IMG/VR virus record: IMGVR_UViG_3300050015_000397
Location: 1-48,984 of that record
From: a virus
Reading direction: 5' to 3' (one strand)
Length of the DNA: 48,984 bases
Shown here: positions 1-48,984 of the stretch, piece after piece
Position numbering within the stretch: the first letter of the stretch is position 1
Layout: each line of letters starts with the position of its first letter
Position numbers and translations under genes: made by a program
Notes under the pieces: generated by a model
The model's database searches: none
What the model saw: only the letters and a program-made list of their open reading frames with translations
Told to the model about the DNA's origin: nothing

Positions 1-127
1 CTGAAATGCTTAGAGTTATACAAACTTTCAAACCGACATACATCATTGCTGAAAACGTGCGTGGACTCCTTACTATCAACAACGGACTGGTATTCGAACA
101 AGTCTGCCTTGACCTGGAAGCCAGTGG
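1..127. repeat. Terminal overlap, identical to 48858-48984 (circular closure of the contig)
   Basis: Both ends compared base by base. The overlap lies in the middle of an ORF, so it is an assembly or circular-permutation overlap rather than a physical end repeat. Confidence 0.95.
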
Positions 128-608
128 CTACGAAGTCCAGCCGTTTATTATTCCAGCTGTTTCCGTCAACGCCCCGCACAGAAGAGATAGGCTCTGGTTT
201 ATTGCCTACAGCAAGAGTAAGCTCGGCGAACGGAGCCAGCCAGAACGAAGTGCGTTTGGGGAACCCCAAACGCCGACTGGAAACGGAGATAGCCTTACTG
301 CCGACACCCCGGGCGGGAAATCCAGGGAGCAGACCGAACGGCAAAGGGGGGAAGATTTTAGCCGAGGAGATTGGGAAGCCAACTGGCTTGAAGTTGCAAC
401 CGAGCTTTGTGGAGTGGATGATGGGTTACCCGTTGAATTGGTCGAATTTAAACTCACCAAATCCGGACACCGAGTTGAAAGATTAAAAAGTTTAGGAAAC
501 TCAATAGTGCCTCAGGTGGCTATAGAAATATTTAAAACTATAAAAACGGCTTCACAGGATGCCCCCCACAGCCCCGTAAAACTTCCCCCAGGGGATAATG
601 GTCGGTGA
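1..608 (+). CDS. DNA (cytosine-5)-methyltransferase, 3' part (same gene as 48527..48984)
   Basis: IIAENVRGL, APHRRDRLWFIAY, CGVDDGLP..RVERLKSLGNSIVPQVA (motif X-like); stop at 606-608. Confidence 0.9.
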   Translation, partial: EMLRVIQTFKPTYIIAENVRGLLTINNGLVFEQVCLDLEASGYEVQPFIIPAVSVNAPHRRDRLWFIAYSKSKLGERSQPERSAFGEPQTPTGNGDSLTADTPGGKSREQTERQRGEDFSRGDWEANWLEVATELCGVDDGLPVELVEFKLTKSGHRVERLKSLGNSIVPQVAIEIFKTIKTASQDAPHSPVKLPPGDNGR

Positions 609-623
609 AAATAATTAATAAGA
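594..623 (+). repeat. 30-bp direct repeat at the 3' flank of the C5 methylase gene
   Basis: gataatggtcggtgaaaataattaataaga matches 48449-48479 with one extra g in the partner. Confidence 0.9.
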
Positions 624-634
624 GAGGAGATGGG

Positions 635-832
635 ATGATTAAAGATTTACCTGAAGGACAGACGCATAGCCAGCAAGACGGATGTGGAGATATTGACCAC
701 AATGAGTGGTGCGGCGGATGTGGCAAATTATTAAGACGCTATGTACCAACATTAAATAGTAAATGGGACGGACATAGCTACTGGTGCAAGTGCCATAAAT
801 GGCCTAAAGGGTATGTAGTGAGTATAGGATAA
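635..832 (+). CDS. Small Cys/His-rich protein (65 aa)
   Basis: ATG 635 preceded by GAGGAG. The track ORF starts at GTG 605, inside the repeat. Contains CGD..H..WCGGCG..WCKCH. Confidence 0.6.
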   Translation: MIKDLPEGQTHSQQDGCGDIDHNEWCGGCGKLLRRYVPTLNSKWDGHSYWCKCHKWPKGYVVSIG

Positions 833-866
833 TTTATTAACGCCGCTTTGCGGCAGAAGGGAAAGT

Positions 867-1106
867 ATGCCAGGAAATTTTGTTTCAGAACGTAAAAAAA
901 TCTACGATTGGTTAAAAAAGCAGGGACTTGAGTTTACTGAAGCCCAACATGAAGAGATAAAAGCCTTGTTGTTAGAGTATACTGAACGGATAAGTACAGA
1001 ACTTAAACAGCAAATAAAAAGTTATCAGAACCATTTAGTTCAGTGTGAACTTTATAAGAATAGAGTTAATAGAAAAAAATCATTAACCGGTATGAAAAAA
1101 GTATGA
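867..1106 (+). CDS. Hypothetical protein (79 aa)
   Basis: ORF with GGGAAAG upstream; 4-nt overlap with the next gene. Confidence 0.65.
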   Translation: MPGNFVSERKKIYDWLKKQGLEFTEAQHEEIKALLLEYTERISTELKQQIKSYQNHLVQCELYKNRVNRKKSLTGMKKV

Positions 1107-1591
1107 ACAAAACCTTTGACGGTTATTTAATATATGTTGACGACAGATTTGTTTTCGCGGCAACAAGTTTAGTAGACGCGGAAGCGGCAGTGGCAAGATT
1201 TAAAGTCGAACATCCAAAATCTAAAGTAGTTTATATTCCAAGAGAAATAGAGATGCCGAAGATGAAGCGTTACATTGTCCCGTGCTTACAACATTACCCA
1301 GGCTACGAATTAACCTGTGCCGTAGATTTAGAAGACCTGGAAATGGAAACTTACCCGTGGAGTAACTGTAAGTTAGACTTAATAAGGGCAGAAGAATGTC
1401 CTGAAGATGAAGATACCTTTAGGAAAGTAACTAATAAATTCTTCTCGGAGTTTGTACACCGGGCAGATAGAAAAACTTATAAGGGACTAACGAACATTGA
1501 GCATTGTTATGGTTGCGGCACAGTTCAAAACTTTAAAGGATATTGTATAGTTTGTAAATCTGAAAAAGACGAAAAAAGACCCAGAGATTAA
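1103..1591 (+). CDS. Hypothetical protein with C-terminal CxxC..CxxC zinc ribbon (162 aa)
   Basis: ATGA overlap with the upstream gene; HCYGCG...CIVCK. Confidence 0.7.
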   Translation: MNKTFDGYLIYVDDRFVFAATSLVDAEAAVARFKVEHPKSKVVYIPREIEMPKMKRYIVPCLQHYPGYELTCAVDLEDLEMETYPWSNCKLDLIRAEECPEDEDTFRKVTNKFFSEFVHRADRKTYKGLTNIEHCYGCGTVQNFKGYCIVCKSEKDEKRPRD

Positions 1592-1722
1592 TTCTCTAGG
1601 TCCTTTTCTTTTTCCTTATATGCGGCGGCCATGGCTCTTTGCCTTTCCCTGGATCTCTGCCGCTTGGCTTCTTTAAGTTCGGCTTTGTAGAGCGAGGCTA
1701 GGGCCGGGTCGTTCTGCTCCAT
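1588..1722 (-). CDS. Possible 44-aa K/E/R-rich ORF downstream of the helicase
   Basis: My own translation: MEQNDPALASLYKAELKEAKRQRSRERQRAMAAAYKEKEKDLEN. No clear SD. Confidence 0.25.
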   Translation of the reverse strand: MEQNDPALASLYKAELKEAKRQRSRERQRAMAAAYKEKEKDLEN

Positions 1723-1744
1723 AAAAACTAAAGCGGATAAATTT

Positions 1745-3148
1745 TTAGACATTGAGTAACTCCTTTAAGTCGTCTAAATTAAAGACGGCTTCATTAATAA
1801 TTTTCTTTTTTTCTAATATTTTAAGCATGTGTTCGTCTACGGTGTGTGCGGCCGCAATCGTGTAGCTGAAGGTAGGCTCAACTGTTGTCTGTCTGCGTAT
1901 GCGGCCGGATAGTTGCACATTACGGCCAATCGAGAAAGGTGTATCTAATCTGATTAAGTAAGAGGCTTCTTCGAAACTTAATGCTTCACTCCCGGCCGTG
2001 GAAAGGATAAGCACCCGGCAGTTCGGATCGGTCTTAAACCTCTTGCGGTTTTCTTCCGCGTCCATACCGCCTACAATATAGACCGGGTTATAATCTGCCA
2101 TTAGAGGTAATAGGGAGGGTAGAAGTCGGCGCGCAAACCAAGAGTAAACTATTAGCTTGCGAGTATTCCCGGCAAGGACTTCATCAACTTTATCTTTTAA
2201 TAGTTCCAGCTTAGTGGAGGGTATGCCGGAGTGACCGATAAGATCCGCGCTGTCTGTTAGCTCTGATAATTTCTGTAATTTTGTGAGGGCGTTCTGTAAA
2301 CTTATAGGATTTTTAACTAAATCAATGTGTACTGGATCGACTTCCAGTAATAGCTCGGCTCTTATGTCACTGTAGAGCTTAGATTCTTTCGGACTTAGCT
2401 CATATCTAATAGTTTCGTCAATATGCGGCGGCATTTGAGGGCAGACTTCCTGTAGGGTTCTATGGATAATATACGGCTTGATAATTTCTCCAAGCTTAGA
2501 AAGTTTAGAAGTGCGCGCGCCTAAAATGTAACCAAAGGTCGGATGTTTATACATATACTCATTTACAAAATATAAATAGTTTGGGAATAATTCCGGGCGC
2601 AAAATATTAAAAATTCCGAAAATATCCATCGGCGAATTCATTAAAATCGTGGCAGTAGTGCCGTACATTCTCGGCCGCGGAAAACCCTGTTGCTTATAGT
2701 AAGCCAAAAGCTTGCGTAAGTTCTTATGGGTTTTTGTAGTGGTAGAGCAAAGCTTGTGAATCTCGTCAAAGATAATAGTCTGAAATGCCGGCAGGCCGGC
2801 AATAATACCGGCGTCGATCCTTAATTGATCGTATGTGAGCAAAATTAAGCCTTTATTCTCCAAATAGGCTTTTTTACGCTGTCCTGGAGTGCCAAAAATG
2901 ACCACAGGCGCTAGTTCCGGCCTAAAGGCCTGTATCTCATCGGCGTACTGGAATAATGCCTTTTTGGGCATAATTATTAGCGTACGGCCGGATATTAAAC
3001 TGATCCCGATACAGGATTTGCCAATTCCCGGCTCTCCATTGTGAATACAGTTACCGATAGAGGACATAAGGTCGCTGTCGGTTTTTTGGAAGGGTTTTGG
3101 AGTTTTGGTTGGTTGAATATTTTGCATAGATTTGCCGGCAGTATGCAT
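1745..3148 (-). CDS. SNF2/DEAD-like helicase
   Basis: GEPGIGKS (motif I), FDEIHKL (motif II), LILSTAGSEALSFEEAS..SGRIRR (motifs V-VI). First ATG is at 3148; the track start 3187 is GTG; another ATG at 3127. Confidence 0.85.
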   Translation of the reverse strand: MHTAGKSMQNIQPTKTPKPFQKTDSDLMSSIGNCIHNGEPGIGKSCIGISLISGRTLIIMPKKALFQYADEIQAFRPELAPVVIFGTPGQRKKAYLENKGLILLTYDQLRIDAGIIAGLPAFQTIIFDEIHKLCSTTTKTHKNLRKLLAYYKQQGFPRPRMYGTTATILMNSPMDIFGIFNILRPELFPNYLYFVNEYMYKHPTFGYILGARTSKLSKLGEIIKPYIIHRTLQEVCPQMPPHIDETIRYELSPKESKLYSDIRAELLLEVDPVHIDLVKNPISLQNALTKLQKLSELTDSADLIGHSGIPSTKLELLKDKVDEVLAGNTRKLIVYSWFARRLLPSLLPLMADYNPVYIVGGMDAEENRKRFKTDPNCRVLILSTAGSEALSFEEASYLIRLDTPFSIGRNVQLSGRIRRQTTVEPTFSYTIAAAHTVDEHMLKILEKKKIINEAVFNLDDLKELLNV

Positions 3149-3161
3149 AGATTTGCCGGCA
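3123..3161. repeat. 21-bp tandem duplication in the helicase 5' end
   Basis: tgcatagatttgccggca occurs twice (3123-3140 and 3144-3161), giving AGKSMHT/AGKSMQN. Confidence 0.85.
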
Positions 3162-3173
3162 AGAGAATACAAA

Positions 3174-3434
3174 TTACTTAAAATCACTAGTCGCGGCCAC
3201 GTTATTAGCGTGGATTAAGTCTTGAGCTTCCTGTAAGTCCGTAAGACAGACGGCGCGCGTGTTCCATAAGTCCAGATAAGACTCGGCGCGCTTGTTGATT
3301 ATAGGTTGCTGAAACGAGTAGTTATGCGTTACTGTCCGATAGAGCAAAAACGAGAGGACGACAATAATTAAGTATAGATACTTATGTCTACGCACGGACG
3401 AGAGCCAGTGCTTGAAACTTTGCCATTTAGTCAT
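3174..3434 (-). CDS. Small membrane protein (86 aa)
   Basis: One hydrophobic helix, YLYLIIVVLSFLLY. Confidence 0.65.
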   Translation of the reverse strand: MTKWQSFKHWLSSVRRHKYLYLIIVVLSFLLYRTVTHNYSFQQPIINKRAESYLDLWNTRAVCLTDLQEAQDLIHANNVAATSDFK

Positions 3435-3511
3435 TTTTGTTTTGATTTCTCCGTAAGATTAGCCTCACGGCGCGGGGCTTCCTGCAAGGCAGAAGGCCGG
3501 GCGCGGGGGGG

Positions 3512-3763
3512 TTAAACTGGTTCGTAAGTTTTTTCAAATATGTCGGGCTTGCAGGGGTAGAATTCGCCTGCCACGCCCTTGATAATCCAGTCATTGGCTC
3601 TTGCTCCGATATTGCCTTCAAGGGTTCTGATTTCAATAAAACACTCATCCATTGAAGTTCTGTCCATAATGTTTTCATCTCCAATAAAAATCAAACATTC
3701 TTCCCAAGTGGCTATGGTTAGTGACATTGCTTCAATAACTACTGGTTTTTTTCTAAATTTCAT
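3512..3763 (-). CDS. Small phage protein, PGDYG-like family (83 aa)
   Basis: Start taken at MKFRKKPVVIEA. C-terminal signature NDWIIKGVAGEFYPCKPDIFEKTYE. Family name recalled from memory. Confidence 0.65.
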   Translation of the reverse strand: MKFRKKPVVIEAMSLTIATWEECLIFIGDENIMDRTSMDECFIEIRTLEGNIGARANDWIIKGVAGEFYPCKPDIFEKTYEPV

Positions 3764-3836
3764 AAACTTAAACTTTCTCCAGAGCTTTAGCACTCCGGCT
3801 ATTGCCCACTCATTCGGGCGGGCAAGGGCGGGGGGA

Positions 3837-4175
3837 CTAAGAAGCTTTACTATGCCATTCATCAGTATTTACAAACTTTTCTTTTAAACACTTATCACAA
3901 TAATAACTATTTTGTCTTTCAGCAGGTCTAATACCATTATTCCAGTATTCACCTTTATAAACCCAATGATGTTCACACACATGCTCTAATTCTTCAAAGT
4001 ATTTATCTAATCCTTTAGCTATTTCTTCTTCACCTGGGGTCATTGTATATTCTTGACCATTAGTGGGTTGTCCATTTTCATCGGTTATTTTAGTTACTTG
4101 ATTTTCCATAGCTTCAAGATTCCCAATACTAAATTCTGGTTCTTTGCCTGGAAACAACATTCCTTTAATTTCCAT
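3837..4175 (-). CDS. Hypothetical Cys/His-containing protein (112 aa)
   Basis: ORF preceded by AAAGGAAAAAT-ATG. Confidence 0.7.
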   Translation of the reverse strand: MEIKGMLFPGKEPEFSIGNLEAMENQVTKITDENGQPTNGQEYTMTPGEEEIAKGLDKYFEELEHVCEHHWVYKGEYWNNGIRPAERQNSYYCDKCLKEKFVNTDEWHSKAS

Positions 4176-4459
4176 ATTTTTCCTTTAGGTGGACGATGAG
4201 TATGTCGTCTTTAATTATTTACTCACGGCTAATGTCAATTTCTTGCTTCGGTTTAACCCATTAGGGCTGATGTTGGTGTTAATAGTCGCCTCTTACGAGG
4301 TAAATCCGGTTTACTCCGGCACCACACCAGCCCATAACAGGCAAGGGAATACTATATGCTCCATCCGCCTAGGCGGAGCGGAGAAAACTTGCGTGATGTC
4401 TTTATCACAGAGCACACAAGCCCGGGCCGGCAACGAAGTTATCGGCGGGGGTTTGGGGG

Positions 4460-4639
4460 CTAAAAATAATCATTCTCTATTTTAGCTTTAACTAATTTTG
4501 CCGTTATATGGTCGTATAAACTACGCGCTTCCGAATTGCTTTGGGTATTGCCTACAGAAAAATACCATAATTCCATACTTAAATTAGTGCCCCTAAACTT
4601 TTCCTTTTCAGCATAAAACTTTATTTCTTTTTCGGTCAT
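4460..4639 (-). CDS. Hypothetical protein (59 aa), below the track cutoff
   Basis: My own translation: MTEKEIKFYAEKEKFRGTNLSMELWYFSVGNTQSNSEARSLYDHITAKLVKAKIENDYF. Confidence 0.5.
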   Translation of the reverse strand: MTEKEIKFYAEKEKFRGTNLSMELWYFSVGNTQSNSEARSLYDHITAKLVKAKIENDYF

Positions 4640-4689
4640 ACAATTTATTGTTAATGTTTAATCTCTTAAAGTAGCGGCTGGAGGGTTAG

Positions 4690-4863
4690 TTATTTTATAG
4701 TTAAAACTGCGTCTTTGGTTATATCACCGTCAATGCGGACAATATATTTTGTTTCATCGTTTATAACACCTTCTTTCCCACTTTTGCCATTATGTTTCCA
4801 CGGGATAAATTTATCCATTAAGTATTCTGCTCCACCGTCTGTCTTGTGATAGTATAATTTCAT
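4690..4863 (-). CDS. Hypothetical protein (57 aa), below the track cutoff
   Basis: My own translation: MKLYYHKTDGGAEYLMDKFIPWKHNGKSGKEGVINDETKYIVRIDGDITKDAVLTIK. Preceded by TATAAAGGAAATATAT-ATG. Confidence 0.6.
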   Translation of the reverse strand: MKLYYHKTDGGAEYLMDKFIPWKHNGKSGKEGVINDETKYIVRIDGDITKDAVLTIK

Positions 4864-4951
4864 ATATATTTCCTTTATATTCCAGCCGTTGCCTTAAGAG
4901 GCTAACGGGGTTGTGTTATCACCCCTCGGAATAAACGGGCGGCGTGGTTGA

Positions 4952-5287
4952 TTAAAATTGTTTAACTGCTGATATTTGTAACAAGAAGTTTTCAAGCTCC
5001 GTATTATAACCGTCATCCGATGTAAAAGTATCAAAGTTTATTTTTGCGGCTTTAATAGATTTCTCAACTACTTCACGGGTTAAATGCATAGCGTCTTTAC
5101 ACGATTGGCAATAAGTTGAGTATTCTGTGCATGTGCAATTATTGGGCTTTACTAAATCTATGTTAGCGTGAACCCAGTTGCAAGCCGTTCCAGTTCCTTT
5201 AGTAACCGATATTTTAACAGGGCGATTTTTAAAAAGAGTCCTTAAAATCGTCCTTACTTTTTTGGCGTTTTCTATTGTGGTATTCAT
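4952..5287 (-). CDS. Hypothetical Cys-rich protein (111 aa)
   Basis: ORF preceded by AAAAGGGAAATTAT-ATG. Confidence 0.7.
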   Translation of the reverse strand: MNTTIENAKKVRTILRTLFKNRPVKISVTKGTGTACNWVHANIDLVKPNNCTCTEYSTYCQSCKDAMHLTREVVEKSIKAAKINFDTFTSDDGYNTELENFLLQISAVKQF

Positions 5288-5380
5288 ATAATTTCCCTTT
5301 TATGTTTATGCCTCCCGCTTATGCCGGTAGGCGATAACACTTGTATTTTGCAAGCCTAACAAAGAGCGGGGCGGTTAAGA

Positions 5381-5563
5381 TTATAATAATCCCAAACTCT
5401 TTAAAAATATTCTATATTGTGTCTTACTTTTAAATTCTTTTATCGTTTCGTCAGTTACTACATCACGAGCGAAATAAAGCGGTACACTTACATAACTTTC
5501 GCCAGCACGATTCCGGCGATATATAATAATTTTATCGCTTGTAAACATTCTAGTTAATACCAT
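5381..5563 (-). CDS. Hypothetical protein (60 aa)
   Basis: ORF preceded by ATAAAGGGAGTAAATAT-ATG. Confidence 0.6.
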   Translation of the reverse strand: MVLTRMFTSDKIIIYRRNRAGESYVSVPLYFARDVVTDETIKEFKSKTQYRIFLKSLGLL

Positions 5564-5643
5564 ATATTTACTCCCTTTATGCCCTGCTCTTTACAAGGCT
5601 TGCAAGATACTGCCCTAGCGTTTCAGCAAGGGGCTTTTTACCG

Positions 5644-6081
5644 TTATACGGTGATTTCACTTGCTCGGAATAGTTTTTCTATTGGCCAATTTTTCCTATA
5701 ACGCTTTAAAAGCGTAAAATATGGCAGATTAAACTCTTTTGCCCATTCTGATAGGCATTGAGTTTTGCTATTAAAAGCAATTAGAATATTATTAGTTTTA
5801 TTTTTGCCTTGTTCTCGGAGTGTTGACCATTTGCAATTAGCTTTTGAGTAATTGCCCGCGTTTTTTATTCTGTCTATTGATGTTTGGGTTTCGCCGTATT
5901 TTTCAATATGCAATAAATAACTTTTATACATATCATTTTTAAACTCGGCAAAACTTGGCCATTCAACGCGTATACCTTTATCACCATAATGCGGATATTG
6001 AACGGCGTTTTTGTTATTGCAACGCGTTAGCATACAATGCCATATCCGATAAAATCGGGTATTATATAGGCCGTGCTTCAT
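5644..6081 (-). CDS. AP2/homing-endonuclease-associated DNA-binding-like protein (145 aa)
   Basis: YRIWHCMLTRCNN..YPHYGDKGIRV..W..F..F..DM ... SIDRI.NAGNYS..NC.W signature, recalled from phage AP2-type proteins. Confidence 0.6.
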   Translation of the reverse strand: MKHGLYNTRFYRIWHCMLTRCNNKNAVQYPHYGDKGIRVEWPSFAEFKNDMYKSYLLHIEKYGETQTSIDRIKNAGNYSKANCKWSTLREQGKNKTNNILIAFNSKTQCLSEWAKEFNLPYFTLLKRYRKNWPIEKLFRASEITV

Positions 6082-6207
6082 AAAAAAATAGTATTCTGTC
6101 CGCGTTATAGTTGGCCTACAACACAGACATAATACTATTTACCAGACGGCCAACATCTGATAAATAGAGTATAGCACAGAAAACCTATTCTAAGCAAGTG
6201 ATATTTT

Positions 6208-6232
6208 TTATACAGAGCAAGGCAAGGCGGAC
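6208..6232. repeat. Left arm of a 25-bp inverted repeat bracketing a two-gene cassette
   Basis: ttatacagagcaaggcaaggcggac matches the reverse complement of 6705-6730 at 21/25. Confidence 0.75.
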
Positions 6233-6249
6233 GATTATAGATTAAATCT

Positions 6250-6429
6250 CTATTCCCATTTTTTATTTTTTATCCCGTACAAGTCCTTTAAAAGTAATAT
6301 TTTATGATTAGAATAATAAGTATAATCAATACTATTTTTAAGGGGGTCAAGATGGTCTAGTTTATCATAGATAATTTTAAGTTTCCTATTGATACTATCT
6401 ATTGCCTGTTGTCTAGTTTCTTTTATCAT
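6250..6429 (-). CDS. Hypothetical protein (59 aa), below the track cutoff
   Basis: My own translation: MIKETRQQAIDSINRKLKIIYDKLDHLDPLKNSIDYTYYSNHKILLLKDLYGIKNKKWE. Starts 5 nt after the upstream stop. Confidence 0.5.
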   Translation of the reverse strand: MIKETRQQAIDSINRKLKIIYDKLDHLDPLKNSIDYTYYSNHKILLLKDLYGIKNKKWE

Positions 6430-6433
6430 TGGA

Positions 6434-6685
6434 TTAAATTTTAAATACGAAACTATCTTTATCCGCTATGCAAAAGGTTTCAATGGCTAGTTTTTTATTC
6501 TGCATATGGATTTTAGCGTTGCGTAAGCTGTCCATAAGTCCGCGACCGTATTGATAAGTCTTTCCGGCGATAAAGATTTCAAGTTCATTATCTGATAAAC
6601 TTTTTAACGCTTGGATAGAATTAGGAATGTTCCGGCACTTATCGGCAATAATATTATATTGGGCAATTAGTTGTTTCTCGTTCAT
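6434..6685 (-). CDS. Hypothetical protein (83 aa)
   Basis: ORF preceded by TATAAAGGAAATATAACTAT-ATG. Confidence 0.65.
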   Translation of the reverse strand: MNEKQLIAQYNIIADKCRNIPNSIQALKSLSDNELEIFIAGKTYQYGRGLMDSLRNAKIHMQNKKLAIETFCIADKDSFVFKI

Positions 6686-6704
6686 ATAGTTATATTTCCT
6701 TTAT

Positions 6705-6730
6705 ATCCGCCTTGCTATACTCTGTATAAG
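6705..6730. repeat. Right arm of the inverted repeat (partner of 6208-6232)
   Basis: atccgccttgctatactctgtataag. Confidence 0.75.
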
Positions 6731-6799
6731 TTTTTAAAGAACTGTTTAACCGTTTAATGATAACGGCGGGGTTATTGCTTTAATAGGCTATAACTTGTC

Positions 6800-6835
6800 C
6801 GCGTCCGCCGGCAAACTTTTACCGGCAAGGCGGAC
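6800..6835. promoter_or_regulatory. Palindrome/hairpin GTCCGCC-GGCAAAC TT TTACCGGC-AAGGCGGAC (operator or terminator candidate)
   Basis: Core gccggcaaacttttaccggc pairs at 8/10 positions and is flanked by gtccgcc/ggcggac. T7 run at 6843-6849. Similar half-sites ccggcaaac at 6940 and tttaccggc at 6881. Confidence 0.45.
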
Positions 6836-6838
6836 AAA

Positions 6839-7009
6839 CTAATTTTTTTGATAGTGGTTAATAATTACCTTTAGAGGAAGTTTACCGGCAGAGCGTAAAC
6901 AAGAAAATGTATTCGCGGCGATGTGATGATGTTCCGCGTTCCGGCAAACTTTACCTTGAGTATATTCGCGTTCTAGTTGGAGGGCGCGGATATGTTTTTC
7001 ATATGTCAT
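6839..7009 (-). CDS. Possible 56-aa ORF in the regulatory region
   Basis: My own translation: MTYEKHIRALQLEREYTQGKVCRNAEHHHIAANTFSCLRSAGKLPLKVIINHYQKN. No SD seen. Confidence 0.3.
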   Translation of the reverse strand: MTYEKHIRALQLEREYTQGKVCRNAEHHHIAANTFSCLRSAGKLPLKVIINHYQKN

Positions 7010-7180
7010 TTTGTTTGGTTTTTAATAATCTTAAATACATTATAATCCTTATTTTAACAGTTGTCAATAGCGTGGCAGGGCTAAAACTGGCTAAACTGTG
7101 GATAACTGGAAAATAAAGGCGTTAATAAAGGGAAAAATATTACTTGTGGCTTGAATAAGGAAAAAGTATATAGCCAGTTA

Positions 7181-7204
7181 TATCTTGTAGGATATCTTGT
7201 AGGA
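7181..7204. repeat. Perfect 12-bp tandem repeat tatcttgtagga x2
   Basis: Read directly; embedded in a run of GATATA-like motifs (7190-7245). Confidence 0.9.
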
Positions 7205-7453
7205 TATAACAGAGTATATAACGAGTGATATAGGATAGATATAATCAAAAAATGATAAAATGAGATAAAATAAAAGAATTATACGATAAAAGGGTAAAAA
7301 AGTCAAATCTAAAAGGCTTGAATAAGCAAAATATGTTATAATAAATATACAAAAATTGCATAATAAGTATATCAAAGTAAAAAAAGAAAGTAATTTCAAT
7401 TATTATAATGTACTACTGGCAATTTTCAGGGCTTCAGGTAATGTTATGCTACC

Positions 7454-7524
7454 TTATTGGTAACTATCATACTATGATTAGTCTATTGGCTATGCCTATT
7501 GGCTTATATAAGCTTATCTATTGG
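7454..7524. repeat. Four copies of YTATTGG (iteron or arm-site candidates)
   Basis: Copies start at 7454, 7483, 7496 and 7518. Confidence 0.7.
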
Positions 7525-7742
7525 TTGTATAGTGTATATACTATGCAACACAGAGCGCGCGCCCTGTATTTTTGGCGATAGCACCCCCAGGGGAGGGGGA
7601 CGCGCGACTAAAGGAGAAATAATTGACCCCCCACCCCCCATAGTATTAATTTTTCAAGGTCCCTGGTTAAATCCTATAGGCCGCCCTGCAATTTAAAAGC
7701 CGCCTACGTCAAAGTAGTCGGCTATAAATTTTTCTACGCGCC

Positions 7743-8504
7743 TTACCCCGTTTTTTGCTTCTGCTGGCATTTCGTCCACACCTCCCTTAATCGATTATCG
7801 GTAACGTGCGTGTAAATCATTGTCGTCTGGATGTTGCTATGTCCCAGCATCCGTTGTATCTCCGGTAACGCCGCGCCACTGTTTAGCATATTAACTGAAA
7901 ATGTATGCCTAAGCATGTGCGGCCACACTCTTTTTGTTATTCCATTTCTCTCGGCCAGCTTTTTCAGCCTTCTCTGCACCATTACTACGCTCCACGGCTT
8001 TCCAAACAGTAATCCCGGCTTTAACCTTGCAAGCGTCTCGGGACCAACAATTATCATTCGTTGTTTTCCACCCTTTCCCACTAGAGTCATTTCTGACTTT
8101 ACTTCACTATTCTCCCTCCGGCTAATTTCAGCCAGTTCCCCTACTCTTACTCCGGTGTCCAAAATAAACATTAACACTGTTCTAAATTCTCCATCTGCTG
8201 CATCCAGTATTTTTTTTACTTCCTCTTCACTAAGAAAATTTACCTGCGCTCTTTTTTCCTTCAACCGATCGTAGGTTAGTCTCTCTCCAAATTTATATTT
8301 ATAAAATGTTCCAATGGTGGTTATGTGAAGATTAACGCTTCTGTTTCCCAGGCCCGATTTCAGTAATTCGTTCTGGTAACTCTGCACCCAGTCACTTCCT
8401 TTCGGTATTCCTCCTTCACCACACCACGACATAAATCGTCTTAAAACCTCTCTGTAGGTTTGTTTGGTTTTGTCGGACAACTGCTTGTTTATGAATTGCT
8501 CCAT
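7743..8504 (-). CDS. int: Tyrosine recombinase/integrase (XerC/D-like)
   Basis: HMLRHTFS (HxxR) and LGHSNIQTTMIYTHV (catalytic Tyr). Start taken at MEQFINK with AAAGGAG 5 nt upstream; the track start 8567 is unlikely. Confidence 0.9.
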   Translation of the reverse strand: MEQFINKQLSDKTKQTYREVLRRFMSWCGEGGIPKGSDWVQSYQNELLKSGLGNRSVNLHITTIGTFYKYKFGERLTYDRLKEKRAQVNFLSEEEVKKILDAADGEFRTVLMFILDTGVRVGELAEISRRENSEVKSEMTLVGKGGKQRMIIVGPETLARLKPGLLFGKPWSVVMVQRRLKKLAERNGITKRVWPHMLRHTFSVNMLNSGAALPEIQRMLGHSNIQTTMIYTHVTDNRLREVWTKCQQKQKTG

Positions 8505-8537
8505 ATACTCCTTTCTAATTTTACTATTATTACTAAT

Positions 8538-8567
8538 ATGGTAGCATAGTATTAAAAGATATGTCAA
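8538..8567 (-). promoter_or_regulatory. Candidate integrase promoter TTGACA-18-TACCAT
   Basis: Reverse complement of tgtcaa (8562-8567) and atggta (8538-8543). Confidence 0.45.
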
Positions 8568-8583
8568 CTGTGTATAACTTTGG

Positions 8584-8612
8584 TTGACTTTAGATATACC
8601 CTGCTATATAAT
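8584..8612 (+). promoter_or_regulatory. Near-consensus sigma70-type promoter TTGACT-17-TATAAT
   Basis: -35 at 8584-8589, -10 at 8607-8612. The ATG at 8622 is only 9 nt past the -10 box, so the mRNA would be leaderless. Confidence 0.7.
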
Positions 8613-8621
8613 TAAGTTACT

Positions 8622-9113
8622 ATGAAAAATAACTTAAACGAAAAACTTATTAAGAAGCTTTTTTCTCTCCATCCCGTAAAGCACCAGGAGATTATTAACC
8701 ATTTTATCGAAGAGGGTCGGCACACCTCAGAGTCTGATGTTGTTCGGTCTGCTTTGATTTTTTATCATGATAAGGTTTATCCTAATTACATTTATCACCT
8801 CACTCCTGCCGGTAACGAAAAGAAAGAAAAAATTGAATCCAAGGCACGGCTTGAATCCATGTCCCCCGAGGACTTCGCCACCCAGGAATGTAAAGCCCTT
8901 GTCCGTGATGGAATGGCAATTATGTATAATATTGTTTCCACTGATTCATATTTTGTTATTCCTCTAAAGGAAATTAAGGAATGGGCAACCTCATACCCCG
9001 GCTGGTTAGCCGAACACAAACAAAAGGCCCGTAAAGAACCTATGGACGAAACTTTCGTCGCCGTGCACTTAGGTCGTAAGGTTGAGTTCCATGAAAACAA
9101 GGCTGTGATATAA
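8622..9113 (+). CDS. Hypothetical protein, possible N-terminal ribbon-helix-helix regulator (163 aa)
   Basis: SESDVVRSALIFYH resembles the RHH helix pattern. No SD; probably leaderless. Confidence 0.6.
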   Translation: MKNNLNEKLIKKLFSLHPVKHQEIINHFIEEGRHTSESDVVRSALIFYHDKVYPNYIYHLTPAGNEKKEKIESKARLESMSPEDFATQECKALVRDGMAIMYNIVSTDSYFVIPLKEIKEWATSYPGWLAEHKQKARKEPMDETFVAVHLGRKVEFHENKAVI

Positions 9114-9120
9114 TTACTTC

Positions 9121-9465
9121 ATGAAGAAGTCTCCCACTAACGAAACCACTAATGCCATACTCGATTTTTTGTTCCGGGCCAGAATTTTTTCCTTTAGGCA
9201 AAACATCTCTGGCATACCTGTTCCAGGAGGAGGGTTTCGTCCATCAGGAAAACGCGGACAACCAGACATCGTGGGAATACTGCCCCCTTCAGGGCGCTTT
9301 CTGGGCATTGAAGTTAAAACCGGCAAAGATCGACTTTCCCCAGAGCAAATTGGTTTTCACAAAAATTCCCGAGACGCCGGCGCTTTGATCCTCGTCGTCC
9401 ACGATTTTAATGACTTTTTAACCCAATGGAATAACATTTATGGCCTACCCGAAAAAACTGCCTGA
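9121..9465 (+). CDS. VRR-NUC / PD-(D/E)xK nuclease-like protein (114 aa)
   Basis: GQPDIVGIL ... FLGIEVKTGKDRLSPEQ..F (PD...ExK pattern). Confidence 0.7.
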   Translation: MKKSPTNETTNAILDFLFRARIFSFRQNISGIPVPGGGFRPSGKRGQPDIVGILPPSGRFLGIEVKTGKDRLSPEQIGFHKNSRDAGALILVVHDFNDFLTQWNNIYGLPEKTA

Positions 9466-9751
9466 CGACCCGATGTCCGCCGCTAAAAAGCTGGCGGATC
9501 GTTATCCTGACGGTTACTTCAACCGCTTCTCCGATAAGCCTTTCGACGAAGTAATCGCGGAACTTGCGAATGAAGAAAAGGGGTTGATTGCTACCGCGAT
9601 AATAAACTCGATAAAATTAACAGGCGACGCTTCGAGCTTTAAGATCCTACAGGCTTCACTTGAACGGCAGGGTTTTAGCACTGAGAAAGAATTACCAATA
9701 ACTGATGAGCGATATTTCGAAATTGTTAAAGTATTTGCCTCCAGAAACTGA
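9440..9751 (+). CDS. Hypothetical protein in the small-terminase position (103 aa)
   Basis: Position immediately upstream of and overlapping terL. Start uncertain; an alternative ATG is at 9473. Confidence 0.5.
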   Translation: MAYPKKLPDDPMSAAKKLADRYPDGYFNRFSDKPFDEVIAELANEEKGLIATAIINSIKLTGDASSFKILQASLERQGFSTEKELPITDERYFEIVKVFASRN

Positions 9752-11270
9752 GCTACCTGTCGGTTTTTCTGACGAGCGCCTGCTCCGCTGGATGTGTCAG
9801 CGGTCTTTTCTGGCATTTTGTATGGCAGTTAAGCCCGATTTTCTACCTACAAAGTTCCACATCTACCTGGCCGATAAGTTCCAGCAGATTTATGAAGATA
9901 CAAAGAAAGGAATTGACCGGCGCTATATTATTGCCTGCCCCCCACAGCTCGGTAAGTCCACGATTACAACACAGTTATTCCCCGCGTGGGTTTTAGGCCG
10001 TGAAAATTGGCCTGTTATTTGCGCTTCTTACTCAGCGGATCTTGCGGAGAGAAACTCAATGTTTTGCCGGGAATTTTTAAACTCCGATACATATAAAATT
10101 ATATTTCCCCGTGTTCGTTTAAATCCTGATTCCACCAGTAAATCCTACTGGCAGACGAATAGGGGCGGCGCTTACCGCGCAGTTGGTACTATGGGGGGGT
10201 TAACAGGGTATTCAGGCCGTTTGCTCCTGGCAGACGATTTGCTTTCTTCGCAAGCTGACGCAGAATCCGCGACTATTTCTGATGGTGTTTGGAGCTGGTT
10301 TAAGACAGTATTTTACACTCGTAAACAGTCTAAAAGCGCTATGGTTTTAATTGCCACGCGCTGGTCTCTTAATGATCCTACGGGCCGTCTCATCGATCAG
10401 CAACACATGTACGAGGGAATGAATCTGCCTGCTGGTAGTTATGATAAATGGGATTATTTATCGTTCCCGGCCATTGCGGAGTCTGATGAAGATTTTGGTG
10501 ATGGCTGGACCCGTAAGGCCGGGGAAGTAATTTGTCCGGAGCGTTTTACTCTGGAGGACATGGTTAAGACACGAAACTCCCTAGTTTCTGAAGGCAAGGT
10601 GCAAGAGTGGTCATCGTTGTATCAACAGGAGCCTATTTTGCAGGAGAATGCCGAATTTAAAAATGAGTGGTTCCGTTATTTTGAAGAAAAAGATATAGCC
10701 ACAAAAGAATTATCTTACCTGACCCTGGTCGACCTTGCTATTTCGAAAGCGAAAGAGGCGGATAATACTGTCGTTCGAACTATTGCGGTAGAACGCAACA
10801 CGGGCTACTGGTATCTGATGGAAGAGACTGCCGGACACCTTGATCCTTTGGAGACCGTGGATGCGATATTTTTTCACGCTAAAACTTACCGCTCTCACGT
10901 CTGGATTGAATCTGTTGCATATCAGGCGGCGCTACCTAAGTTTATACTGGAAAAACAGCGTAAAGACAGGGTTTATTTTAATGTTGATGAGCTAAAGCAT
11001 GCTAAGGGAAAGAGTAAGGAAGCGCGCATCCGGGGGCTTATTCCTAGGTATAAGGCCGGGACAATTTTCCATAGGCGTTCTGATACGGCTTTGCAGGTTG
11101 AATTATTGCAGTTCCCCAAAGGCCGCCATGAGGATCGTGCGGACGCTTTAAGTTTTGCGCTTGAAGTTGCTGACGGTGCTATGCCATCCGAAACTCCCGA
11201 GCAGGTTAAGCGTCGCGAAAAAGAAGAAAAAGTCCAGTTTGATCCATTTGCAAGTATTAGTAAAATATAA
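9705..11270 (+). CDS. terL: Terminase large subunit
   Basis: Walker A CPPQLGKST, Walker B LLLADDL, then a C-terminal nuclease-like half. The size fits. Start could instead be at 9792. Confidence 0.85.
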   Translation: MSDISKLLKYLPPETELPVGFSDERLLRWMCQRSFLAFCMAVKPDFLPTKFHIYLADKFQQIYEDTKKGIDRRYIIACPPQLGKSTITTQLFPAWVLGRENWPVICASYSADLAERNSMFCREFLNSDTYKIIFPRVRLNPDSTSKSYWQTNRGGAYRAVGTMGGLTGYSGRLLLADDLLSSQADAESATISDGVWSWFKTVFYTRKQSKSAMVLIATRWSLNDPTGRLIDQQHMYEGMNLPAGSYDKWDYLSFPAIAESDEDFGDGWTRKAGEVICPERFTLEDMVKTRNSLVSEGKVQEWSSLYQQEPILQENAEFKNEWFRYFEEKDIATKELSYLTLVDLAISKAKEADNTVVRTIAVERNTGYWYLMEETAGHLDPLETVDAIFFHAKTYRSHVWIESVAYQAALPKFILEKQRKDRVYFNVDELKHAKGKSKEARIRGLIPRYKAGTIFHRRSDTALQVELLQFPKGRHEDRADALSFALEVADGAMPSETPEQVKRREKEEKVQFDPFASISKI

Positions 11271-11283
11271 AAAGTTATCAACA

Positions 11284-11312
11284 TTGACCTATAGGAAATT
11301 ATCTGTTATACT
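11284..11312 (+). promoter_or_regulatory. Candidate promoter TTGACC-17-TATACT
   Basis: Hexamers at 11284-11289 and 11307-11312, upstream of the portal gene. Confidence 0.5.
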
Positions 11313-11339
11313 TTATTTATATTAAGCCATCAAAATTAA

Positions 11340-13439
11340 ATGGCGTACGATTCGGCCCCAGCAACCGCTACGACTAATAAAGTCCCCAACACAGCCTTCG
11401 AGGCTACGTCTTTAGGTGCCTCGGGGGCTTATTTTATTGACCCCCCTGATTATTCTCCCGAAGAACAAGAACGCCGGCAACAGGAACTGGTGGAAATTAC
11501 CGCGGATTACAACCGGCGCGAATCACCGCATCGGCTTTTAAACCAGATGACTTACAGCCAGAACTATCGGACGAACATGCTGGCTGCGAATTCTGATACG
11601 CCCCCCCGCGCCAACGCGGAAGACACGCAGGTTGTTACCGGAACCACCCGGGAAAAAGTTTTAGCTATTGTTGCCGCCGTGCTTCAGTTAAACTTTGAAA
11701 CGAAGTTCATGGCTTTTGATAAAGATGATATGCAGGACGAAGAACTGGCCATGGCCATGACGGATTGTGTGGAACGCGCGAATAAAATGGAGCAGTGGGA
11801 TGAGAAAAAGATCTACGCTTATTTTGAAATGGCCACTCAGGGCGATGTTTACGTGGAAGAAAATTTTATTGACGAAACTTTAACGGATAAAAAGAAGATA
11901 AAGATTTCCGATCTGACCGAAGCCTTGATGAAAGATTACAAGGCGGATTATAAAACTAAAACTGTCCAGGGTATGTGCCAGCGCAATATTATTCCCGGCA
12001 CCCAGGTATACAAGGGCAGTATGACCGAGAGAATTTTACGCAACCAGCCCCACATTTGGACCCGGGAAGTTCGGCCTTATGAGGTCGTAAAATCAATCTA
12101 TGGCTCTTTGCCCAGATGGAAAAATGTCCCGCGACGGCTCGTAACTGTGGGGCCTGGTATTTCCGCTGATTACGCCACGGCTCTTAACTGGCGCTTGGAA
12201 ACTATTGATAACGAGCAGTGCGAGATTTTAAAACGCCAGGACAGGTTTAATGACGAGTATTCCCTTTATATAAACGGTGTAAAAATGCTTCCTAACGGTT
12301 TTCCTATGCCGTGGGAGTTCCAAGAATATAACCTTGTGCAAGGAAGTCTTGAGCCGATTTCCGCGTTCTTCTCCGAGAGTAAATCTATCCCCTGCAAAAC
12401 TAAACTTGACCAGGAAATTTTGGATGAAATGTATCGGCTGGCTGTGCTTAAGACCCAGAAGTCTTTTATGCCGCCCATTGCAAATTATTCCACAAACCTT
12501 TTGTCTCGCAGTATGTTCCTTCCGGGAAAAGTTACGAATAATTTACAGAAGGGTGAAGTGGAAGTGCTGGGAGGTAATCCGCAGATGTACGCGATGCAAC
12601 CATCTGAGTTTTCGATGATACAGATGATTAAGAAGTTTATTGACGAGAAGTCGATCTCCCCGGCTCTCGAAGGAAACCAGCAAGGTGGAGACCAGACTGC
12701 TACTGAGAATAACAACATCATGATGCAGGCGAAGCAGAAACTTGGCTTGATGATTTTTGGCTTTATAAACTTCCACATGCAACTTGATACGATTCGTCTT
12801 TATAATATTTTGGAAAATTATACTAAGCCTGTTGATACAAAATTAAATAAACTGAAGGACGGCGTAACGAATAAGTACCGCAGCATCTCCGTACAGAAGA
12901 CTATTGGTGATAAGGGTTTGGGTACCAGGCACGTTCAGTTTACTACCGAGCATAATTCACCGTCCGAACTTTGGGATATGGAGAATGGCGTAACGCGCGA
13001 TAAAAATGGAACTCCGACTTCGAATAACCCTCCTAAAAAACCCACACAGATTCTTCAGGTCAACCCTGAAGTTCTGCGTTCCTTAAAGTTTACATGGTTT
13101 GGACAGTGCGACCCGTCACAGCGTGAGACAACCCTCTCGGAAAAGATTTCTTTCGGTGATGACTTGGTACAGGCAGTTAATCTTTTCGGCCAGCAGAAAG
13201 TTAATCTTGATTATGCCGCGCAGAAATGGGCCGAACAGAGGAAGCTTGATCCTAACCTGTTCTTTAATCAGAACGCTCCTGCCGGCCAGCAGCCTCAACC
13301 GGGTGCTCCTGCTCCGGGCCAGCCCGGAGTTCCTGGGCAGACACCCCTACAGGAATCGAATCTTAAAAAACAGAGCAGGCCATTTTCCTCCGGAGCGGGT
13401 CCGGCCGAAGCGATGAGAGTTGGAAAGGGTGGAAGATAA
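11340..13439 (+). CDS. Portal protein (putative, 699 aa)
   Basis: Size and position directly after terL. Low-complexity Q/P/G tail. No motif recognised. Confidence 0.65.
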   Translation: MAYDSAPATATTNKVPNTAFEATSLGASGAYFIDPPDYSPEEQERRQQELVEITADYNRRESPHRLLNQMTYSQNYRTNMLAANSDTPPRANAEDTQVVTGTTREKVLAIVAAVLQLNFETKFMAFDKDDMQDEELAMAMTDCVERANKMEQWDEKKIYAYFEMATQGDVYVEENFIDETLTDKKKIKISDLTEALMKDYKADYKTKTVQGMCQRNIIPGTQVYKGSMTERILRNQPHIWTREVRPYEVVKSIYGSLPRWKNVPRRLVTVGPGISADYATALNWRLETIDNEQCEILKRQDRFNDEYSLYINGVKMLPNGFPMPWEFQEYNLVQGSLEPISAFFSESKSIPCKTKLDQEILDEMYRLAVLKTQKSFMPPIANYSTNLLSRSMFLPGKVTNNLQKGEVEVLGGNPQMYAMQPSEFSMIQMIKKFIDEKSISPALEGNQQGGDQTATENNNIMMQAKQKLGLMIFGFINFHMQLDTIRLYNILENYTKPVDTKLNKLKDGVTNKYRSISVQKTIGDKGLGTRHVQFTTEHNSPSELWDMENGVTRDKNGTPTSNNPPKKPTQILQVNPEVLRSLKFTWFGQCDPSQRETTLSEKISFGDDLVQAVNLFGQQKVNLDYAAQKWAEQRKLDPNLFFNQNAPAGQQPQPGAPAPGQPGVPGQTPLQESNLKKQSRPFSSGAGPAEAMRVGKGGR

Positions 13440-13442
13440 CCT

Positions 13443-13817
13443 ATGCCCAAAATCCTAAAAAATAACGAAGAGGTAGTTAAGCTTTACAGGGAGTTCCTTA
13501 AACTGGTTGACCCATATGACGCGAACATCACCCGGGATCTGGAAGGCGAGGAGTTAAAAGATTTTTACAAATACTGCCACGAAACTTTCCATAACCCGTT
13601 CTTTGGGAAAATTATTAACGGTTTTATCATGGAGCAGTGTTTAAAAACTGCAAACCAAGGATTGACTCCGGAACAGCAGACTAACGGCAAGTTAAGTATT
13701 AACGGAATCATGACTCTTGAGAACTTCTTTGCCCGCGCCGCTAATGAATATGATAAGTTGACTGCTAAGGGTGAGGAGTTTGACCCGCAGAAAGCATTTA
13801 ATCCAGCTAAGATTTAA
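13443..13817 (+). CDS. Hypothetical head-module protein (124 aa)
   Basis: ORF tightly packed after the portal gene. Confidence 0.7.
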   Translation: MPKILKNNEEVVKLYREFLKLVDPYDANITRDLEGEELKDFYKYCHETFHNPFFGKIINGFIMEQCLKTANQGLTPEQQTNGKLSINGIMTLENFFARAANEYDKLTAKGEEFDPQKAFNPAKI

Positions 13818-13902
13818 AAATTAATGTTTGTTTCTCGCTTTCGTGGAAAGTTGTAAGTCATGAATTATGACATCCACTGTAGGAAACGAACAAGAGGTAA
13901 GT

Positions 13903-14616
13903 ATGCCACAGAAAGTGACTATCGAAGGTGTGGAGACGGAAGTTTTCACCGCTGAAGAAGTTGCCGAGCAAGCCGAGGTAAAAGCTAAGGAATTAGCTGA
14001 TACCAAGGTAGCAGAAGAGACTGAACGTCTCAACACGGAGCATGAGAGTGCTCTGCTCGAGAAGGACGAAGCTCTTAAAGAAGCCCAGGAGAAGTTAGAT
14101 AAAGCTGCGGCCAAAGAGCTTAATTTTAAGGCTCTGAGGGAGAAGAACGAAAAGGGTTCTAAAGAAAAATCCGAGGAAGAGAAAAAAAACGCTGAGGATT
14201 TAAAGGCTCTACAGGAAACTGTACAAGCTATCCAGAAGCAACCCTTCGAGACCGCAAAATCCAGTTTTGTAAAACAGAATGTCGGTGTGGATAAGGAACT
14301 TGGGGAGAAGTTTGATTTCTTTTATAAGAAATTAAGCTCTGGAGTAAAGACCGTGGAAGAACAGCAAATAGCTCTTGAGTCAGCCATGACTCTGGCTACC
14401 GGCAAGCCTTACGAAGCCGGTTCCGGCAGAATGACCGGTGTATCGGTTGATCCGGGTTTCGGGGGAGAAAAAGGCAAACAAGAATCACAAGACTCTCAGA
14501 ACTTCGGTGCTTTGCTTGGTTTGACCGCGGAAGATAAAAAGAAGTTTGCTCCCGCGTTAGCTTCCAATACAGTTCCATTGTTCTATCAAACTCCTCCAAA
14601 GGAAAAGAATGTCTAA
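13903..14616 (+). CDS. Scaffolding protein (putative)
   Basis: E/K/A-rich coiled-coil composition, located between portal and capsid. ATG 13903 has GAGG upstream; the track start is 13867. Confidence 0.6.
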   Translation: MPQKVTIEGVETEVFTAEEVAEQAEVKAKELADTKVAEETERLNTEHESALLEKDEALKEAQEKLDKAAAKELNFKALREKNEKGSKEKSEEEKKNAEDLKALQETVQAIQKQPFETAKSSFVKQNVGVDKELGEKFDFFYKKLSSGVKTVEEQQIALESAMTLATGKPYEAGSGRMTGVSVDPGFGGEKGKQESQDSQNFGALLGLTAEDKKKFAPALASNTVPLFYQTPPKEKNV

Positions 14617-14863
14617 ATTAATTAATTATTTGAAAGGAAAATTTATGTCTGATGAAAATAATTTAGTCGAGCCAGTTGTGGCTCCTGAAGTTCCAGTAGC
14701 TGAGCCGGTTGTAGCTCCTGCTCTTGGTCCCGTAAAACTTTATTACCAGTCTAAGGAAGTAGTTAAGCGCACAGGCACTGTCGATGCTAATGGCGATGAA
14801 CTTTGTGAATTAGAAGACGGCTCTACGACCTATGTGCCGAAGTCCGTTTTAGGAGATAAATAA
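14609..14863 (+). CDS. Hypothetical protein (84 aa)
   Basis: AAGGAAAAGA-ATG context. An alternative start at 14645 also has AAGGAA upstream. Confidence 0.6.
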   Translation: MSKLINYLKGKFMSDENNLVEPVVAPEVPVAEPVVAPALGPVKLYYQSKEVVKRTGTVDANGDELCELEDGSTTYVPKSVLGDK

Positions 14864-14864
14864 T

Positions 14865-15419
14865 ATGGCTGAAGATATTAAATTGGAAGTTCCTCTGGTT
14901 ACTCCTATGGAAAAACCGGCCGCTCCTGTTATCGACCAAAAAACTCTTGCTTCTATTCTCGCGCGCATGGACGCGCAGGATGCGGAGTTAAAAACTCTAC
15001 GAAGTTCGGTTTCCCAGTCAAAATTGACTGAGGTGGAAAACAAGTTAAAAAAACCAGCTAACCCCACAGGTTTTTTAAAGGTATTTCGCGGTAAAGTTGT
15101 TGTAGGGTGGAAGAGCGAACAATCCGAACTTTTAAGGAACCCTGCTAACCCTGATTTCATTGTTGGGGAAGTATTAAAATGCCGTGCGTTTTTTATTGAT
15201 GGGGCTGACAGTGGAATTGTCGACCAGGTGGAGTTTACTCACGCGCTTACTGATAGACTTGAGGGTGAAGTTTTGGAAGGCTTAAAAGGTATACGGGATA
15301 ACGAGTTAAAGGAAGTTACTCTGCACTTCACTAAGTTGATTACTACGGATGAAGCATTGGCGGCAAGTTTTGTAATGCCTCCGGATTATAAAATTAATAA
15401 AAATTTCTTAAACCCTTAA
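14865..15419 (+). CDS. Hypothetical head-module protein (184 aa)
   Basis: ORF with tight packing. Confidence 0.7.
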   Translation: MAEDIKLEVPLVTPMEKPAAPVIDQKTLASILARMDAQDAELKTLRSSVSQSKLTEVENKLKKPANPTGFLKVFRGKVVVGWKSEQSELLRNPANPDFIVGEVLKCRAFFIDGADSGIVDQVEFTHALTDRLEGEVLEGLKGIRDNELKEVTLHFTKLITTDEALAASFVMPPDYKINKNFLNP

Positions 15420-15423
15420 TTCT

Positions 15424-15846
15424 ATGGATGAACAAACACCAGTAGAAGCCACTCCGGTGGCTGAAGTGCCCGTTGCGACGGATGTTTATGCCGGTTCAGT
15501 AAAGGTAACGCCGGTACAACTTGAAAATGGTTTAGTTGAAGTAGTTTTAGATAGCGAATTGGATGTCAGATTAAAAATGACTCCCGACCAATGGGAAACG
15601 GTTAAGAGTGATAAACCTTATCCTGATGGTGATGTCTCGCTTAGAAAATGGAACAAGACTATTGCCAGTGTAATTACACTTCTAGCTCAGGACAATGCCG
15701 AGCTTAACGATACTCCGTTTATTTTGGATCGTGCCGCTGACCGTATAGACGGCGCTTTAAAATCGGTTGTGGCAAAAACATTCGGTGTAAAAGAAAAAGA
15801 GAATATTACTATTAAGGCAATATTTGAAGAAGTTATAAAATCCTAA
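15424..15846 (+). CDS. Hypothetical head-module protein (140 aa)
   Basis: ORF with tight packing. Confidence 0.7.
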   Translation: MDEQTPVEATPVAEVPVATDVYAGSVKVTPVQLENGLVEVVLDSELDVRLKMTPDQWETVKSDKPYPDGDVSLRKWNKTIASVITLLAQDNAELNDTPFILDRAADRIDGALKSVVAKTFGVKEKENITIKAIFEEVIKS

Positions 15847-16018
15847 CCGGATAGTAGGGGATAAATTTTTGTCCCCCTCTACCCTGATCGGAGTAAAAAA
15901 TCACTCTCGCGCTTGGCATAGCGTTGTAAGCCTAAAAAGCATATACCGACTGGAATCGCCCCAGTATAACTAGGGTGTATTTTTAGTGCGACTTATTTAT
16001 AATTAAACCATTACTACA

Positions 16019-16465
16019 ATGGCCGCAACAAAGAATTCATGGAAGATAGCCAGCGGCAAATGGAAGACGATGTGGTTCAAACGCACCGCGTCGACCGACA
16101 TTGCCTCGGGTGTCCTTTTGGAACTCGTAGCTGGATACTTAGTCGAAGCCACCACAACGGCTGGCGCGACTGATACTCCGGTTGCCGGGATCTATGAAGG
16201 CCCCGCTATCACTTCCGCCCTGTCTACCTATGCCACTGCCGAGTACATTCCGGTTCAGGTTCCTGTTGACCCCAATGCCTCTGCTCTCGGTATAGTTGAT
16301 ACCGGAACTTTGGCCCAAACTTCTGTCGGGCTAAGTTACGATATTAGTGCCACTAACGGTGTTACCCAGTCGACTAGCACCAACGAAGCTGTGACCTGCA
16401 TTAAGTTTATTACTGCGGCTCTCGGCGAATTTGTCCTTACCGGACTCAGCTCACCCGCTGCTTAA
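16019..16465 (+). CDS. Possible head decoration protein (148 aa)
   Basis: Sits immediately before the major capsid gene. A/T/G-rich beta-type sequence. The function is a guess from position. Confidence 0.6.
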   Translation: MAATKNSWKIASGKWKTMWFKRTASTDIASGVLLELVAGYLVEATTTAGATDTPVAGIYEGPAITSALSTYATAEYIPVQVPVDPNASALGIVDTGTLAQTSVGLSYDISATNGVTQSTSTNEAVTCIKFITAALGEFVLTGLSSPAA

Positions 16466-16488
16466 AAATTAATTAATTCCGAAATTTT

Positions 16489-17484
16489 ATGCCTCAGATG
16501 ATTAATAGGAGTAATTTCGCGGATTTTAACAACAATCTTACGATTGCTTGGACGAAATCTTACGCGGATTTTCCAAAGCGGGCGAGTGTCTTGTACAACA
16601 TGCAGTCAACCGAAGTTGATACAGGCGACATTTCCGGTTTGGATGGCTTTTCTGTAGCCAAGAGAAAGCGCGAAGGTGCTGATATGGCCTTTGGCAGCTT
16701 GACTCAAAATTACAGAAAAACATGGTCGACTTACGAAATTGCTTTGTCGACAAAGATTACTTGGAACATGCGCAAGTATGCCAAGTATGACCTCATCCAA
16801 AAAGCAATTAATAATCTTGCTCAAAGCGCGGCAAAACGCATGGAGTACGATTTGACCCACAGATTTACTTTTGCCAATAGCATTTCTTACACCTCACTTG
16901 AAGGTGAAACTGTAACCACGACCGTGGGAGACACGCTTGCTTTGTTAAGCGCTGTCCACACAATGCCCGGCACTTCCACCACTTTCCGAAACCGTGTTGC
17001 TAACAACCCGGTACTTTCTAAAGGTGGATTAGAAGCTGCTGAAACATTGTTTGCTACCCAGATGATTGATACTAACGGTGAGACGACCTTCCAGGATCCG
17101 ACTCACTTGGTTATTACCAATGATCCGAACACCAAAAATACTGCTATGCAGTATTTGAAGAGCTACGCTGACCCGACGGCCAGCCAAGCCGGTGTGATGA
17201 ATCCGTACGAAGGCAAATACGGTTTGATAATTTTGCCTTATCTGTCTACGACTGCTGCCGGTGTTTATGACAGCACCAAAGCGAAGATGTGGTTCTTGGT
17301 TAACATGAATCACAAAGACGCTTACTGCAAAGTCGGTCAAGATCCGATGTTTATTACCCCGTCCGATAACGGCGGTAAAGACATTTCTACTCTTGATTGG
17401 ACTTATGATACCTTGGCTTCTTATGCTTTAGAAATCGTAGACCCGAGATGGGTAGTGGGTAGCTTGGCGGATGCATCTGCTTGA
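16489..17484 (+). CDS. Major capsid protein (putative, 331 aa)
   Basis: Size, position after the scaffold gene, and a strong hairpin directly downstream. Confidence 0.7.
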   Translation: MPQMINRSNFADFNNNLTIAWTKSYADFPKRASVLYNMQSTEVDTGDISGLDGFSVAKRKREGADMAFGSLTQNYRKTWSTYEIALSTKITWNMRKYAKYDLIQKAINNLAQSAAKRMEYDLTHRFTFANSISYTSLEGETVTTTVGDTLALLSAVHTMPGTSTTFRNRVANNPVLSKGGLEAAETLFATQMIDTNGETTFQDPTHLVITNDPNTKNTAMQYLKSYADPTASQAGVMNPYEGKYGLIILPYLSTTAAGVYDSTKAKMWFLVNMNHKDAYCKVGQDPMFITPSDNGGKDISTLDWTYDTLASYALEIVDPRWVVGSLADASA

Positions 17485-17516
17485 ACCTTCGTTCACCTAG
17501 TGTAAAATCAATTAAC

Positions 17517-17579
17517 AAGAGCCCAGTCTAGTCTCGAGCAAAGGCTCGGACGAGGTTGGATGGTAGGGGCTGGGCTCTT
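17517..17579 (+). terminator. Compound hairpin after the capsid gene
   Basis: aagagcccag (17517-17526) pairs perfectly with ctgggctctt (17570-17579); there are inner stems. No clean T-run follows. Confidence 0.6.
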
Positions 17580-17593
17580 ATGAAGGAATTAAA

Positions 17594-18535
17594 ATGCCTA
17601 ATTATAATTTAAACTCAAATTACGGCCAACTTACTGCTTTGGCAATGTTGACTGCTAGTCCATATAGTGTTACTGGTGGTAAAACTTTTGTGGTCTGTCC
17701 AACAGCTCATCCAAACTTTACCAACCTTCAGGCTCTTTTTGTTCCTGACGCTGATGGTACTAATAGATTCTTCACAACTTTTGCCGCAGCACACACTGCT
17801 GCAACAGCAGCTCGTGGAGATGTAATTTTCATTGCTGAAGGCTACACCGAAGCTATTGTCGGTGCTGCTGGTAATGGTGTTACTAAAGCCGGTGTTCGCG
17901 TTATTGGTTTAGGTGACGGTGCTAATCGTCCAACCTTTAGCTTTACTACTGCGACCGCCGCGAGTTTTGATATTACTGCCGCGAATGTTCTGATCCAAAA
18001 TGTGGTATTTGCAGTTGGCTTTGATGCGGTAACGGCTTTAGTCAATGTGACTGCGGCCGATGTCTCGTTTAGGAACTGTGAATTTAGAACTAATACAGGT
18101 GCGTTTGGTGCAGTCACCGGTATTACAACTGCCGCCACCGCCACTCGCTTATTGGTAGATTCTTGCCGCTTTGTCGGTCCCGCTACCAACTCCGGTACTA
18201 CCACAACTGGTCAAATTAAGCATGAGTCTGGTATTGATTATGTAATTTCTAATAATTACTTTACCGGTAAAATGACTCAAGCTATTATTAATGTTGCCAC
18301 TGTTCTTGGTGGTCTTATTGATAATAACCGTGCTGTGGTTGCCACTGGTACTTTATTTGCTACCATGGCGGCTGCTTCCACTCCGTTCATTGTCAATAAT
18401 CGTATTAATGTACCGTCTGGTACAACTCCGATTACTGCTGCCGCGGGATTTGTTGCGGGAAATATGTACTCAGCTGCCGCAGGTGTTACGTCCACTGGTG
18501 GAACAAGCTCCAACGCTGCTGTTACAACTCTTTAA
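17594..18535 (+). CDS. Ala/Thr/Gly-rich structural protein, beta-helix-like repeats (313 aa)
   Basis: Repeating hydrophobic-x-hydrophobic segments such as ITAANVLIQNVVF, VTAADVSFRNCEF, LLVDSCRF. Confidence 0.65.
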   Translation: MPNYNLNSNYGQLTALAMLTASPYSVTGGKTFVVCPTAHPNFTNLQALFVPDADGTNRFFTTFAAAHTAATAARGDVIFIAEGYTEAIVGAAGNGVTKAGVRVIGLGDGANRPTFSFTTATAASFDITAANVLIQNVVFAVGFDAVTALVNVTAADVSFRNCEFRTNTGAFGAVTGITTAATATRLLVDSCRFVGPATNSGTTTTGQIKHESGIDYVISNNYFTGKMTQAIINVATVLGGLIDNNRAVVATGTLFATMAAASTPFIVNNRINVPSGTTPITAAAGFVAGNMYSAAAGVTSTGGTSSNAAVTTL

Positions 18536-18558
18536 AAATTTAATATTACTTACTACCT

Positions 18559-18578
18559 TTGGCCCTTTACGGGGCCAG
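18559..18578 (+). terminator. Small hairpin ttggccc-tttacg-gggccag
   Basis: Stem 18559-18565 pairs with 18572-18578 (five G-C pairs, one T-A, one terminal G.U); no T-run. Confidence 0.35.
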
Positions 18579-18608
18579 GGATTGGTAAATAATTAAACGA
18601 ATAAATTT

Positions 18609-19280
18609 ATGTATAACCCTACAGTGGTATCGTACACACTTTTTGATACCATCACTCCACAAACGTTGACATCAAGTACTGATGCCACACCTGTGGTCGT
18701 TACCAAAACCGCCCATGGTTATTCCACGGGTGATGTTTTGGCTATTAGTGGACACACCACTAACGTAGCCGCAAATGGTGTTCGCAGAATTACCGTTTTA
18801 ACCGCGAATACATTTTCGCTTCAGGATCCGTATTCTAATGCGAATATTGCTGGTTCTGGCGCTGGAGCGGGAGCAAATGGCATTGCCATGGCTACTGCAA
18901 AAGTGGTAAACGTAGATGGTTTTAGGCGCGCGGTATTGAGTTTTATCACTGCTGGTACAGCGACTTTGACCATGAAGATTGCAGGATCTACCGGAAAAAT
19001 GATTGGGGATCTTACAACTACTCCGTATGACGACACTCCAAACATGGGTGGTACGTTGACTGATGCTAATTATTACAACTTTTTGTCTTATACAGATTTA
19101 GATGCCGTGGCAAGTGGTCTTCAGACTGTAACTGCCGGAGCTACTGGGTTCGCGGTCGTGGGTACTGACTTTAACAAGACAGTAAGTATAGATATAACTG
19201 GATTAAAATATCTAGCTTTAATTCCGACTGCATTTACCCAAGGTTCTGTTTCCGCGAAACTTCGTTTATATTCAGATTAA
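18609..19280 (+). CDS. Virion structural protein (223 aa)
   Basis: ORF in the structural block. Confidence 0.7.
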   Translation: MYNPTVVSYTLFDTITPQTLTSSTDATPVVVTKTAHGYSTGDVLAISGHTTNVAANGVRRITVLTANTFSLQDPYSNANIAGSGAGAGANGIAMATAKVVNVDGFRRAVLSFITAGTATLTMKIAGSTGKMIGDLTTTPYDDTPNMGGTLTDANYYNFLSYTDLDAVASGLQTVTAGATGFAVVGTDFNKTVSIDITGLKYLALIPTAFTQGSVSAKLRLYSD

Positions 19281-19294
19281 TAATCTAAACTCTC

Positions 19295-20470
19295 ATGCTC
19301 GAGTTCAAGCAAAGCGAACAAAACACTGTCCGTCGCCAATGGCTTTTTCAGCTTATCGGACAGATTGTAAATAACGAAGTTCCTGCGGGCGCGACCCCGG
19401 GCACTAGCTTTACTTTGGCTTATTTGCCGGATGCCAACAGTTTAAAGCTGACCAATAACGGCCAGCTTCTTACGGGCGGAGGAGTGGACTACACTTTGGT
19501 TTCTCAGACTTTGACGATGGTAAATACTGTCGGCGCTACTGACGTGTTCCTTGCTTCTTATTCTGTTCCCGCGCTTACTGGGCAGACCGGTAAAGGCTAC
19601 GTTTCTAAAAACGGCGCGACTGCTGTACAGACGACAAACTCCATGGTGGAAATTGATGCCACTAACATGCCGGGCTTCTACTACATTGCTTTGACTGCCG
19701 GTGAACTTGACACTCTTGGTTTTATCGGCTTACGGGTAAAAACTGCGCAGTCGCTTGAATATCAGGATAAGGCCCTTGTTTCTTACAACGACCCCTATGC
19801 TTCCCAGGGTGGTTTTGTCGCGCCCTCTAATGCTACAGGAATGAGCACCGGGATTACCAAGACCCAGGCTGATGACTTATTGAAAAAAATCCGCAAGATG
19901 ATAGCCGAAGAATTTGCGAAAGACGAAGAAGAGGATGATGCGGAAGAAATTGTGGAACAGAAAGATTATACGGAAAAGCTGGACGCGATTATGGCACAGT
20001 GCCAGGCGATGCAGGATTCTATGGATGATATGGAAATGCCGGAAATGGATTTAACCCCTGTTATGGAAGCTATCGGAAAATTGCCGAAACCGAATGATTA
20101 TTCCAAAGATTTTATCGGACTTCAGGCTACTATTACCGCGACACTGCCGGTGGTCACTGAATTTGCCACGGCGGTTAATGAATTTGAAAATAAGCTATCT
20201 GTTTCCGGTAAAGATTTTACTGCCATCTCCACCGAATTAACAACGCTTAAAACCAGTTTTGAAGCGCTTACTAAAACTATGGAAGATTATAAAGCAACTC
20301 TGGCTGATCAGTCTGATTTGGACAAGCGTATGGACACTATGGTATCCGGTAAAAATCAGGCAAAGATGGATGAGTTTTCCAAGAAATTTGTGGAACTTCA
20401 GACTCAATTTGTGAATTTTAAGTATGACGTTTTGGAGATGTTAAAATTCGGTAAAATAACTAAGAAATAA
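19295..20470 (+). CDS. Virion structural protein with acidic coiled-coil C-terminal half (391 aa)
   Basis: ORF in the structural block. Confidence 0.7.
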   Translation: MLEFKQSEQNTVRRQWLFQLIGQIVNNEVPAGATPGTSFTLAYLPDANSLKLTNNGQLLTGGGVDYTLVSQTLTMVNTVGATDVFLASYSVPALTGQTGKGYVSKNGATAVQTTNSMVEIDATNMPGFYYIALTAGELDTLGFIGLRVKTAQSLEYQDKALVSYNDPYASQGGFVAPSNATGMSTGITKTQADDLLKKIRKMIAEEFAKDEEEDDAEEIVEQKDYTEKLDAIMAQCQAMQDSMDDMEMPEMDLTPVMEAIGKLPKPNDYSKDFIGLQATITATLPVVTEFATAVNEFENKLSVSGKDFTAISTELTTLKTSFEALTKTMEDYKATLADQSDLDKRMDTMVSGKNQAKMDEFSKKFVELQTQFVNFKYDVLEMLKFGKITKK

Positions 20471-20474
20471 TATT

Positions 20475-21698
20475 ATGTCCCTCTATCCATTCACCGTGAG
20501 TGAACTAAAATCTCTAGTCAACACCCGCATCCATAATAAGATCGGCTTAATTGCTGATGTACGCGGAAGTCTTAATAATGCCGTGAACTTGGCCGTGGAT
20601 AAATTTCGTTCCCAGAAAAGGCGCTCTCCACTAGCTCCTAACCTTTTTAACGATATTTACCAGTATGCAGCACCAAGCGACATTGAAGCGAATAATCTTA
20701 TAGGTATTCAGCCGCAGTCAGGGGACAGAAGCCGTAATAATATCTGGGAATACGTTTCCGAGGAAGAGTTTGACATTCGGAAGCAGTCCGACACTAATTT
20801 AGTGGCTTTTGCTGACCATACTTTTTTAAAAACACTTTTAATTTCTTCTTATAATGGAAGTTTAAAAGAACTTTCCATCGCTGGACTTCAGGGGTTGACT
20901 GGAGATTCTGCCTCAGGTGCTTCTTGGGCAGCGTTCGGCAATGCTACGAATTTACAGACCGATACTTTTAATTTTATTAAAGGCAACGGCAGTTTGCAAT
21001 TTAATCTTTCTGCTGGTGGGACTACGGCAGGAGTAGTTTTGACTACTGTAAATACTTTTGACCTAACTTCCTATGCTAATGCCGGGAGTGTTTTCTCCTG
21101 GGTTTATATTGCCACGGTTGCCGATGTTACTAACGTAAAGTTGCGTTTAGGAAATAATGCCGGAAATTATTATGAACTGACAGCTACCACTCCGAATGAC
21201 GGCACGTCCTTTGTTAATGGTTGGAACTTAGTGAGGTTTGATTTTAACTCTAAAACTACCCAAGGTTCTCCTGTCCAGACTACCTGCGCTTATGCGGCGT
21301 TGTTCTTTACCTTGTCTGGCGCGGCCTTAACCACTGCCGGATATAGATTTAACTGGCTCAACGCCAAGCAAGGGCAGATTTCTAACCTGGTTTATTACGG
21401 CACCTATTTATTCCAATCCGTGATTGGTACTTATTTAAACAAATCTACGCTTGATACCGATTATATTGTCTGCGATCACGATGAGTTTCCAATGATTGTG
21501 GAAAAAGCAGTTGAAGTTTTGGGCAACGCGGCTCGGGAATATCAGGATGCGGCTTTGGCTAAAACTAATTATGACACGATGATTAAGGCGTACAAGCGAC
21601 AAAATCCAACGGAGACACTTTCAATGGTACAGACTTATCACTATATGGATAGAGGAGTAAATAGGAACGATTCTAAAAGTAATATTTGGTTGAGGTAA
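20475..21698 (+). CDS. Virion structural protein (407 aa)
   Basis: ORF in the structural block. Confidence 0.7.
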   Translation: MSLYPFTVSELKSLVNTRIHNKIGLIADVRGSLNNAVNLAVDKFRSQKRRSPLAPNLFNDIYQYAAPSDIEANNLIGIQPQSGDRSRNNIWEYVSEEEFDIRKQSDTNLVAFADHTFLKTLLISSYNGSLKELSIAGLQGLTGDSASGASWAAFGNATNLQTDTFNFIKGNGSLQFNLSAGGTTAGVVLTTVNTFDLTSYANAGSVFSWVYIATVADVTNVKLRLGNNAGNYYELTATTPNDGTSFVNGWNLVRFDFNSKTTQGSPVQTTCAYAALFFTLSGAALTTAGYRFNWLNAKQGQISNLVYYGTYLFQSVIGTYLNKSTLDTDYIVCDHDEFPMIVEKAVEVLGNAAREYQDAALAKTNYDTMIKAYKRQNPTETLSMVQTYHYMDRGVNRNDSKSNIWLR

Positions 21699-21699
21699 T

Positions 21700-23799
21700 A
21701 TGGCCCAAGATTTTCTCATCGACATTTCAGATTTTTCCCAAGGGTTACAACTTTTGGCGGCGTCTCAAGATGCCCCTATAGGTTCGGCGCGCCAAATGTC
21801 GAATATGACGATAACGGATAGATTTGGTATTGGTCCCCGTCCCGGCACTTCCATATTAGGAACGTACGATGCCGGTACAACTGGATGTGATGGGTTTTAT
21901 AACTTTTTAAAAAGCGGGCAAGAGGGTGAGATTCCTGTTAAAGCTTCTAATGGTCAGCTTAAATATTTTCATCCTACTCTTTTAGATTGGGCATTACTAA
22001 AATCCAATTACACTGTTGGGGCAGAGTTCGGTTTTAAAGAAAATTTAGTTAATACTGAAAATGAAGATTACCTCTACTGGGGCAACGGCGTGGAAAATTA
22101 TTCCCGCTGGCCTGGATCAACAACCACTTTAAACGGCGCGTTTGTTTCCGGAACCACTTTAACTGTAGCGTCTACTTTAAAAGCTCCGGTCTTTGAATCT
22201 GGCACTTCTACCGCAACATCCGCTACAACCGTAACAGATTCTACAAAGACTTGGGCAGCATCATATTGGATTAGCTACTATGTCCTAATAACTTCTGGCG
22301 CTCAGTCCGGCAAAATTTCTAAAATAACGGCGAATACTTCTAATCAACTTACTTTTGACGCAATAACCGATCCAGTAGCCGGAGCTACTTATCAGATTGT
22401 CATGCCGAAGTTTCCCCCTACCGGGAAATTGACTGTCGGTACAACTACGGTAACTTATAGCGCTGTCCCCACTTCTACAACTTTTACCATAACCGACCCG
22501 GCTGTAGGCATAGCTGATAAATCTGCTGTTACCTTGCAGCCGACCGAATATCCGGCCGCACCGCGCGGTAATCGTTTAGAGACTTACCAGAACCGTATGA
22601 TTGTAGGTAATGTGCAGTCCGGTCAAAATCGTGACGCTTCGGGTAATCTTCAAGGCGCGCAGTCTACGGCTACTATTTATGTCAGTAAGATAAAAAATGC
22701 CGCGGATTTTGGATTTTCTGCGCCTAGAGTTGCCGGGGAAGGAGACTTTTTGACGGCACCTTACGGTGGAGGAAATATAACGGATGTTTCAAATTTTGAA
22801 GATTCTTTTGTAGTATTTAAAAAATATTATATTGAACTTGATAGTTATCCCACGAATGTTGCTACGGATATTGTAAAGACCACTCCTTTAAAACAACAAT
22901 TCGGCTCCCTTAACCATGTGGTCAAAGGTCGCGACGATATTTATTTTGTTACGGCCGATAATCAGATTACTTCTTTAGGCCGCGTTAAACTGACTGATAC
23001 CATTCCACAGACCGTGAATGTCGGACTGATTGTTAAACGCCTGATTGATACTTTTGATTTTTCTTCCGTGGTCGGGCATGAACTTGCTCAGAGAATTTTA
23101 TTCGCTTGTAAGCAGAAAGTAGGGGATGCGAAAAATAACCAGATTATTGTTTATAACAAGCAAACTAAGAGCTTTGAGGGAATTTGGTATTTGAACGCTT
23201 CTCAATTTGACTTATACGGGGGGAAACTCTACGCGGCCGACTCTACCAGCCCGAATGTATACCAGCTTTTTACGGCTGACCATAACGACGTGCGTTCTGC
23301 ATCCGTGAAGTTTGGCATTACTTCTTCCTGGAAATCCAACTGGATTCACATGGTTCCTCGCCGTTCCCGCTTCCGCGTTAAACCATCCCAGTTCCAGACT
23401 ATGGGAATTAACTGTATGGGCTTTGAAGGTATTATTGCTGACGGAACTGTAGTTACTTTTTCTCTGATGAAAGATTTTACAGAAACTCCGGTTATGAATT
23501 TTGATTTTGGTATTCTACCGGACGATGAAGTTTTTATGCAAGGCGCGGAACTCGGAGCTTTTTTAGGACAAAATCCATTAGGTCTTGCCCCGCTTGGTAC
23601 AATCTCTGACCCTGCTCCTGACGGTACTAGACACTTTAAATTTGTAGTTTATTTTCCGGATATTTACAGTAACTATCTCAGCATCGGAGTAGACAACTCG
23701 GGAAAAAATCAGAATTGGGAAATAAACAGATTTGGTATAGGAACTTCAGAGGAGACAATTTATGACGCTGCAACAATTAAGGATATATCAACTAATTAA
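21700..23799 (+). CDS. Large virion structural protein, possibly tail tube/nozzle (699 aa)
   Basis: Size and order resemble the T7 gp12 position. This is inference only. Confidence 0.7.
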   Translation: MAQDFLIDISDFSQGLQLLAASQDAPIGSARQMSNMTITDRFGIGPRPGTSILGTYDAGTTGCDGFYNFLKSGQEGEIPVKASNGQLKYFHPTLLDWALLKSNYTVGAEFGFKENLVNTENEDYLYWGNGVENYSRWPGSTTTLNGAFVSGTTLTVASTLKAPVFESGTSTATSATTVTDSTKTWAASYWISYYVLITSGAQSGKISKITANTSNQLTFDAITDPVAGATYQIVMPKFPPTGKLTVGTTTVTYSAVPTSTTFTITDPAVGIADKSAVTLQPTEYPAAPRGNRLETYQNRMIVGNVQSGQNRDASGNLQGAQSTATIYVSKIKNAADFGFSAPRVAGEGDFLTAPYGGGNITDVSNFEDSFVVFKKYYIELDSYPTNVATDIVKTTPLKQQFGSLNHVVKGRDDIYFVTADNQITSLGRVKLTDTIPQTVNVGLIVKRLIDTFDFSSVVGHELAQRILFACKQKVGDAKNNQIIVYNKQTKSFEGIWYLNASQFDLYGGKLYAADSTSPNVYQLFTADHNDVRSASVKFGITSSWKSNWIHMVPRRSRFRVKPSQFQTMGINCMGFEGIIADGTVVTFSLMKDFTETPVMNFDFGILPDDEVFMQGAELGAFLGQNPLGLAPLGTISDPAPDGTRHFKFVVYFPDIYSNYLSIGVDNSGKNQNWEINRFGIGTSEETIYDAATIKDISTN

Positions 23800-23810
23800 T
23801 TTAAAAATAT

Positions 23811-25115
23811 ATGGCTCTCTCTTTTGCACCAAGTGTCCCCACAAAAAGACTTGCCGCCTCCCTGCTTTCCTCGGGAACGTCTTTTTCGCTGGTTGATTAT
23901 TTATCCTGGGCAGGGATGCAGGATAAAACTACCGTCCTGGTTGCCGCTGATTTTCCTCCTATCGGCAGAGGCGTATTCCGCAGTATCGATAATAAAAAAA
24001 TAGAATTTTTCACTTTCGACCCGGCTACTATAGCCGGTCCGATAACTATTCTGGCGCGCGGTCTTGATTACAAAGGCGGAGTTGTTGATGGAGCCGGTGT
24101 AAAGTACGATTGGGATCCATACTCCACACTCGTTGAGCTTGGTTCCAACCCCCCTGCCGAAGCGGAAGATTATGTGGATAAAACAAGCGACCAGACTATA
24201 AGCGGACTGATTACTTTTATTCAAAATCCTGTCGGATTAAATCCGGGAGCGGCCGCGGACGCTTCTACAACGGTTAAGGGAGTTACTAAAATGAGCGTAG
24301 CTCCTGCCTCTGCCACTTCTCCGATTGCGGTTGGGCAGAATGACCCAATTCTTTCTACTACCACAGCTTCTTCGGCTAACAATAAATTAATAACTCAACT
24401 TGATTTCCAAAAAGCTCAAGAAACCTACATTGCTTCTACTGGCAGTGCTAATGCTTATGTAGTGACTTTAGCTCCGGCGGTAGCGGCTTTACTGGAAGGT
24501 CAAACATTTTCTTTTAAAGCTAATTTTGCCAATACTGGTGCTGCGACCCTGGCTTTAAATGGACTGACGGCAAAAGCTATTACAAAAAATGGTACTACTG
24601 CTTTAATAGCTAATGATATTTTAAGTGGACAAATTATTACTGTTAGGTATGACGGAACACAGTTCCAAATGTTAAGTCCTTCGGGTATCGTTGTTTATAG
24701 TTCTCCAACTGCGGCAGTAGTAAATAATACCAGTACCACAACAAAAACTACGGACACGGCTTTTACTACAACCTTCACTCCTAAGGCAATTACGATTTAT
24801 TATTCTCTTGTAGGAAATAACTCCGGAGCAAATACCGCCTCATGTAGCACAGGTGTCGCAACTTATGACGGAACTACTTTGAAAGGTAATTTAGCTATAT
24901 GGGAAAGTCTTACTTATAATGCCGGCGCTACAGGTAATACTGCCGCCGTAGTTGCCCACAACCCAACAGCCGGTGCTGCCGGAGGTACTTATGGTGGGAC
25001 GGTAACTTTAAGCGTGTTAAGTGTAAGTGCCACTGGATTTACGATTAGAGAGACTTATGCCCAAACGGGAGGTGCAACACTCTCTGCTTCTTATTCCGTA
25101 GTCGCTAATCAATAA
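23811..25115 (+). CDS. Thr/Ala-rich tail fibre/spike-like protein (434 aa)
   Basis: Composition and position. Confidence 0.65.
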   Translation: MALSFAPSVPTKRLAASLLSSGTSFSLVDYLSWAGMQDKTTVLVAADFPPIGRGVFRSIDNKKIEFFTFDPATIAGPITILARGLDYKGGVVDGAGVKYDWDPYSTLVELGSNPPAEAEDYVDKTSDQTISGLITFIQNPVGLNPGAAADASTTVKGVTKMSVAPASATSPIAVGQNDPILSTTTASSANNKLITQLDFQKAQETYIASTGSANAYVVTLAPAVAALLEGQTFSFKANFANTGAATLALNGLTAKAITKNGTTALIANDILSGQIITVRYDGTQFQMLSPSGIVVYSSPTAAVVNNTSTTTKTTDTAFTTTFTPKAITIYYSLVGNNSGANTASCSTGVATYDGTTLKGNLAIWESLTYNAGATGNTAAVVAHNPTAGAAGGTYGGTVTLSVLSVSATGFTIRETYAQTGGATLSASYSVVANQ

Positions 25116-25134
25116 TTAACTATTCTAAACTCTT

Positions 25135-26664
25135 ATGGACGCTCCAACAGGGCCACAAAATCCAGTAGCTGCCGGAGGCTTTATAGGCCCTACCCAGGCA
25201 GACCAATTATCTCCGGCTTTCGCTACGGCTCTTGCCAGTCCTACTGGGGCAGGAGTCCAAGCAAGTAGCGGGGGTGCGACTAATTATTATCAGCAAGCTA
25301 CGCCGACATCGGCTGTGGTGAGTTCAAGCAGTCCGTTTCAGACGCAGATAACGAATACGCAGAATACCACCAACGGTTTGGCCGGGCAGACCGTAGTCCC
25401 TCCTCCAAAGACCAACCCGGACGGCACACCTTCGACTGGTTATACTTGGCCGGATGACACTACTGGTCATGCTGTTCCCTACACTGGAAAAACTTATCAA
25501 TATCCTGATGGGACTTCTAATCACATTGTTCCATATAATGCTAATCAGGATCCGAATGTAATAGCCAGTGATACTGCGGCAAAAAAAGTACAAACAGATA
25601 AAGAAGCTCTTTTACAGCAACAGCGTGACCAGGAAATTAAGGATTTAACTACTAAGTTCGGTACCGATAAGACTAATTTACAGTTTAATAATGATAATGA
25701 GACAGGTGGTTCTGTCCGTAACTTAATGGCGCTTCAACAGGGTGGCCAAAGCGCTTCGGCTATGGATTATATTAGCCACTTAACTACACTGCACGACCAG
25801 TCTATGACCGCACTCCAGAGCCAGTATGATAGTGCGGTTAATAAAGCGAAAATGGCTTATACAGACGCGGATTTTAAGTTAGCCGATCAATATAATGCAA
25901 GCGCCGCGGCAATTTTAAAAGACGCTAATGACAGGAATGATAAATTCCAGGCGGAATTAAATACTCAGATTGACAACGCTAGAGCTGACGCGGCCCAGAA
26001 GTTTACGGAACAGCAGGCGGTTGTTAAAGCTAATACGGACAACTTTAATTGGGCTAGGGATAACGGCCTTGCAGCCGGAGCGCAGTTTTACGCATCAGGC
26101 GGCCAGATTTATTTTGCCAGCGGTCCGAATAAAGGTGCAAGTGCCGGTTCTACTCCTGAGGAGTTAGCCGCAAATGGTGTTGATACAACCAGTGGGACAC
26201 TTTCTAATGTGCAGATGATGACAGCAAAGAGGACAGGAGATCTTGGGGCTATGGATTCATATAATGAAGGATTAAAAGCCGAAGGTAAACAACCTCTTGA
26301 TCCTGTACAGTGGTACAATAAACAACAGCAAGATAAAATTAATACTGCCGCGGCCGGCCGTTCAATTACTGTAGCTCAACAACAGTATGATTTGACCCAG
26401 AAGCAGACGGCTGATTTGCAAAGCTTGGTTAGTTACTGGCAGAATAATAATCTTATTGCCGGCAACAAAACAGTTAGTTCGGAAAACTATAAGGCCGGAA
26501 AGCAGAAATTTGTTTCTGAATATGGTTCTGATGCTGGACCCGCTTATGATAAAGCTATGGCTGTATTTGTGGACGCGACAAATCAAGGTGGTACTAAGAT
26601 AGATCCAAAAACAGGATCGTCAATTAAAACTCCTGATTACAAAGCTGATTATGGAATAAATTAA
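25135..26664 (+). CDS. Q/N/A-rich coiled-coil virion protein, possibly an internal/ejection protein (509 aa)
   Basis: Composition, and position before the giant ORF. Confidence 0.65.
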   Translation: MDAPTGPQNPVAAGGFIGPTQADQLSPAFATALASPTGAGVQASSGGATNYYQQATPTSAVVSSSSPFQTQITNTQNTTNGLAGQTVVPPPKTNPDGTPSTGYTWPDDTTGHAVPYTGKTYQYPDGTSNHIVPYNANQDPNVIASDTAAKKVQTDKEALLQQQRDQEIKDLTTKFGTDKTNLQFNNDNETGGSVRNLMALQQGGQSASAMDYISHLTTLHDQSMTALQSQYDSAVNKAKMAYTDADFKLADQYNASAAAILKDANDRNDKFQAELNTQIDNARADAAQKFTEQQAVVKANTDNFNWARDNGLAAGAQFYASGGQIYFASGPNKGASAGSTPEELAANGVDTTSGTLSNVQMMTAKRTGDLGAMDSYNEGLKAEGKQPLDPVQWYNKQQQDKINTAAAGRSITVAQQQYDLTQKQTADLQSLVSYWQNNNLIAGNKTVSSENYKAGKQKFVSEYGSDAGPAYDKAMAVFVDATNQGGTKIDPKTGSSIKTPDYKADYGIN

Positions 26665-26665
26665 T

Positions 26666-29600
26666 ATGCCTATTGACTGGGGACAAGTATATAGCGGGAA
26701 AAGTTCGACTGCCGTAGCAACGCCTCCGGTTTCTTCATCGACTCCATCTCCGGTTAAGACTAGTGGCAATATTGATTGGGGAAGCGTGTATAAAATACCT
26801 ACTCCCAAAGTCAACGCTCTTCCTCCCAGCACTTCTCCGTTTAATCCGAATACTCCTAATAATCAGTTTGTGAATCCAAATACTCCAGCTCTGGGACCGG
26901 TTAAGAGCGTGGCACAACAGTTTTTACCTGCCTTAAAAGATACCATAGCCACTCCTACTCCCGGCTTTGGAGGTTACAACGCCCCTAAACCTGTGGACAT
27001 GGCCTTCCCAGTTGGCCCTTCCACTGCTGACATTGCTACAGCTAACCAAAAAGCCGATACTTTAAAAGCATCCGGCACATGGCTAGATACTAACAAGCCC
27101 GACCTAACTAATAAACAGCAGATTGATGCTTACAATGCCAAGGTTGCCGAGCATAACCAGACGTTAAAGGATTATCAGGCATTTTCCGGCACGTTAAATA
27201 AGCAGCAGGATGTTTTAAATACGCTTAATACCAAATCGGCTGCTTACAATGCCGGCAACGAGCAGGTAAGGGCTAACGTAACCGGGCAATCTCCTACTGC
27301 GAGGAAGTTTGACCAGACATTAGCTAATTCAGAAATACTCGGGCAGGTTTATAATTTGGTAAACAACAGCCCAGGCGAAGCGGAAAATAACAAAATGGCT
27401 GTGGCTGATTTTGCTGAAAAGCATCCGGGACTTTCTGCTGTGGCTGCTGGTTTGGGTATGCTTACAGATACCATTTTACTTTCCAATGTCGGAGCTGGAT
27501 TTGGCCTTGAAGCTAAGGTAGGATCTAAGGGCGGAACAGTATCAGAACTTTCTAAGTTTTTTTCTCCTACTAATAAGATTGCTCAAACCGCAACATCTAT
27601 TATTGCTAAAGGCACAGAGAATGCTTCCATCTTCGGCATCCAGTCTTTCCTGCACGAAGGTTTGTCCCAAGCCCAGAGTCAGAAATTTGAAGCTGGGAAA
27701 TTAGCTTCAGCCACAGGATCTGGCGCATTGTTTGGTTTTGCCACAGGTGGAGCTGGTGGATTCGTTTCCCGAACAGCGCGCGGTGCAGCCTCGGCCGCCG
27801 GAGTAGCAGCACTCACCACAGTTGAAAAACTCGTCTCTAATGGCAAATTAACCGCTAAGGATTTGACCGACATAGGCGTAAATGCCACTGTAGCCGGTAT
27901 TTTTAGTTTTACTACGGGTGGTAGCGCTAAGAGCGTGGAAGCTATTCGAGCTCGGGAAATAAATTTTGAAAGTCAAATAGCCACATATCGAAATGCCGAT
28001 CCTTCACTTACTTATGAACAAGGCAGGCAAGCGGCAGCATTGGACAATGCTTTAGTCTATTCACGAATTACAGGACAACCAATGTCTCCTGAATTAATGA
28101 AGCAGGCATTAAGTGGTCTGCTTGATGTTTCTGTTAAGCCTACTACTGAACTTAAACAGATTTTAAACGAAGTCCCCGAAAGCTTCAAATCTCTCCCGGC
28201 CGAAGAGCAGATAAAAATTCAGGAAAATGTCACCGAAAAAGTCCAGGCAGGGGAGCCGATTAAGCAGGCTATTAAAGAAGAGATGGTTGCGGCCGGCATG
28301 CCCGTTGGGTTTGTTCCTCCGACTCAAACTCCAGTTGATATGCTGACCCAGGGTAAGCCCGGCGTTACGATTGGTTTTAAAGCTCCCACCCAGACTCCGG
28401 TGGAGATGGCGCAGGGGGGGCAAACACACAGCAAAATGCAACCTGGTGATATTTTTGTATTCAGTCCTAAAACCGGACAGATACATAGTACAGTCGAAGG
28501 AATGAATGGAGACGAATCTACTAACATTGCTTTTAAAAGACAGATTTCAGGCGGTCATGAAGACATGTTACGGTCTTATAAAGACGCTCAAGGTCAATTG
28601 GGAAATTTTGATAGTCTTGTAAGAGGCAAAGTACTTAACGATGGAACAATTAATATTTATTTTGACGCGGATAAAAGCTTATCAATGACTAATGCCGATA
28701 GAATTGCTCAGCTCAGAAACGCTGCTAAAAGTTTGATTAGCCAAGGAACGAATCCTAACACTCCTGTGATAGTTGGTACTCAAGTAATGGGAAAAACTAT
28801 TGGCAACTTTATAAAACCTAATACTATTGGACAATTAGCTGGGGAGCCCCTCGGCTTCCAGCCCCCCATCGCTTCTCCGGTGGAGATGGTAACGCAGGCG
28901 GCACAGTTAAAGATGCAACCGACTAAAGCAGTCAAGCCTGAAGCCGTAGCTAAGGAAATGACTGGTCTTGGCATGGAGTCTTCTTTAAAAATAGGGAAAA
29001 ACGGTCCCGAGTATAAGCGCGCGCCTATCGGTAAGATTGAATTAAAAACTTTACTACAAAACAATGCAGAGTTTAAAGCTAATCCGGTATTGACGGTTAA
29101 TACCGCTGGTAACTTAGAGTTTAAAGGTAAAACTACCCAGTTTGAAATAAAGCCGGATGCAATGCAACTTCAGAAAGCTAATTTAAAGCCAGGTGATCAG
29201 ATAACTGTAGATAAAGCATCCCTCCAGGAAAAAGGCGCGCCGCAACAGATGCGTGTAATGAGAGATGGACAAGTCTTAGCCTCTAAAGCCGGTAAAGCCA
29301 TTGGAACATTTGAGAAAGCGCCACAAACTACGGAAGGGAAAACGTCTCTTAAACTATCCGACGAGGTTAAAACCTTTGTCCACAAGTACGCTGAACGAAT
29401 TGGAGAAGGATTCTTACCAAAAGGAACTAAAGGAGTATTTTATACGGATAGTAAAAATATCTTTACTTCCGGTATGACCAATGTCTCTACGGCTATTCAT
29501 GAAGTTACTCACTTTTTAGACCAGAAGTTTGGCATGGTTAAAAAGCTTAATAAAGTTGTGGGAGAGACCGAAAAAGGTAATCCTGTTTATGATAAGCAAA

Positions 29601-32515
29601 CTTATAAACTTAGGAAACAACTGACTGATATTTATGTAGCTTATTATCCCGGCGGAAGTAGGGATCATAAGTTAATTACCAGGCTTACTGAAGGTTATGC
29701 AACTTTACTTCAGAAGTATTCTGAGATGCCACAGACCATTACGGCAAATTATGAAAATCTGGTTAATACCTTTTTAAAGCCAGGCGGTATATTCTACGAA
29801 CCGGTTATTGGTGAGATGATCACTGACATTCGCAAACTGATAGACAACTACCAGGGTCTTTCATCGTTGGATAAAATCGGCAGCATGATTTCTACCGGGG
29901 ACAGCAAGGTTAATAAAAAGAGTTTCCTTAACTACTGGCAGATGCTTCGGACCGTAGAAGCTGATGATATTTATCCGTTTGAAGTGCTTGATACTCAGGC
30001 AGGAGTAGCCAATACTTCCAAAAGCGTTTCCCTTCAGATTCGCGGCTACAGGAATTATACATCTTCTGTATTCCAGAAAAACCTTTCTGGCAAAGGCGGC
30101 ATGTGGATTTTTAATGCCAAAGGCGAGATAGCTAAGGTGACTGAAAAGAATATCGGAAATTTAATCCAGGACTTAGCAAAGAAGAAAGTAATGGATGAGT
30201 TTGCTTTTTACTTGGTTGCCCGGGACGCGCATTTTGAATACCAGCGTCTGGATGAAATGAAAAAAGAACTGGACGCGGAAAAGGAAGCAATAGACGAGAT
30301 GAAGGCTGATGGAGAAGATTTAGTTGACGAAAAAGGCCATAGTTTAATGGATGCTTACCGGGAAATGAAAAAAGAATACGATACTATGGCTAAGGCTCTA
30401 GAGAATAATCCGTTTACTAGGGCGGAAGTTGATTCGGCATGGAGTCAAAATTCAGATAGATTTGTTCAGGAAGAAAAACTTTATGATGAGCTGACGGAAA
30501 AAGGACAGTTGGATATTCTTCATAATGCCCAACTTTTAAATAATGATAAGTACGAAGAGTTCAAAGGCAGGAAAGGTTATGCTTCCCGCAAGCGCGTATT
30601 TTATAATGAACTTCTAGGTGATGAGCTTAGTCACGGAGTTATTTCTGTCGGTGGATCCAGTATATCTTCCATGGTCCAGCGTAAAGGTTCGTTCCGCGAA
30701 ATCCAGAATCCTCTTTATTCTTTGGTTACTGATCATCATCAGATTATGACTAAAGCCGGTCGGCAGTTTATTTATAATCGGATGTTGAATATTGCTCCGC
30801 AGTTTCCTGATTTATTTCAAATACAAAAACTGGAAATGAAGGGTCCCGGCATCATGCCTCAAGTTACTGATCCGCATTATATTATTGCCCGGCAAAATTA
30901 CAAAGCCGTGCCGATTTTAGTTGATAATTTAGTTAGGCAGATACTGGATAATGTCCTATCGGTTCAGCACTTAAATAGTTTTGAACAGATTTTAAGGGAA
31001 GCTTCTCAAATTAAGGTTATTGGTACTACAGCTACTTACTATGCTTTTGGCGCGGTCAATGCTGTGCGCGATCAGATTACTGCTCCGATATTTTCCACAA
31101 ATAAATATATTCCGCTTTATACCGGTATGAAGGAACTGGTAAAAATATTTAACCCTACTAACCCGGAACATCAGTTTGCTAAAGAGTGGTTTACCTTAGG
31201 CGGCGACCGTTATACATTAGTGAGCTTTGAAAATCTTACTCCTGATGAAATTATGGCTAAGATTGCCAAAGAAACTACGGGACTTGAAACTGCTAAAAAA
31301 GTTTTAGAAACAGGTGGCGCTATTGTAGGCGCACCGGCAAAGTATTCTGAAATATTTACTCGTTTAACCGAGTATGTCCTTGCCCGGAAAAACGGTAAAG
31401 ACCAGTGGACAGCCATGGAAGACTCTCAGCGCGTCTCGGGGCCGTTCTCTCATATTGGCAAAGACCCTTCTACTGCTATTCGGCCATGGGCTTTGACTAA
31501 AAAAGCTTTGGCTAAATCTGTAGGTTCTCCACAGTCTTCAGGCGGACAGACTTTTATTCGCAGTATTCCATTTACTAATCCGGGACTTCAGATTATTGAC
31601 CAGGCATTAAGAACTTTGGAAACACCAAAAGGCCGCGCCAGATATTTATTTGTTGCCGCGGCGCTTACGGCTGTTTTAGTTGCGTCTACAATCTATACAA
31701 AAAACAAAGCTACCCCCGAGCAGATACAGGAACTGAAAGATATTGATCCGAATATGTTTACGCTTTATGTTTATATCCCTAAACCTTCCGGTAAAGGCTT
31801 TATTCGCATACCTATTCCACAAGAAGCTGGCGTAGTAGGGCAGATGATAAACATGGTAGTCAAAGATAAGATGATCGGCACTGATTACAGTAAAGGTGAA
31901 TATTTTGACGCGGGAACTGGCTTTTTACCAAACCTGATTAACCCACAGTCATTTATGGATAGTTCTAAAGCTATGACTGCGTTTATTCCTCAGTTGTTTA
32001 TGCCTATTATCCACGCGGCTACAGGCATGGCAACTTTCCCAACGACTCATCCGATTGAATCTGCTCGTATGAAAGCTCTCCCACCTGAATTTAGATATTC
32101 TGCCGGGACTGCTCCGGTTGCTAAATTTTTGGGTAAACAGTTTAATTTATCTCCAGCGATGATTGATTTTTTACTTACGGATACATTTGGTCGGGCCACA
32201 GGACTCCTTACCGGTAAAAAGGCGGCTTACAATCCATTATCCGGCTTTGACCAGAATTCCAACTGGGAATCAGGACGGACCATGAACAACTACTGGCAGT
32301 GGAGTAGTTATATTGCCCAAGAAACTACGGCCACTAAAAAAGGCTACCAACCGTACGATCCGGCGATAGCACAAAATAAAGGAACAGTAGCAACGATAGG
32401 CAAACTTATGACTGTTTATAGCGCAGCTTATACTCGTAATGATACAGAGTTGGCAACTACCCTTCAACAGACAATACAGCAATTAGCGTCTACTTTGCCT
32501 AAATTTGGTAAATAG
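26666..32515 (+). CDS. Giant virion protein with HExxH motif (1949 aa), possibly an internal core/ejection protein
   Basis: Uninterrupted 5.85-kb ORF. AIHEVTHFLD (zincin-like), IDWGxVY x2 at the N-terminus, F-PP-TPVeM-TQ x3, and a hydrophobic segment YLFVAAALTAVLVASTIY. Confidence 0.8.
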   Translation: MPIDWGQVYSGKSSTAVATPPVSSSTPSPVKTSGNIDWGSVYKIPTPKVNALPPSTSPFNPNTPNNQFVNPNTPALGPVKSVAQQFLPALKDTIATPTPGFGGYNAPKPVDMAFPVGPSTADIATANQKADTLKASGTWLDTNKPDLTNKQQIDAYNAKVAEHNQTLKDYQAFSGTLNKQQDVLNTLNTKSAAYNAGNEQVRANVTGQSPTARKFDQTLANSEILGQVYNLVNNSPGEAENNKMAVADFAEKHPGLSAVAAGLGMLTDTILLSNVGAGFGLEAKVGSKGGTVSELSKFFSPTNKIAQTATSIIAKGTENASIFGIQSFLHEGLSQAQSQKFEAGKLASATGSGALFGFATGGAGGFVSRTARGAASAAGVAALTTVEKLVSNGKLTAKDLTDIGVNATVAGIFSFTTGGSAKSVEAIRAREINFESQIATYRNADPSLTYEQGRQAAALDNALVYSRITGQPMSPELMKQALSGLLDVSVKPTTELKQILNEVPESFKSLPAEEQIKIQENVTEKVQAGEPIKQAIKEEMVAAGMPVGFVPPTQTPVDMLTQGKPGVTIGFKAPTQTPVEMAQGGQTHSKMQPGDIFVFSPKTGQIHSTVEGMNGDESTNIAFKRQISGGHEDMLRSYKDAQGQLGNFDSLVRGKVLNDGTINIYFDADKSLSMTNADRIAQLRNAAKSLISQGTNPNTPVIVGTQVMGKTIGNFIKPNTIGQLAGEPLGFQPPIASPVEMVTQAAQLKMQPTKAVKPEAVAKEMTGLGMESSLKIGKNGPEYKRAPIGKIELKTLLQNNAEFKANPVLTVNTAGNLEFKGKTTQFEIKPDAMQLQKANLKPGDQITVDKASLQEKGAPQQMRVMRDGQVLASKAGKAIGTFEKAPQTTEGKTSLKLSDEVKTFVHKYAERIGEGFLPKGTKGVFYTDSKNIFTSGMTNVSTAIHEVTHFLDQKFGMVKKLNKVVGETEKGNPVYDKQTYKLRKQLTDIYVAYYPGGSRDHKLITRLTEGYATLLQKYSEMPQTITANYENLVNTFLKPGGIFYEPVIGEMITDIRKLIDNYQGLSSLDKIGSMISTGDSKVNKKSFLNYWQMLRTVEADDIYPFEVLDTQAGVANTSKSVSLQIRGYRNYTSSVFQKNLSGKGGMWIFNAKGEIAKVTEKNIGNLIQDLAKKKVMDEFAFYLVARDAHFEYQRLDEMKKELDAEKEAIDEMKADGEDLVDEKGHSLMDAYREMKKEYDTMAKALENNPFTRAEVDSAWSQNSDRFVQEEKLYDELTEKGQLDILHNAQLLNNDKYEEFKGRKGYASRKRVFYNELLGDELSHGVISVGGSSISSMVQRKGSFREIQNPLYSLVTDHHQIMTKAGRQFIYNRMLNIAPQFPDLFQIQKLEMKGPGIMPQVTDPHYIIARQNYKAVPILVDNLVRQILDNVLSVQHLNSFEQILREASQIKVIGTTATYYAFGAVNAVRDQITAPIFSTNKYIPLYTGMKELVKIFNPTNPEHQFAKEWFTLGGDRYTLVSFENLTPDEIMAKIAKETTGLETAKKVLETGGAIVGAPAKYSEIFTRLTEYVLARKNGKDQWTAMEDSQRVSGPFSHIGKDPSTAIRPWALTKKALAKSVGSPQSSGGQTFIRSIPFTNPGLQIIDQALRTLETPKGRARYLFVAAALTAVLVASTIYTKNKATPEQIQELKDIDPNMFTLYVYIPKPSGKGFIRIPIPQEAGVVGQMINMVVKDKMIGTDYSKGEYFDAGTGFLPNLINPQSFMDSSKAMTAFIPQLFMPIIHAATGMATFPTTHPIESARMKALPPEFRYSAGTAPVAKFLGKQFNLSPAMIDFLLTDTFGRATGLLTGKKAAYNPLSGFDQNSNWESGRTMNNYWQWSSYIAQETTATKKGYQPYDPAIAQNKGTVATIGKLMTVYSAAYTRNDTELATTLQQTIQQLASTLPKFGK

Positions 32516-32611
32516 TTTCTGAATACCTATGATCATTAGTCCTACTAAAAAGAGTGAGCCGTAACCTAAGACATAAACCAAGATTATAGTTTGTAACCAA
32601 TTATTATTCAT
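32483..32611 (-). CDS. Possible antisense 42-aa membrane peptide
   Basis: My own translation: MNNNWLQTIILVYVLGYGSLFLVGLMIIGIQKLFTKFRQSRR. Purine-rich GGGAGGGGGTGTAAGGTGGGGGT lies directly upstream of the ATG. Confidence 0.3.
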   Translation of the reverse strand: MNNNWLQTIILVYVLGYGSLFLVGLMIIGIQKLFTKFRQSRR

Positions 32612-32662
32612 ACCCCCACCTTACACCCCCTCCCTTCTCTTGTCAATTAACAAACAATAACT

Positions 32663-34843
32663 ATGCCATCAATTTTCAATTCAGATCAAGTAGCTCCTTC
32701 ACCAATTAATGGGAAGGTTTTAGGTACGGACGGAATTAAAAATCAGTGGGTAACAGGCGCTACTGGTTCCGGAGCCTGCGGTGTGTCTGGTGTTTCAGGG
32801 GTTTCTGGCGCGGCAGGCGCGGATGGAGCATGTGGTGTTTCTGGTGTCAGCGGTGTAAGTGGAACCGTTGGTTCTAACGGAGCATGTGGTGTATCAGGTG
32901 TCAGTGGTATCGCAGGAGACGGTGTATCTGGAGCCTGTGGAATTTCTGGAGTTAAAGGAGATACAGGTGCATGCGGAGTATCTGGAGTCAGTGGAGTCTC
33001 TGGTGTACCAGGTAATGATGGTGCCTGTGGAGCTAAAGGCGTAACGGGTGCTTGCGGAGTATCAGGTGTCTCTGGTGTTGCTTCTACAGTAGCAGGTCCC
33101 GCTGGAGCTTGTGGTGTAAGTGGAGTGTCAGGTGTGGCTTCTTCCGTTGCAGGACCAGCTGGTGCCTGTGGTGTCTCAGGAGTAAAAGGAGACACTGGAG
33201 CCTGTGGTATTTCTGGAGTGTCAGGTGTTTCAGGAACAGCAGGTACGAATGGGGCCTGTGGCGTAAGCGGAACAGCGGGTACTGCGGGGGCTTGCGGAGT
33301 ATCAGGAGTCTCAGGCGTTTCTGGCGTGGCCTCAACTGTCGCTGGAGCCACAGGAGCATGCGGGGTCTCAGGAGTTAGTGGTGTATCAGGAGTCAGTGGC
33401 GTATCGGGTGTTTCAGGCGTAGCATCTACAGTTTCGGGACCAGCAGGGGCTTGTGGGGTCTCAGGTATTTCCGGTGCATCTGGTCCTATTGGACAAGCCG
33501 GTGGATTTGCTATTGAGTGGACATACAATACTACGACAACTCCAACTCCTGCATCGGGTACTTTCAGAATGAACTCAGCTACTGCCAGTGCTGTAACCCA
33601 TTTATATGTTGCTATAGTAGACGCAAACTCTGTAGATGAAGATGCTATTTTGAATCAAATAAAATCAGGAGATGTAATTCAAGTTGAAGGACATTTAGTA
33701 CCTACTACATTTAATTTTTATAACGTTACAGCCAATACTCAACAAACAGGTTATCACGACTTTACAGTTGTTTGGCAGTCAGGTTCGGGGAATTTTACAA
33801 ATGGTGTTCTTCAAGATTTTCTATTCTCTTTAATAGGACCTGTTGGAGCATGTGGTGTCTCTGGTGTTTCTGGAGTTTCGGGTGTGTCTGGAACCACTGG
33901 GAGTGCTGGTGCATGTGGGGTTTCAGGTGTTAGTGGAATAAGTGGCGTAGCAGGAGCTGGGGGTGCATGCGGAATTTCAGGAGTCGCTGGAGCAGGTGGA
34001 GCCTGTGGGGTATCGGGTACCGCTGGAGCTGGAGGAGCCTGCGGTGTAAGCGGTGTCAGCGGAGTCACAGGTGTGGCGGGTGCTGCGGGGGCGTGTGGTG
34101 TCTCTGGTGTATCGGGGGTAACGGGAGTCAAAGGGGATACTGGTGCGTGCGGGGTAAGTGGCGTCTCAGGAGTAACTGGCGTAGCTGGTACCAATGGAGC
34201 CTGTGGTGTAAGTGGAACTGCGGGAACGAATGGGGCTTGTGGAGTTTCTGGAATATCAGGGGTATCAGGTACAACTGGTTCTGGTGCTTGTGGAGTTTCT
34301 GGTATTTCAGGGATTAGTGGCGTTTCAGGGGTATCTGGCGTAAGTGGAGTTCCTATAGCAAACCCGCTCGCCTCTTTAATCAATCTTGGAGAAGGTGCAG
34401 ACCCAGCAACAATTGGTTTAGCTGTTGATGAAAATCTGTCTGCCGATGAAAGATATTCTGGTATCGTTATTGCAGGAACTGCTGGAGCCACTATTGCTTT
34501 CGGAGATTTATGTTACTTGGATGTAACTGCGGCAGAGTGGGTTCTTGCAGATGCAGATGCAGTCGGTACTGCTGGACCTGTTTGTCTTGGAATATGCGTA
34601 GACGCTTCTACAAATGCAAATGCAACCGCGATGCTTCTAATGGGGACTGTTCGCTCTGCGGCATTTCCAGCTTCTATAGCTCTTGGTGCAGTTCTGTATG
34701 TAGGAGAAACTGCTGGAGACATCCAGGCAACTATACCAACTGGAGCTGATAATGTAATTCGGGTTGTTGGGTGGGCAATTACCGCTGAGCCAAATTCTAT
34801 CTATTTCAACCCAAGCCCCGAGTGGCAAATTACCGTTGCCTGA
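32663..34843 (+). CDS. Tail fibre with two Cys-punctuated Gly-X-Ser repeat blocks (726 aa)
   Basis: Single long ORF. Repeat blocks, a globular insert and a C-terminal globular domain. Located after the internal-protein genes, like T7 gp17. Confidence 0.8.
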   Translation: MPSIFNSDQVAPSPINGKVLGTDGIKNQWVTGATGSGACGVSGVSGVSGAAGADGACGVSGVSGVSGTVGSNGACGVSGVSGIAGDGVSGACGISGVKGDTGACGVSGVSGVSGVPGNDGACGAKGVTGACGVSGVSGVASTVAGPAGACGVSGVSGVASSVAGPAGACGVSGVKGDTGACGISGVSGVSGTAGTNGACGVSGTAGTAGACGVSGVSGVSGVASTVAGATGACGVSGVSGVSGVSGVSGVSGVASTVSGPAGACGVSGISGASGPIGQAGGFAIEWTYNTTTTPTPASGTFRMNSATASAVTHLYVAIVDANSVDEDAILNQIKSGDVIQVEGHLVPTTFNFYNVTANTQQTGYHDFTVVWQSGSGNFTNGVLQDFLFSLIGPVGACGVSGVSGVSGVSGTTGSAGACGVSGVSGISGVAGAGGACGISGVAGAGGACGVSGTAGAGGACGVSGVSGVTGVAGAAGACGVSGVSGVTGVKGDTGACGVSGVSGVTGVAGTNGACGVSGTAGTNGACGVSGISGVSGTTGSGACGVSGISGISGVSGVSGVSGVPIANPLASLINLGEGADPATIGLAVDENLSADERYSGIVIAGTAGATIAFGDLCYLDVTAAEWVLADADAVGTAGPVCLGICVDASTNANATAMLLMGTVRSAAFPASIALGAVLYVGETAGDIQATIPTGADNVIRVVGWAITAEPNSIYFNPSPEWQITVA
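32756..33505 (+). repeat. Repeat block 1: 14 G-A-C-G-[VIA]-[SK]-G units plus GVS/GTA triplets
   Basis: Read from the translation. Synonymous codons differ between copies. Confidence 0.9.
33836..34354 (+). repeat. Repeat block 2: 10 G-A-C-G-[VI]-S-G units plus GVS/GVA/GAG triplets
   Basis: Read from the translation. Confidence 0.9.
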
Positions 34844-34864
34844 GTAGAATAAAAGTATTATAAT
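34836..34864 (+). promoter_or_regulatory. Candidate promoter TTGCCT-17-TATAAT
   Basis: Hexamers at 34836-34841 and 34859-34864. Overlaps the fibre stop codon and lies upstream of HNH gene 1. Confidence 0.5.
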
Positions 34865-34874
34865 ATATACATAT

Positions 34875-35279
34875 ATGCCATTACCAAAAGACGAGACAAA
34901 GAGAAAAAAATATGTGGAAAATCTTAAAAATCAAGGTTTTCAAAAAGGACATACAGTTGGAAAAGGAGTAAAACATCCTTGGACAACAGAAAGAAACAAG
35001 ATAAATAATCCTGTAAAGAAAGGGAGTGAACATTATCTTTGGGTTGGTGGTGGACCTAAATATTGGGCTAAACAAACTAAAATTAGAGACGACAATACTT
35101 GTCAGATTTGTGGTTTAAAGGAACCAGACATTATGGTAGTTGACCACATAAAACCTAAATCAATTTTCCCTGAATTACAGTTTGAAATAAATAATTTAGT
35201 GACACTATGCCCAAATTGTCATGCAAGAAAAACGCAACGGGAAAGACGACAAAAATACGATAAACAATTCTATGCCTAA
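34875..35279 (+). CDS. HNH endonuclease (134 aa)
   Basis: CQICG...VDHIKP...NNLVTLCPNCHARK, plus an upstream EHYLWVGG motif. Confidence 0.85.
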   Translation: MPLPKDETKRKKYVENLKNQGFQKGHTVGKGVKHPWTTERNKINNPVKKGSEHYLWVGGGPKYWAKQTKIRDDNTCQICGLKEPDIMVVDHIKPKSIFPELQFEINNLVTLCPNCHARKTQRERRQKYDKQFYA

Positions 35280-35937
35280 AATAATCAACAATCTAAATCC
35301 TAAATATACCCTTGACGAAACTAAGCAGTTTTTTGCTTTAACAGCAAAAGACAATCCGAAAGACCTTGTAGAAATTGAGTTGGGAGACAGTAAGGATTCT
35401 TCAAAGTTTTTTCCACAACAGAAAATATCTCGTTGGAACAATGAAGTAAACTGTTCAATTAGGTTGAAAGACTTTGATGGGTTTAGTGTTGAAACTGAAA
35501 CGGACAAAATAAAACTCATCACATCAGAAAAGGAAGTTCATTTATATCAAGTAGAAGATGGGGAGGGGGCTAGTGAATTTGAAATCATTTTGAACAAGAA
35601 GCCTAAAAGTAATGTAATGGAATTTTCCATTCAGGACAAGGGAGTTTCTTATTTCTTTCAACCTCCTTTAACAGAACAAGAAAAAGCAGATGGAGCTTCT
35701 CGTCCGATAAATGTGGAGGGGAGTTATGCAGTATACGCTTCAGATAATAAGACTAATTACACTGGGGGGAAGGAGTATAAGTGCGGTAAGTTGGGGCATA
35801 TATATCGCCCCTTGATAAAAGATAATTTAGGCACAGAAGTCTGGGGAGATTTACATATTGAAAACGGAATACTCTCGGTAACTATTCCTCAAGACTTTTT
35901 AGACAAATGTTCTTACCCTTGTTCAATGAAGACATAA
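35272..35937 (+). CDS. Hypothetical protein (221 aa) between the two HNH genes
   Basis: Start taken at ATG 35272 (ATGCCTAA overlap with the HNH stop); the track start is 35221. Confidence 0.65.
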   Translation: MPKIINNLNPKYTLDETKQFFALTAKDNPKDLVEIELGDSKDSSKFFPQQKISRWNNEVNCSIRLKDFDGFSVETETDKIKLITSEKEVHLYQVEDGEGASEFEIILNKKPKSNVMEFSIQDKGVSYFFQPPLTEQEKADGASRPINVEGSYAVYASDNKTNYTGGKEYKCGKLGHIYRPLIKDNLGTEVWGDLHIENGILSVTIPQDFLDKCSYPCSMKT

Positions 35938-35941
35938 TTAT

Positions 35942-36496
35942 ATGTTTAAGAAACCACACACAAAAGAAACGAAAGTAAAAATAGGTCTTGGAAACACCAA
36001 GGTTAAAATTACCATAATCTGTAAACAATGCGGGAAGTCTTTTGAAGTAGTGCCGTCTTGGGCGATTAAAGTATTTTGTTCAAGGGTTTGTTTTGGAAAA
36101 TATAATAAAGGAAAACCCACTTGGAATACTGGTAAAAAAGGTGTTCAGGTCGCTTGGAATAAAGATAAAAAGTTTTTACAAATAAGTGGGGCAAATCATT
36201 ATAATTGGAAAGGTGGGATAGCAACCACAAATGATAAATTGAGGCATAGTTTTGAGGCAAATCTTTGGAAGAAGGCGTGTCTGGAACGAGATAACCACAC
36301 TTGCCAGAAATATGGAACTACAACAAATTTAGTGGTTCACCACATAAATAATTTCTCTGATTTTTCCGAATTAAGAACAAGCATTGAAAATGGTATTACT
36401 CTCTCAAAGAAAGCCCACGAAGAATTTCATAAAAAATATGGAAAGAAAAACAACACATTAGCACAGATAAAAGAATTTCTTTATGAAAATAAATAA
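35942..36496 (+). CDS. HNH endonuclease with N-terminal zinc ribbon (184 aa)
   Basis: CKQCG..CSRVC, NHYNWKGG, CQKYG..VVHHIN...NGITLSKKAHEEFH. Confidence 0.85.
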   Translation: MFKKPHTKETKVKIGLGNTKVKITIICKQCGKSFEVVPSWAIKVFCSRVCFGKYNKGKPTWNTGKKGVQVAWNKDKKFLQISGANHYNWKGGIATTNDKLRHSFEANLWKKACLERDNHTCQKYGTTTNLVVHHINNFSDFSELRTSIENGITLSKKAHEEFHKKYGKKNNTLAQIKEFLYENK

Positions 36497-37187
36497 GAAA
36501 AAATTCATAATAGATTTACTCTTACTTGTAGGAGTTATTGTTGTTGCAAAACTAACGGGGCATACAGAAGGACTTTCTATAATGGGAATGCCTTTAGTGA
36601 CCGCAGCAGGGTTGACGTTTGGGCATGCTGGAACTGGTGGAACTGCTTCATCTCAAGCGGTTAGTTCCATATCTCAAGCACACACAGGAGCAACTGAATT
36701 ATATACCGCATCTGCTGGTGAAACTATTGTTAGTTTTTCTGTGTATGGAAAAGTAACCACAACTCCAAATGGTTCAACTGGTATGTCGGCATATACAGTA
36801 TCGGGAGGTAAACCGAACACTAGATTAGCGGCAGGTACAACGATTACAATGAACTCTACCACTACTCAATGGTGGACTAGTGGTGCTGTAAGTCAAGCAA
36901 TGAGTGGTGGAGTGACATATACAGTAGCCCATGGCGGAGTTGCTGGACACGATTTAACATTTTATTATGATGCAGCAACGGGTCGTTCATACGATACAAA
37001 TGATTTAGCTGCAACGTGGACGGATGTTGTATCTTCAAATTTTAGATGGCACATGTACGCCACCTATACAGCAGCAGCCTCTGGTCCAGCCAACCTAAAA
37101 TCACGTAGTGGTAATTTAAAAGCAAATATAAAATCGCTTTCTGGAAATTTGATAGCTAATTGCAAGTCTTTAAGTGGGAACAGTTAA
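36483..37187 (+). CDS. N-terminally membrane-anchored T/S/G/A-rich protein with C-terminal 11-residue repeats (234 aa)
   Basis: TM helix FIIDLLLLVGVIVVA. C-terminus is KSRSGNLKANI-KSLSGNLIANC-KSLSGNS. Confidence 0.7.
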   Translation: MKINKKKFIIDLLLLVGVIVVAKLTGHTEGLSIMGMPLVTAAGLTFGHAGTGGTASSQAVSSISQAHTGATELYTASAGETIVSFSVYGKVTTTPNGSTGMSAYTVSGGKPNTRLAAGTTITMNSTTTQWWTSGAVSQAMSGGVTYTVAHGGVAGHDLTFYYDAATGRSYDTNDLAATWTDVVSSNFRWHMYATYTAAASGPANLKSRSGNLKANIKSLSGNLIANCKSLSGNS

Positions 37188-37203
37188 GTGGTATAATAAA
37201 TTC

Positions 37204-38871
37204 ATGAAAACCAACAAATATACAATAGAATTTCCTGAGCAGTTTGACTTCGTTAAAGAGGAATTTGAAAAGTCCGGCGTTTGGGAACCCAAGACTACTG
37301 AGTATGTTAAAACTCACCTCAAAGCAGGTCAGACTTTTGTAGATGTCGGAGCTAATGTTGGTTACTATTCTATTCTTGCTTCTAAACTCGGAGCAAAGGT
37401 TTTAGCTTTTGAACCTTCTTTAAATAACCGCACACTCTTAGAAAAGAACATCAAGGATAACGATTGTGATGTTCAAGTTTACAGTCAAGCACTCTCTGAC
37501 AAGACTGAAAGTGGCTTTTTATACACCGACACAACTCCAGGGCAGTATAGCCTTATAGGTAAAGGTAACGGTGAAAAAGTTGATTGCGTCCGATTTGATG
37601 ATTTGAATTTACCAGTTCCAGACTTTCTGAAAATTGATGCCGAAGGTGCGGAACGCCAAGTCTTAGAGGGTATGCAAAGCGTTCTCACTACCGACAAGCC
37701 TGTAACAATTTTAATCGAGGACTGGAAAAATGATTTGACCGAGTGGCTTGTAAGGACTCACGGATTTAACTTGGTAGAGACCGAACGCAAATATGGAAAT
37801 AAGATTTTAACCAAGAACCAACCTTTTGAATACAAACCCGAACCTTATACAATTCATCTTTTAAGTCTACCACACACTGAAACAACTAAAGATTATAGTT
37901 GGTGTGCTTTCACTTCTCTTGTAATCAATATGGCGACAATGATGACACAACAAGGACATAAGGTTATTTTATATGCTGGAGAAAACAACGAAGCCGAATG
38001 TTTTGAACACGTCAATTGTTCAGGAAAACCAAAGAGTTCAGACTTCTTTGTACCGCCTTGGACTTATGAATACTTTGCTCCAATGAATAATAAGATTATT
38101 GAGGAAATGAAAAAGCGGATTCAGATTGGGGATATAATATTAGAATCAACTTCTTTACAGAGTGTAGTAGCTGATGCATTCCCTAGAAATATCTCAATGG
38201 AATATGCCATCGGATATGGTGGTTGTAAATCCCGTTGCAGGGTGTTCCCGGCTGAAGCGTGGAGGCACGAAATTTACGGCAGAGATGCCGCCGCAAGAGG
38301 AGAGGATATACACACGGTTATGGGATACAGTTCAGACTGCGTAATCCCTCATATGTTAAACGTTGACCAATTTCCAGAAGGTAAAGGAGATGGTAACTAC
38401 CTATTGTTTGTAGGAAGACTAGGCGGAATGAAAGGCGAACAAGTTGCCGTTGAGACTTCTAAGCGAACAGGCATACCTTTAAAACTGGCTGGTCCAGGAA
38501 CTCCACCGAATTACGGAGAATATCTGGGAGTCCTAAAGCCCGAAGAACGGGCAAAAGTAATGGGTGGTGCAATAGCAGTTATAGCTCCTTCAATGTTTCC
38601 AGAACCATTTTGTTTAGTAGTAACGGAAGCTCAGATGTGCGGCACACCTACGATAACTACCCCGTGGGGAGCTTTTACCGAGACAAATGAAGATGGTTTG
38701 ACTGGGTATCGTTGCCATACATTAGGCGAGTTTGAACAGGCAGTTTATGATTGCAAAAAACTTGATAGAAAAAAGATAAGAGAAAGAGCCATTAAGAAGT
38801 ATTCAATGGAAGCAGTTGGTCCACAATATACGAAATATTTTCACCGTATGGAAGAAATTTTACCTAAATAA
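37204..38871 (+). CDS. FkbM-family methyltransferase fused to a GT-B (GT1/GT4-like) glycosyltransferase
   Basis: N-terminal half: FVDVGANVGYYS..AFEP..FLKIDAEGAERQVLEGM. C-terminal half: EPFCLVVTEAQMCGTPTITTPWGAFTETNEDGLTGY. ATG 37204; the track GTG start is 37174. Confidence 0.8.
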   Translation: MKTNKYTIEFPEQFDFVKEEFEKSGVWEPKTTEYVKTHLKAGQTFVDVGANVGYYSILASKLGAKVLAFEPSLNNRTLLEKNIKDNDCDVQVYSQALSDKTESGFLYTDTTPGQYSLIGKGNGEKVDCVRFDDLNLPVPDFLKIDAEGAERQVLEGMQSVLTTDKPVTILIEDWKNDLTEWLVRTHGFNLVETERKYGNKILTKNQPFEYKPEPYTIHLLSLPHTETTKDYSWCAFTSLVINMATMMTQQGHKVILYAGENNEAECFEHVNCSGKPKSSDFFVPPWTYEYFAPMNNKIIEEMKKRIQIGDIILESTSLQSVVADAFPRNISMEYAIGYGGCKSRCRVFPAEAWRHEIYGRDAAARGEDIHTVMGYSSDCVIPHMLNVDQFPEGKGDGNYLLFVGRLGGMKGEQVAVETSKRTGIPLKLAGPGTPPNYGEYLGVLKPEERAKVMGGAIAVIAPSMFPEPFCLVVTEAQMCGTPTITTPWGAFTETNEDGLTGYRCHTLGEFEQAVYDCKKLDRKKIRERAIKKYSMEAVGPQYTKYFHRMEEILPK

Positions 38872-38885
38872 TTAACAAACTAATA

Positions 38886-39263
38886 ATGATTAAAATGCCT
38901 ACAGGACAAGCCAGACACGAGATAGAGGGTGCTGCACAGGACGCAATAAAAACTATAGCGAAAGCAGCGGAAGAAGCCGCGAAAGTGGTTGCTAATTCTG
39001 CCGCTGAAGCAGTAAAAGTTGCCAATGCAAAGAATGATGGCGACCACGATATTCTGATTGTGTTGAAAACCAAGATGGAAGATTTGAAAGCGGATATTAA
39101 GGACTTGAAGGATGGAACCACAACCCAGATAGGTGACCATGAATTAAGAATTAAAAAGCTTGAAAACAAGACTGCTAATTATTTAATTACTTTAACACTG
39201 TACTCGGTGTTTGTGGGGGGGTTAGTAGGATTACTTCTATTCCACATTTTTTACACTAAATAA
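38886..39263 (+). CDS. Coiled-coil protein with C-terminal TM anchor (125 aa), possible lysis accessory protein
   Basis: A/E/K-rich helix followed by ITLTLYSVFVGGLVGLLLFHIF. Confidence 0.65.
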   Translation: MIKMPTGQARHEIEGAAQDAIKTIAKAAEEAAKVVANSAAEAVKVANAKNDGDHDILIVLKTKMEDLKADIKDLKDGTTTQIGDHELRIKKLENKTANYLITLTLYSVFVGGLVGLLLFHIFYTK

Positions 39264-39264
39264 G

Positions 39265-40218
39265 ATGAATTTACAATCTATTCTAAAAACTAAATACCCC
39301 CAAGGTTCACACGGAGGAGAGTGTGCCTCTTGGTGTGAACAGATATTTAGTTTCGGCCCCGTGGGAGATACCTTAGCTTCCAAGACTAAATTTGTAAAGT
39401 CAAACGGAGACTGTTATTTAGCCGGGAGTATATCCGAACTTGCTAAAGGGTTTAGAATAGGAGATGTGGTTTTTACTTCCGAAAGTCCTGTTCACGGGCA
39501 CGTTGCTATAATTACGGGCTTTGACAAAGATTCTCTAATTTTAGCCGAGAGTAACTTTAGCCTTGATAAAAAAGTAAATTACGGGCGCAGACTACCAATG
39601 CTTTCTTCAAAAATCATCGGGATAGGAAGATTTCCATTTAAAATAGATTTAGGATTTTTAACCATACCTTTTTCTTATGATGTATTTTTAAACAATCAGG
39701 ACTGGAGTTTAAAAGTTCTGGAGTCGGTTAAAAGTTTAATAAGCCAGTATACTAAACTGGACGTAACCTTTTTTGCCGCGAAGACTACTTTCCAAAATTG
39801 GTGGTATGAAGATTTTCCTTTTAACGGCTCAATTTATCGGGTGATAGCTAAAAGTTTCTTGGTTAATAACGTAGTCCCTTATAGTTTTACAAATTACAAT
39901 GCAGCTTCTGATTTAATAGCTTTTATTGTTTCCCCGGCGCAGTGGCAGGGTACGGTTTACGGGAACCAGCAAGGAGCTGAAATAGCATGGACAAGCAACG
40001 ACATAAAGGTCGTACAAGGAAGTTGCGGAGAAATGAGTAAATCCCCGTGGTATGACATGCCTCTTATAACCCATATTTTAATCCACGAACTTTCCCATTA
40101 TCTGCACTACCTTGCAGGTTCAAAATCTGACCAAACAGATATAATTGATAATCAAAAAAAGGACTTAAAAGGTATCTTTAAAGATTTAGATTGGAACAGA
40201 ATAGCCGTAAATTTATGA
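39265..40218 (+). CDS. Endolysin candidate: N-terminal CHAP/NlpC-like cysteine peptidase plus C-terminal HExxH domain (317 aa)
   Basis: GECASWCEQ (Cys), HGHVAIITG (His), LAESNF; C-terminal HILIHELSHYLHY. Confidence 0.65.
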   Translation: MNLQSILKTKYPQGSHGGECASWCEQIFSFGPVGDTLASKTKFVKSNGDCYLAGSISELAKGFRIGDVVFTSESPVHGHVAIITGFDKDSLILAESNFSLDKKVNYGRRLPMLSSKIIGIGRFPFKIDLGFLTIPFSYDVFLNNQDWSLKVLESVKSLISQYTKLDVTFFAAKTTFQNWWYEDFPFNGSIYRVIAKSFLVNNVVPYSFTNYNAASDLIAFIVSPAQWQGTVYGNQQGAEIAWTSNDIKVVQGSCGEMSKSPWYDMPLITHILIHELSHYLHYLAGSKSDQTDIIDNQKKDLKGIFKDLDWNRIAVNL

Positions 40219-40322
40219 AACGAATTAAACACAAGTTTGATTGGGATTTAATAACAGCGTATGCGATTGTTATAGCCGCATCAGTAATCCTTTGGAATTG
40301 GTGGTTTATTAAACATTACTAA
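40215..40322 (+). CDS. 35-aa single-TM peptide
   Basis: ATGA overlap with the endolysin stop. MKRIKHKFDWDLITAYAIVIAASVILWNWWFIKHY. Confidence 0.45.
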   Translation: MKRIKHKFDWDLITAYAIVIAASVILWNWWFIKHY

Positions 40323-40323
40323 T

Positions 40324-40488
40324 ATGTTCAGCTTACCTGATTTTACTTTAGGGAACGAGTTCAAAAACGATACAGGAGATGTTTTAAAAGTGGTTTCAAA
40401 CTTTGGAGAGGGGAAAAAAATTTATATTGAGTTAGAAATACAGGCTGTCGTCGCTCCGGCCGAAGATGAAATAATTAAAGAAATTTAA
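40324..40488 (+). CDS. 54-aa hypothetical protein
   Basis: My own translation: MFSLPDFTLGNEFKNDTGDVLKVVSNFGEGKKIYIELEIQAVVAPAEDEIIKEI. Confidence 0.4.
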   Translation: MFSLPDFTLGNEFKNDTGDVLKVVSNFGEGKKIYIELEIQAVVAPAEDEIIKEI

Positions 40489-40492
40489 TTTT

Positions 40493-40690
40493 ATGTCTTT
40501 AGTAGGAATAGTGTTAGCTCTAGTGGTTGTTGGGGTTTTGCTCTGGCTTGTTGAAACATATATCCCGATGAACCCGACAATCAAAAAAGCGATTGAAGTA
40601 GTTGTAATTATTGTAGTGGTTTTGTGGTTGCTCCAAGTTTTCGGAGTTTTAGGTTCAATTAACGCAATAACAGTTAATCCAATTAAATAG
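40493..40690 (+). CDS. Two-TM small membrane protein (holin candidate, 65 aa)
   Basis: Hydrophobic helices IVLALVVVGVLLWLV and VVVIIVVVLWLLQVFGVLG. Confidence 0.6.
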   Translation: MSLVGIVLALVVVGVLLWLVETYIPMNPTIKKAIEVVVIIVVVLWLLQVFGVLGSINAITVNPIK

Positions 40691-40691
40691 T

Positions 40692-40889
40692 ATGGACTTT
40701 ACATTCTTAAAAAGTACTAGATTTTGGGCATTGATAATTGGGGCAGTTTCTATCTATCTCCAAAGTAAAGGGTTTTTTGGAGATGCGGAAATGATGTTAG
40801 TTGCCACAATCACTGCTGGGTTTATTGGAGTAAAAACCGTAGATAGAAGTGTTGAATATCTTAGCAGTAAAAAGTTGGATTCTAAGTAA
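40692..40889 (+). CDS. Two-TM small membrane protein (holin candidate, 65 aa)
   Basis: FWALIIGAVSIYL and MMLVATITAGFIGV. Confidence 0.6.
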   Translation: MDFTFLKSTRFWALIIGAVSIYLQSKGFFGDAEMMLVATITAGFIGVKTVDRSVEYLSSKKLDSK

Positions 40890-41016
40890 CTTTTACCTTG
40901 GATTGCCGAGCCGAGCAGGGCATAGCCCATAAGCCTCGCCTCCCATACCCAATACAAAGAATCTCCTTACTTGACGTTTCTTCCCCGAGAACGAGCAGTC
41001 TGGAGATTGGCAGAAC

Positions 41017-41073
41017 GAGCCTATAACCGAGCAACAAAATTAGTCGGAGTTTATAGGCTCAATTTTGCTCTTT
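41017..41073 (+). terminator. Hairpin plus T-rich tail after the lysis genes
   Basis: gagcctataa (41017-41026) pairs perfectly with ttataggctc (41051-41060). Inner ccga/tcgg stem. Followed by aattttgctcttt. Confidence 0.6.
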
Positions 41074-41228
41074 GACGCGGGCAACCGGAGGGCTTCGGCC
41101 CTCTTACGGCCAGTCCGGACAGAAGCCAAGACACCTTAAAATAAGGTTTTCGCACTAGGTGGAAAGCGGCCTTACTTGGTGATAACTCTATGAAGCCGTT
41201 GCCGGTTGCTCACGTCAAGGAGGAACTT
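41074..41228 (+). other. Hairpin-rich GC-rich leader upstream of the island ORFs
   Basis: gagggc-ttcg-gccctc (41088-41103), acctt-aaaat-aaggt (41132-41146), ccaag/cttgg (41125/41174), AAGGAGG SD at 41217-41223. Confidence 0.4.
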
Positions 41229-41531
41229 ATGACCTGCAAGCGATTAAACAACGTATGCAAGTGCGGTGCCGTGCTTCAAGTTGTATCTCTCTGGCTCACG
41301 GACGGCAAGGCTCTGCTGGTTACGGCGATATGCCAAAATTGTGAACATACCTCCAACCTGCTATTCTACCTCACCGATTTGTACAAAGGGTGTCCCAAGC
41401 CCGACCCGAAGGAACTGGACAAGGCCATTGGCCAAGCCATTTCCAACATCTGCCACGACAAGGTACAGCTCTTTACCGAGGAGGATTTGGAACTCCTTGG
41501 ACTGATGAACATCACGGACGTGGTACAATGA
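41229..41531 (+). CDS. Cys-rich small protein (100 aa)
   Basis: AAGGAGG 5 nt upstream of ATG 41229. CKC...CQNC zinc-ribbon-like. Confidence 0.6.
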   Translation: MTCKRLNNVCKCGAVLQVVSLWLTDGKALLVTAICQNCEHTSNLLFYLTDLYKGCPKPDPKELDKAIGQAISNICHDKVQLFTEEDLELLGLMNITDVVQ

Positions 41532-41695
41532 GAATCCTACCTGGGTTCTATTACTACTGTCGGCTTTCCAAGCCGTCGGCAAATATGAACAAAATACGGC
41601 ATTATTGTAGCCGTGTGAACTGTCCGAATCTCTGTAAGAAACCGAGGAAGCAATGCCACACATCCCTGAAGTTAGTTGTCCTAAATGCCACTTAA
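41528..41695 (+). CDS. Cys-rich basic peptide (55 aa)
   Basis: ATGA overlap with the preceding stop. MRILPGFYYYCRLSKPSANMNKIRHYCSRVNCPNLCKKPRKQCH... Confidence 0.4.
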   Translation: MRILPGFYYYCRLSKPSANMNKIRHYCSRVNCPNLCKKPRKQCHTSLKLVVLNAT

Positions 41696-41895
41696 AAACG
41701 GCTGCCGACCGCAACACCGCTGTTGCCTGTCTGCACTGCCGTTTCCACTTTCCGGAGTACTCCTGCGGGAAGTGTCACCGCTCACAAAACTACGCAGGCC
41801 AGCTCTGTTGTATCTACACAGAGTGCCAAGCACCCGTCCCCCGAATTACCCAGATTAGCTGGAACAAGATTCGGGCGAATGTCGCCTACGCATGA
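41653..41895 (+). CDS. Double zinc-ribbon protein (80 aa)
   Basis: GAGGAAG upstream. CPKCH..CLHCRF..CGKCH..C. Confidence 0.55.
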   Translation: MPHIPEVSCPKCHLKTAADRNTAVACLHCRFHFPEYSCGKCHRSQNYAGQLCCIYTECQAPVPRITQISWNKIRANVAYA

Positions 41896-41904
41896 TCCTA
41901 TGGT

Positions 41905-41930
41905 TGCCGGTCATCCTAAACCGGCATTTT
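41905..41930 (+). terminator. Rho-independent terminator candidate 1
   Basis: tgccggt / accggca 7-bp stem, 8-nt loop, then tttt. Confidence 0.6.
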
Positions 41931-41975
41931 CTAACGGTGGATCTGTGCATAACTTGTTTATAGCCTTTTTAATAA

Positions 41976-41996
41976 CCCCTAAAAGGGGCTTTTTTA
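41976..41996 (+). terminator. Rho-independent terminator candidate 2
   Basis: cccct-aaa-agggg followed by c and a T6 run. Confidence 0.7.
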
Positions 41997-42002
41997 TTGC
42001 TC

Positions 42003-42031
42003 TTGACTTAAGTTTTTATTAAATATATAAT
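42003..42031 (+). promoter_or_regulatory. Near-consensus promoter TTGACT-17-TATAAT (early promoter candidate)
   Basis: -35 at 42003-42008, -10 at 42026-42031. Sits directly after the tandem terminators and upstream of the HTH gene. Confidence 0.7.
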
Positions 42032-42064
42032 TCTAGTACACTAATTAACCGATAGGAAAAAACA

Positions 42065-42244
42065 ATGGAAAACTCAATGCCTAAGCATATTTCTGAACTT
42101 CTGGCGGAAAGACGTGACAAATTTATCGTCCAAATGAATGAAGAAGGCTTTAAATTAACTGAAATAGCTTATATCTTCAAACTCACGACTCCCAGAATCC
42201 ATCAGATTATATTAAGTAAATCTTCAAAAGAATTAAATAAATAA
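42065..42244 (+). CDS. Small HTH-like DNA-binding protein (59 aa), below the track cutoff
   Basis: My own translation: MENSMPKHISELLAERRDKFIVQMNEEGFKLTEIAYIFKLTTPRIHQIILSKSSKELNK. Confidence 0.55.
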   Translation: MENSMPKHISELLAERRDKFIVQMNEEGFKLTEIAYIFKLTTPRIHQIILSKSSKELNK

Positions 42245-42274
42245 TCCGGCTCTGCCGGAGAAAGAAATAAGAAT

Positions 42275-42649
42275 ATGCCATCAGAAGATGCATTAGACGG
42301 CTTTATAGCCGAAAAGAAAGCGAACAGTTCGTACATTTCTCTGCTTGATGGAGAAGCAGTAAGAGTTAAGAACCTTAAGTCCTTAAAGCGCGTAACCAAA
42401 GCCGGATTCTCCGGCGATGAAATAGAGGTTTTACGCTTAGCGTGTGTAGTTGAAACTGAGTTCGGCGACAAAGATAAAAACTTTGACAATAGCACCGCCA
42501 AGTTTGCCAAGCAGCTAAAGGAAAATAACATCGTAGTCGGTTCCAGCTTTACCATCACCCGTGAAGGTGAAGGCCCGAAAACTGTTTATTTAGTTTCCGA
42601 TGCGGTTGTTCCCACCACTGACCCGGCTGTAACCGCGGCAGGACTGTAA
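42275..42649 (+). CDS. Hypothetical early protein (124 aa)
   Basis: ORF followed by a hairpin. Confidence 0.7.
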   Translation: MPSEDALDGFIAEKKANSSYISLLDGEAVRVKNLKSLKRVTKAGFSGDEIEVLRLACVVETEFGDKDKNFDNSTAKFAKQLKENNIVVGSSFTITREGEGPKTVYLVSDAVVPTTDPAVTAAGL

Positions 42650-42657
42650 CGGCATCT

Positions 42658-42680
42658 CGGGGACTGAGTGTCCCCGGTTT
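42658..42680 (+). terminator. Hairpin cggggac-tgagt-gtccccg plus TTT
   Basis: 7-bp perfect stem. Confidence 0.5.
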
Positions 42681-42772
42681 CCCTGAGGCTGTAGAGCCAG
42701 ACTAAAACATAAAGCACTTTATTCTGACCCCCCTCTGCGGCTTCTGGGAAGTATTAACTAACGAAACTAAAT

Positions 42773-42928
42773 ATGAAAATAGACAGAAAAAAAGAAAATG
42801 ATCAAGTAATAATTGAACACGATGGCTTAATGGTTTCCGAAAGAACATTAGAGGAAGCCATAATAAGTTACGGTGAAGGAATGTATCAGCGAGGTAATAG
42901 TCGCAAAAGAACCGAAAGTAACGAATAA
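42773..42928 (+). CDS. 51-aa hypothetical protein
   Basis: My own translation: MKIDRKKENDQVIIEHDGLMVSERTLEEAIISYGEGMYQRGNSRKRTESNE. Confidence 0.4.
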   Translation: MKIDRKKENDQVIIEHDGLMVSERTLEEAIISYGEGMYQRGNSRKRTESNE

Positions 42929-42932
42929 CTTT

Positions 42933-43118
42933 ATGGACTATTCAAAAGATTACAATAATCTCTCCAGCAAAGAACTGGATGAGGAGCCTGAACTCGTCGT
43001 TACTCACTGTGATTTCTGTCAGACCAAAATTACCGCCGACGAAGAAGAACGCCATATAACCGCGGGGGACGAGGGGTTGACGCTGTGTGAGTCGTGCGGG
43101 AGTCATTATTTAGATTAA
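42933..43118 (+). CDS. Zinc-ribbon protein (61 aa)
   Basis: Start taken at ATG 42933 (the track GTG start is 42873). HCDFC...CESCG. Confidence 0.55.
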   Translation: MDYSKDYNNLSSKELDEEPELVVTHCDFCQTKITADEEERHITAGDEGLTLCESCGSHYLD

Positions 43119-43123
43119 AATAT

Positions 43124-43843
43124 ATGGAACTGAAACATAACTATAAAATAGAACTCGCTAAAACTTTAAGCCAACATTATTACTCTGTACATGAAGGAAA
43201 AAAGTTTTTAGGTTACTTCCCCAGCGCCACAACTATTTTACTGGCTTTTCCGACAAGTCCACAACTTACAGCCTGGATTGCCCAGCACGGGATGGAAGAA
43301 GCTACTAATATCCGGGATGAAGCAGGTATTTCCGGAACAAAAATACACTCCGCTTGTGATATGTTGGAAGAAGGGCAGACATTGTTTGAAGCCAATTATA
43401 CAATAAAGGAGTGGGTAAAGATTAAAAGTTTCGTTGACTGGTACCACGAATATAAACCTACGATGGTAGCAGGGGAAATACCAGTTTTTAGCAAGAAAGG
43501 TAAGTATGCCGGTAGAGTAGACAGAATTTATAAGATAAACGGCGATACTATTGTACTAGACTTTAAAAGCTCGTCAGCTCTGCATCCACAATTCCCGCTT
43601 CAGTTTTCGGCCTATGCAAACGCCATAGAGGAAAATAGTGATGAGATAATTGATATGACTGCCGTACTTTTACTTGGAGCTTCTAATAAAAACGGCTATA
43701 GATATGAAACTTACCCTGAATGGAAAGAGCATTATAAAGTCTTTAAAAACGTTAGGGAAACATGGCAGTATAACACTTATGGCAGTAAAAAGACCAAGAA
43801 AGAACCGCCAGTATTAATTTTGCCGGAAAGCTTAAAGCTATGA
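43124..43843 (+). CDS. PD-(D/E)xK (RecB/Cas4-like) nuclease
   Basis: GRVDRIY...IVLDFKSS...QFSAY pattern. Start taken at ATG 43124. Confidence 0.65.
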   Translation: MELKHNYKIELAKTLSQHYYSVHEGKKFLGYFPSATTILLAFPTSPQLTAWIAQHGMEEATNIRDEAGISGTKIHSACDMLEEGQTLFEANYTIKEWVKIKSFVDWYHEYKPTMVAGEIPVFSKKGKYAGRVDRIYKINGDTIVLDFKSSSALHPQFPLQFSAYANAIEENSDEIIDMTAVLLLGASNKNGYRYETYPEWKEHYKVFKNVRETWQYNTYGSKKTKKEPPVLILPESLKL

Positions 43844-43932
43844 TAAATTTTCTATTAGGCTTCTTTTCCGGAATAATCATAACCTGCGTGGTTATTTATT
43901 TAATCTTATTACATAACAAATTTTTCCTATGA
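43840..43932 (+). CDS. 30-aa TM peptide
   Basis: ATGA overlaps at both ends. MINFLLGFFSGIIITCVVIYLILLHNKFFL. Confidence 0.4.
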   Translation: MINFLLGFFSGIIITCVVIYLILLHNKFFL

Positions 43933-44177
43933 CTGAATCCTCCGAAAAAGATTTAACAGAATTACTGCGGGAGATAGTTACCCTCGCCTCGGATAAATAT
44001 AGGGCTGGGAGCGAAGAGCATGGTGGAGATCTGGCTGATGTGCCTGTAGGAGATTTGCTTAATGAGGCTATACAGGAAAATATAGACAGCCTATTTTACC
44101 TCTTAACAGCTAAGCGAAAACTCAATGGATATAAGCAATTTATGGGAAGCCAGAAAGCTTCTACCGGGAATAAGTGA
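43929..44177 (+). CDS. Hypothetical protein (82 aa)
   Basis: ORF coupled to its neighbours. Confidence 0.65.
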   Translation: MTESSEKDLTELLREIVTLASDKYRAGSEEHGGDLADVPVGDLLNEAIQENIDSLFYLLTAKRKLNGYKQFMGSQKASTGNK

Positions 44178-44733
44178 AGGTGAGTTTGCCCCCTGGGAGA
44201 TAGAAAGCCACAATCTTAAATTTATTAAACCTTACGTGGAGGAAAAAATAGATGACAAACTATACACTAAAAAACGTCTCAGAGAAAGACTTAAAGAACT
44301 ACGAGCTGAGTGTTACAAACTCCTTGCCGAAAGCTCCGAAGATCCCTTTGCCGCCCTCTGTAACCAGCCGAGACTCGAGCGTATTAACAGACGAATTAGA
44401 GAGTACGTATACAGATTACAACCGGTTTCTAAACGACCTAGAAGTGAGATTACACAAGATACGATACAGCGGGCAAAAGAATCGCCTATATCGGATCACC
44501 TTGGAACTTGGAAATTTCACCGAAGGGGTAAAACCTCAGTTGGCCTCTGTCCCTTCCACAAAGAACGAACCGGTAGTTTCACAATTTATACTAAGAACAA
44601 CCGCTGGACTTGTTTCGCCGGATGCGGAAGCGGAGATAGTATAGACCTTGTAATGAAACTAAAAAACCTAAGCTTTATACAGGCAGTAAAATTCCTATGT
44701 CCCAATACACCCAGCCATACAAACAAAGTTTAA
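44125..44733 (+). CDS. Protein with C-terminal DnaG-type CHC2 zinc finger (202 aa); no TOPRIM domain seen
   Basis: CPFHKERTGSFTIY...WTCFAGCGSGDSIDLV. Confidence 0.7.
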   Translation: MDISNLWEARKLLPGISEGEFAPWEIESHNLKFIKPYVEEKIDDKLYTKKRLRERLKELRAECYKLLAESSEDPFAALCNQPRLERINRRIREYVYRLQPVSKRPRSEITQDTIQRAKESPISDHLGTWKFHRRGKTSVGLCPFHKERTGSFTIYTKNNRWTCFAGCGSGDSIDLVMKLKNLSFIQAVKFLCPNTPSHTNKV

Positions 44734-44864
44734 AAGAGCATGAAGAAGCACGCCTTGAGAAATTCGCTAAAATGGCTCAGGCGTGGGCAGCAAAAAAGAA
44801 AAAGCCTTTAAGTGATGATGAAATAGTAAGACTTAAAAAGCCTGTAAGAATAATTAGTAACTAG
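44697..44864 (+). CDS. 55-aa hypothetical protein
   Basis: My own translation: MSQYTQPYKQSLKEHEEARLEKFAKMAQAWAAKKKKPLSDDEIVRLKKPVRIISN. Confidence 0.45.
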   Translation: MSQYTQPYKQSLKEHEEARLEKFAKMAQAWAAKKKKPLSDDEIVRLKKPVRIISN

Positions 44865-44896
44865 AGCTCCTCTCTTTAAACGGGGTGAAGGAATAT
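44865..44896 (+). repeat. Intergenic repeat family B, copy 1
   Basis: agctcctctctttaaacggggtgaaggaatat; compare 45256-45293. Confidence 0.8.
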
Positions 44897-45049
44897 ATGA
44901 AGCAAAATATACATTGGGAACAAAGATTGGAAGGAACAGCCGCTTATAGAGCGTTAGCTAAATTAAAATTTGGTAAGATGTATACCAATAATCTTAAAAT
45001 TTTTATTGCTTTGGAAATTAGAAAAGCCATAAAAAACTTAAACCATTAA
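44897..45049 (+). CDS. 50-aa hypothetical protein
   Basis: AAGGAA SD. MKQNIHWEQRLEGTAAYRALAKLKFGKMYTNNLKIFIALEIRKAIKNLNH. Confidence 0.5.
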   Translation: MKQNIHWEQRLEGTAAYRALAKLKFGKMYTNNLKIFIALEIRKAIKNLNH

Positions 45050-45083
45050 CCAGCCCCCAGCCACTTAACGGCTGGAAAATATT
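45050..45083 (+). repeat. Intergenic hairpin repeat family A, copy 1
   Basis: ccagcc-acttaac-ggctgg hairpin. 36 nt identical to 46244-46279, including the ATG. Confidence 0.9.
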
Positions 45084-45212
45084 ATGGAAAATAAGAAAAA
45101 GAAATGTAAACACAAGATTATTCCAAATGACCCTTGTCCAGTTTGTGGACACGATGAAGGCTGGTGCAAAAAATGCGGTGAGCCTTGTGATGAAAATGGA
45201 GAAGAACTTTAA
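45084..45212 (+). CDS. 42-aa zinc-ribbon peptide
   Basis: MENKKKKCKHKIIPNDPCPVCGHDEGWCKKCGEPCDENGEEL. Confidence 0.5.
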   Translation: MENKKKKCKHKIIPNDPCPVCGHDEGWCKKCGEPCDENGEEL

Positions 45213-45237
45213 TCCCCCTCCCCCTAAAGGCGGGGAG
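45213..45237 (+). repeat. Intergenic repeat family C, copy 1
   Basis: tccccctccccctaaaggcggggag (hairpin); compare 46790-46845. Confidence 0.7.
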
Positions 45238-45255
45238 TAACATTAACTAATTAAC

Positions 45256-45293
45256 AGAGCCTCCCCTCTCTTTAAACGGGGTAAAAGGAATAT
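45256..45293 (+). repeat. Intergenic repeat family B, copy 2
   Basis: agagcctcccctctctttaaacggggtaaaaggaatat. Confidence 0.8.
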
Positions 45294-45455
45294 ATGAAAA
45301 AAACAAGAGAATACACAATAAGAGTAAATTGTATTGGTTTTAAAGATATTACAGTAGAGGCTAATGGTTTACAAGAAGCAAGGATGTTAGCTCAAAAGGA
45401 ATTTAATTGTGGAAGTGTAGAGGGTGAAGCAGAATTTGAAGAAATTGAACCTTAA
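45294..45455 (+). CDS. 53-aa hypothetical protein
   Basis: AAGGAA SD. MKKTREYTIRVNCIGFKDITVEANGLQEARMLAQKEFNCGSVEGEAEFEEIEP. Confidence 0.5.
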   Translation: MKKTREYTIRVNCIGFKDITVEANGLQEARMLAQKEFNCGSVEGEAEFEEIEP

Positions 45456-45485
45456 CCAGCCACCAGCCACTTAACGGCTAAAGAA
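45456..45485 (+). repeat. Intergenic hairpin repeat family A, copy 2 (degenerate)
   Basis: ccagccaccagccacttaacggctaaagaa. Confidence 0.8.
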
Positions 45486-46241
45486 ATGAAATATCCTGAC
45501 GACTACATAAACAAAATAATCTGCGGTGATTGTTTAGAGGTGATGAAGCAAATTCCCGATAAAAGCATAGATTTGGTAATAACTAGTCCACCTTATAATT
45601 TTAATTTAAGATTACACGGTGAAGAATATGGACAACGGTGCGAGCCTAAAAAAAATAAATATAATTGGACAGATGATTGTTTGCCAATGGACGAATACTT
45701 TGAATGGCAAAAAGATTGTTTAAAAGAAATGTTAAGAGTTTGTAATCGTGAAATATTTTATAATATTCAAGTTATAACAGGAAATAAATTGGCGGTCTGG
45801 AAAATCATAGGTCATTTTGCTGAATATATAAAAGAACTAATAATTTGGGATAAGATAAACGCAGAACCAGCAATAATGACAGGAGTAATGAATAGTAATT
45901 TTGAGTTGATAATAGTTTTATCCAATAGTAAACCTCGTCAGCGAATGTTTGAAGTTGCTAATTGGGAACGTGGAACTTTTAGCAATATAGTTAAGTTAAA
46001 TAAACAAAACCGCAACGACTCGTCTGATTACCACAAAGCAACCTTTCCAAAAGAGCTTGCTAATTTATTACTTATAAAATTTAGCAATCAGAACGATGTT
46101 GTGCTTGACCCTTTTATGGGAAGCGGAACTACTGCTAGAGCCGCACAAGACTTAAACCGCCGTTTTATCGGCATAGAAATAAGCTCTGACTATGCTCGTA
46201 TAGCTGAAGACCGTTTAAAGCAAGGTGTCCTTAATTTTTAA
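45486..46241 (+). CDS. N4-cytosine/N6-adenine DNA methyltransferase (beta class)
   Basis: ITSPPYNF (motif IV) lies N-terminal to DPFMGSGTTARAA (motif I). Confidence 0.85.
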   Translation: MKYPDDYINKIICGDCLEVMKQIPDKSIDLVITSPPYNFNLRLHGEEYGQRCEPKKNKYNWTDDCLPMDEYFEWQKDCLKEMLRVCNREIFYNIQVITGNKLAVWKIIGHFAEYIKELIIWDKINAEPAIMTGVMNSNFELIIVLSNSKPRQRMFEVANWERGTFSNIVKLNKQNRNDSSDYHKATFPKELANLLLIKFSNQNDVVLDPFMGSGTTARAAQDLNRRFIGIEISSDYARIAEDRLKQGVLNF

Positions 46242-46276
46242 CACAGCCCCCAGCCACTTAACGGCTGGAAAATATT
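46242..46276 (+). repeat. Intergenic hairpin repeat family A, copy 3
   Basis: cacagcccccagccacttaacggctggaaaatatt. Confidence 0.9.
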
Positions 46277-46540
46277 ATGCCAGGTTATAAGTGTAAAATT
46301 TGTTCTGATTTTAAGGTAATTGGTGGCTATCAGCAATCCCGTCTTGATATTGAAAGACATTTTATAAATATTCATCATACGGAAATTTTCCCTGGAGATG
46401 TTGAGTATATTGAAGCAAAACCAAGAAAACTATGGACTTGTCCAGTATGTAAGGAAAAAATGTCTTATCATTCTAAATATTTCCACCAACAAAACGCAAC
46501 AAAAAAAGGTGAACCCTATATGTGTGTTCCTAAAGTTTAA
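46277..46540 (+). CDS. Zinc-ribbon protein (87 aa)
   Basis: CKIC ... CPVC. Confidence 0.65.
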   Translation: MPGYKCKICSDFKVIGGYQQSRLDIERHFINIHHTEIFPGDVEYIEAKPRKLWTCPVCKEKMSYHSKYFHQQNATKKGEPYMCVPKV

Positions 46541-46581
46541 CATCCTCACTTACGAACCAGTAGAATAATTAACCAAGTTTA

Positions 46582-46599
46582 AGCCACTTAACGGCTGGA
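46582..46599 (+). repeat. Intergenic hairpin repeat family A, copy 4 (core only)
   Basis: agccacttaacggctgga. Confidence 0.8.
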
Positions 46600-46606
46600 A
46601 TGATAT

Positions 46607-46789
46607 ATGAAAAGACGACCAAAAGTAAGTATTTATTTAACTCCTGCTGAATTAAGGAAACAACTTAAAAAGTTGGATAGTTTAACTGCAATGATACCGA
46701 GCCAAGAGCGTTTAATGGAAGTACGGATTGAGGGATATATAAATTATCACGATTGGGAAAAAATTAAAAATGGTGTCCTTAAATTTTAA
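46607..46789 (+). CDS. Hypothetical protein (60 aa)
   Basis: ORF following a family A repeat. Confidence 0.6.
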   Translation: MKRRPKVSIYLTPAELRKQLKKLDSLTAMIPSQERLMEVRIEGYINYHDWEKIKNGVLKF

Positions 46790-46845
46790 CCCCATCCCCC
46801 TAAAGGACTTGGATAAGCTTTTAGAGCAGGGGCATGGGGGAGGGA
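46790..46845 (+). repeat. Intergenic repeat family C, copy 2 (long hairpin)
   Basis: ccccatccccctaaagg ... ggggcatggggg. Confidence 0.65.
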
Positions 46846-46865
46846 ATTGGAGGCGGTTAATAACG

Positions 46866-46895
46866 ATGTTAAGGGATAAATATTTAAAAAACTAA
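46866..46895 (+). CDS. Possible 9-codon upstream ORF (MLRDKYLKN)
   Basis: GGAGG at 46849-46853. Its stop is 10 nt before the TTG start of the 417-aa gene. Confidence 0.3.
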   Translation: MLRDKYLKN

Positions 46896-46905
46896 ACTTA
46901 CTTCC

Positions 46906-48159
46906 TTGAAACTTCACGAATTAGAGCAAAATATTAGCAAATATCTAATTCTGGAAGATAGGGGTATAGTAAAATTACTACTTGCGACAGTTATTGCCAA
47001 CAGAATACCATGCTTAGATCCTACATGGCTTTTCGTAGCTACCAGCAGCTCGGGAGCTAAATCAGAATTACTGCTGGCCTTATCTTATGCAACCGGAGTT
47101 ACACCTAAAGACGATTTAACCTCAAAGACATTTATATCCGGGGTTAAGCGAACCGATAAGAGTGCTTCACTTTTAGATAGATTGCCGCCAAATTCTATAC
47201 TTGTAATTAAAGATTTAACCGTACTTTTAAAAAAAGACCCGCGCGAATCAGATTCAATTTTTTCACAGCTTAGAATGATCTATGACGGAACATTCAGTAA
47301 AAGTTTCGGGACCGGCGAGGATATAGAAAAAAAAGATATTCGCCTTGGACTAATTGCCGGCGTGACTTCCGTAATTGAAGACTACCAGGCAGATGACGCG
47401 GCGGTAGGACAGCGCGCGATTAAATACTATATGAAGCAGTCCCCGGATGAAGGGATAGATGATATTACTTTTGATATTTTAGGCGGCCGGGACGATAAAG
47501 GAATGAGGAAGATGTTAGGCGAGAGTTTTAAAGACTACCTGGACGGCAACCAATGGGAAACAACTACCATGCCGATACTGACAGACGAAACCAGGCGGGA
47601 TATAGCAAGGCTTTCCAACATGGCAACCAAAGCCCGGAGTTCCATTAAGAGAAAAACCTATAGCCGGGATAATCCGATAGAGAGAAAGAACCTGCGAGAA
47701 ATGCCTTACCGGTTTGCAAAACAACTCGCAAATTTAGCCCGGGCATTTATGATAATGAATGGTGGAGCATTGTTGCCGTTAGACAATAAAATCCTGTGCC
47801 AGATAGCGCTGGACAGCATACCGAGTAGCCGCAAAGAGGTAATGGAAGCTGCCACGGCTAACAGTCTTGGAATTACCTTAAAAGGACTGGCAGATTTTAT
47901 GCGCATCCCCGAGGAGAGTGCGAAGATCCACCTGGACGATTTAATAGCCCTACAGATTATTGACCGGCATAGTGGATTAAACGATAAGAAGTTTGTTTAC
48001 CGCATGCGTGATGATTACCGGGAGCTAATGAGTAAATTTGAAAATATAGAAATGGTCGATAAGGAATTAGTGGGAGTAGAAGAAACTATCCCCCTCCCCG
48101 AAGCGCCGGAGGAAGGCGTACCGATAGACCAGATTCCAGCGGGGTTGTTTAATAATTAA
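46906..48159 (+). CDS. Putative replication protein: degenerate P-loop ATPase-like N-terminal half and wHTH-like C-terminus (417 aa)
   Basis: TSSSGAKSELL (Walker A-like), ILVIKDLTVLL (Walker B-like). TTG is the only start candidate; no ATG appears for more than 100 codons. Confidence 0.6.
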   Translation: MKLHELEQNISKYLILEDRGIVKLLLATVIANRIPCLDPTWLFVATSSSGAKSELLLALSYATGVTPKDDLTSKTFISGVKRTDKSASLLDRLPPNSILVIKDLTVLLKKDPRESDSIFSQLRMIYDGTFSKSFGTGEDIEKKDIRLGLIAGVTSVIEDYQADDAAVGQRAIKYYMKQSPDEGIDDITFDILGGRDDKGMRKMLGESFKDYLDGNQWETTTMPILTDETRRDIARLSNMATKARSSIKRKTYSRDNPIERKNLREMPYRFAKQLANLARAFMIMNGGALLPLDNKILCQIALDSIPSSRKEVMEAATANSLGITLKGLADFMRIPEESAKIHLDDLIALQIIDRHSGLNDKKFVYRMRDDYRELMSKFENIEMVDKELVGVEETIPLPEAPEEGVPIDQIPAGLFNN

Positions 48160-48173
48160 GCGGAGAAAAAGAT

Positions 48174-48410
48174 ATGACACTTGAAGAATTTTACGCAAGA
48201 TATGCCATTGAGCCTATAAACAATCGGCACATAAGTTTAGGAACTGGCGAGGGAGAACAAAAGCTTGAATGTATTTACGATATTTACAGACAAATAGAAG
48301 ATTTACAAAACCAGATACGGCCGTTAAAAATCCAGCAGGACGAGTTGCTTAACCGAGCTTATCAAGGATTTAAAGCACTGGGAGCCGCAAAAGATAAAAC
48401 TTTTAGCTAA
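48174..48410 (+). CDS. Hypothetical protein (78 aa)
   Basis: GGAGAAA SD upstream. Confidence 0.65.
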   Translation: MTLEEFYARYAIEPINNRHISLGTGEGEQKLECIYDIYRQIEDLQNQIRPLKIQQDELLNRAYQGFKALGAAKDKTFS

Positions 48411-48448
48411 TAGGCTGCCCCAGGACAAGAGTTCAACGCCCTGTAGGT

Positions 48449-48479
48449 GATAATGGTCGGTGGAAAATAATTAATAAGA
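48449..48479 (+). repeat. Direct repeat at the 5' flank of the C5 methylase gene (partner of 594-623)
   Basis: gataatggtcggtggaaaataattaataaga. Confidence 0.9.
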
Positions 48480-48526
48480 TTGGAGGATACGAGGGCGCTG
48501 GGGGCGTTGTTTAATTAATTATATAT

Positions 48527-48984
48527 ATGAAACACCTAGATTTATTTTCCGGTATAGGAGGATTCGCTTACGCTCTTGATTCCGTATACCCGAACGTTGA
48601 ACACGTCTTTTGCGATAACGACCCGTTCTGTCAGCAAGTATTAAAAAAACATTGGCCTAATTCAAAAATATATGGAGACATTAGACAGCTTAATTCCGAC
48701 ACCTACGGCAACGGACTACAAGAGCAGGGGACCGAACAGCAAACAAGTGGGGATAGACAACTTCCTGAAATTACATTCCTCACCGGAGGATTCCCTTGCC
48801 AGCCTTTCTCCCAAGTTGGGAAAAGAGGAGGCACGGAAGATAACCGTTACCTCTGGCCTGAAATGCTTAGAGTTATACAAACTTTCAAACCGACATACAT
48901 CATTGCTGAAAACGTGCGTGGACTCCTTACTATCAACAACGGACTGGTATTCGAACAAGTCTGCCTTGACCTGGAAGCCAGTGG
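48527..48984 (+). CDS. DNA (cytosine-5)-methyltransferase, 5' part; continues across the circular junction at base 128
   Basis: ATG 48527. MKHLDLFSGIGGF (motif I), GGFPCQPFS (motif IV), IIAENV (ENV motif). Joined gene is 939 nt, 312 aa. Confidence 0.9.
   Translation, partial: MKHLDLFSGIGGFAYALDSVYPNVEHVFCDNDPFCQQVLKKHWPNSKIYGDIRQLNSDTYGNGLQEQGTEQQTSGDRQLPEITFLTGGFPCQPFSQVGKRGGTEDNRYLWPEMLRVIQTFKPTYIIAENVRGLLTINNGLVFEQVCLDLEAS
48858..48984. repeat. Terminal overlap, partner of 1-127
   Basis: 127/127 identity with the window start. Confidence 0.95.

Follow-up and report, generated by a model that had tools for sequence, protein, structure and literature searches.

M.EcoHK31I (E. coli HK31, YGGCCR) is a C5 methyltransferase composed of two polypeptides, known from the work of Lee, Kam and Shaw 1995 and Fung et al. 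2006 as told in PMC2836561 and PMC3404938. According to these accounts, the α chain includes motifs I-VIII and X together with a predicted recognition domain, and motif IX is found in the β chain, which is encoded wholly in another frame inside the α gene. Both chains are described as needed for activity, and they work when expressed from separate plasmids (PMC2836561, PMC3404938). M.AquI (CYCGRG) is described as a further two-subunit C5 methyltransferase, in which the smaller polypeptide supplies the C-terminal motifs (PMC3404938).

A literature search for a nested arrangement of this kind across phages returned the M.EcoHK31I papers only. The classic gene within a gene in phages is the Rz/Rz1 spanin pair of phage lambda, which makes use of the +1 frame and yields products that cooperate. 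Compared with the locus described here, the proteins of that pair are unrelated, their function is lysis, and the overlap is much shorter.

The locus described here includes a C5 methyltransferase gene and, wholly inside it, a second gene in the +1 frame. Neither frame is interrupted by stops, the nested layout is conserved among relatives, and selection alternates between the two frames by region.

The nested locus and its two reading frames

The window, i.e. the whole stretch of 48,984 bp that was analysed, is a complete phage genome according to IMG/VR (direct terminal repeats, 100% complete). The terminal direct repeat of 127 bp (1-127 = 48858-48984, unstranded, identical copies) lies inside the methylase gene, and the gene therefore wraps around the two ends of the record. 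The genome is probably circularly closed. The nearest DNA and protein matches of the record are Bacteroides and Porphyromonas phages, and we infer a Bacteroidota host. The nested pair is an orphan phage gene located in the replication module, where it adjoins a SNF2-type helicase, and no restriction enzyme was recognised among the neighbouring genes. A second DNA methyltransferase gene (45486-46241, + strand; phrog_67, 9.9e-53) is found ~2.3 kb upstream.

Read across the terminal repeat, frame A encodes a chain of 312 aa, designated α, from an ATG at 48527 to a stop at 606-608. The 5' part of the gene (48527..48984, + strand) includes motif I (FSGIGGF, 48545-48565) and motif IV (FPCQ within GFPCQ, 48791-48802), and is continued at window position 128, since 1-127 repeats 48858-48984. 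The 3' part (3..608, + strand) includes motifs VI (ENV, 51-59), VIII (PHRRDR, 174-191) and X (GNSIVPQ, 495-515); it reads APHRRDRLWFIAY, followed by an R/E/G-rich stretch and then CGVDDGLP...RVERLKSLGNSIVPQVA. The occurrence of motifs I, IV, VI, VIII and X in this order, all within frame A, places α among the C5 methyltransferases. PF00145 matched α with 116.5 and 59.4 bits (profile positions 1-131 at E = 5.4e-35), and α matched phrog_363 at 4.8e-31. Neither motif IX nor a folded target-recognition domain was found between motifs VIII and X of α, and the match to PF00145 ends at profile position 177 of 324.

An AlphaFold2 model of an α chain 58% identical to that of the window (locus L005) gave a pLDDT above 90 for the core, 36-48 for the spacer between motifs VIII and X, and likewise less than 50 for the insert between motifs I and IV. 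Foldseek matched this model to the catalytic domain only of M.HhaI, M.HaeIII and DNMT1 over ~200 columns at E ~1e-11. As modelled, the α core shows the fold of a C5 methyltransferase.

In the +1 frame (frame B), 232 codons are free of stops from 48645 to 483. A chain of 223 aa, designated β, is encoded from the first ATG at 48672 to a stop at 484-486, so that β (48672..486) is wholly nested in α (48527..608). The 5' part of β (48672..48984, + strand; frame open from 48645) includes the module LIPTPTATDYK (48690-48722), which falls inside a lengthened loop between motifs I and IV of α. The 3' part (1..486, + strand) includes LLPTARVSS (199-225), LLPTPRAGN (295-321) and FVEWMMGYPLNW (406-441). 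LLPTPxAxD-type modules of β stand on both sides of the overlap with motifs IV-VIII. The bases that encode EWMMGYP in the +1 frame (412-432) are shared with those for GVDDGLP in frame A (411-431). The original prediction, which covered just the 3' two-thirds of both frames, had given all of its strings and coordinates correctly, including these shared bases. The open +1 frame on which it was built is real, but the extent of 146-161 codons assigned to it was too short, as the frame continues across the terminal repeat to 232 codons.

The β ATG at 48672 is built from the α codons tAT-Gga (I-Y-G-D; window 48669-48674). An ATG formed at the same site by the last two bases of a Tyr or His codon and the G that follows was found in 26 of 59 aligned loci, and the α codon concerned was TAT in 26 and TAC in 11 of these 59. 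The start site of β varies among relatives, with ATGs further upstream in other loci. No Shine-Dalgarno-like sequence is present upstream of either the α or the β ATG, both upstream stretches being A/T-rich.

The expectation that the two frames would match methylase profiles was borne out for α by PF00145 and phrog_363. It was borne out in part for β, which belongs to phrog_1008 (2e-17; query window 1-483) and for which no family was found in Pfam or NCBIfam. Both phrog_363 and phrog_1008 are labelled 'DNA methyltransferase', and their partnership in the overlap is not recorded. A tblastn search of phage genomes with the 95-aa interval noted at first gave no match at 1e-3, a longer query being needed.

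Conservation and selection in the two frames

Chance is excluded as the origin of the open +1 frame. When the codons of α were permuted, the longest +1 ORF had a mean of 71 and a maximum of 216 codons, and when the same α protein was resampled synonymously with the codon usage of the phage itself, the mean was 62 and the maximum 202; 232 codons were reached in none of 20,000 permutations and none of 20,000 resamplings. The longest ORF in the remaining forward frame at the locus is 25 codons.

Among proteins about as long as β, 414 relatives were found (best 3.5e-71), and a further 389 are longer; Pfam domains are almost absent from these relatives. A profile search with β, which covered 1.84 billion representatives of 50% identity clusters, returned 37,108 cluster representatives at E <= 0.001 and 3,354 at E <= 1e-30. 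The +1 peptide is, as had been anticipated, a member of a conserved family.

Among 80 IMG/VR loci collected with the β profile, the nested pair was present in ~77, the α ORF including motifs I, IV, VI, VIII and X and the third frame being short. In only two of the 80 (L026 and L040), the match to α or to β was split over two frames by an apparent frame break. The same layout was found in four distant records, namely Porphyromonas phage BK068099, deep-sea phage KT997847, coliphage K1ind1 and mycobacteriophage SG4, each with a complete methylase in one frame and a +1 ORF of 200-230 codons that ends ...MMG[FY]P..W. The 'Mte8-like' ORF of K1ind1 is nested in the +1 frame of a C-specific methylase gene and matched phrog_1008 at 2.6e-54; what is named 'Mte8-like protein' in coliphages K1G, K1H and K1ind1 groups with β. 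On plasmids, β-like frames lie under genes annotated just as 'DNA cytosine methyltransferase'. In KT997847 (L002:1333-1471), motifs I and IV of α are in different frames, with the break at an A-run (KKIF versus KKNF), where either the frame is truly broken or the homopolymer was misread in sequencing; that record has three separate CDSs annotated over the methylase locus.

Codon-phase conservation was computed over 60 non-identical loci. At the N-terminus of α, the least conserved position is α position 3, i.e. frame A is the selected frame. The same holds for motifs IV-VIII, where frame A is under added constraint and the conservation of position 3 amounts to 0.65-0.70 over window 108-167. 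Over window 198-483 (+ strand), which holds LLPTARVSS and LLPTPRAGN, the least conserved position is α position 1, equal to β position 3, and frame B is the selected frame. After the β stop, at motif X, the least conserved position is again α position 3 and frame A is selected; this change of the wobble pattern around the β stop indicates that motif X belongs to α itself. In the conserved blocks of 198-483, amino-acid identity is 0.44-0.62 for β versus 0.26-0.51 for α. The apparent conservation of β in the region of motifs IV-VIII mostly tracks that of α, and the N-terminal half of β is kept open with weak conservation of the protein.

Stops are depleted in both frames. Over 68 loci, none was found in the +1 frame from motif IV to motif VIII, compared with ~212 expected, and none in frame A from motif VIII to the β stop, compared with ~314 expected. 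It had been proposed that dual coding would be seen among homologues as a lack of +1 stops and as constraint on sites in the +1 frame, and both were observed: the first in the 68 loci, the second in the move of the wobble to β position 3 at 198-483 in the 60 aligned loci. Genuine dual coding, the first of the explanations originally offered, is upheld by an ORF of a length beyond chance, by conserved nesting and by frame-specific selection.

As judged by this pattern, GVDDGLP is a shadow of FVEWMMGYP of β and not a Dcm-type C-terminus. Frame A had been thought to include a complete C-terminus of the Dcm type; only motif X of it is selected in frame A, and GVDDGLP lies where frame B is selected.

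The number of LLPTP modules per β ranges from 0 to ~12. Expanded forms (L060:1221-3017, L077, L072 and L050; proteins P0194, P0127 and P0212) include up to ~12 LLPTPxAxD modules, with β of 356-541 codons and α of 455-690 codons that is open throughout. In another relative (L021:944-1339; IMGVR_UViG_3300045919_000452), an HNH-type endonuclease ORF of 132 codons follows directly after the β stop in the same +1 frame. This ORF has a GTG start and the pattern CxxC...HH...CxxCH, and it lies inside α, downstream of the motif IX region and upstream of motif X; α of this locus has 449 aa and is not interrupted by stops over the ~130 inserted codons. Apparently, the methylase gene thus also houses, out of frame, what is likely a homing endonuclease. 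In P0139 (291 aa), a member of the β family, HNH_3 (PF13392) forms an in-frame insert between PSTR and EIGSGLLPT, at a site of β that overlaps motif VIII of α. PF00145 was found among the longer β homologues in P0200 and P0216 only, which start in frame A (motifs I-IV), continue in frame B and are without motifs VI-X of α. These two were considered as fused single-frame forms and rejected, being hybrids that miss the later α motifs and are probably deletions or frame errors.

Motif IX and the possible contribution of β

The best conserved part of the β family is a motif IX-like segment, LKLQPSFVEWMMGYPLNW (388..441, + strand), which lies just upstream of motif X of α at the canonical IX-X spacing. 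A joint sequence of 62 residues, consisting of the β tail and motif X of α, was compared with solved structures, and plant DRM C5 methyltransferases made up six of the seven matches at a weak E of 0.65-0.78. In the alignment with DRM, LQPSFVEWMMGYPLNW...RVERLKSLGNSIV was placed on LEPDEVEMLLGFPKNHT...RTDRYKSLGNSF, i.e. on motif IX and then motif X. The frame-A control from the same bases (375-563) retrieved no methylase among the solved structures, giving chance kinase matches only. The β tail alone (38 aa) found nothing among the solved-structure sequences, and profiles of full-length β and of the β tail found nothing in them even at E <= 10. When the β profile was aligned with E. coli Dcm by hhalign, the best segment, RRLTPRECARLMGF, coincided with motif IX of Dcm at a weak E of 0.22 and a probability below 1%. 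The concordant placement in three tests, each with weak statistics, suggests that the nested chain carries motif IX. The combination of LLPTP and EWMMG strings, taken at first as the signature of another class of C5 methylases, instead marks a nested second chain of the same class.

The LLPTPxAxDYK modules were presumed to be equivalent to a loop of Dcm, TRTLSARYYKDG, that is canonical for the recognition domain; a direct test did not support this. A position matrix derived from 104 modules ranked this loop third with a negative score, and the best window had a shuffle P of 0.42.

Modelled alone, β was mostly of low confidence (pLDDT 65.5, pTM 0.29), with one hairpin and the motif IX helix, and Foldseek gave no fold match for this model. 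The poor folding of the lone chain would fit, without proving it, a chain that folds on its partner.

The design of the locus matches that of M.EcoHK31I, as compared by published description. The α chain is of similar length (312 aa as against ~310 aa) and includes motifs I-VIII and X; the second ORF lies wholly inside it in another frame; a motif IX element is placed in β, here with weak statistics; and additional internal methionines in the β frame can serve as starts. The chains of M.EcoHK31I, as studied by Lee, Kam and Shaw in 1995, are reportedly of 309 aa (α) and 176 aa (β), and β of the present locus, with 223 aa, is longer. It differs further in its repeated modules of the LLPTPxAxD type before and after the IV-VIII overlap. 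Moreover, α of the phage is without a selected or confidently folded recognition region, whereas the M.EcoHK31I α chain is described with a predicted one, and the division of labour between the chains may differ from that in M.EcoHK31I. The present enzyme also differs in belonging to a phage, and none of the genes around it was recognised as a restriction enzyme. With M.AquI it would share the assembly from two polypeptides; out-of-frame nesting is not part of the description of that enzyme, and here motif X stays in α and β is nested.

A probable two-chain methyltransferase and alternative readings

The two genes, one lying entirely within the other, probably encode the two chains of a single DNA (cytosine-5) methyltransferase. 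In such an enzyme, α would provide the AdoMet-binding and catalytic core (motifs I, IV, VI and VIII) together with motif X, and its stretch between VIII and X, predicted to be disordered, would be just an unselected spacer. Translation of β would be a separate event, starting most likely at the ATG at 48672, and the last third of the chain would combine LLPTPxAxD-type modules with the motif IX-like helix. The β chain would bind to α and complete the small, DNA-facing part of the enzyme, so that methylation would need β, and target recognition would reside in β and not in α.

A broader version of this proposal is possible, though on balance doubtful. It holds that the whole DNA-reading half of the enzyme, i.e. 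target recognition and motif IX, is placed out of frame in β across this very large clade of phages, that the variable region of α is a spacer dictated by β, and that the copy number of the modules (0 to ~12) tunes or multiplies specificity. If this were true, textbooks would be wrong to assign the recognition domain of M.EcoHK31I-type enzymes to α, and a gene missed by most annotation pipelines would determine the specificity of phage methylases.

An unlikely alternative is that β is real and translated but acts independently of the methylase, perhaps in regulation, in anti-defence or as an accessory to replication, the gene serving as a mere coding scaffold. The lack of a detectable domain in β, the poor fold of its lone model, the wide variation in the number of LLPTP modules and the N-terminal half that is open yet weakly conserved as protein would all agree with a function of this kind. 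It is harder to reconcile with the ~77 of 80 loci in which β is found only within a C5-methylase gene, and with a conserved segment that stands at the IX-X spacing and retrieves C5 methylases once joined to motif X. The absence from α of a selected segment at the place of motif IX likewise speaks for a β that works with the methylase, and the precedent of M.EcoHK31I points the same way.

A single mosaic polypeptide, in which a +1 shift near 195-203 and a -1 return near 440-486 would produce the order α(I-VIII)-β(modules and IX)-α(X), would leave a region-wise selection map identical to that observed. The corresponding A-B-A construct scored 71 bits on PF00145 in two stretches versus 68.6 in one, a gain of 2.4 bits; against phage genomes, however, it scored below plain α, and these scores support neither a mosaic protein nor a relative with a single frame. 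Such a polypeptide needs neither an open β over ~140 codons upstream of the shift site nor an open α through the middle, but in 68 loci both frames are free of stops far beyond the supposed switch points, which contradicts the recoding event near 195-203 envisaged in the original prediction. Frame A of the window is open at 195-203, where no sign of a slippery site accompanied by a stop or rare codon was seen. Furthermore, α carries inserts that are meaningful in β only, such as the LIPTPTATDYK module, and is open across β frames of 400-540 codons elsewhere, and M.EcoHK31I functions as two chains from separate plasmids. A mosaic product is on these grounds very improbable.

It is also highly unlikely that the +1 frame is an untranslated by-product of constraint on α or on codon usage, or the decaying fossil of two compensating indels. 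The conservation of β in the region of motifs IV-VIII, which largely follows that of α, could be expected of a by-product, and because the IX-X spacing is canonical, the nested pair could plausibly have arisen from a gene once read in a single frame, through two frame changes that compensated each other. A by-product, however, was never produced at a length of 232 codons by synonymous resampling of α, and the wobble at β position 3 over 198-483 identifies β as the selected frame there. The α chain accepts inserts that are sensible only in β (LIPTPTATDYK, and those of the 400-540-codon forms), and relatives with +1 stops at ordinary frequency were not found. A dead fossil, as first suggested, is at odds with the openness of both frames past the switch points in the 68 loci. 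The last of the early suggestions, a conventional ORF broken up by a pair of indels from assembly or sequencing, can be dismissed, as dozens of independent contigs show the same layout, as do isolate phages from different laboratories and sequencing platforms, the openness of the two frames recurs in 68 independent loci, and frame A is open from end to end and requires no indel.

The locus is real and is a further example of the M.EcoHK31I-type design, not a new principle, and the window adds a clean and complete example of the nested pair. In the literature searched, one enzyme only has been characterised despite the size of the β family. For cloning, recoding or specificity prediction of a phage methylase of this type, the +1 frame must stay intact. 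Over these loci, annotation of the RefSeq style gives α only, and other records name β 'methyltransferase', 'hypothetical' or 'Mte8-like'; with β omitted or mislabelled in this way, the genes of thousands of phage genomes are listed incorrectly. Given the 37,108 representatives, the nested pair may be one of the most frequent in phages among long gene pairs that overlap on the same strand.

Follow-up and report, generated by a model that had tools for sequence, protein, structure and literature searches.

An invariant cysteine heptad in collagen-like phage fibres and its linked glycosyltransferase: a probable site of sugar attachment

The IMG/VR virus record IMGVR_UViG_3300050015_000397, analysed here as one stretch of 48,984 nucleotides (the window), encodes a collagen-like protein whose Gly-X-Y repeats are nearly devoid of proline and are punctuated by cysteines, which raises the question of what such a ladder of thiols might be for. 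The gene lies on the plus strand (32663..34843, ATG start, stop codon included) and encodes 726 aa. Its match to the Pfam Collagen family (PF01391) scored 152 bits against a gathering cut-off of 27.2 (E = 3.6e-45), and PHROG tail-fibre families matched it via the Gly-X-Y blocks. The product is most likely a homotrimeric collagen-like phage fibre, either a tail or a side fibre. An earlier reading of the DNA without database searches (the original prediction) had described a 726-aa ORF with two repeat blocks and taken it for a collagen-like fibre, and both descriptions were borne out. It had also raised the possibility of mis-assembly; the independent Logan assembly SRR35915826 encodes an identical 726-aa protein, which argues against gross repeat collapse, although this agreement may stem from related reads.

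Collagen block 1 (32771..33508, plus strand, aa 37-282) contains 14 heptads and five register breaks, and collagen block 2 (33836..34354, plus strand, aa 392-564) contains ten heptads and one register break; if triple-helical, the two would measure ~70 nm and ~50 nm. Together they comprise 133 Gly-X-Y triplets in eight runs (399 repeat residues), the longest run being of 50 triplets. The pattern GACG[VIA][SK]G was matched 24 times, by 23 exact copies of GACG[VI]SG and by one GACGAKG at aa 120. Cysteine occurs 24 times inside the repeat blocks and three times inside the C-terminal domain, with a within-block spacing of 9-31 residues. Seven of the 399 repeat residues are proline, the X and Y positions are dominated by V, A, S, C and T (Ser 58, Cys 23 and Thr 10 among the 133 Y residues), and the stabilising content typical of collagens, either Pro/Hyp or many charge pairs as in Scl2, is missing. 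Every one of the 23 Y-position cysteines is found in the context A-C-G-[VI]-S, where 1.4 would be expected from composition (binomial p = 6e-29), and permuting the X and Y residues 2000 times yielded a mean of 1.35 heptads and a maximum of 6. The third codon positions of the heptad vary freely, with four codons used for Gly, four for Ala, two for Cys, four for Val and both TCN and AGY for Ser, and therefore selection acts on the peptide.

Four of the register breaks are copies of a nine-residue insert, all on the plus strand: V-A-S-T-V-A-G-P-A (33077..33103, aa 139-147), V-A-S-S-V-A-G-P-A (33134..33160, aa 158-166), V-A-S-T-V-A-G-A-T (33326..33352, aa 222-230) and V-A-S-T-V-S-G-P-A (33419..33445, aa 253-261). 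The kink around the first, xS[TS]V[AS]GPAGACG, recurs in P0001, L011 and L017. Two extra one-residue breaks occur at GDG (aa 87-90) and GSG (aa 541-544). Thus the original prediction of about 24 heptads, about seven prolines, a periodicity selected at the protein level and an unusual, regular cysteine ladder agrees with the counts given above; its four V-A-S-[TS]-V-[AS]-G-[PA]-[AT] breaks were all located, while the GDG and GSG breaks had gone unmentioned, and of its spacing of one Cys every 9-25 residues the lower bound held and the upper bound had to be extended to 31.

The N-terminal segment (32663..32770, plus strand, aa 1-36), presumed to be the attachment end, displayed neither a family match nor BLASTP similarity among the 120 retrieved homologues, and was modelled by AF2 with pLDDT <40. 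The two blocks are separated by a globular all-beta node (33509..33835, plus strand, aa 283-391), predicted by AF2 to have eight strands at pLDDT 87-98, in keeping with the globular insert of ~110 aa noted earlier. A Pfam search with the node gave no match, a PDB sequence search gave one chance-level match, and Foldseek of the full-length model against the PDB gave only insignificant small-barrel matches, which fell to the node. Many collagen-like phage proteins, some containing Cys and some lacking it, carry a homologous insert of 25-35% identity. The C-terminal head (34355..34840, plus strand, aa 565-726), likewise anticipated as globular, is predicted to be all-beta with a DUF2190 / capsid-cement-like fold (mean pLDDT 71, with about 70-85 for the C-terminal domain). 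It was 70-75% identical to the C-termini of collagen-free fibre proteins (P0008, P0010, P0016 and others), and tblastn detected 35% identity to a Flavobacterium phage 'tail fiber protein'. Foldseek of the head against BFVD matched the C-termini of 'tail fiber-like', Mtd_N and collagen-repeat phage proteins, as well as a DUF2190 protein, with E = 1e-8 to 1e-3; its PDB structure matches were weak (capsid cement proteins and the phi29 gp8.5 base), and a PDB sequence search gave none. The globular head is most likely exchanged among phage fibre proteins. Two antisense ORFs (32743-33528 and 33811-34491, reading TPETPDTPQAP...) were rejected as by-products of the Gly-X-Y coding strand, since they end at domain borders and the plus-strand frame spans domains that have homologues and confident folds.

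The heptad GACG[VI]SG was found to define a protein family, which is a new finding. The family comprises 19 ladder proteins from unrelated phage backbones with a GC content of 39-65%, whose heads vary (tail collar, C1q, as in the C1q-like head of P0076, Gly-rich or DUF2190-like). Within their Gly-X-Y runs 300 of 300 cysteines occupy the Y position, with Ala at -1 in 298, Val or Ile at +2 in 298 and Ser at +3 in 293 (97.7%), and in the pattern GA?G[VI]SG the open residue is Cys in 294 of 294 cases, with variable flanking triplets. The original prediction would have been refuted by homologues in which the Cys positions are not conserved, and the opposite was found. Cysteine is kept without the serine in the heptads GACGVAG, GACGAKG and GACGVGG, including those of L026/27, where the run has only 4-5 heptads. 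Heptad GC3 was 0.24 in the window and 0.52 in the 65% GC phage, with Ser encoded by both TCN and AGY. A reading of the heptad as a DNA-level repeat or recombination motif was rejected, given the scrambled synonymous sites and the occurrence of one and the same peptide in 39% and 65% GC genomes. An artificial heptad-only protein query retrieved only 17 short proteins and was useless as a census, although nine of these gave further ladder examples; in DNA pattern scans of IMG/VR, the antisense of PVTPQA proline-rich linkers reads GACGVTG, and such hits were discarded as false positives. The string 'GACGVSG' was absent from the searched literature, and the papers retrieved on collagen-like proteins with glycosyltransferases and phages, or on S-glycosylation with GT4 enzymes, did not describe the module.

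The ladder fibres are accompanied by an enzyme gene. On the same strand, it lies 3' of the ladder gene in the window and at L002, L003, L004/5, L006, L007, L093/94 and L103, and is missing only from L008-10, L099, L102 and L110, which end <1.7 kb downstream of the ladder gene. In the reverse direction, using the enzyme as query against IMG/VR and metagenomes, a ladder ORF was found upstream wherever a locus extended 1.5 kb or more in that direction (L011/14, L012, L017, L019, L020, L022, L026, L027 and L028). The two genes are often adjacent, or their stop and start codons overlap; in the window they are not adjacent, as two HNH genes and two unknown ORFs lie between them and the enzyme gene is 2.3 kb downstream. 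The original prediction was made without knowledge that the motif defines a family and missed this partner. The enzymes at ladder loci form a tight clade (49-89% identity), that of the window being 74-89% identical to enzymes directly 3' of ladder fibres elsewhere. The fibre-enzyme cassette moves between phage backbones; among its carriers are a siphovirus that has TMP and Dit (L003), SU10-like podoviruses (L006, L007), a 65% GC phage (L093) and the window phage, which encodes an LPD38 polyvalent protein. Linkage among related mobile modules can, in part, reflect shared descent rather than function.

The partner (37174..38871, plus strand; the JGI gene call starts at ATG 37204 and gives 555 aa) is a fusion of an FkbM-type methyltransferase (~aa 23-221) with a GT4-type glycosyltransferase (aa 226-565), an arrangement shared by most ladder relatives. 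Pfam matches to Methyltransf_21 (57.8 bits) and Glycos_transf_1 (PF00534, 44.6 bits against 26.4) were both above cut-off and were joined by Glyco_trans_1_4 and a sub-threshold RfbT match; no Pfam match to the GT2 family (SunS/ThuS-like) was obtained. The EX7E motif reads EPFCLVVTE, with E251 and E259 conserved in 116 of 116 aligned homologues. A PDB profile search returned the GT4 glucosylsucrose synthase 7fg9 (7fg9/8x3q; E = 4e-25), followed by pterin glucosyltransferases (5zer, E = 2e-11) and, more weakly, BshA, MshA and PimA. The partner is a GT4-like, presumably retaining enzyme of GT-B fold that would use an NDP-hexose. Relatives, and with them any prophage pointing to a host, were not found in a scan of 185,579 reference genomes.

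More distant homologues of the enzyme, at 29-46% identity, adjoin Cys-free collagen-like genes whose Y residues are mostly Thr (L029-L090), with GAT accounting for 23% of the triplets of one clade and GDT for 31% of those of another; GAC in the ladder repeats occupies the place of these triplets. Both types share the enzyme family, the order of collagen gene, methyltransferase and glycosyltransferase and, often, a node and head. In contrast to the ladder type, the Thr-rich genes have repeats without Cys in which GAT or GDT dominates, and their methyltransferase is separate rather than fused, while the ladder enzymes form their own distinct clade. At position 133 of the glycosyltransferase domain the ladder clade has Pro, in contrast to the conserved Glu of the Thr-type enzymes. 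The window fibre has a Cys-free orthologue, P0002, which shares its node and head and whose neighbouring enzyme is only 37-41% identical. Enzyme clade thus covaries with repeat type.

Since the enzyme gene is found downstream of the heptad at every informative locus, the heptad is most likely a sugar-attachment site. From sequence and gene linkage we infer that the enzyme acts on the fibre, and its heptad is probably the acceptor sequon of a dedicated phage glycosyltransferase, the product being a sugar-coated, proline-poor triple helix; the modified atom, the sugar used and the role of the glycan are put forward in the same conditional sense. The fibre would consist of two triple-helical stalks of ~70 and ~50 nm, joined by the small beta-domain node and capped by the globular head. 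In the infected cell the enzyme would place a sugar on each heptad, either at the thiol of the Y-position Cys or at the Y-position Ser at +3, and its FkbM-family domain would O-methylate the transferred sugar. The resulting trimer would carry 24 rings of three (or six) glycans, one every 9-18 residues (2.6-5 nm). Such a coat would keep stable and soluble a triple helix that has hardly any proline and few charge pairs; it would also protect the stalk against proteolysis and cover thiols prone to oxidation in the extracellular environment. A purely structural role for the heptad might also be envisaged by analogy with KGDT, a motif of one Thr clade for which K-D pairs that stabilise the helix offer an explanation.

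As to the acceptor, the Cys thiol (as an S-glycoside) is slightly favoured over Ser +3; the Ser-less heptads, the presence of GAC in the place of GAT or GDT and the Glu to Pro change at position 133 are hints in this direction. It would be equally simple for Ser to be O-glycosylated and for Cys to serve in recognition, since Ser +3 is nearly as conserved. The fuller proposal, that the co-encoded GT4-like enzyme attaches its sugars to the thiols of the ladder, giving 72 thio-linked, often methylated, sugars per trimer, is offered tentatively, as a possibility that we rate below the general one. We know of no protein S-glycosides made by a GT4 or GT-B enzyme, and the bacterial S-glycosyltransferases known to us are GT2. 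One of these, ThuS, modifies both Ser and Cys, which would fit a heptad containing both. As in the glycocins (sublancin/SunS, glycocin F, thurandacin/ThuS and pallidocin; PMC6405829, PMC12457901), a dedicated co-encoded enzyme would, if Cys is the acceptor, attach a sugar to a Cys thiol of a ribosomal product. In contrast, however, the enzymes of the glycocins belong to GT2 (GT-A fold, inverting) and act on small bacteriocins with one or two sites, whereas the ladder partner is GT4-like, each chain would offer 24 sites and the S-linkage is putative. If true, protein S-glycosylation, a rare chemistry, would here be without precedent for a GT-B enzyme, for a virus and for a collagen-type helix, and the finding would extend a very small repertoire to a new enzyme fold and to viruses; the portable sequon G-A-C-G-[VI]-S-G could then be used in engineering, as a short tag for hydrolysis-resistant glycoconjugates.

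Extracellular structural proteins usually hold their cysteines as disulfides, and animal collagens use Cys knots. A ladder of this kind, in which oxidation after lysis staples the three chains or neighbouring fibres and so offsets the low proline content, while the enzyme modifies Ser/Thr or another target, would suit a proline-poor stalk with strictly conserved Cys, but we consider it unlikely. With one Cys per chain at each level there are three thiols per ring, and therefore at least one must stay unpaired; the rings are at least 9 residues (~26 A) apart; and in a triple helix the Y-position side chains of neighbouring chains point outward, beyond disulfide range unless the helix is distorted. 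Disulfides would also leave unexplained the invariant A(-1), V/I(+2) and S(+3), which they do not need, and the link to one enzyme clade. As P0002 has the same node and head without any Cys, the stalk does not need staples. The cystine knots of animal collagens (type III GPCCG, FACIT junctions) resemble the ladder in placing Cys inside or beside Gly-X-Y; they differ in having two paired Cys per chain at a helix end, in contrast to single Cys at least 9 residues apart along both blocks. Of the roles first suggested for the ladder, namely inter-chain disulfides, metal binding or other modifications, only the last gains support, from the presence of the enzyme clade at every informative locus.

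Alternatively, the target of the enzyme could be phage DNA or, for superinfection exclusion or receptor masking, the host envelope, leaving the heptad as a purely structural or partner-binding motif of the triple helix, comparable to GFOGER-type recognition sites of animal collagen. Freshwater actinophage glycosyltransferases have been interpreted as DNA-protecting or cell-wall-modifying (PMC10202952), DNA and small molecules are glycosylated by similar GT-B, GT4-like folds (PMC13326640), and a homologue of 43% identity lies in a cellular glycan cluster of a Nanopelagicales MAG. We regard such a role as somewhat less probable still than a disulfide ladder. The linkage tracks the repeat motif rather than the phage backbone or the receptor-binding head, which differs between loci, and translational coupling of enzyme and fibre genes is common. 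None of the 50 window ORFs scanned with Pfam or PHROGs matched a hydroxymethyl- or hydroxy-pyrimidine synthase (thymidylate-synthase-like), some small ORFs being left without annotation; the phage carries two DNA methyltransferases instead. Even the cellular homologue in the MAG is 2 kb from a 749-aa collagen-like gene.

That the repeat is no collagen triple helix at all, but a polyglycine-II bundle or beta-solenoid with its Cys packed inside or paired, we hold to be very improbable. Polyglycine-II sandwiches occur in phage adhesins and in the snow-flea antifreeze protein, and the very low proline content and six register breaks would be compatible with such a fold; however, the Gly-X-Y register is kept strictly for as many as 50 consecutive triplets, Pfam Collagen matches strongly, and a stalk with the C1q or tail-collar head of the relatives is a trimeric collagen-like architecture. 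AF2 of the monomer displayed neither a compact fold nor secondary structure in either block (pLDDT ~30). Least credible of all is a role of the thiol rings in metal binding or in covalent attachment of the phage to surfaces or to thiols of the host, as the regular spacing of 72 thiols per trimer is the only point in its favour, while the heptad has no other ligands (His, Asp, Glu), the Y-position side chains face outward and the enzyme link would go unexplained. Lanthionine or thioester-type cross-links were discarded, no matching enzyme being conserved nearby and the heptad having no Gln or Lys partner.

Glycosylation of the heptad would place the fibre beside BclA, the glycosylated collagen-like protein of the Bacillus exosporium, in which Thr of GPT repeats is the acceptor. 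Both have a collagen-like stalk, trimeric in BclA and presumably so in the ladder fibre, with a C-terminal head (C1q-like in BclA and P0076), many repeats with a Y residue as known or presumed acceptor, glycosyltransferase genes nearby (present, as in BclA, at the ladder loci) and methylated glycans or a methyltransferase partner. They differ in that BclA uses Thr at Y and the ladder has Cys and Ser in a fixed heptad (Thr being only 10 of 133 Y residues), that one forms a spore nap and the other a virus fibre, that the enzymes belong to different clades, and that glycosylation of the ladder is putative. Riftia cuticle collagen, which carries galactosyl-threonine, is likewise a proline/hydroxyproline-poor triple helix stabilised by Y-position sugars, as proposed for the ladder; it is, however, an animal collagen with O-linked Thr and no fixed heptad. 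Freeman et al. (2023) reportedly described virion glycosylation in mycobacteriophages. There, as proposed here, phage glycosyltransferases decorate structural proteins of their own virion, but the targets are C-terminal extensions of capsid and tail-tube subunits rather than a collagen-like fibre, and no Cys motif is involved; such glycosylation is cited in PMC11256854 and PMC12363180.

With its partner, an odd repeat becomes a testable two-gene module, an invariant seven-residue unit together with the enzyme clade that is its constant companion. Should the heptad be the substrate of the enzyme, sugar-coated collagen fibres would be made by phages that infect abundant freshwater bacteria, the existence of a near-proline-free triple helix would be explained, and 'orphan' aquatic-phage glycosyltransferases, usually ascribed to DNA protection or host-wall modification, would gain a structural-protein substrate. 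The link between the enzyme family and collagen-like genes, seen also in the Thr type, in cultured cyanophages and in the host MAG, constitutes a general annotation rule worth testing. In the cultured Synechococcus phage ACG-2014f, an example of the Cys-free, Thr-rich type, the order (gp015-gp019) is collagen-repeat protein, methyltransferase-like protein, glycosyltransferase of the family, 2OG-Fe(II) oxygenase and tail fibre.

The collagen-like fibre gene (32663-34843, + strand) encodes 726 residues, in which the pattern GACG[VIA][SK]G was matched 24 times, as 23 exact copies of GACG[VI]SG and one GACGAKG, all lying within two Gly-X-Y blocks (aa 37-282 and aa 392-564). Every repeat Cys occupied the Y position, and Pro accounted for 7/399 residues of the blocks. 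The four breaks of register by V-A-S-[TS]-V-[AS]-G-[PA]-[AT] described in the original prediction were present, together with two single-residue breaks, GDG and GSG, that it had not listed. The Y-position Cys stood in the context A-C-G-[VI]-S in 23/23 cases, compared with 1.4 expected from the X/Y composition (p = 6e-29), and shuffling of the X/Y residues yielded 6 heptads at most. Third codon positions of the heptad were scrambled and Ser was written with both TCN and AGY codons, which bears out the earlier claim that the periodicity is selected at the peptide level. The scrambled codons and the non-chance context of the heptad therefore confirmed that the repeat, as first noticed from the sequence, is real. 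The opposite strand holds long ORFs reading TPETPDTPQAP... (32743-33528 and 33811-34491, both -), which were rejected as genes, being a by-product of the Gly-X-Y coding strand.

The same ladder of Cys heptads was found in 10 of the best 120 database matches to the window fibre, and the C-terminal globular domains (heads) of ladder proteins varied, including tail collar, C1q and others. These 10 proteins were pooled with the ladder ORFs of the fetched loci, giving 19 proteins with 300 repeat Cys. Loss of the Cys positions in homologues had been named as a possible refutation of the original prediction; instead, the Cys were conserved, with 300/300 at the Y position. Ala preceded the Cys in 298/300 cases, Val or Ile followed the Gly in 298/300 and Ser stood at +3 in 293/300, while the middle residue of GA?G[VI]SG was Cys in 294/294. 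The triplets around the heptad were variable, and successive heptads were spaced by 9, 12, 15 or 18 residues and almost never by fewer than 9. Genomes of 39-46% GC and a 65% GC phage shared an identical peptide, which the latter writes with different codon preferences.

The partner enzyme of the window (37174-38871, +) was assigned by Pfam as a fusion of an FkbM-type methyltransferase and a GT4-type glycosyltransferase (Glycos_transf_1). A Glycos_transf_1 gene lay immediately 3' of the fibre gene in fetched loci L002, L003 and L004/5, and the methyltransferase-glycosyltransferase fusion was found in L006 and L007, all of these enzymes being 74-85% identical to one another and to the window enzyme. 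The phages behind these loci have different backbones: one is a siphovirus encoding a tape measure and Dit, others are SU10-like podoviruses, and a further backbone is that of the window phage. A reverse search with an enzyme profile yielded 2 IMG/VR and 16 metagenome loci, and a same-strand ladder ORF was present upstream in every locus with at least 1.5 kb of upstream DNA, the others ending too early upstream to be informative. The linkage persisted down to 49% enzyme identity (L026/27), where the partner protein carried a short run of only 4-5 heptads and was otherwise non-collagen, and in the 65% GC phage a 61%-identical enzyme directly followed an 860-aa protein with 25 GACGVSG units. Unbiased IMG/VR DNA-pattern scans for two heptads returned six ladder contigs, and the enzyme was present in 3/3 informative ones, the other three ending less than 1.7 kb downstream. 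Among the informative loci searched, which are mostly short metagenomic contigs with related cassettes that are not fully independent observations, no ladder without the enzyme clade, nor the converse, was found. Genuine proline-rich PVTPQA linkers (L104, L105, L107-L109, L111) read GACGVTG in antisense and thus trap such DNA-pattern searches.

Cys-free fibres served as comparisons. P0002, which is orthologous to the window fibre and shares its head and the globular node between the collagen blocks, carries GAT/GTT/GVT triplets and no Cys, and its neighbouring enzyme was only 37-41% identical; that beside P0015 (GDT/GSQ triplets) was 28-31% identical. When loci were fetched with these two enzymes (L032-L090), most of those with enough upstream DNA carried a same-strand collagen-like ORF in which Y was mostly Thr and never Cys, GAT making up 23% of triplets in one Thr clade and GDT 31% in the other. 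A 46%-identical enzyme adjoined a GPS/GPT/GAT collagen gene, and a Nanopelagicales MAG had a 43%-identical enzyme with a collagen-like gene (749 aa, GPT/GAT) 2 kb away. Glycosylated collagen-like surface proteins may be made by the probable host lineage as well. On the contigs of this MAG (L095-L097) the neighbourhood of the enzyme is cellular and includes a dual-specificity phosphatase, a GT2 and a nucleotidyltransferase. The cultured cyanomyovirus Synechococcus phage ACG-2014f (L098, NC_026927, 5172-10660) carries, just after the baseplate hub and by the tail-fibre genes, a collagen triple helix repeat protein (gp015), a small protein, a methyltransferase-like protein (gp017), a glycosyltransferase 35% identical to ours (gp018), a 2OG-Fe(II) oxygenase (gp019) and a tail fibre. 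Genes gp015-gp019 look like a collagen-modification cluster, in which gp019 is possibly a prolyl or lysyl hydroxylase. The enzyme family is thus broad and tied to collagen-like genes, with one tight clade tied specifically to the Cys heptad. This clade (at least 49% identity) held about 75 of the 116 homologues that were aligned at full length, from 189 found. Five positions of the glycosyltransferase domain (37852-38868) were each fixed differently in the ladder clade and its Thr-linked relatives, namely 75 (F/W), 78 (M/F), 97 (L/C), 133 (P/E) and 247 (S/T), and these are candidate acceptor-specificity residues.

Because an invariant short peptide always travels with one enzyme clade, the simplest reading is that of an enzyme and its sequon, in which the heptad would be the acceptor sequence of the co-travelling glycosyltransferase clade. 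We regard it as fairly probable, from gene linkage, that the heptad is the sequon of the partner enzyme and is modified by it. A methyltransferase recurs with the glycosyltransferase, as the fused FkbM domain in the ladder clade and, in the Thr clades, as a Methyltransf_11-like gene of its own, which suggests by analogy that the transferred sugar would be methylated; methylated sugars occur in Bacillus BclA glycans. In the cuticle collagen of Riftia a Y-position glycan stabilises a Pro-poor triple helix, and a glycan at Y in the phage fibre could do likewise, which would join the two oddities of the original prediction, low Pro content and the Cys ladder. The enzyme shows the hallmarks of GT4: it matches Pfam, contains an EX7E motif and, in profile searches, hit glucosylsucrose synthase 7fg9 as well as pterin glucosyltransferases, for which UDP-glucose is the donor (PMC9909042).

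Four hints favour Cys over Ser as the acceptor. The Ser-less heptads GACGVAG, GACGAKG and GACGVGG retain the Cys; GAC in the ladder clade occupies the place of GAT or GDT in the other clades; three exposed thiols per ring cannot all be paired; and the Thr-type enzymes conserve a Glu in place of which the ladder clade has Pro. Against this, the Ser at +3 is 97.7% conserved, and we know of no GT-B S-glycosyltransferase. Overall, linkage to sulfur is considered less likely than not.

Disulfide stapling by the ladder Cys would account neither for the invariance of the residues flanking them nor for rings with an odd number of thiols, nor for the link to the enzyme. Were the enzyme instead to act on DNA or the envelope, there would be no account of why linkage tracks the repeat motif and neither the backbone nor the head, and no hydroxymethyl-pyrimidine synthase, as might accompany a DNA-directed enzyme, was seen in the window ORFs scanned. 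Phage fibres of collagen type, glycosylation of collagen-like proteins and self-glycosylation by phages have each been described; the heptad appeared in no paper of the literature searched, nor did related searches return a description of the module. A fixed Cys-bearing heptad with its own glycosyltransferase clade was not previously known, and there is a realistic chance of new chemistry in this module.

The window fibre scored 152 bits against Pfam Collagen, and PHROG tail-fibre families matched it through the repeats only. Both collagen blocks were unstructured in the AlphaFold2 monomer (pLDDT about 30), which is normal for a chain whose folding depends on trimerisation, and the model offered no alternative compact fold for them. 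A non-collagen fold of the repeat is thus not suggested by any result, whether the Gly-X-Y anatomy, the Pfam match or AlphaFold2, and metal binding by the thiols likewise found no support. As triple helices, the two stalks would measure ~70 and ~50 nm. The node (aa 283-391) was modelled as an all-beta domain (pLDDT 87-98); its homologues, 25-35% identical, separate the collagen blocks of many phage proteins, whether or not these contain Cys, and no relatives were found in Pfam or PDB. The C-terminal 160 residues were also folded (pLDDT about 70-85). Fibre proteins lacking any collagen part have C-termini 70-75% identical to this head. Its fold resembled that of DUF2190 and of the C-terminal ends of 'tail fiber-like', Mtd_N and collagen-repeat proteins from uncultured phages and cyanophages, with only a weak likeness to the base of the phi29 head fibre and to capsid cement proteins. 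GGxGG-type Gly-rich proteins or domains ending in a short hydrophobic beta-motif recur beside or fused to ladder or collagen-like fibre genes (L017 4275-5270; L008 5797-6441; L091 127-7968; the C-terminus of the L093 ladder protein).

The window begins and ends with the same 127 nt (1-127 and 48858-48984), which makes it a complete genome of about 48.86 kb, assembled as a circle. It encodes a large terminase (9705-11270), a capsid-like protein (16489-17484), a helicase, a primase and two DNA methyltransferases, C5 (6-608) and N6/N4 (45486-46241), the C5 ORF probably being split by the arbitrary linearisation point. A tyrosine integrase (7743-8567, -) indicates a temperate phage; no tRNA genes were found in the window. 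Directly upstream of the fibre gene lies a 1949-aa protein (26666-32515) that carries an LPD38 polyvalent-protein domain towards its C-terminus (aa 1703-1847) and matched no PHROG family; it may be an injected multi-domain protein ending the structural module. Fibre and glycosyltransferase genes are adjacent in most relatives, unlike in the window, where two HNH endonuclease ORFs (34875-35279 and 35942-36496) alternate with two unknown ORFs (35221-35937 and 36483-37187) before the fusion gene. A similar insertion is seen in L028, where a single 446-aa protein combines homologues of both unknown ORFs, and the window cassette looks like one invaded by a homing endonuclease. Further downstream, the probable endolysin is a 317-aa protein (39265-40218) with a weak CHAP-domain match, and L003 likewise encodes a CHAP protein 3' of its cassette.
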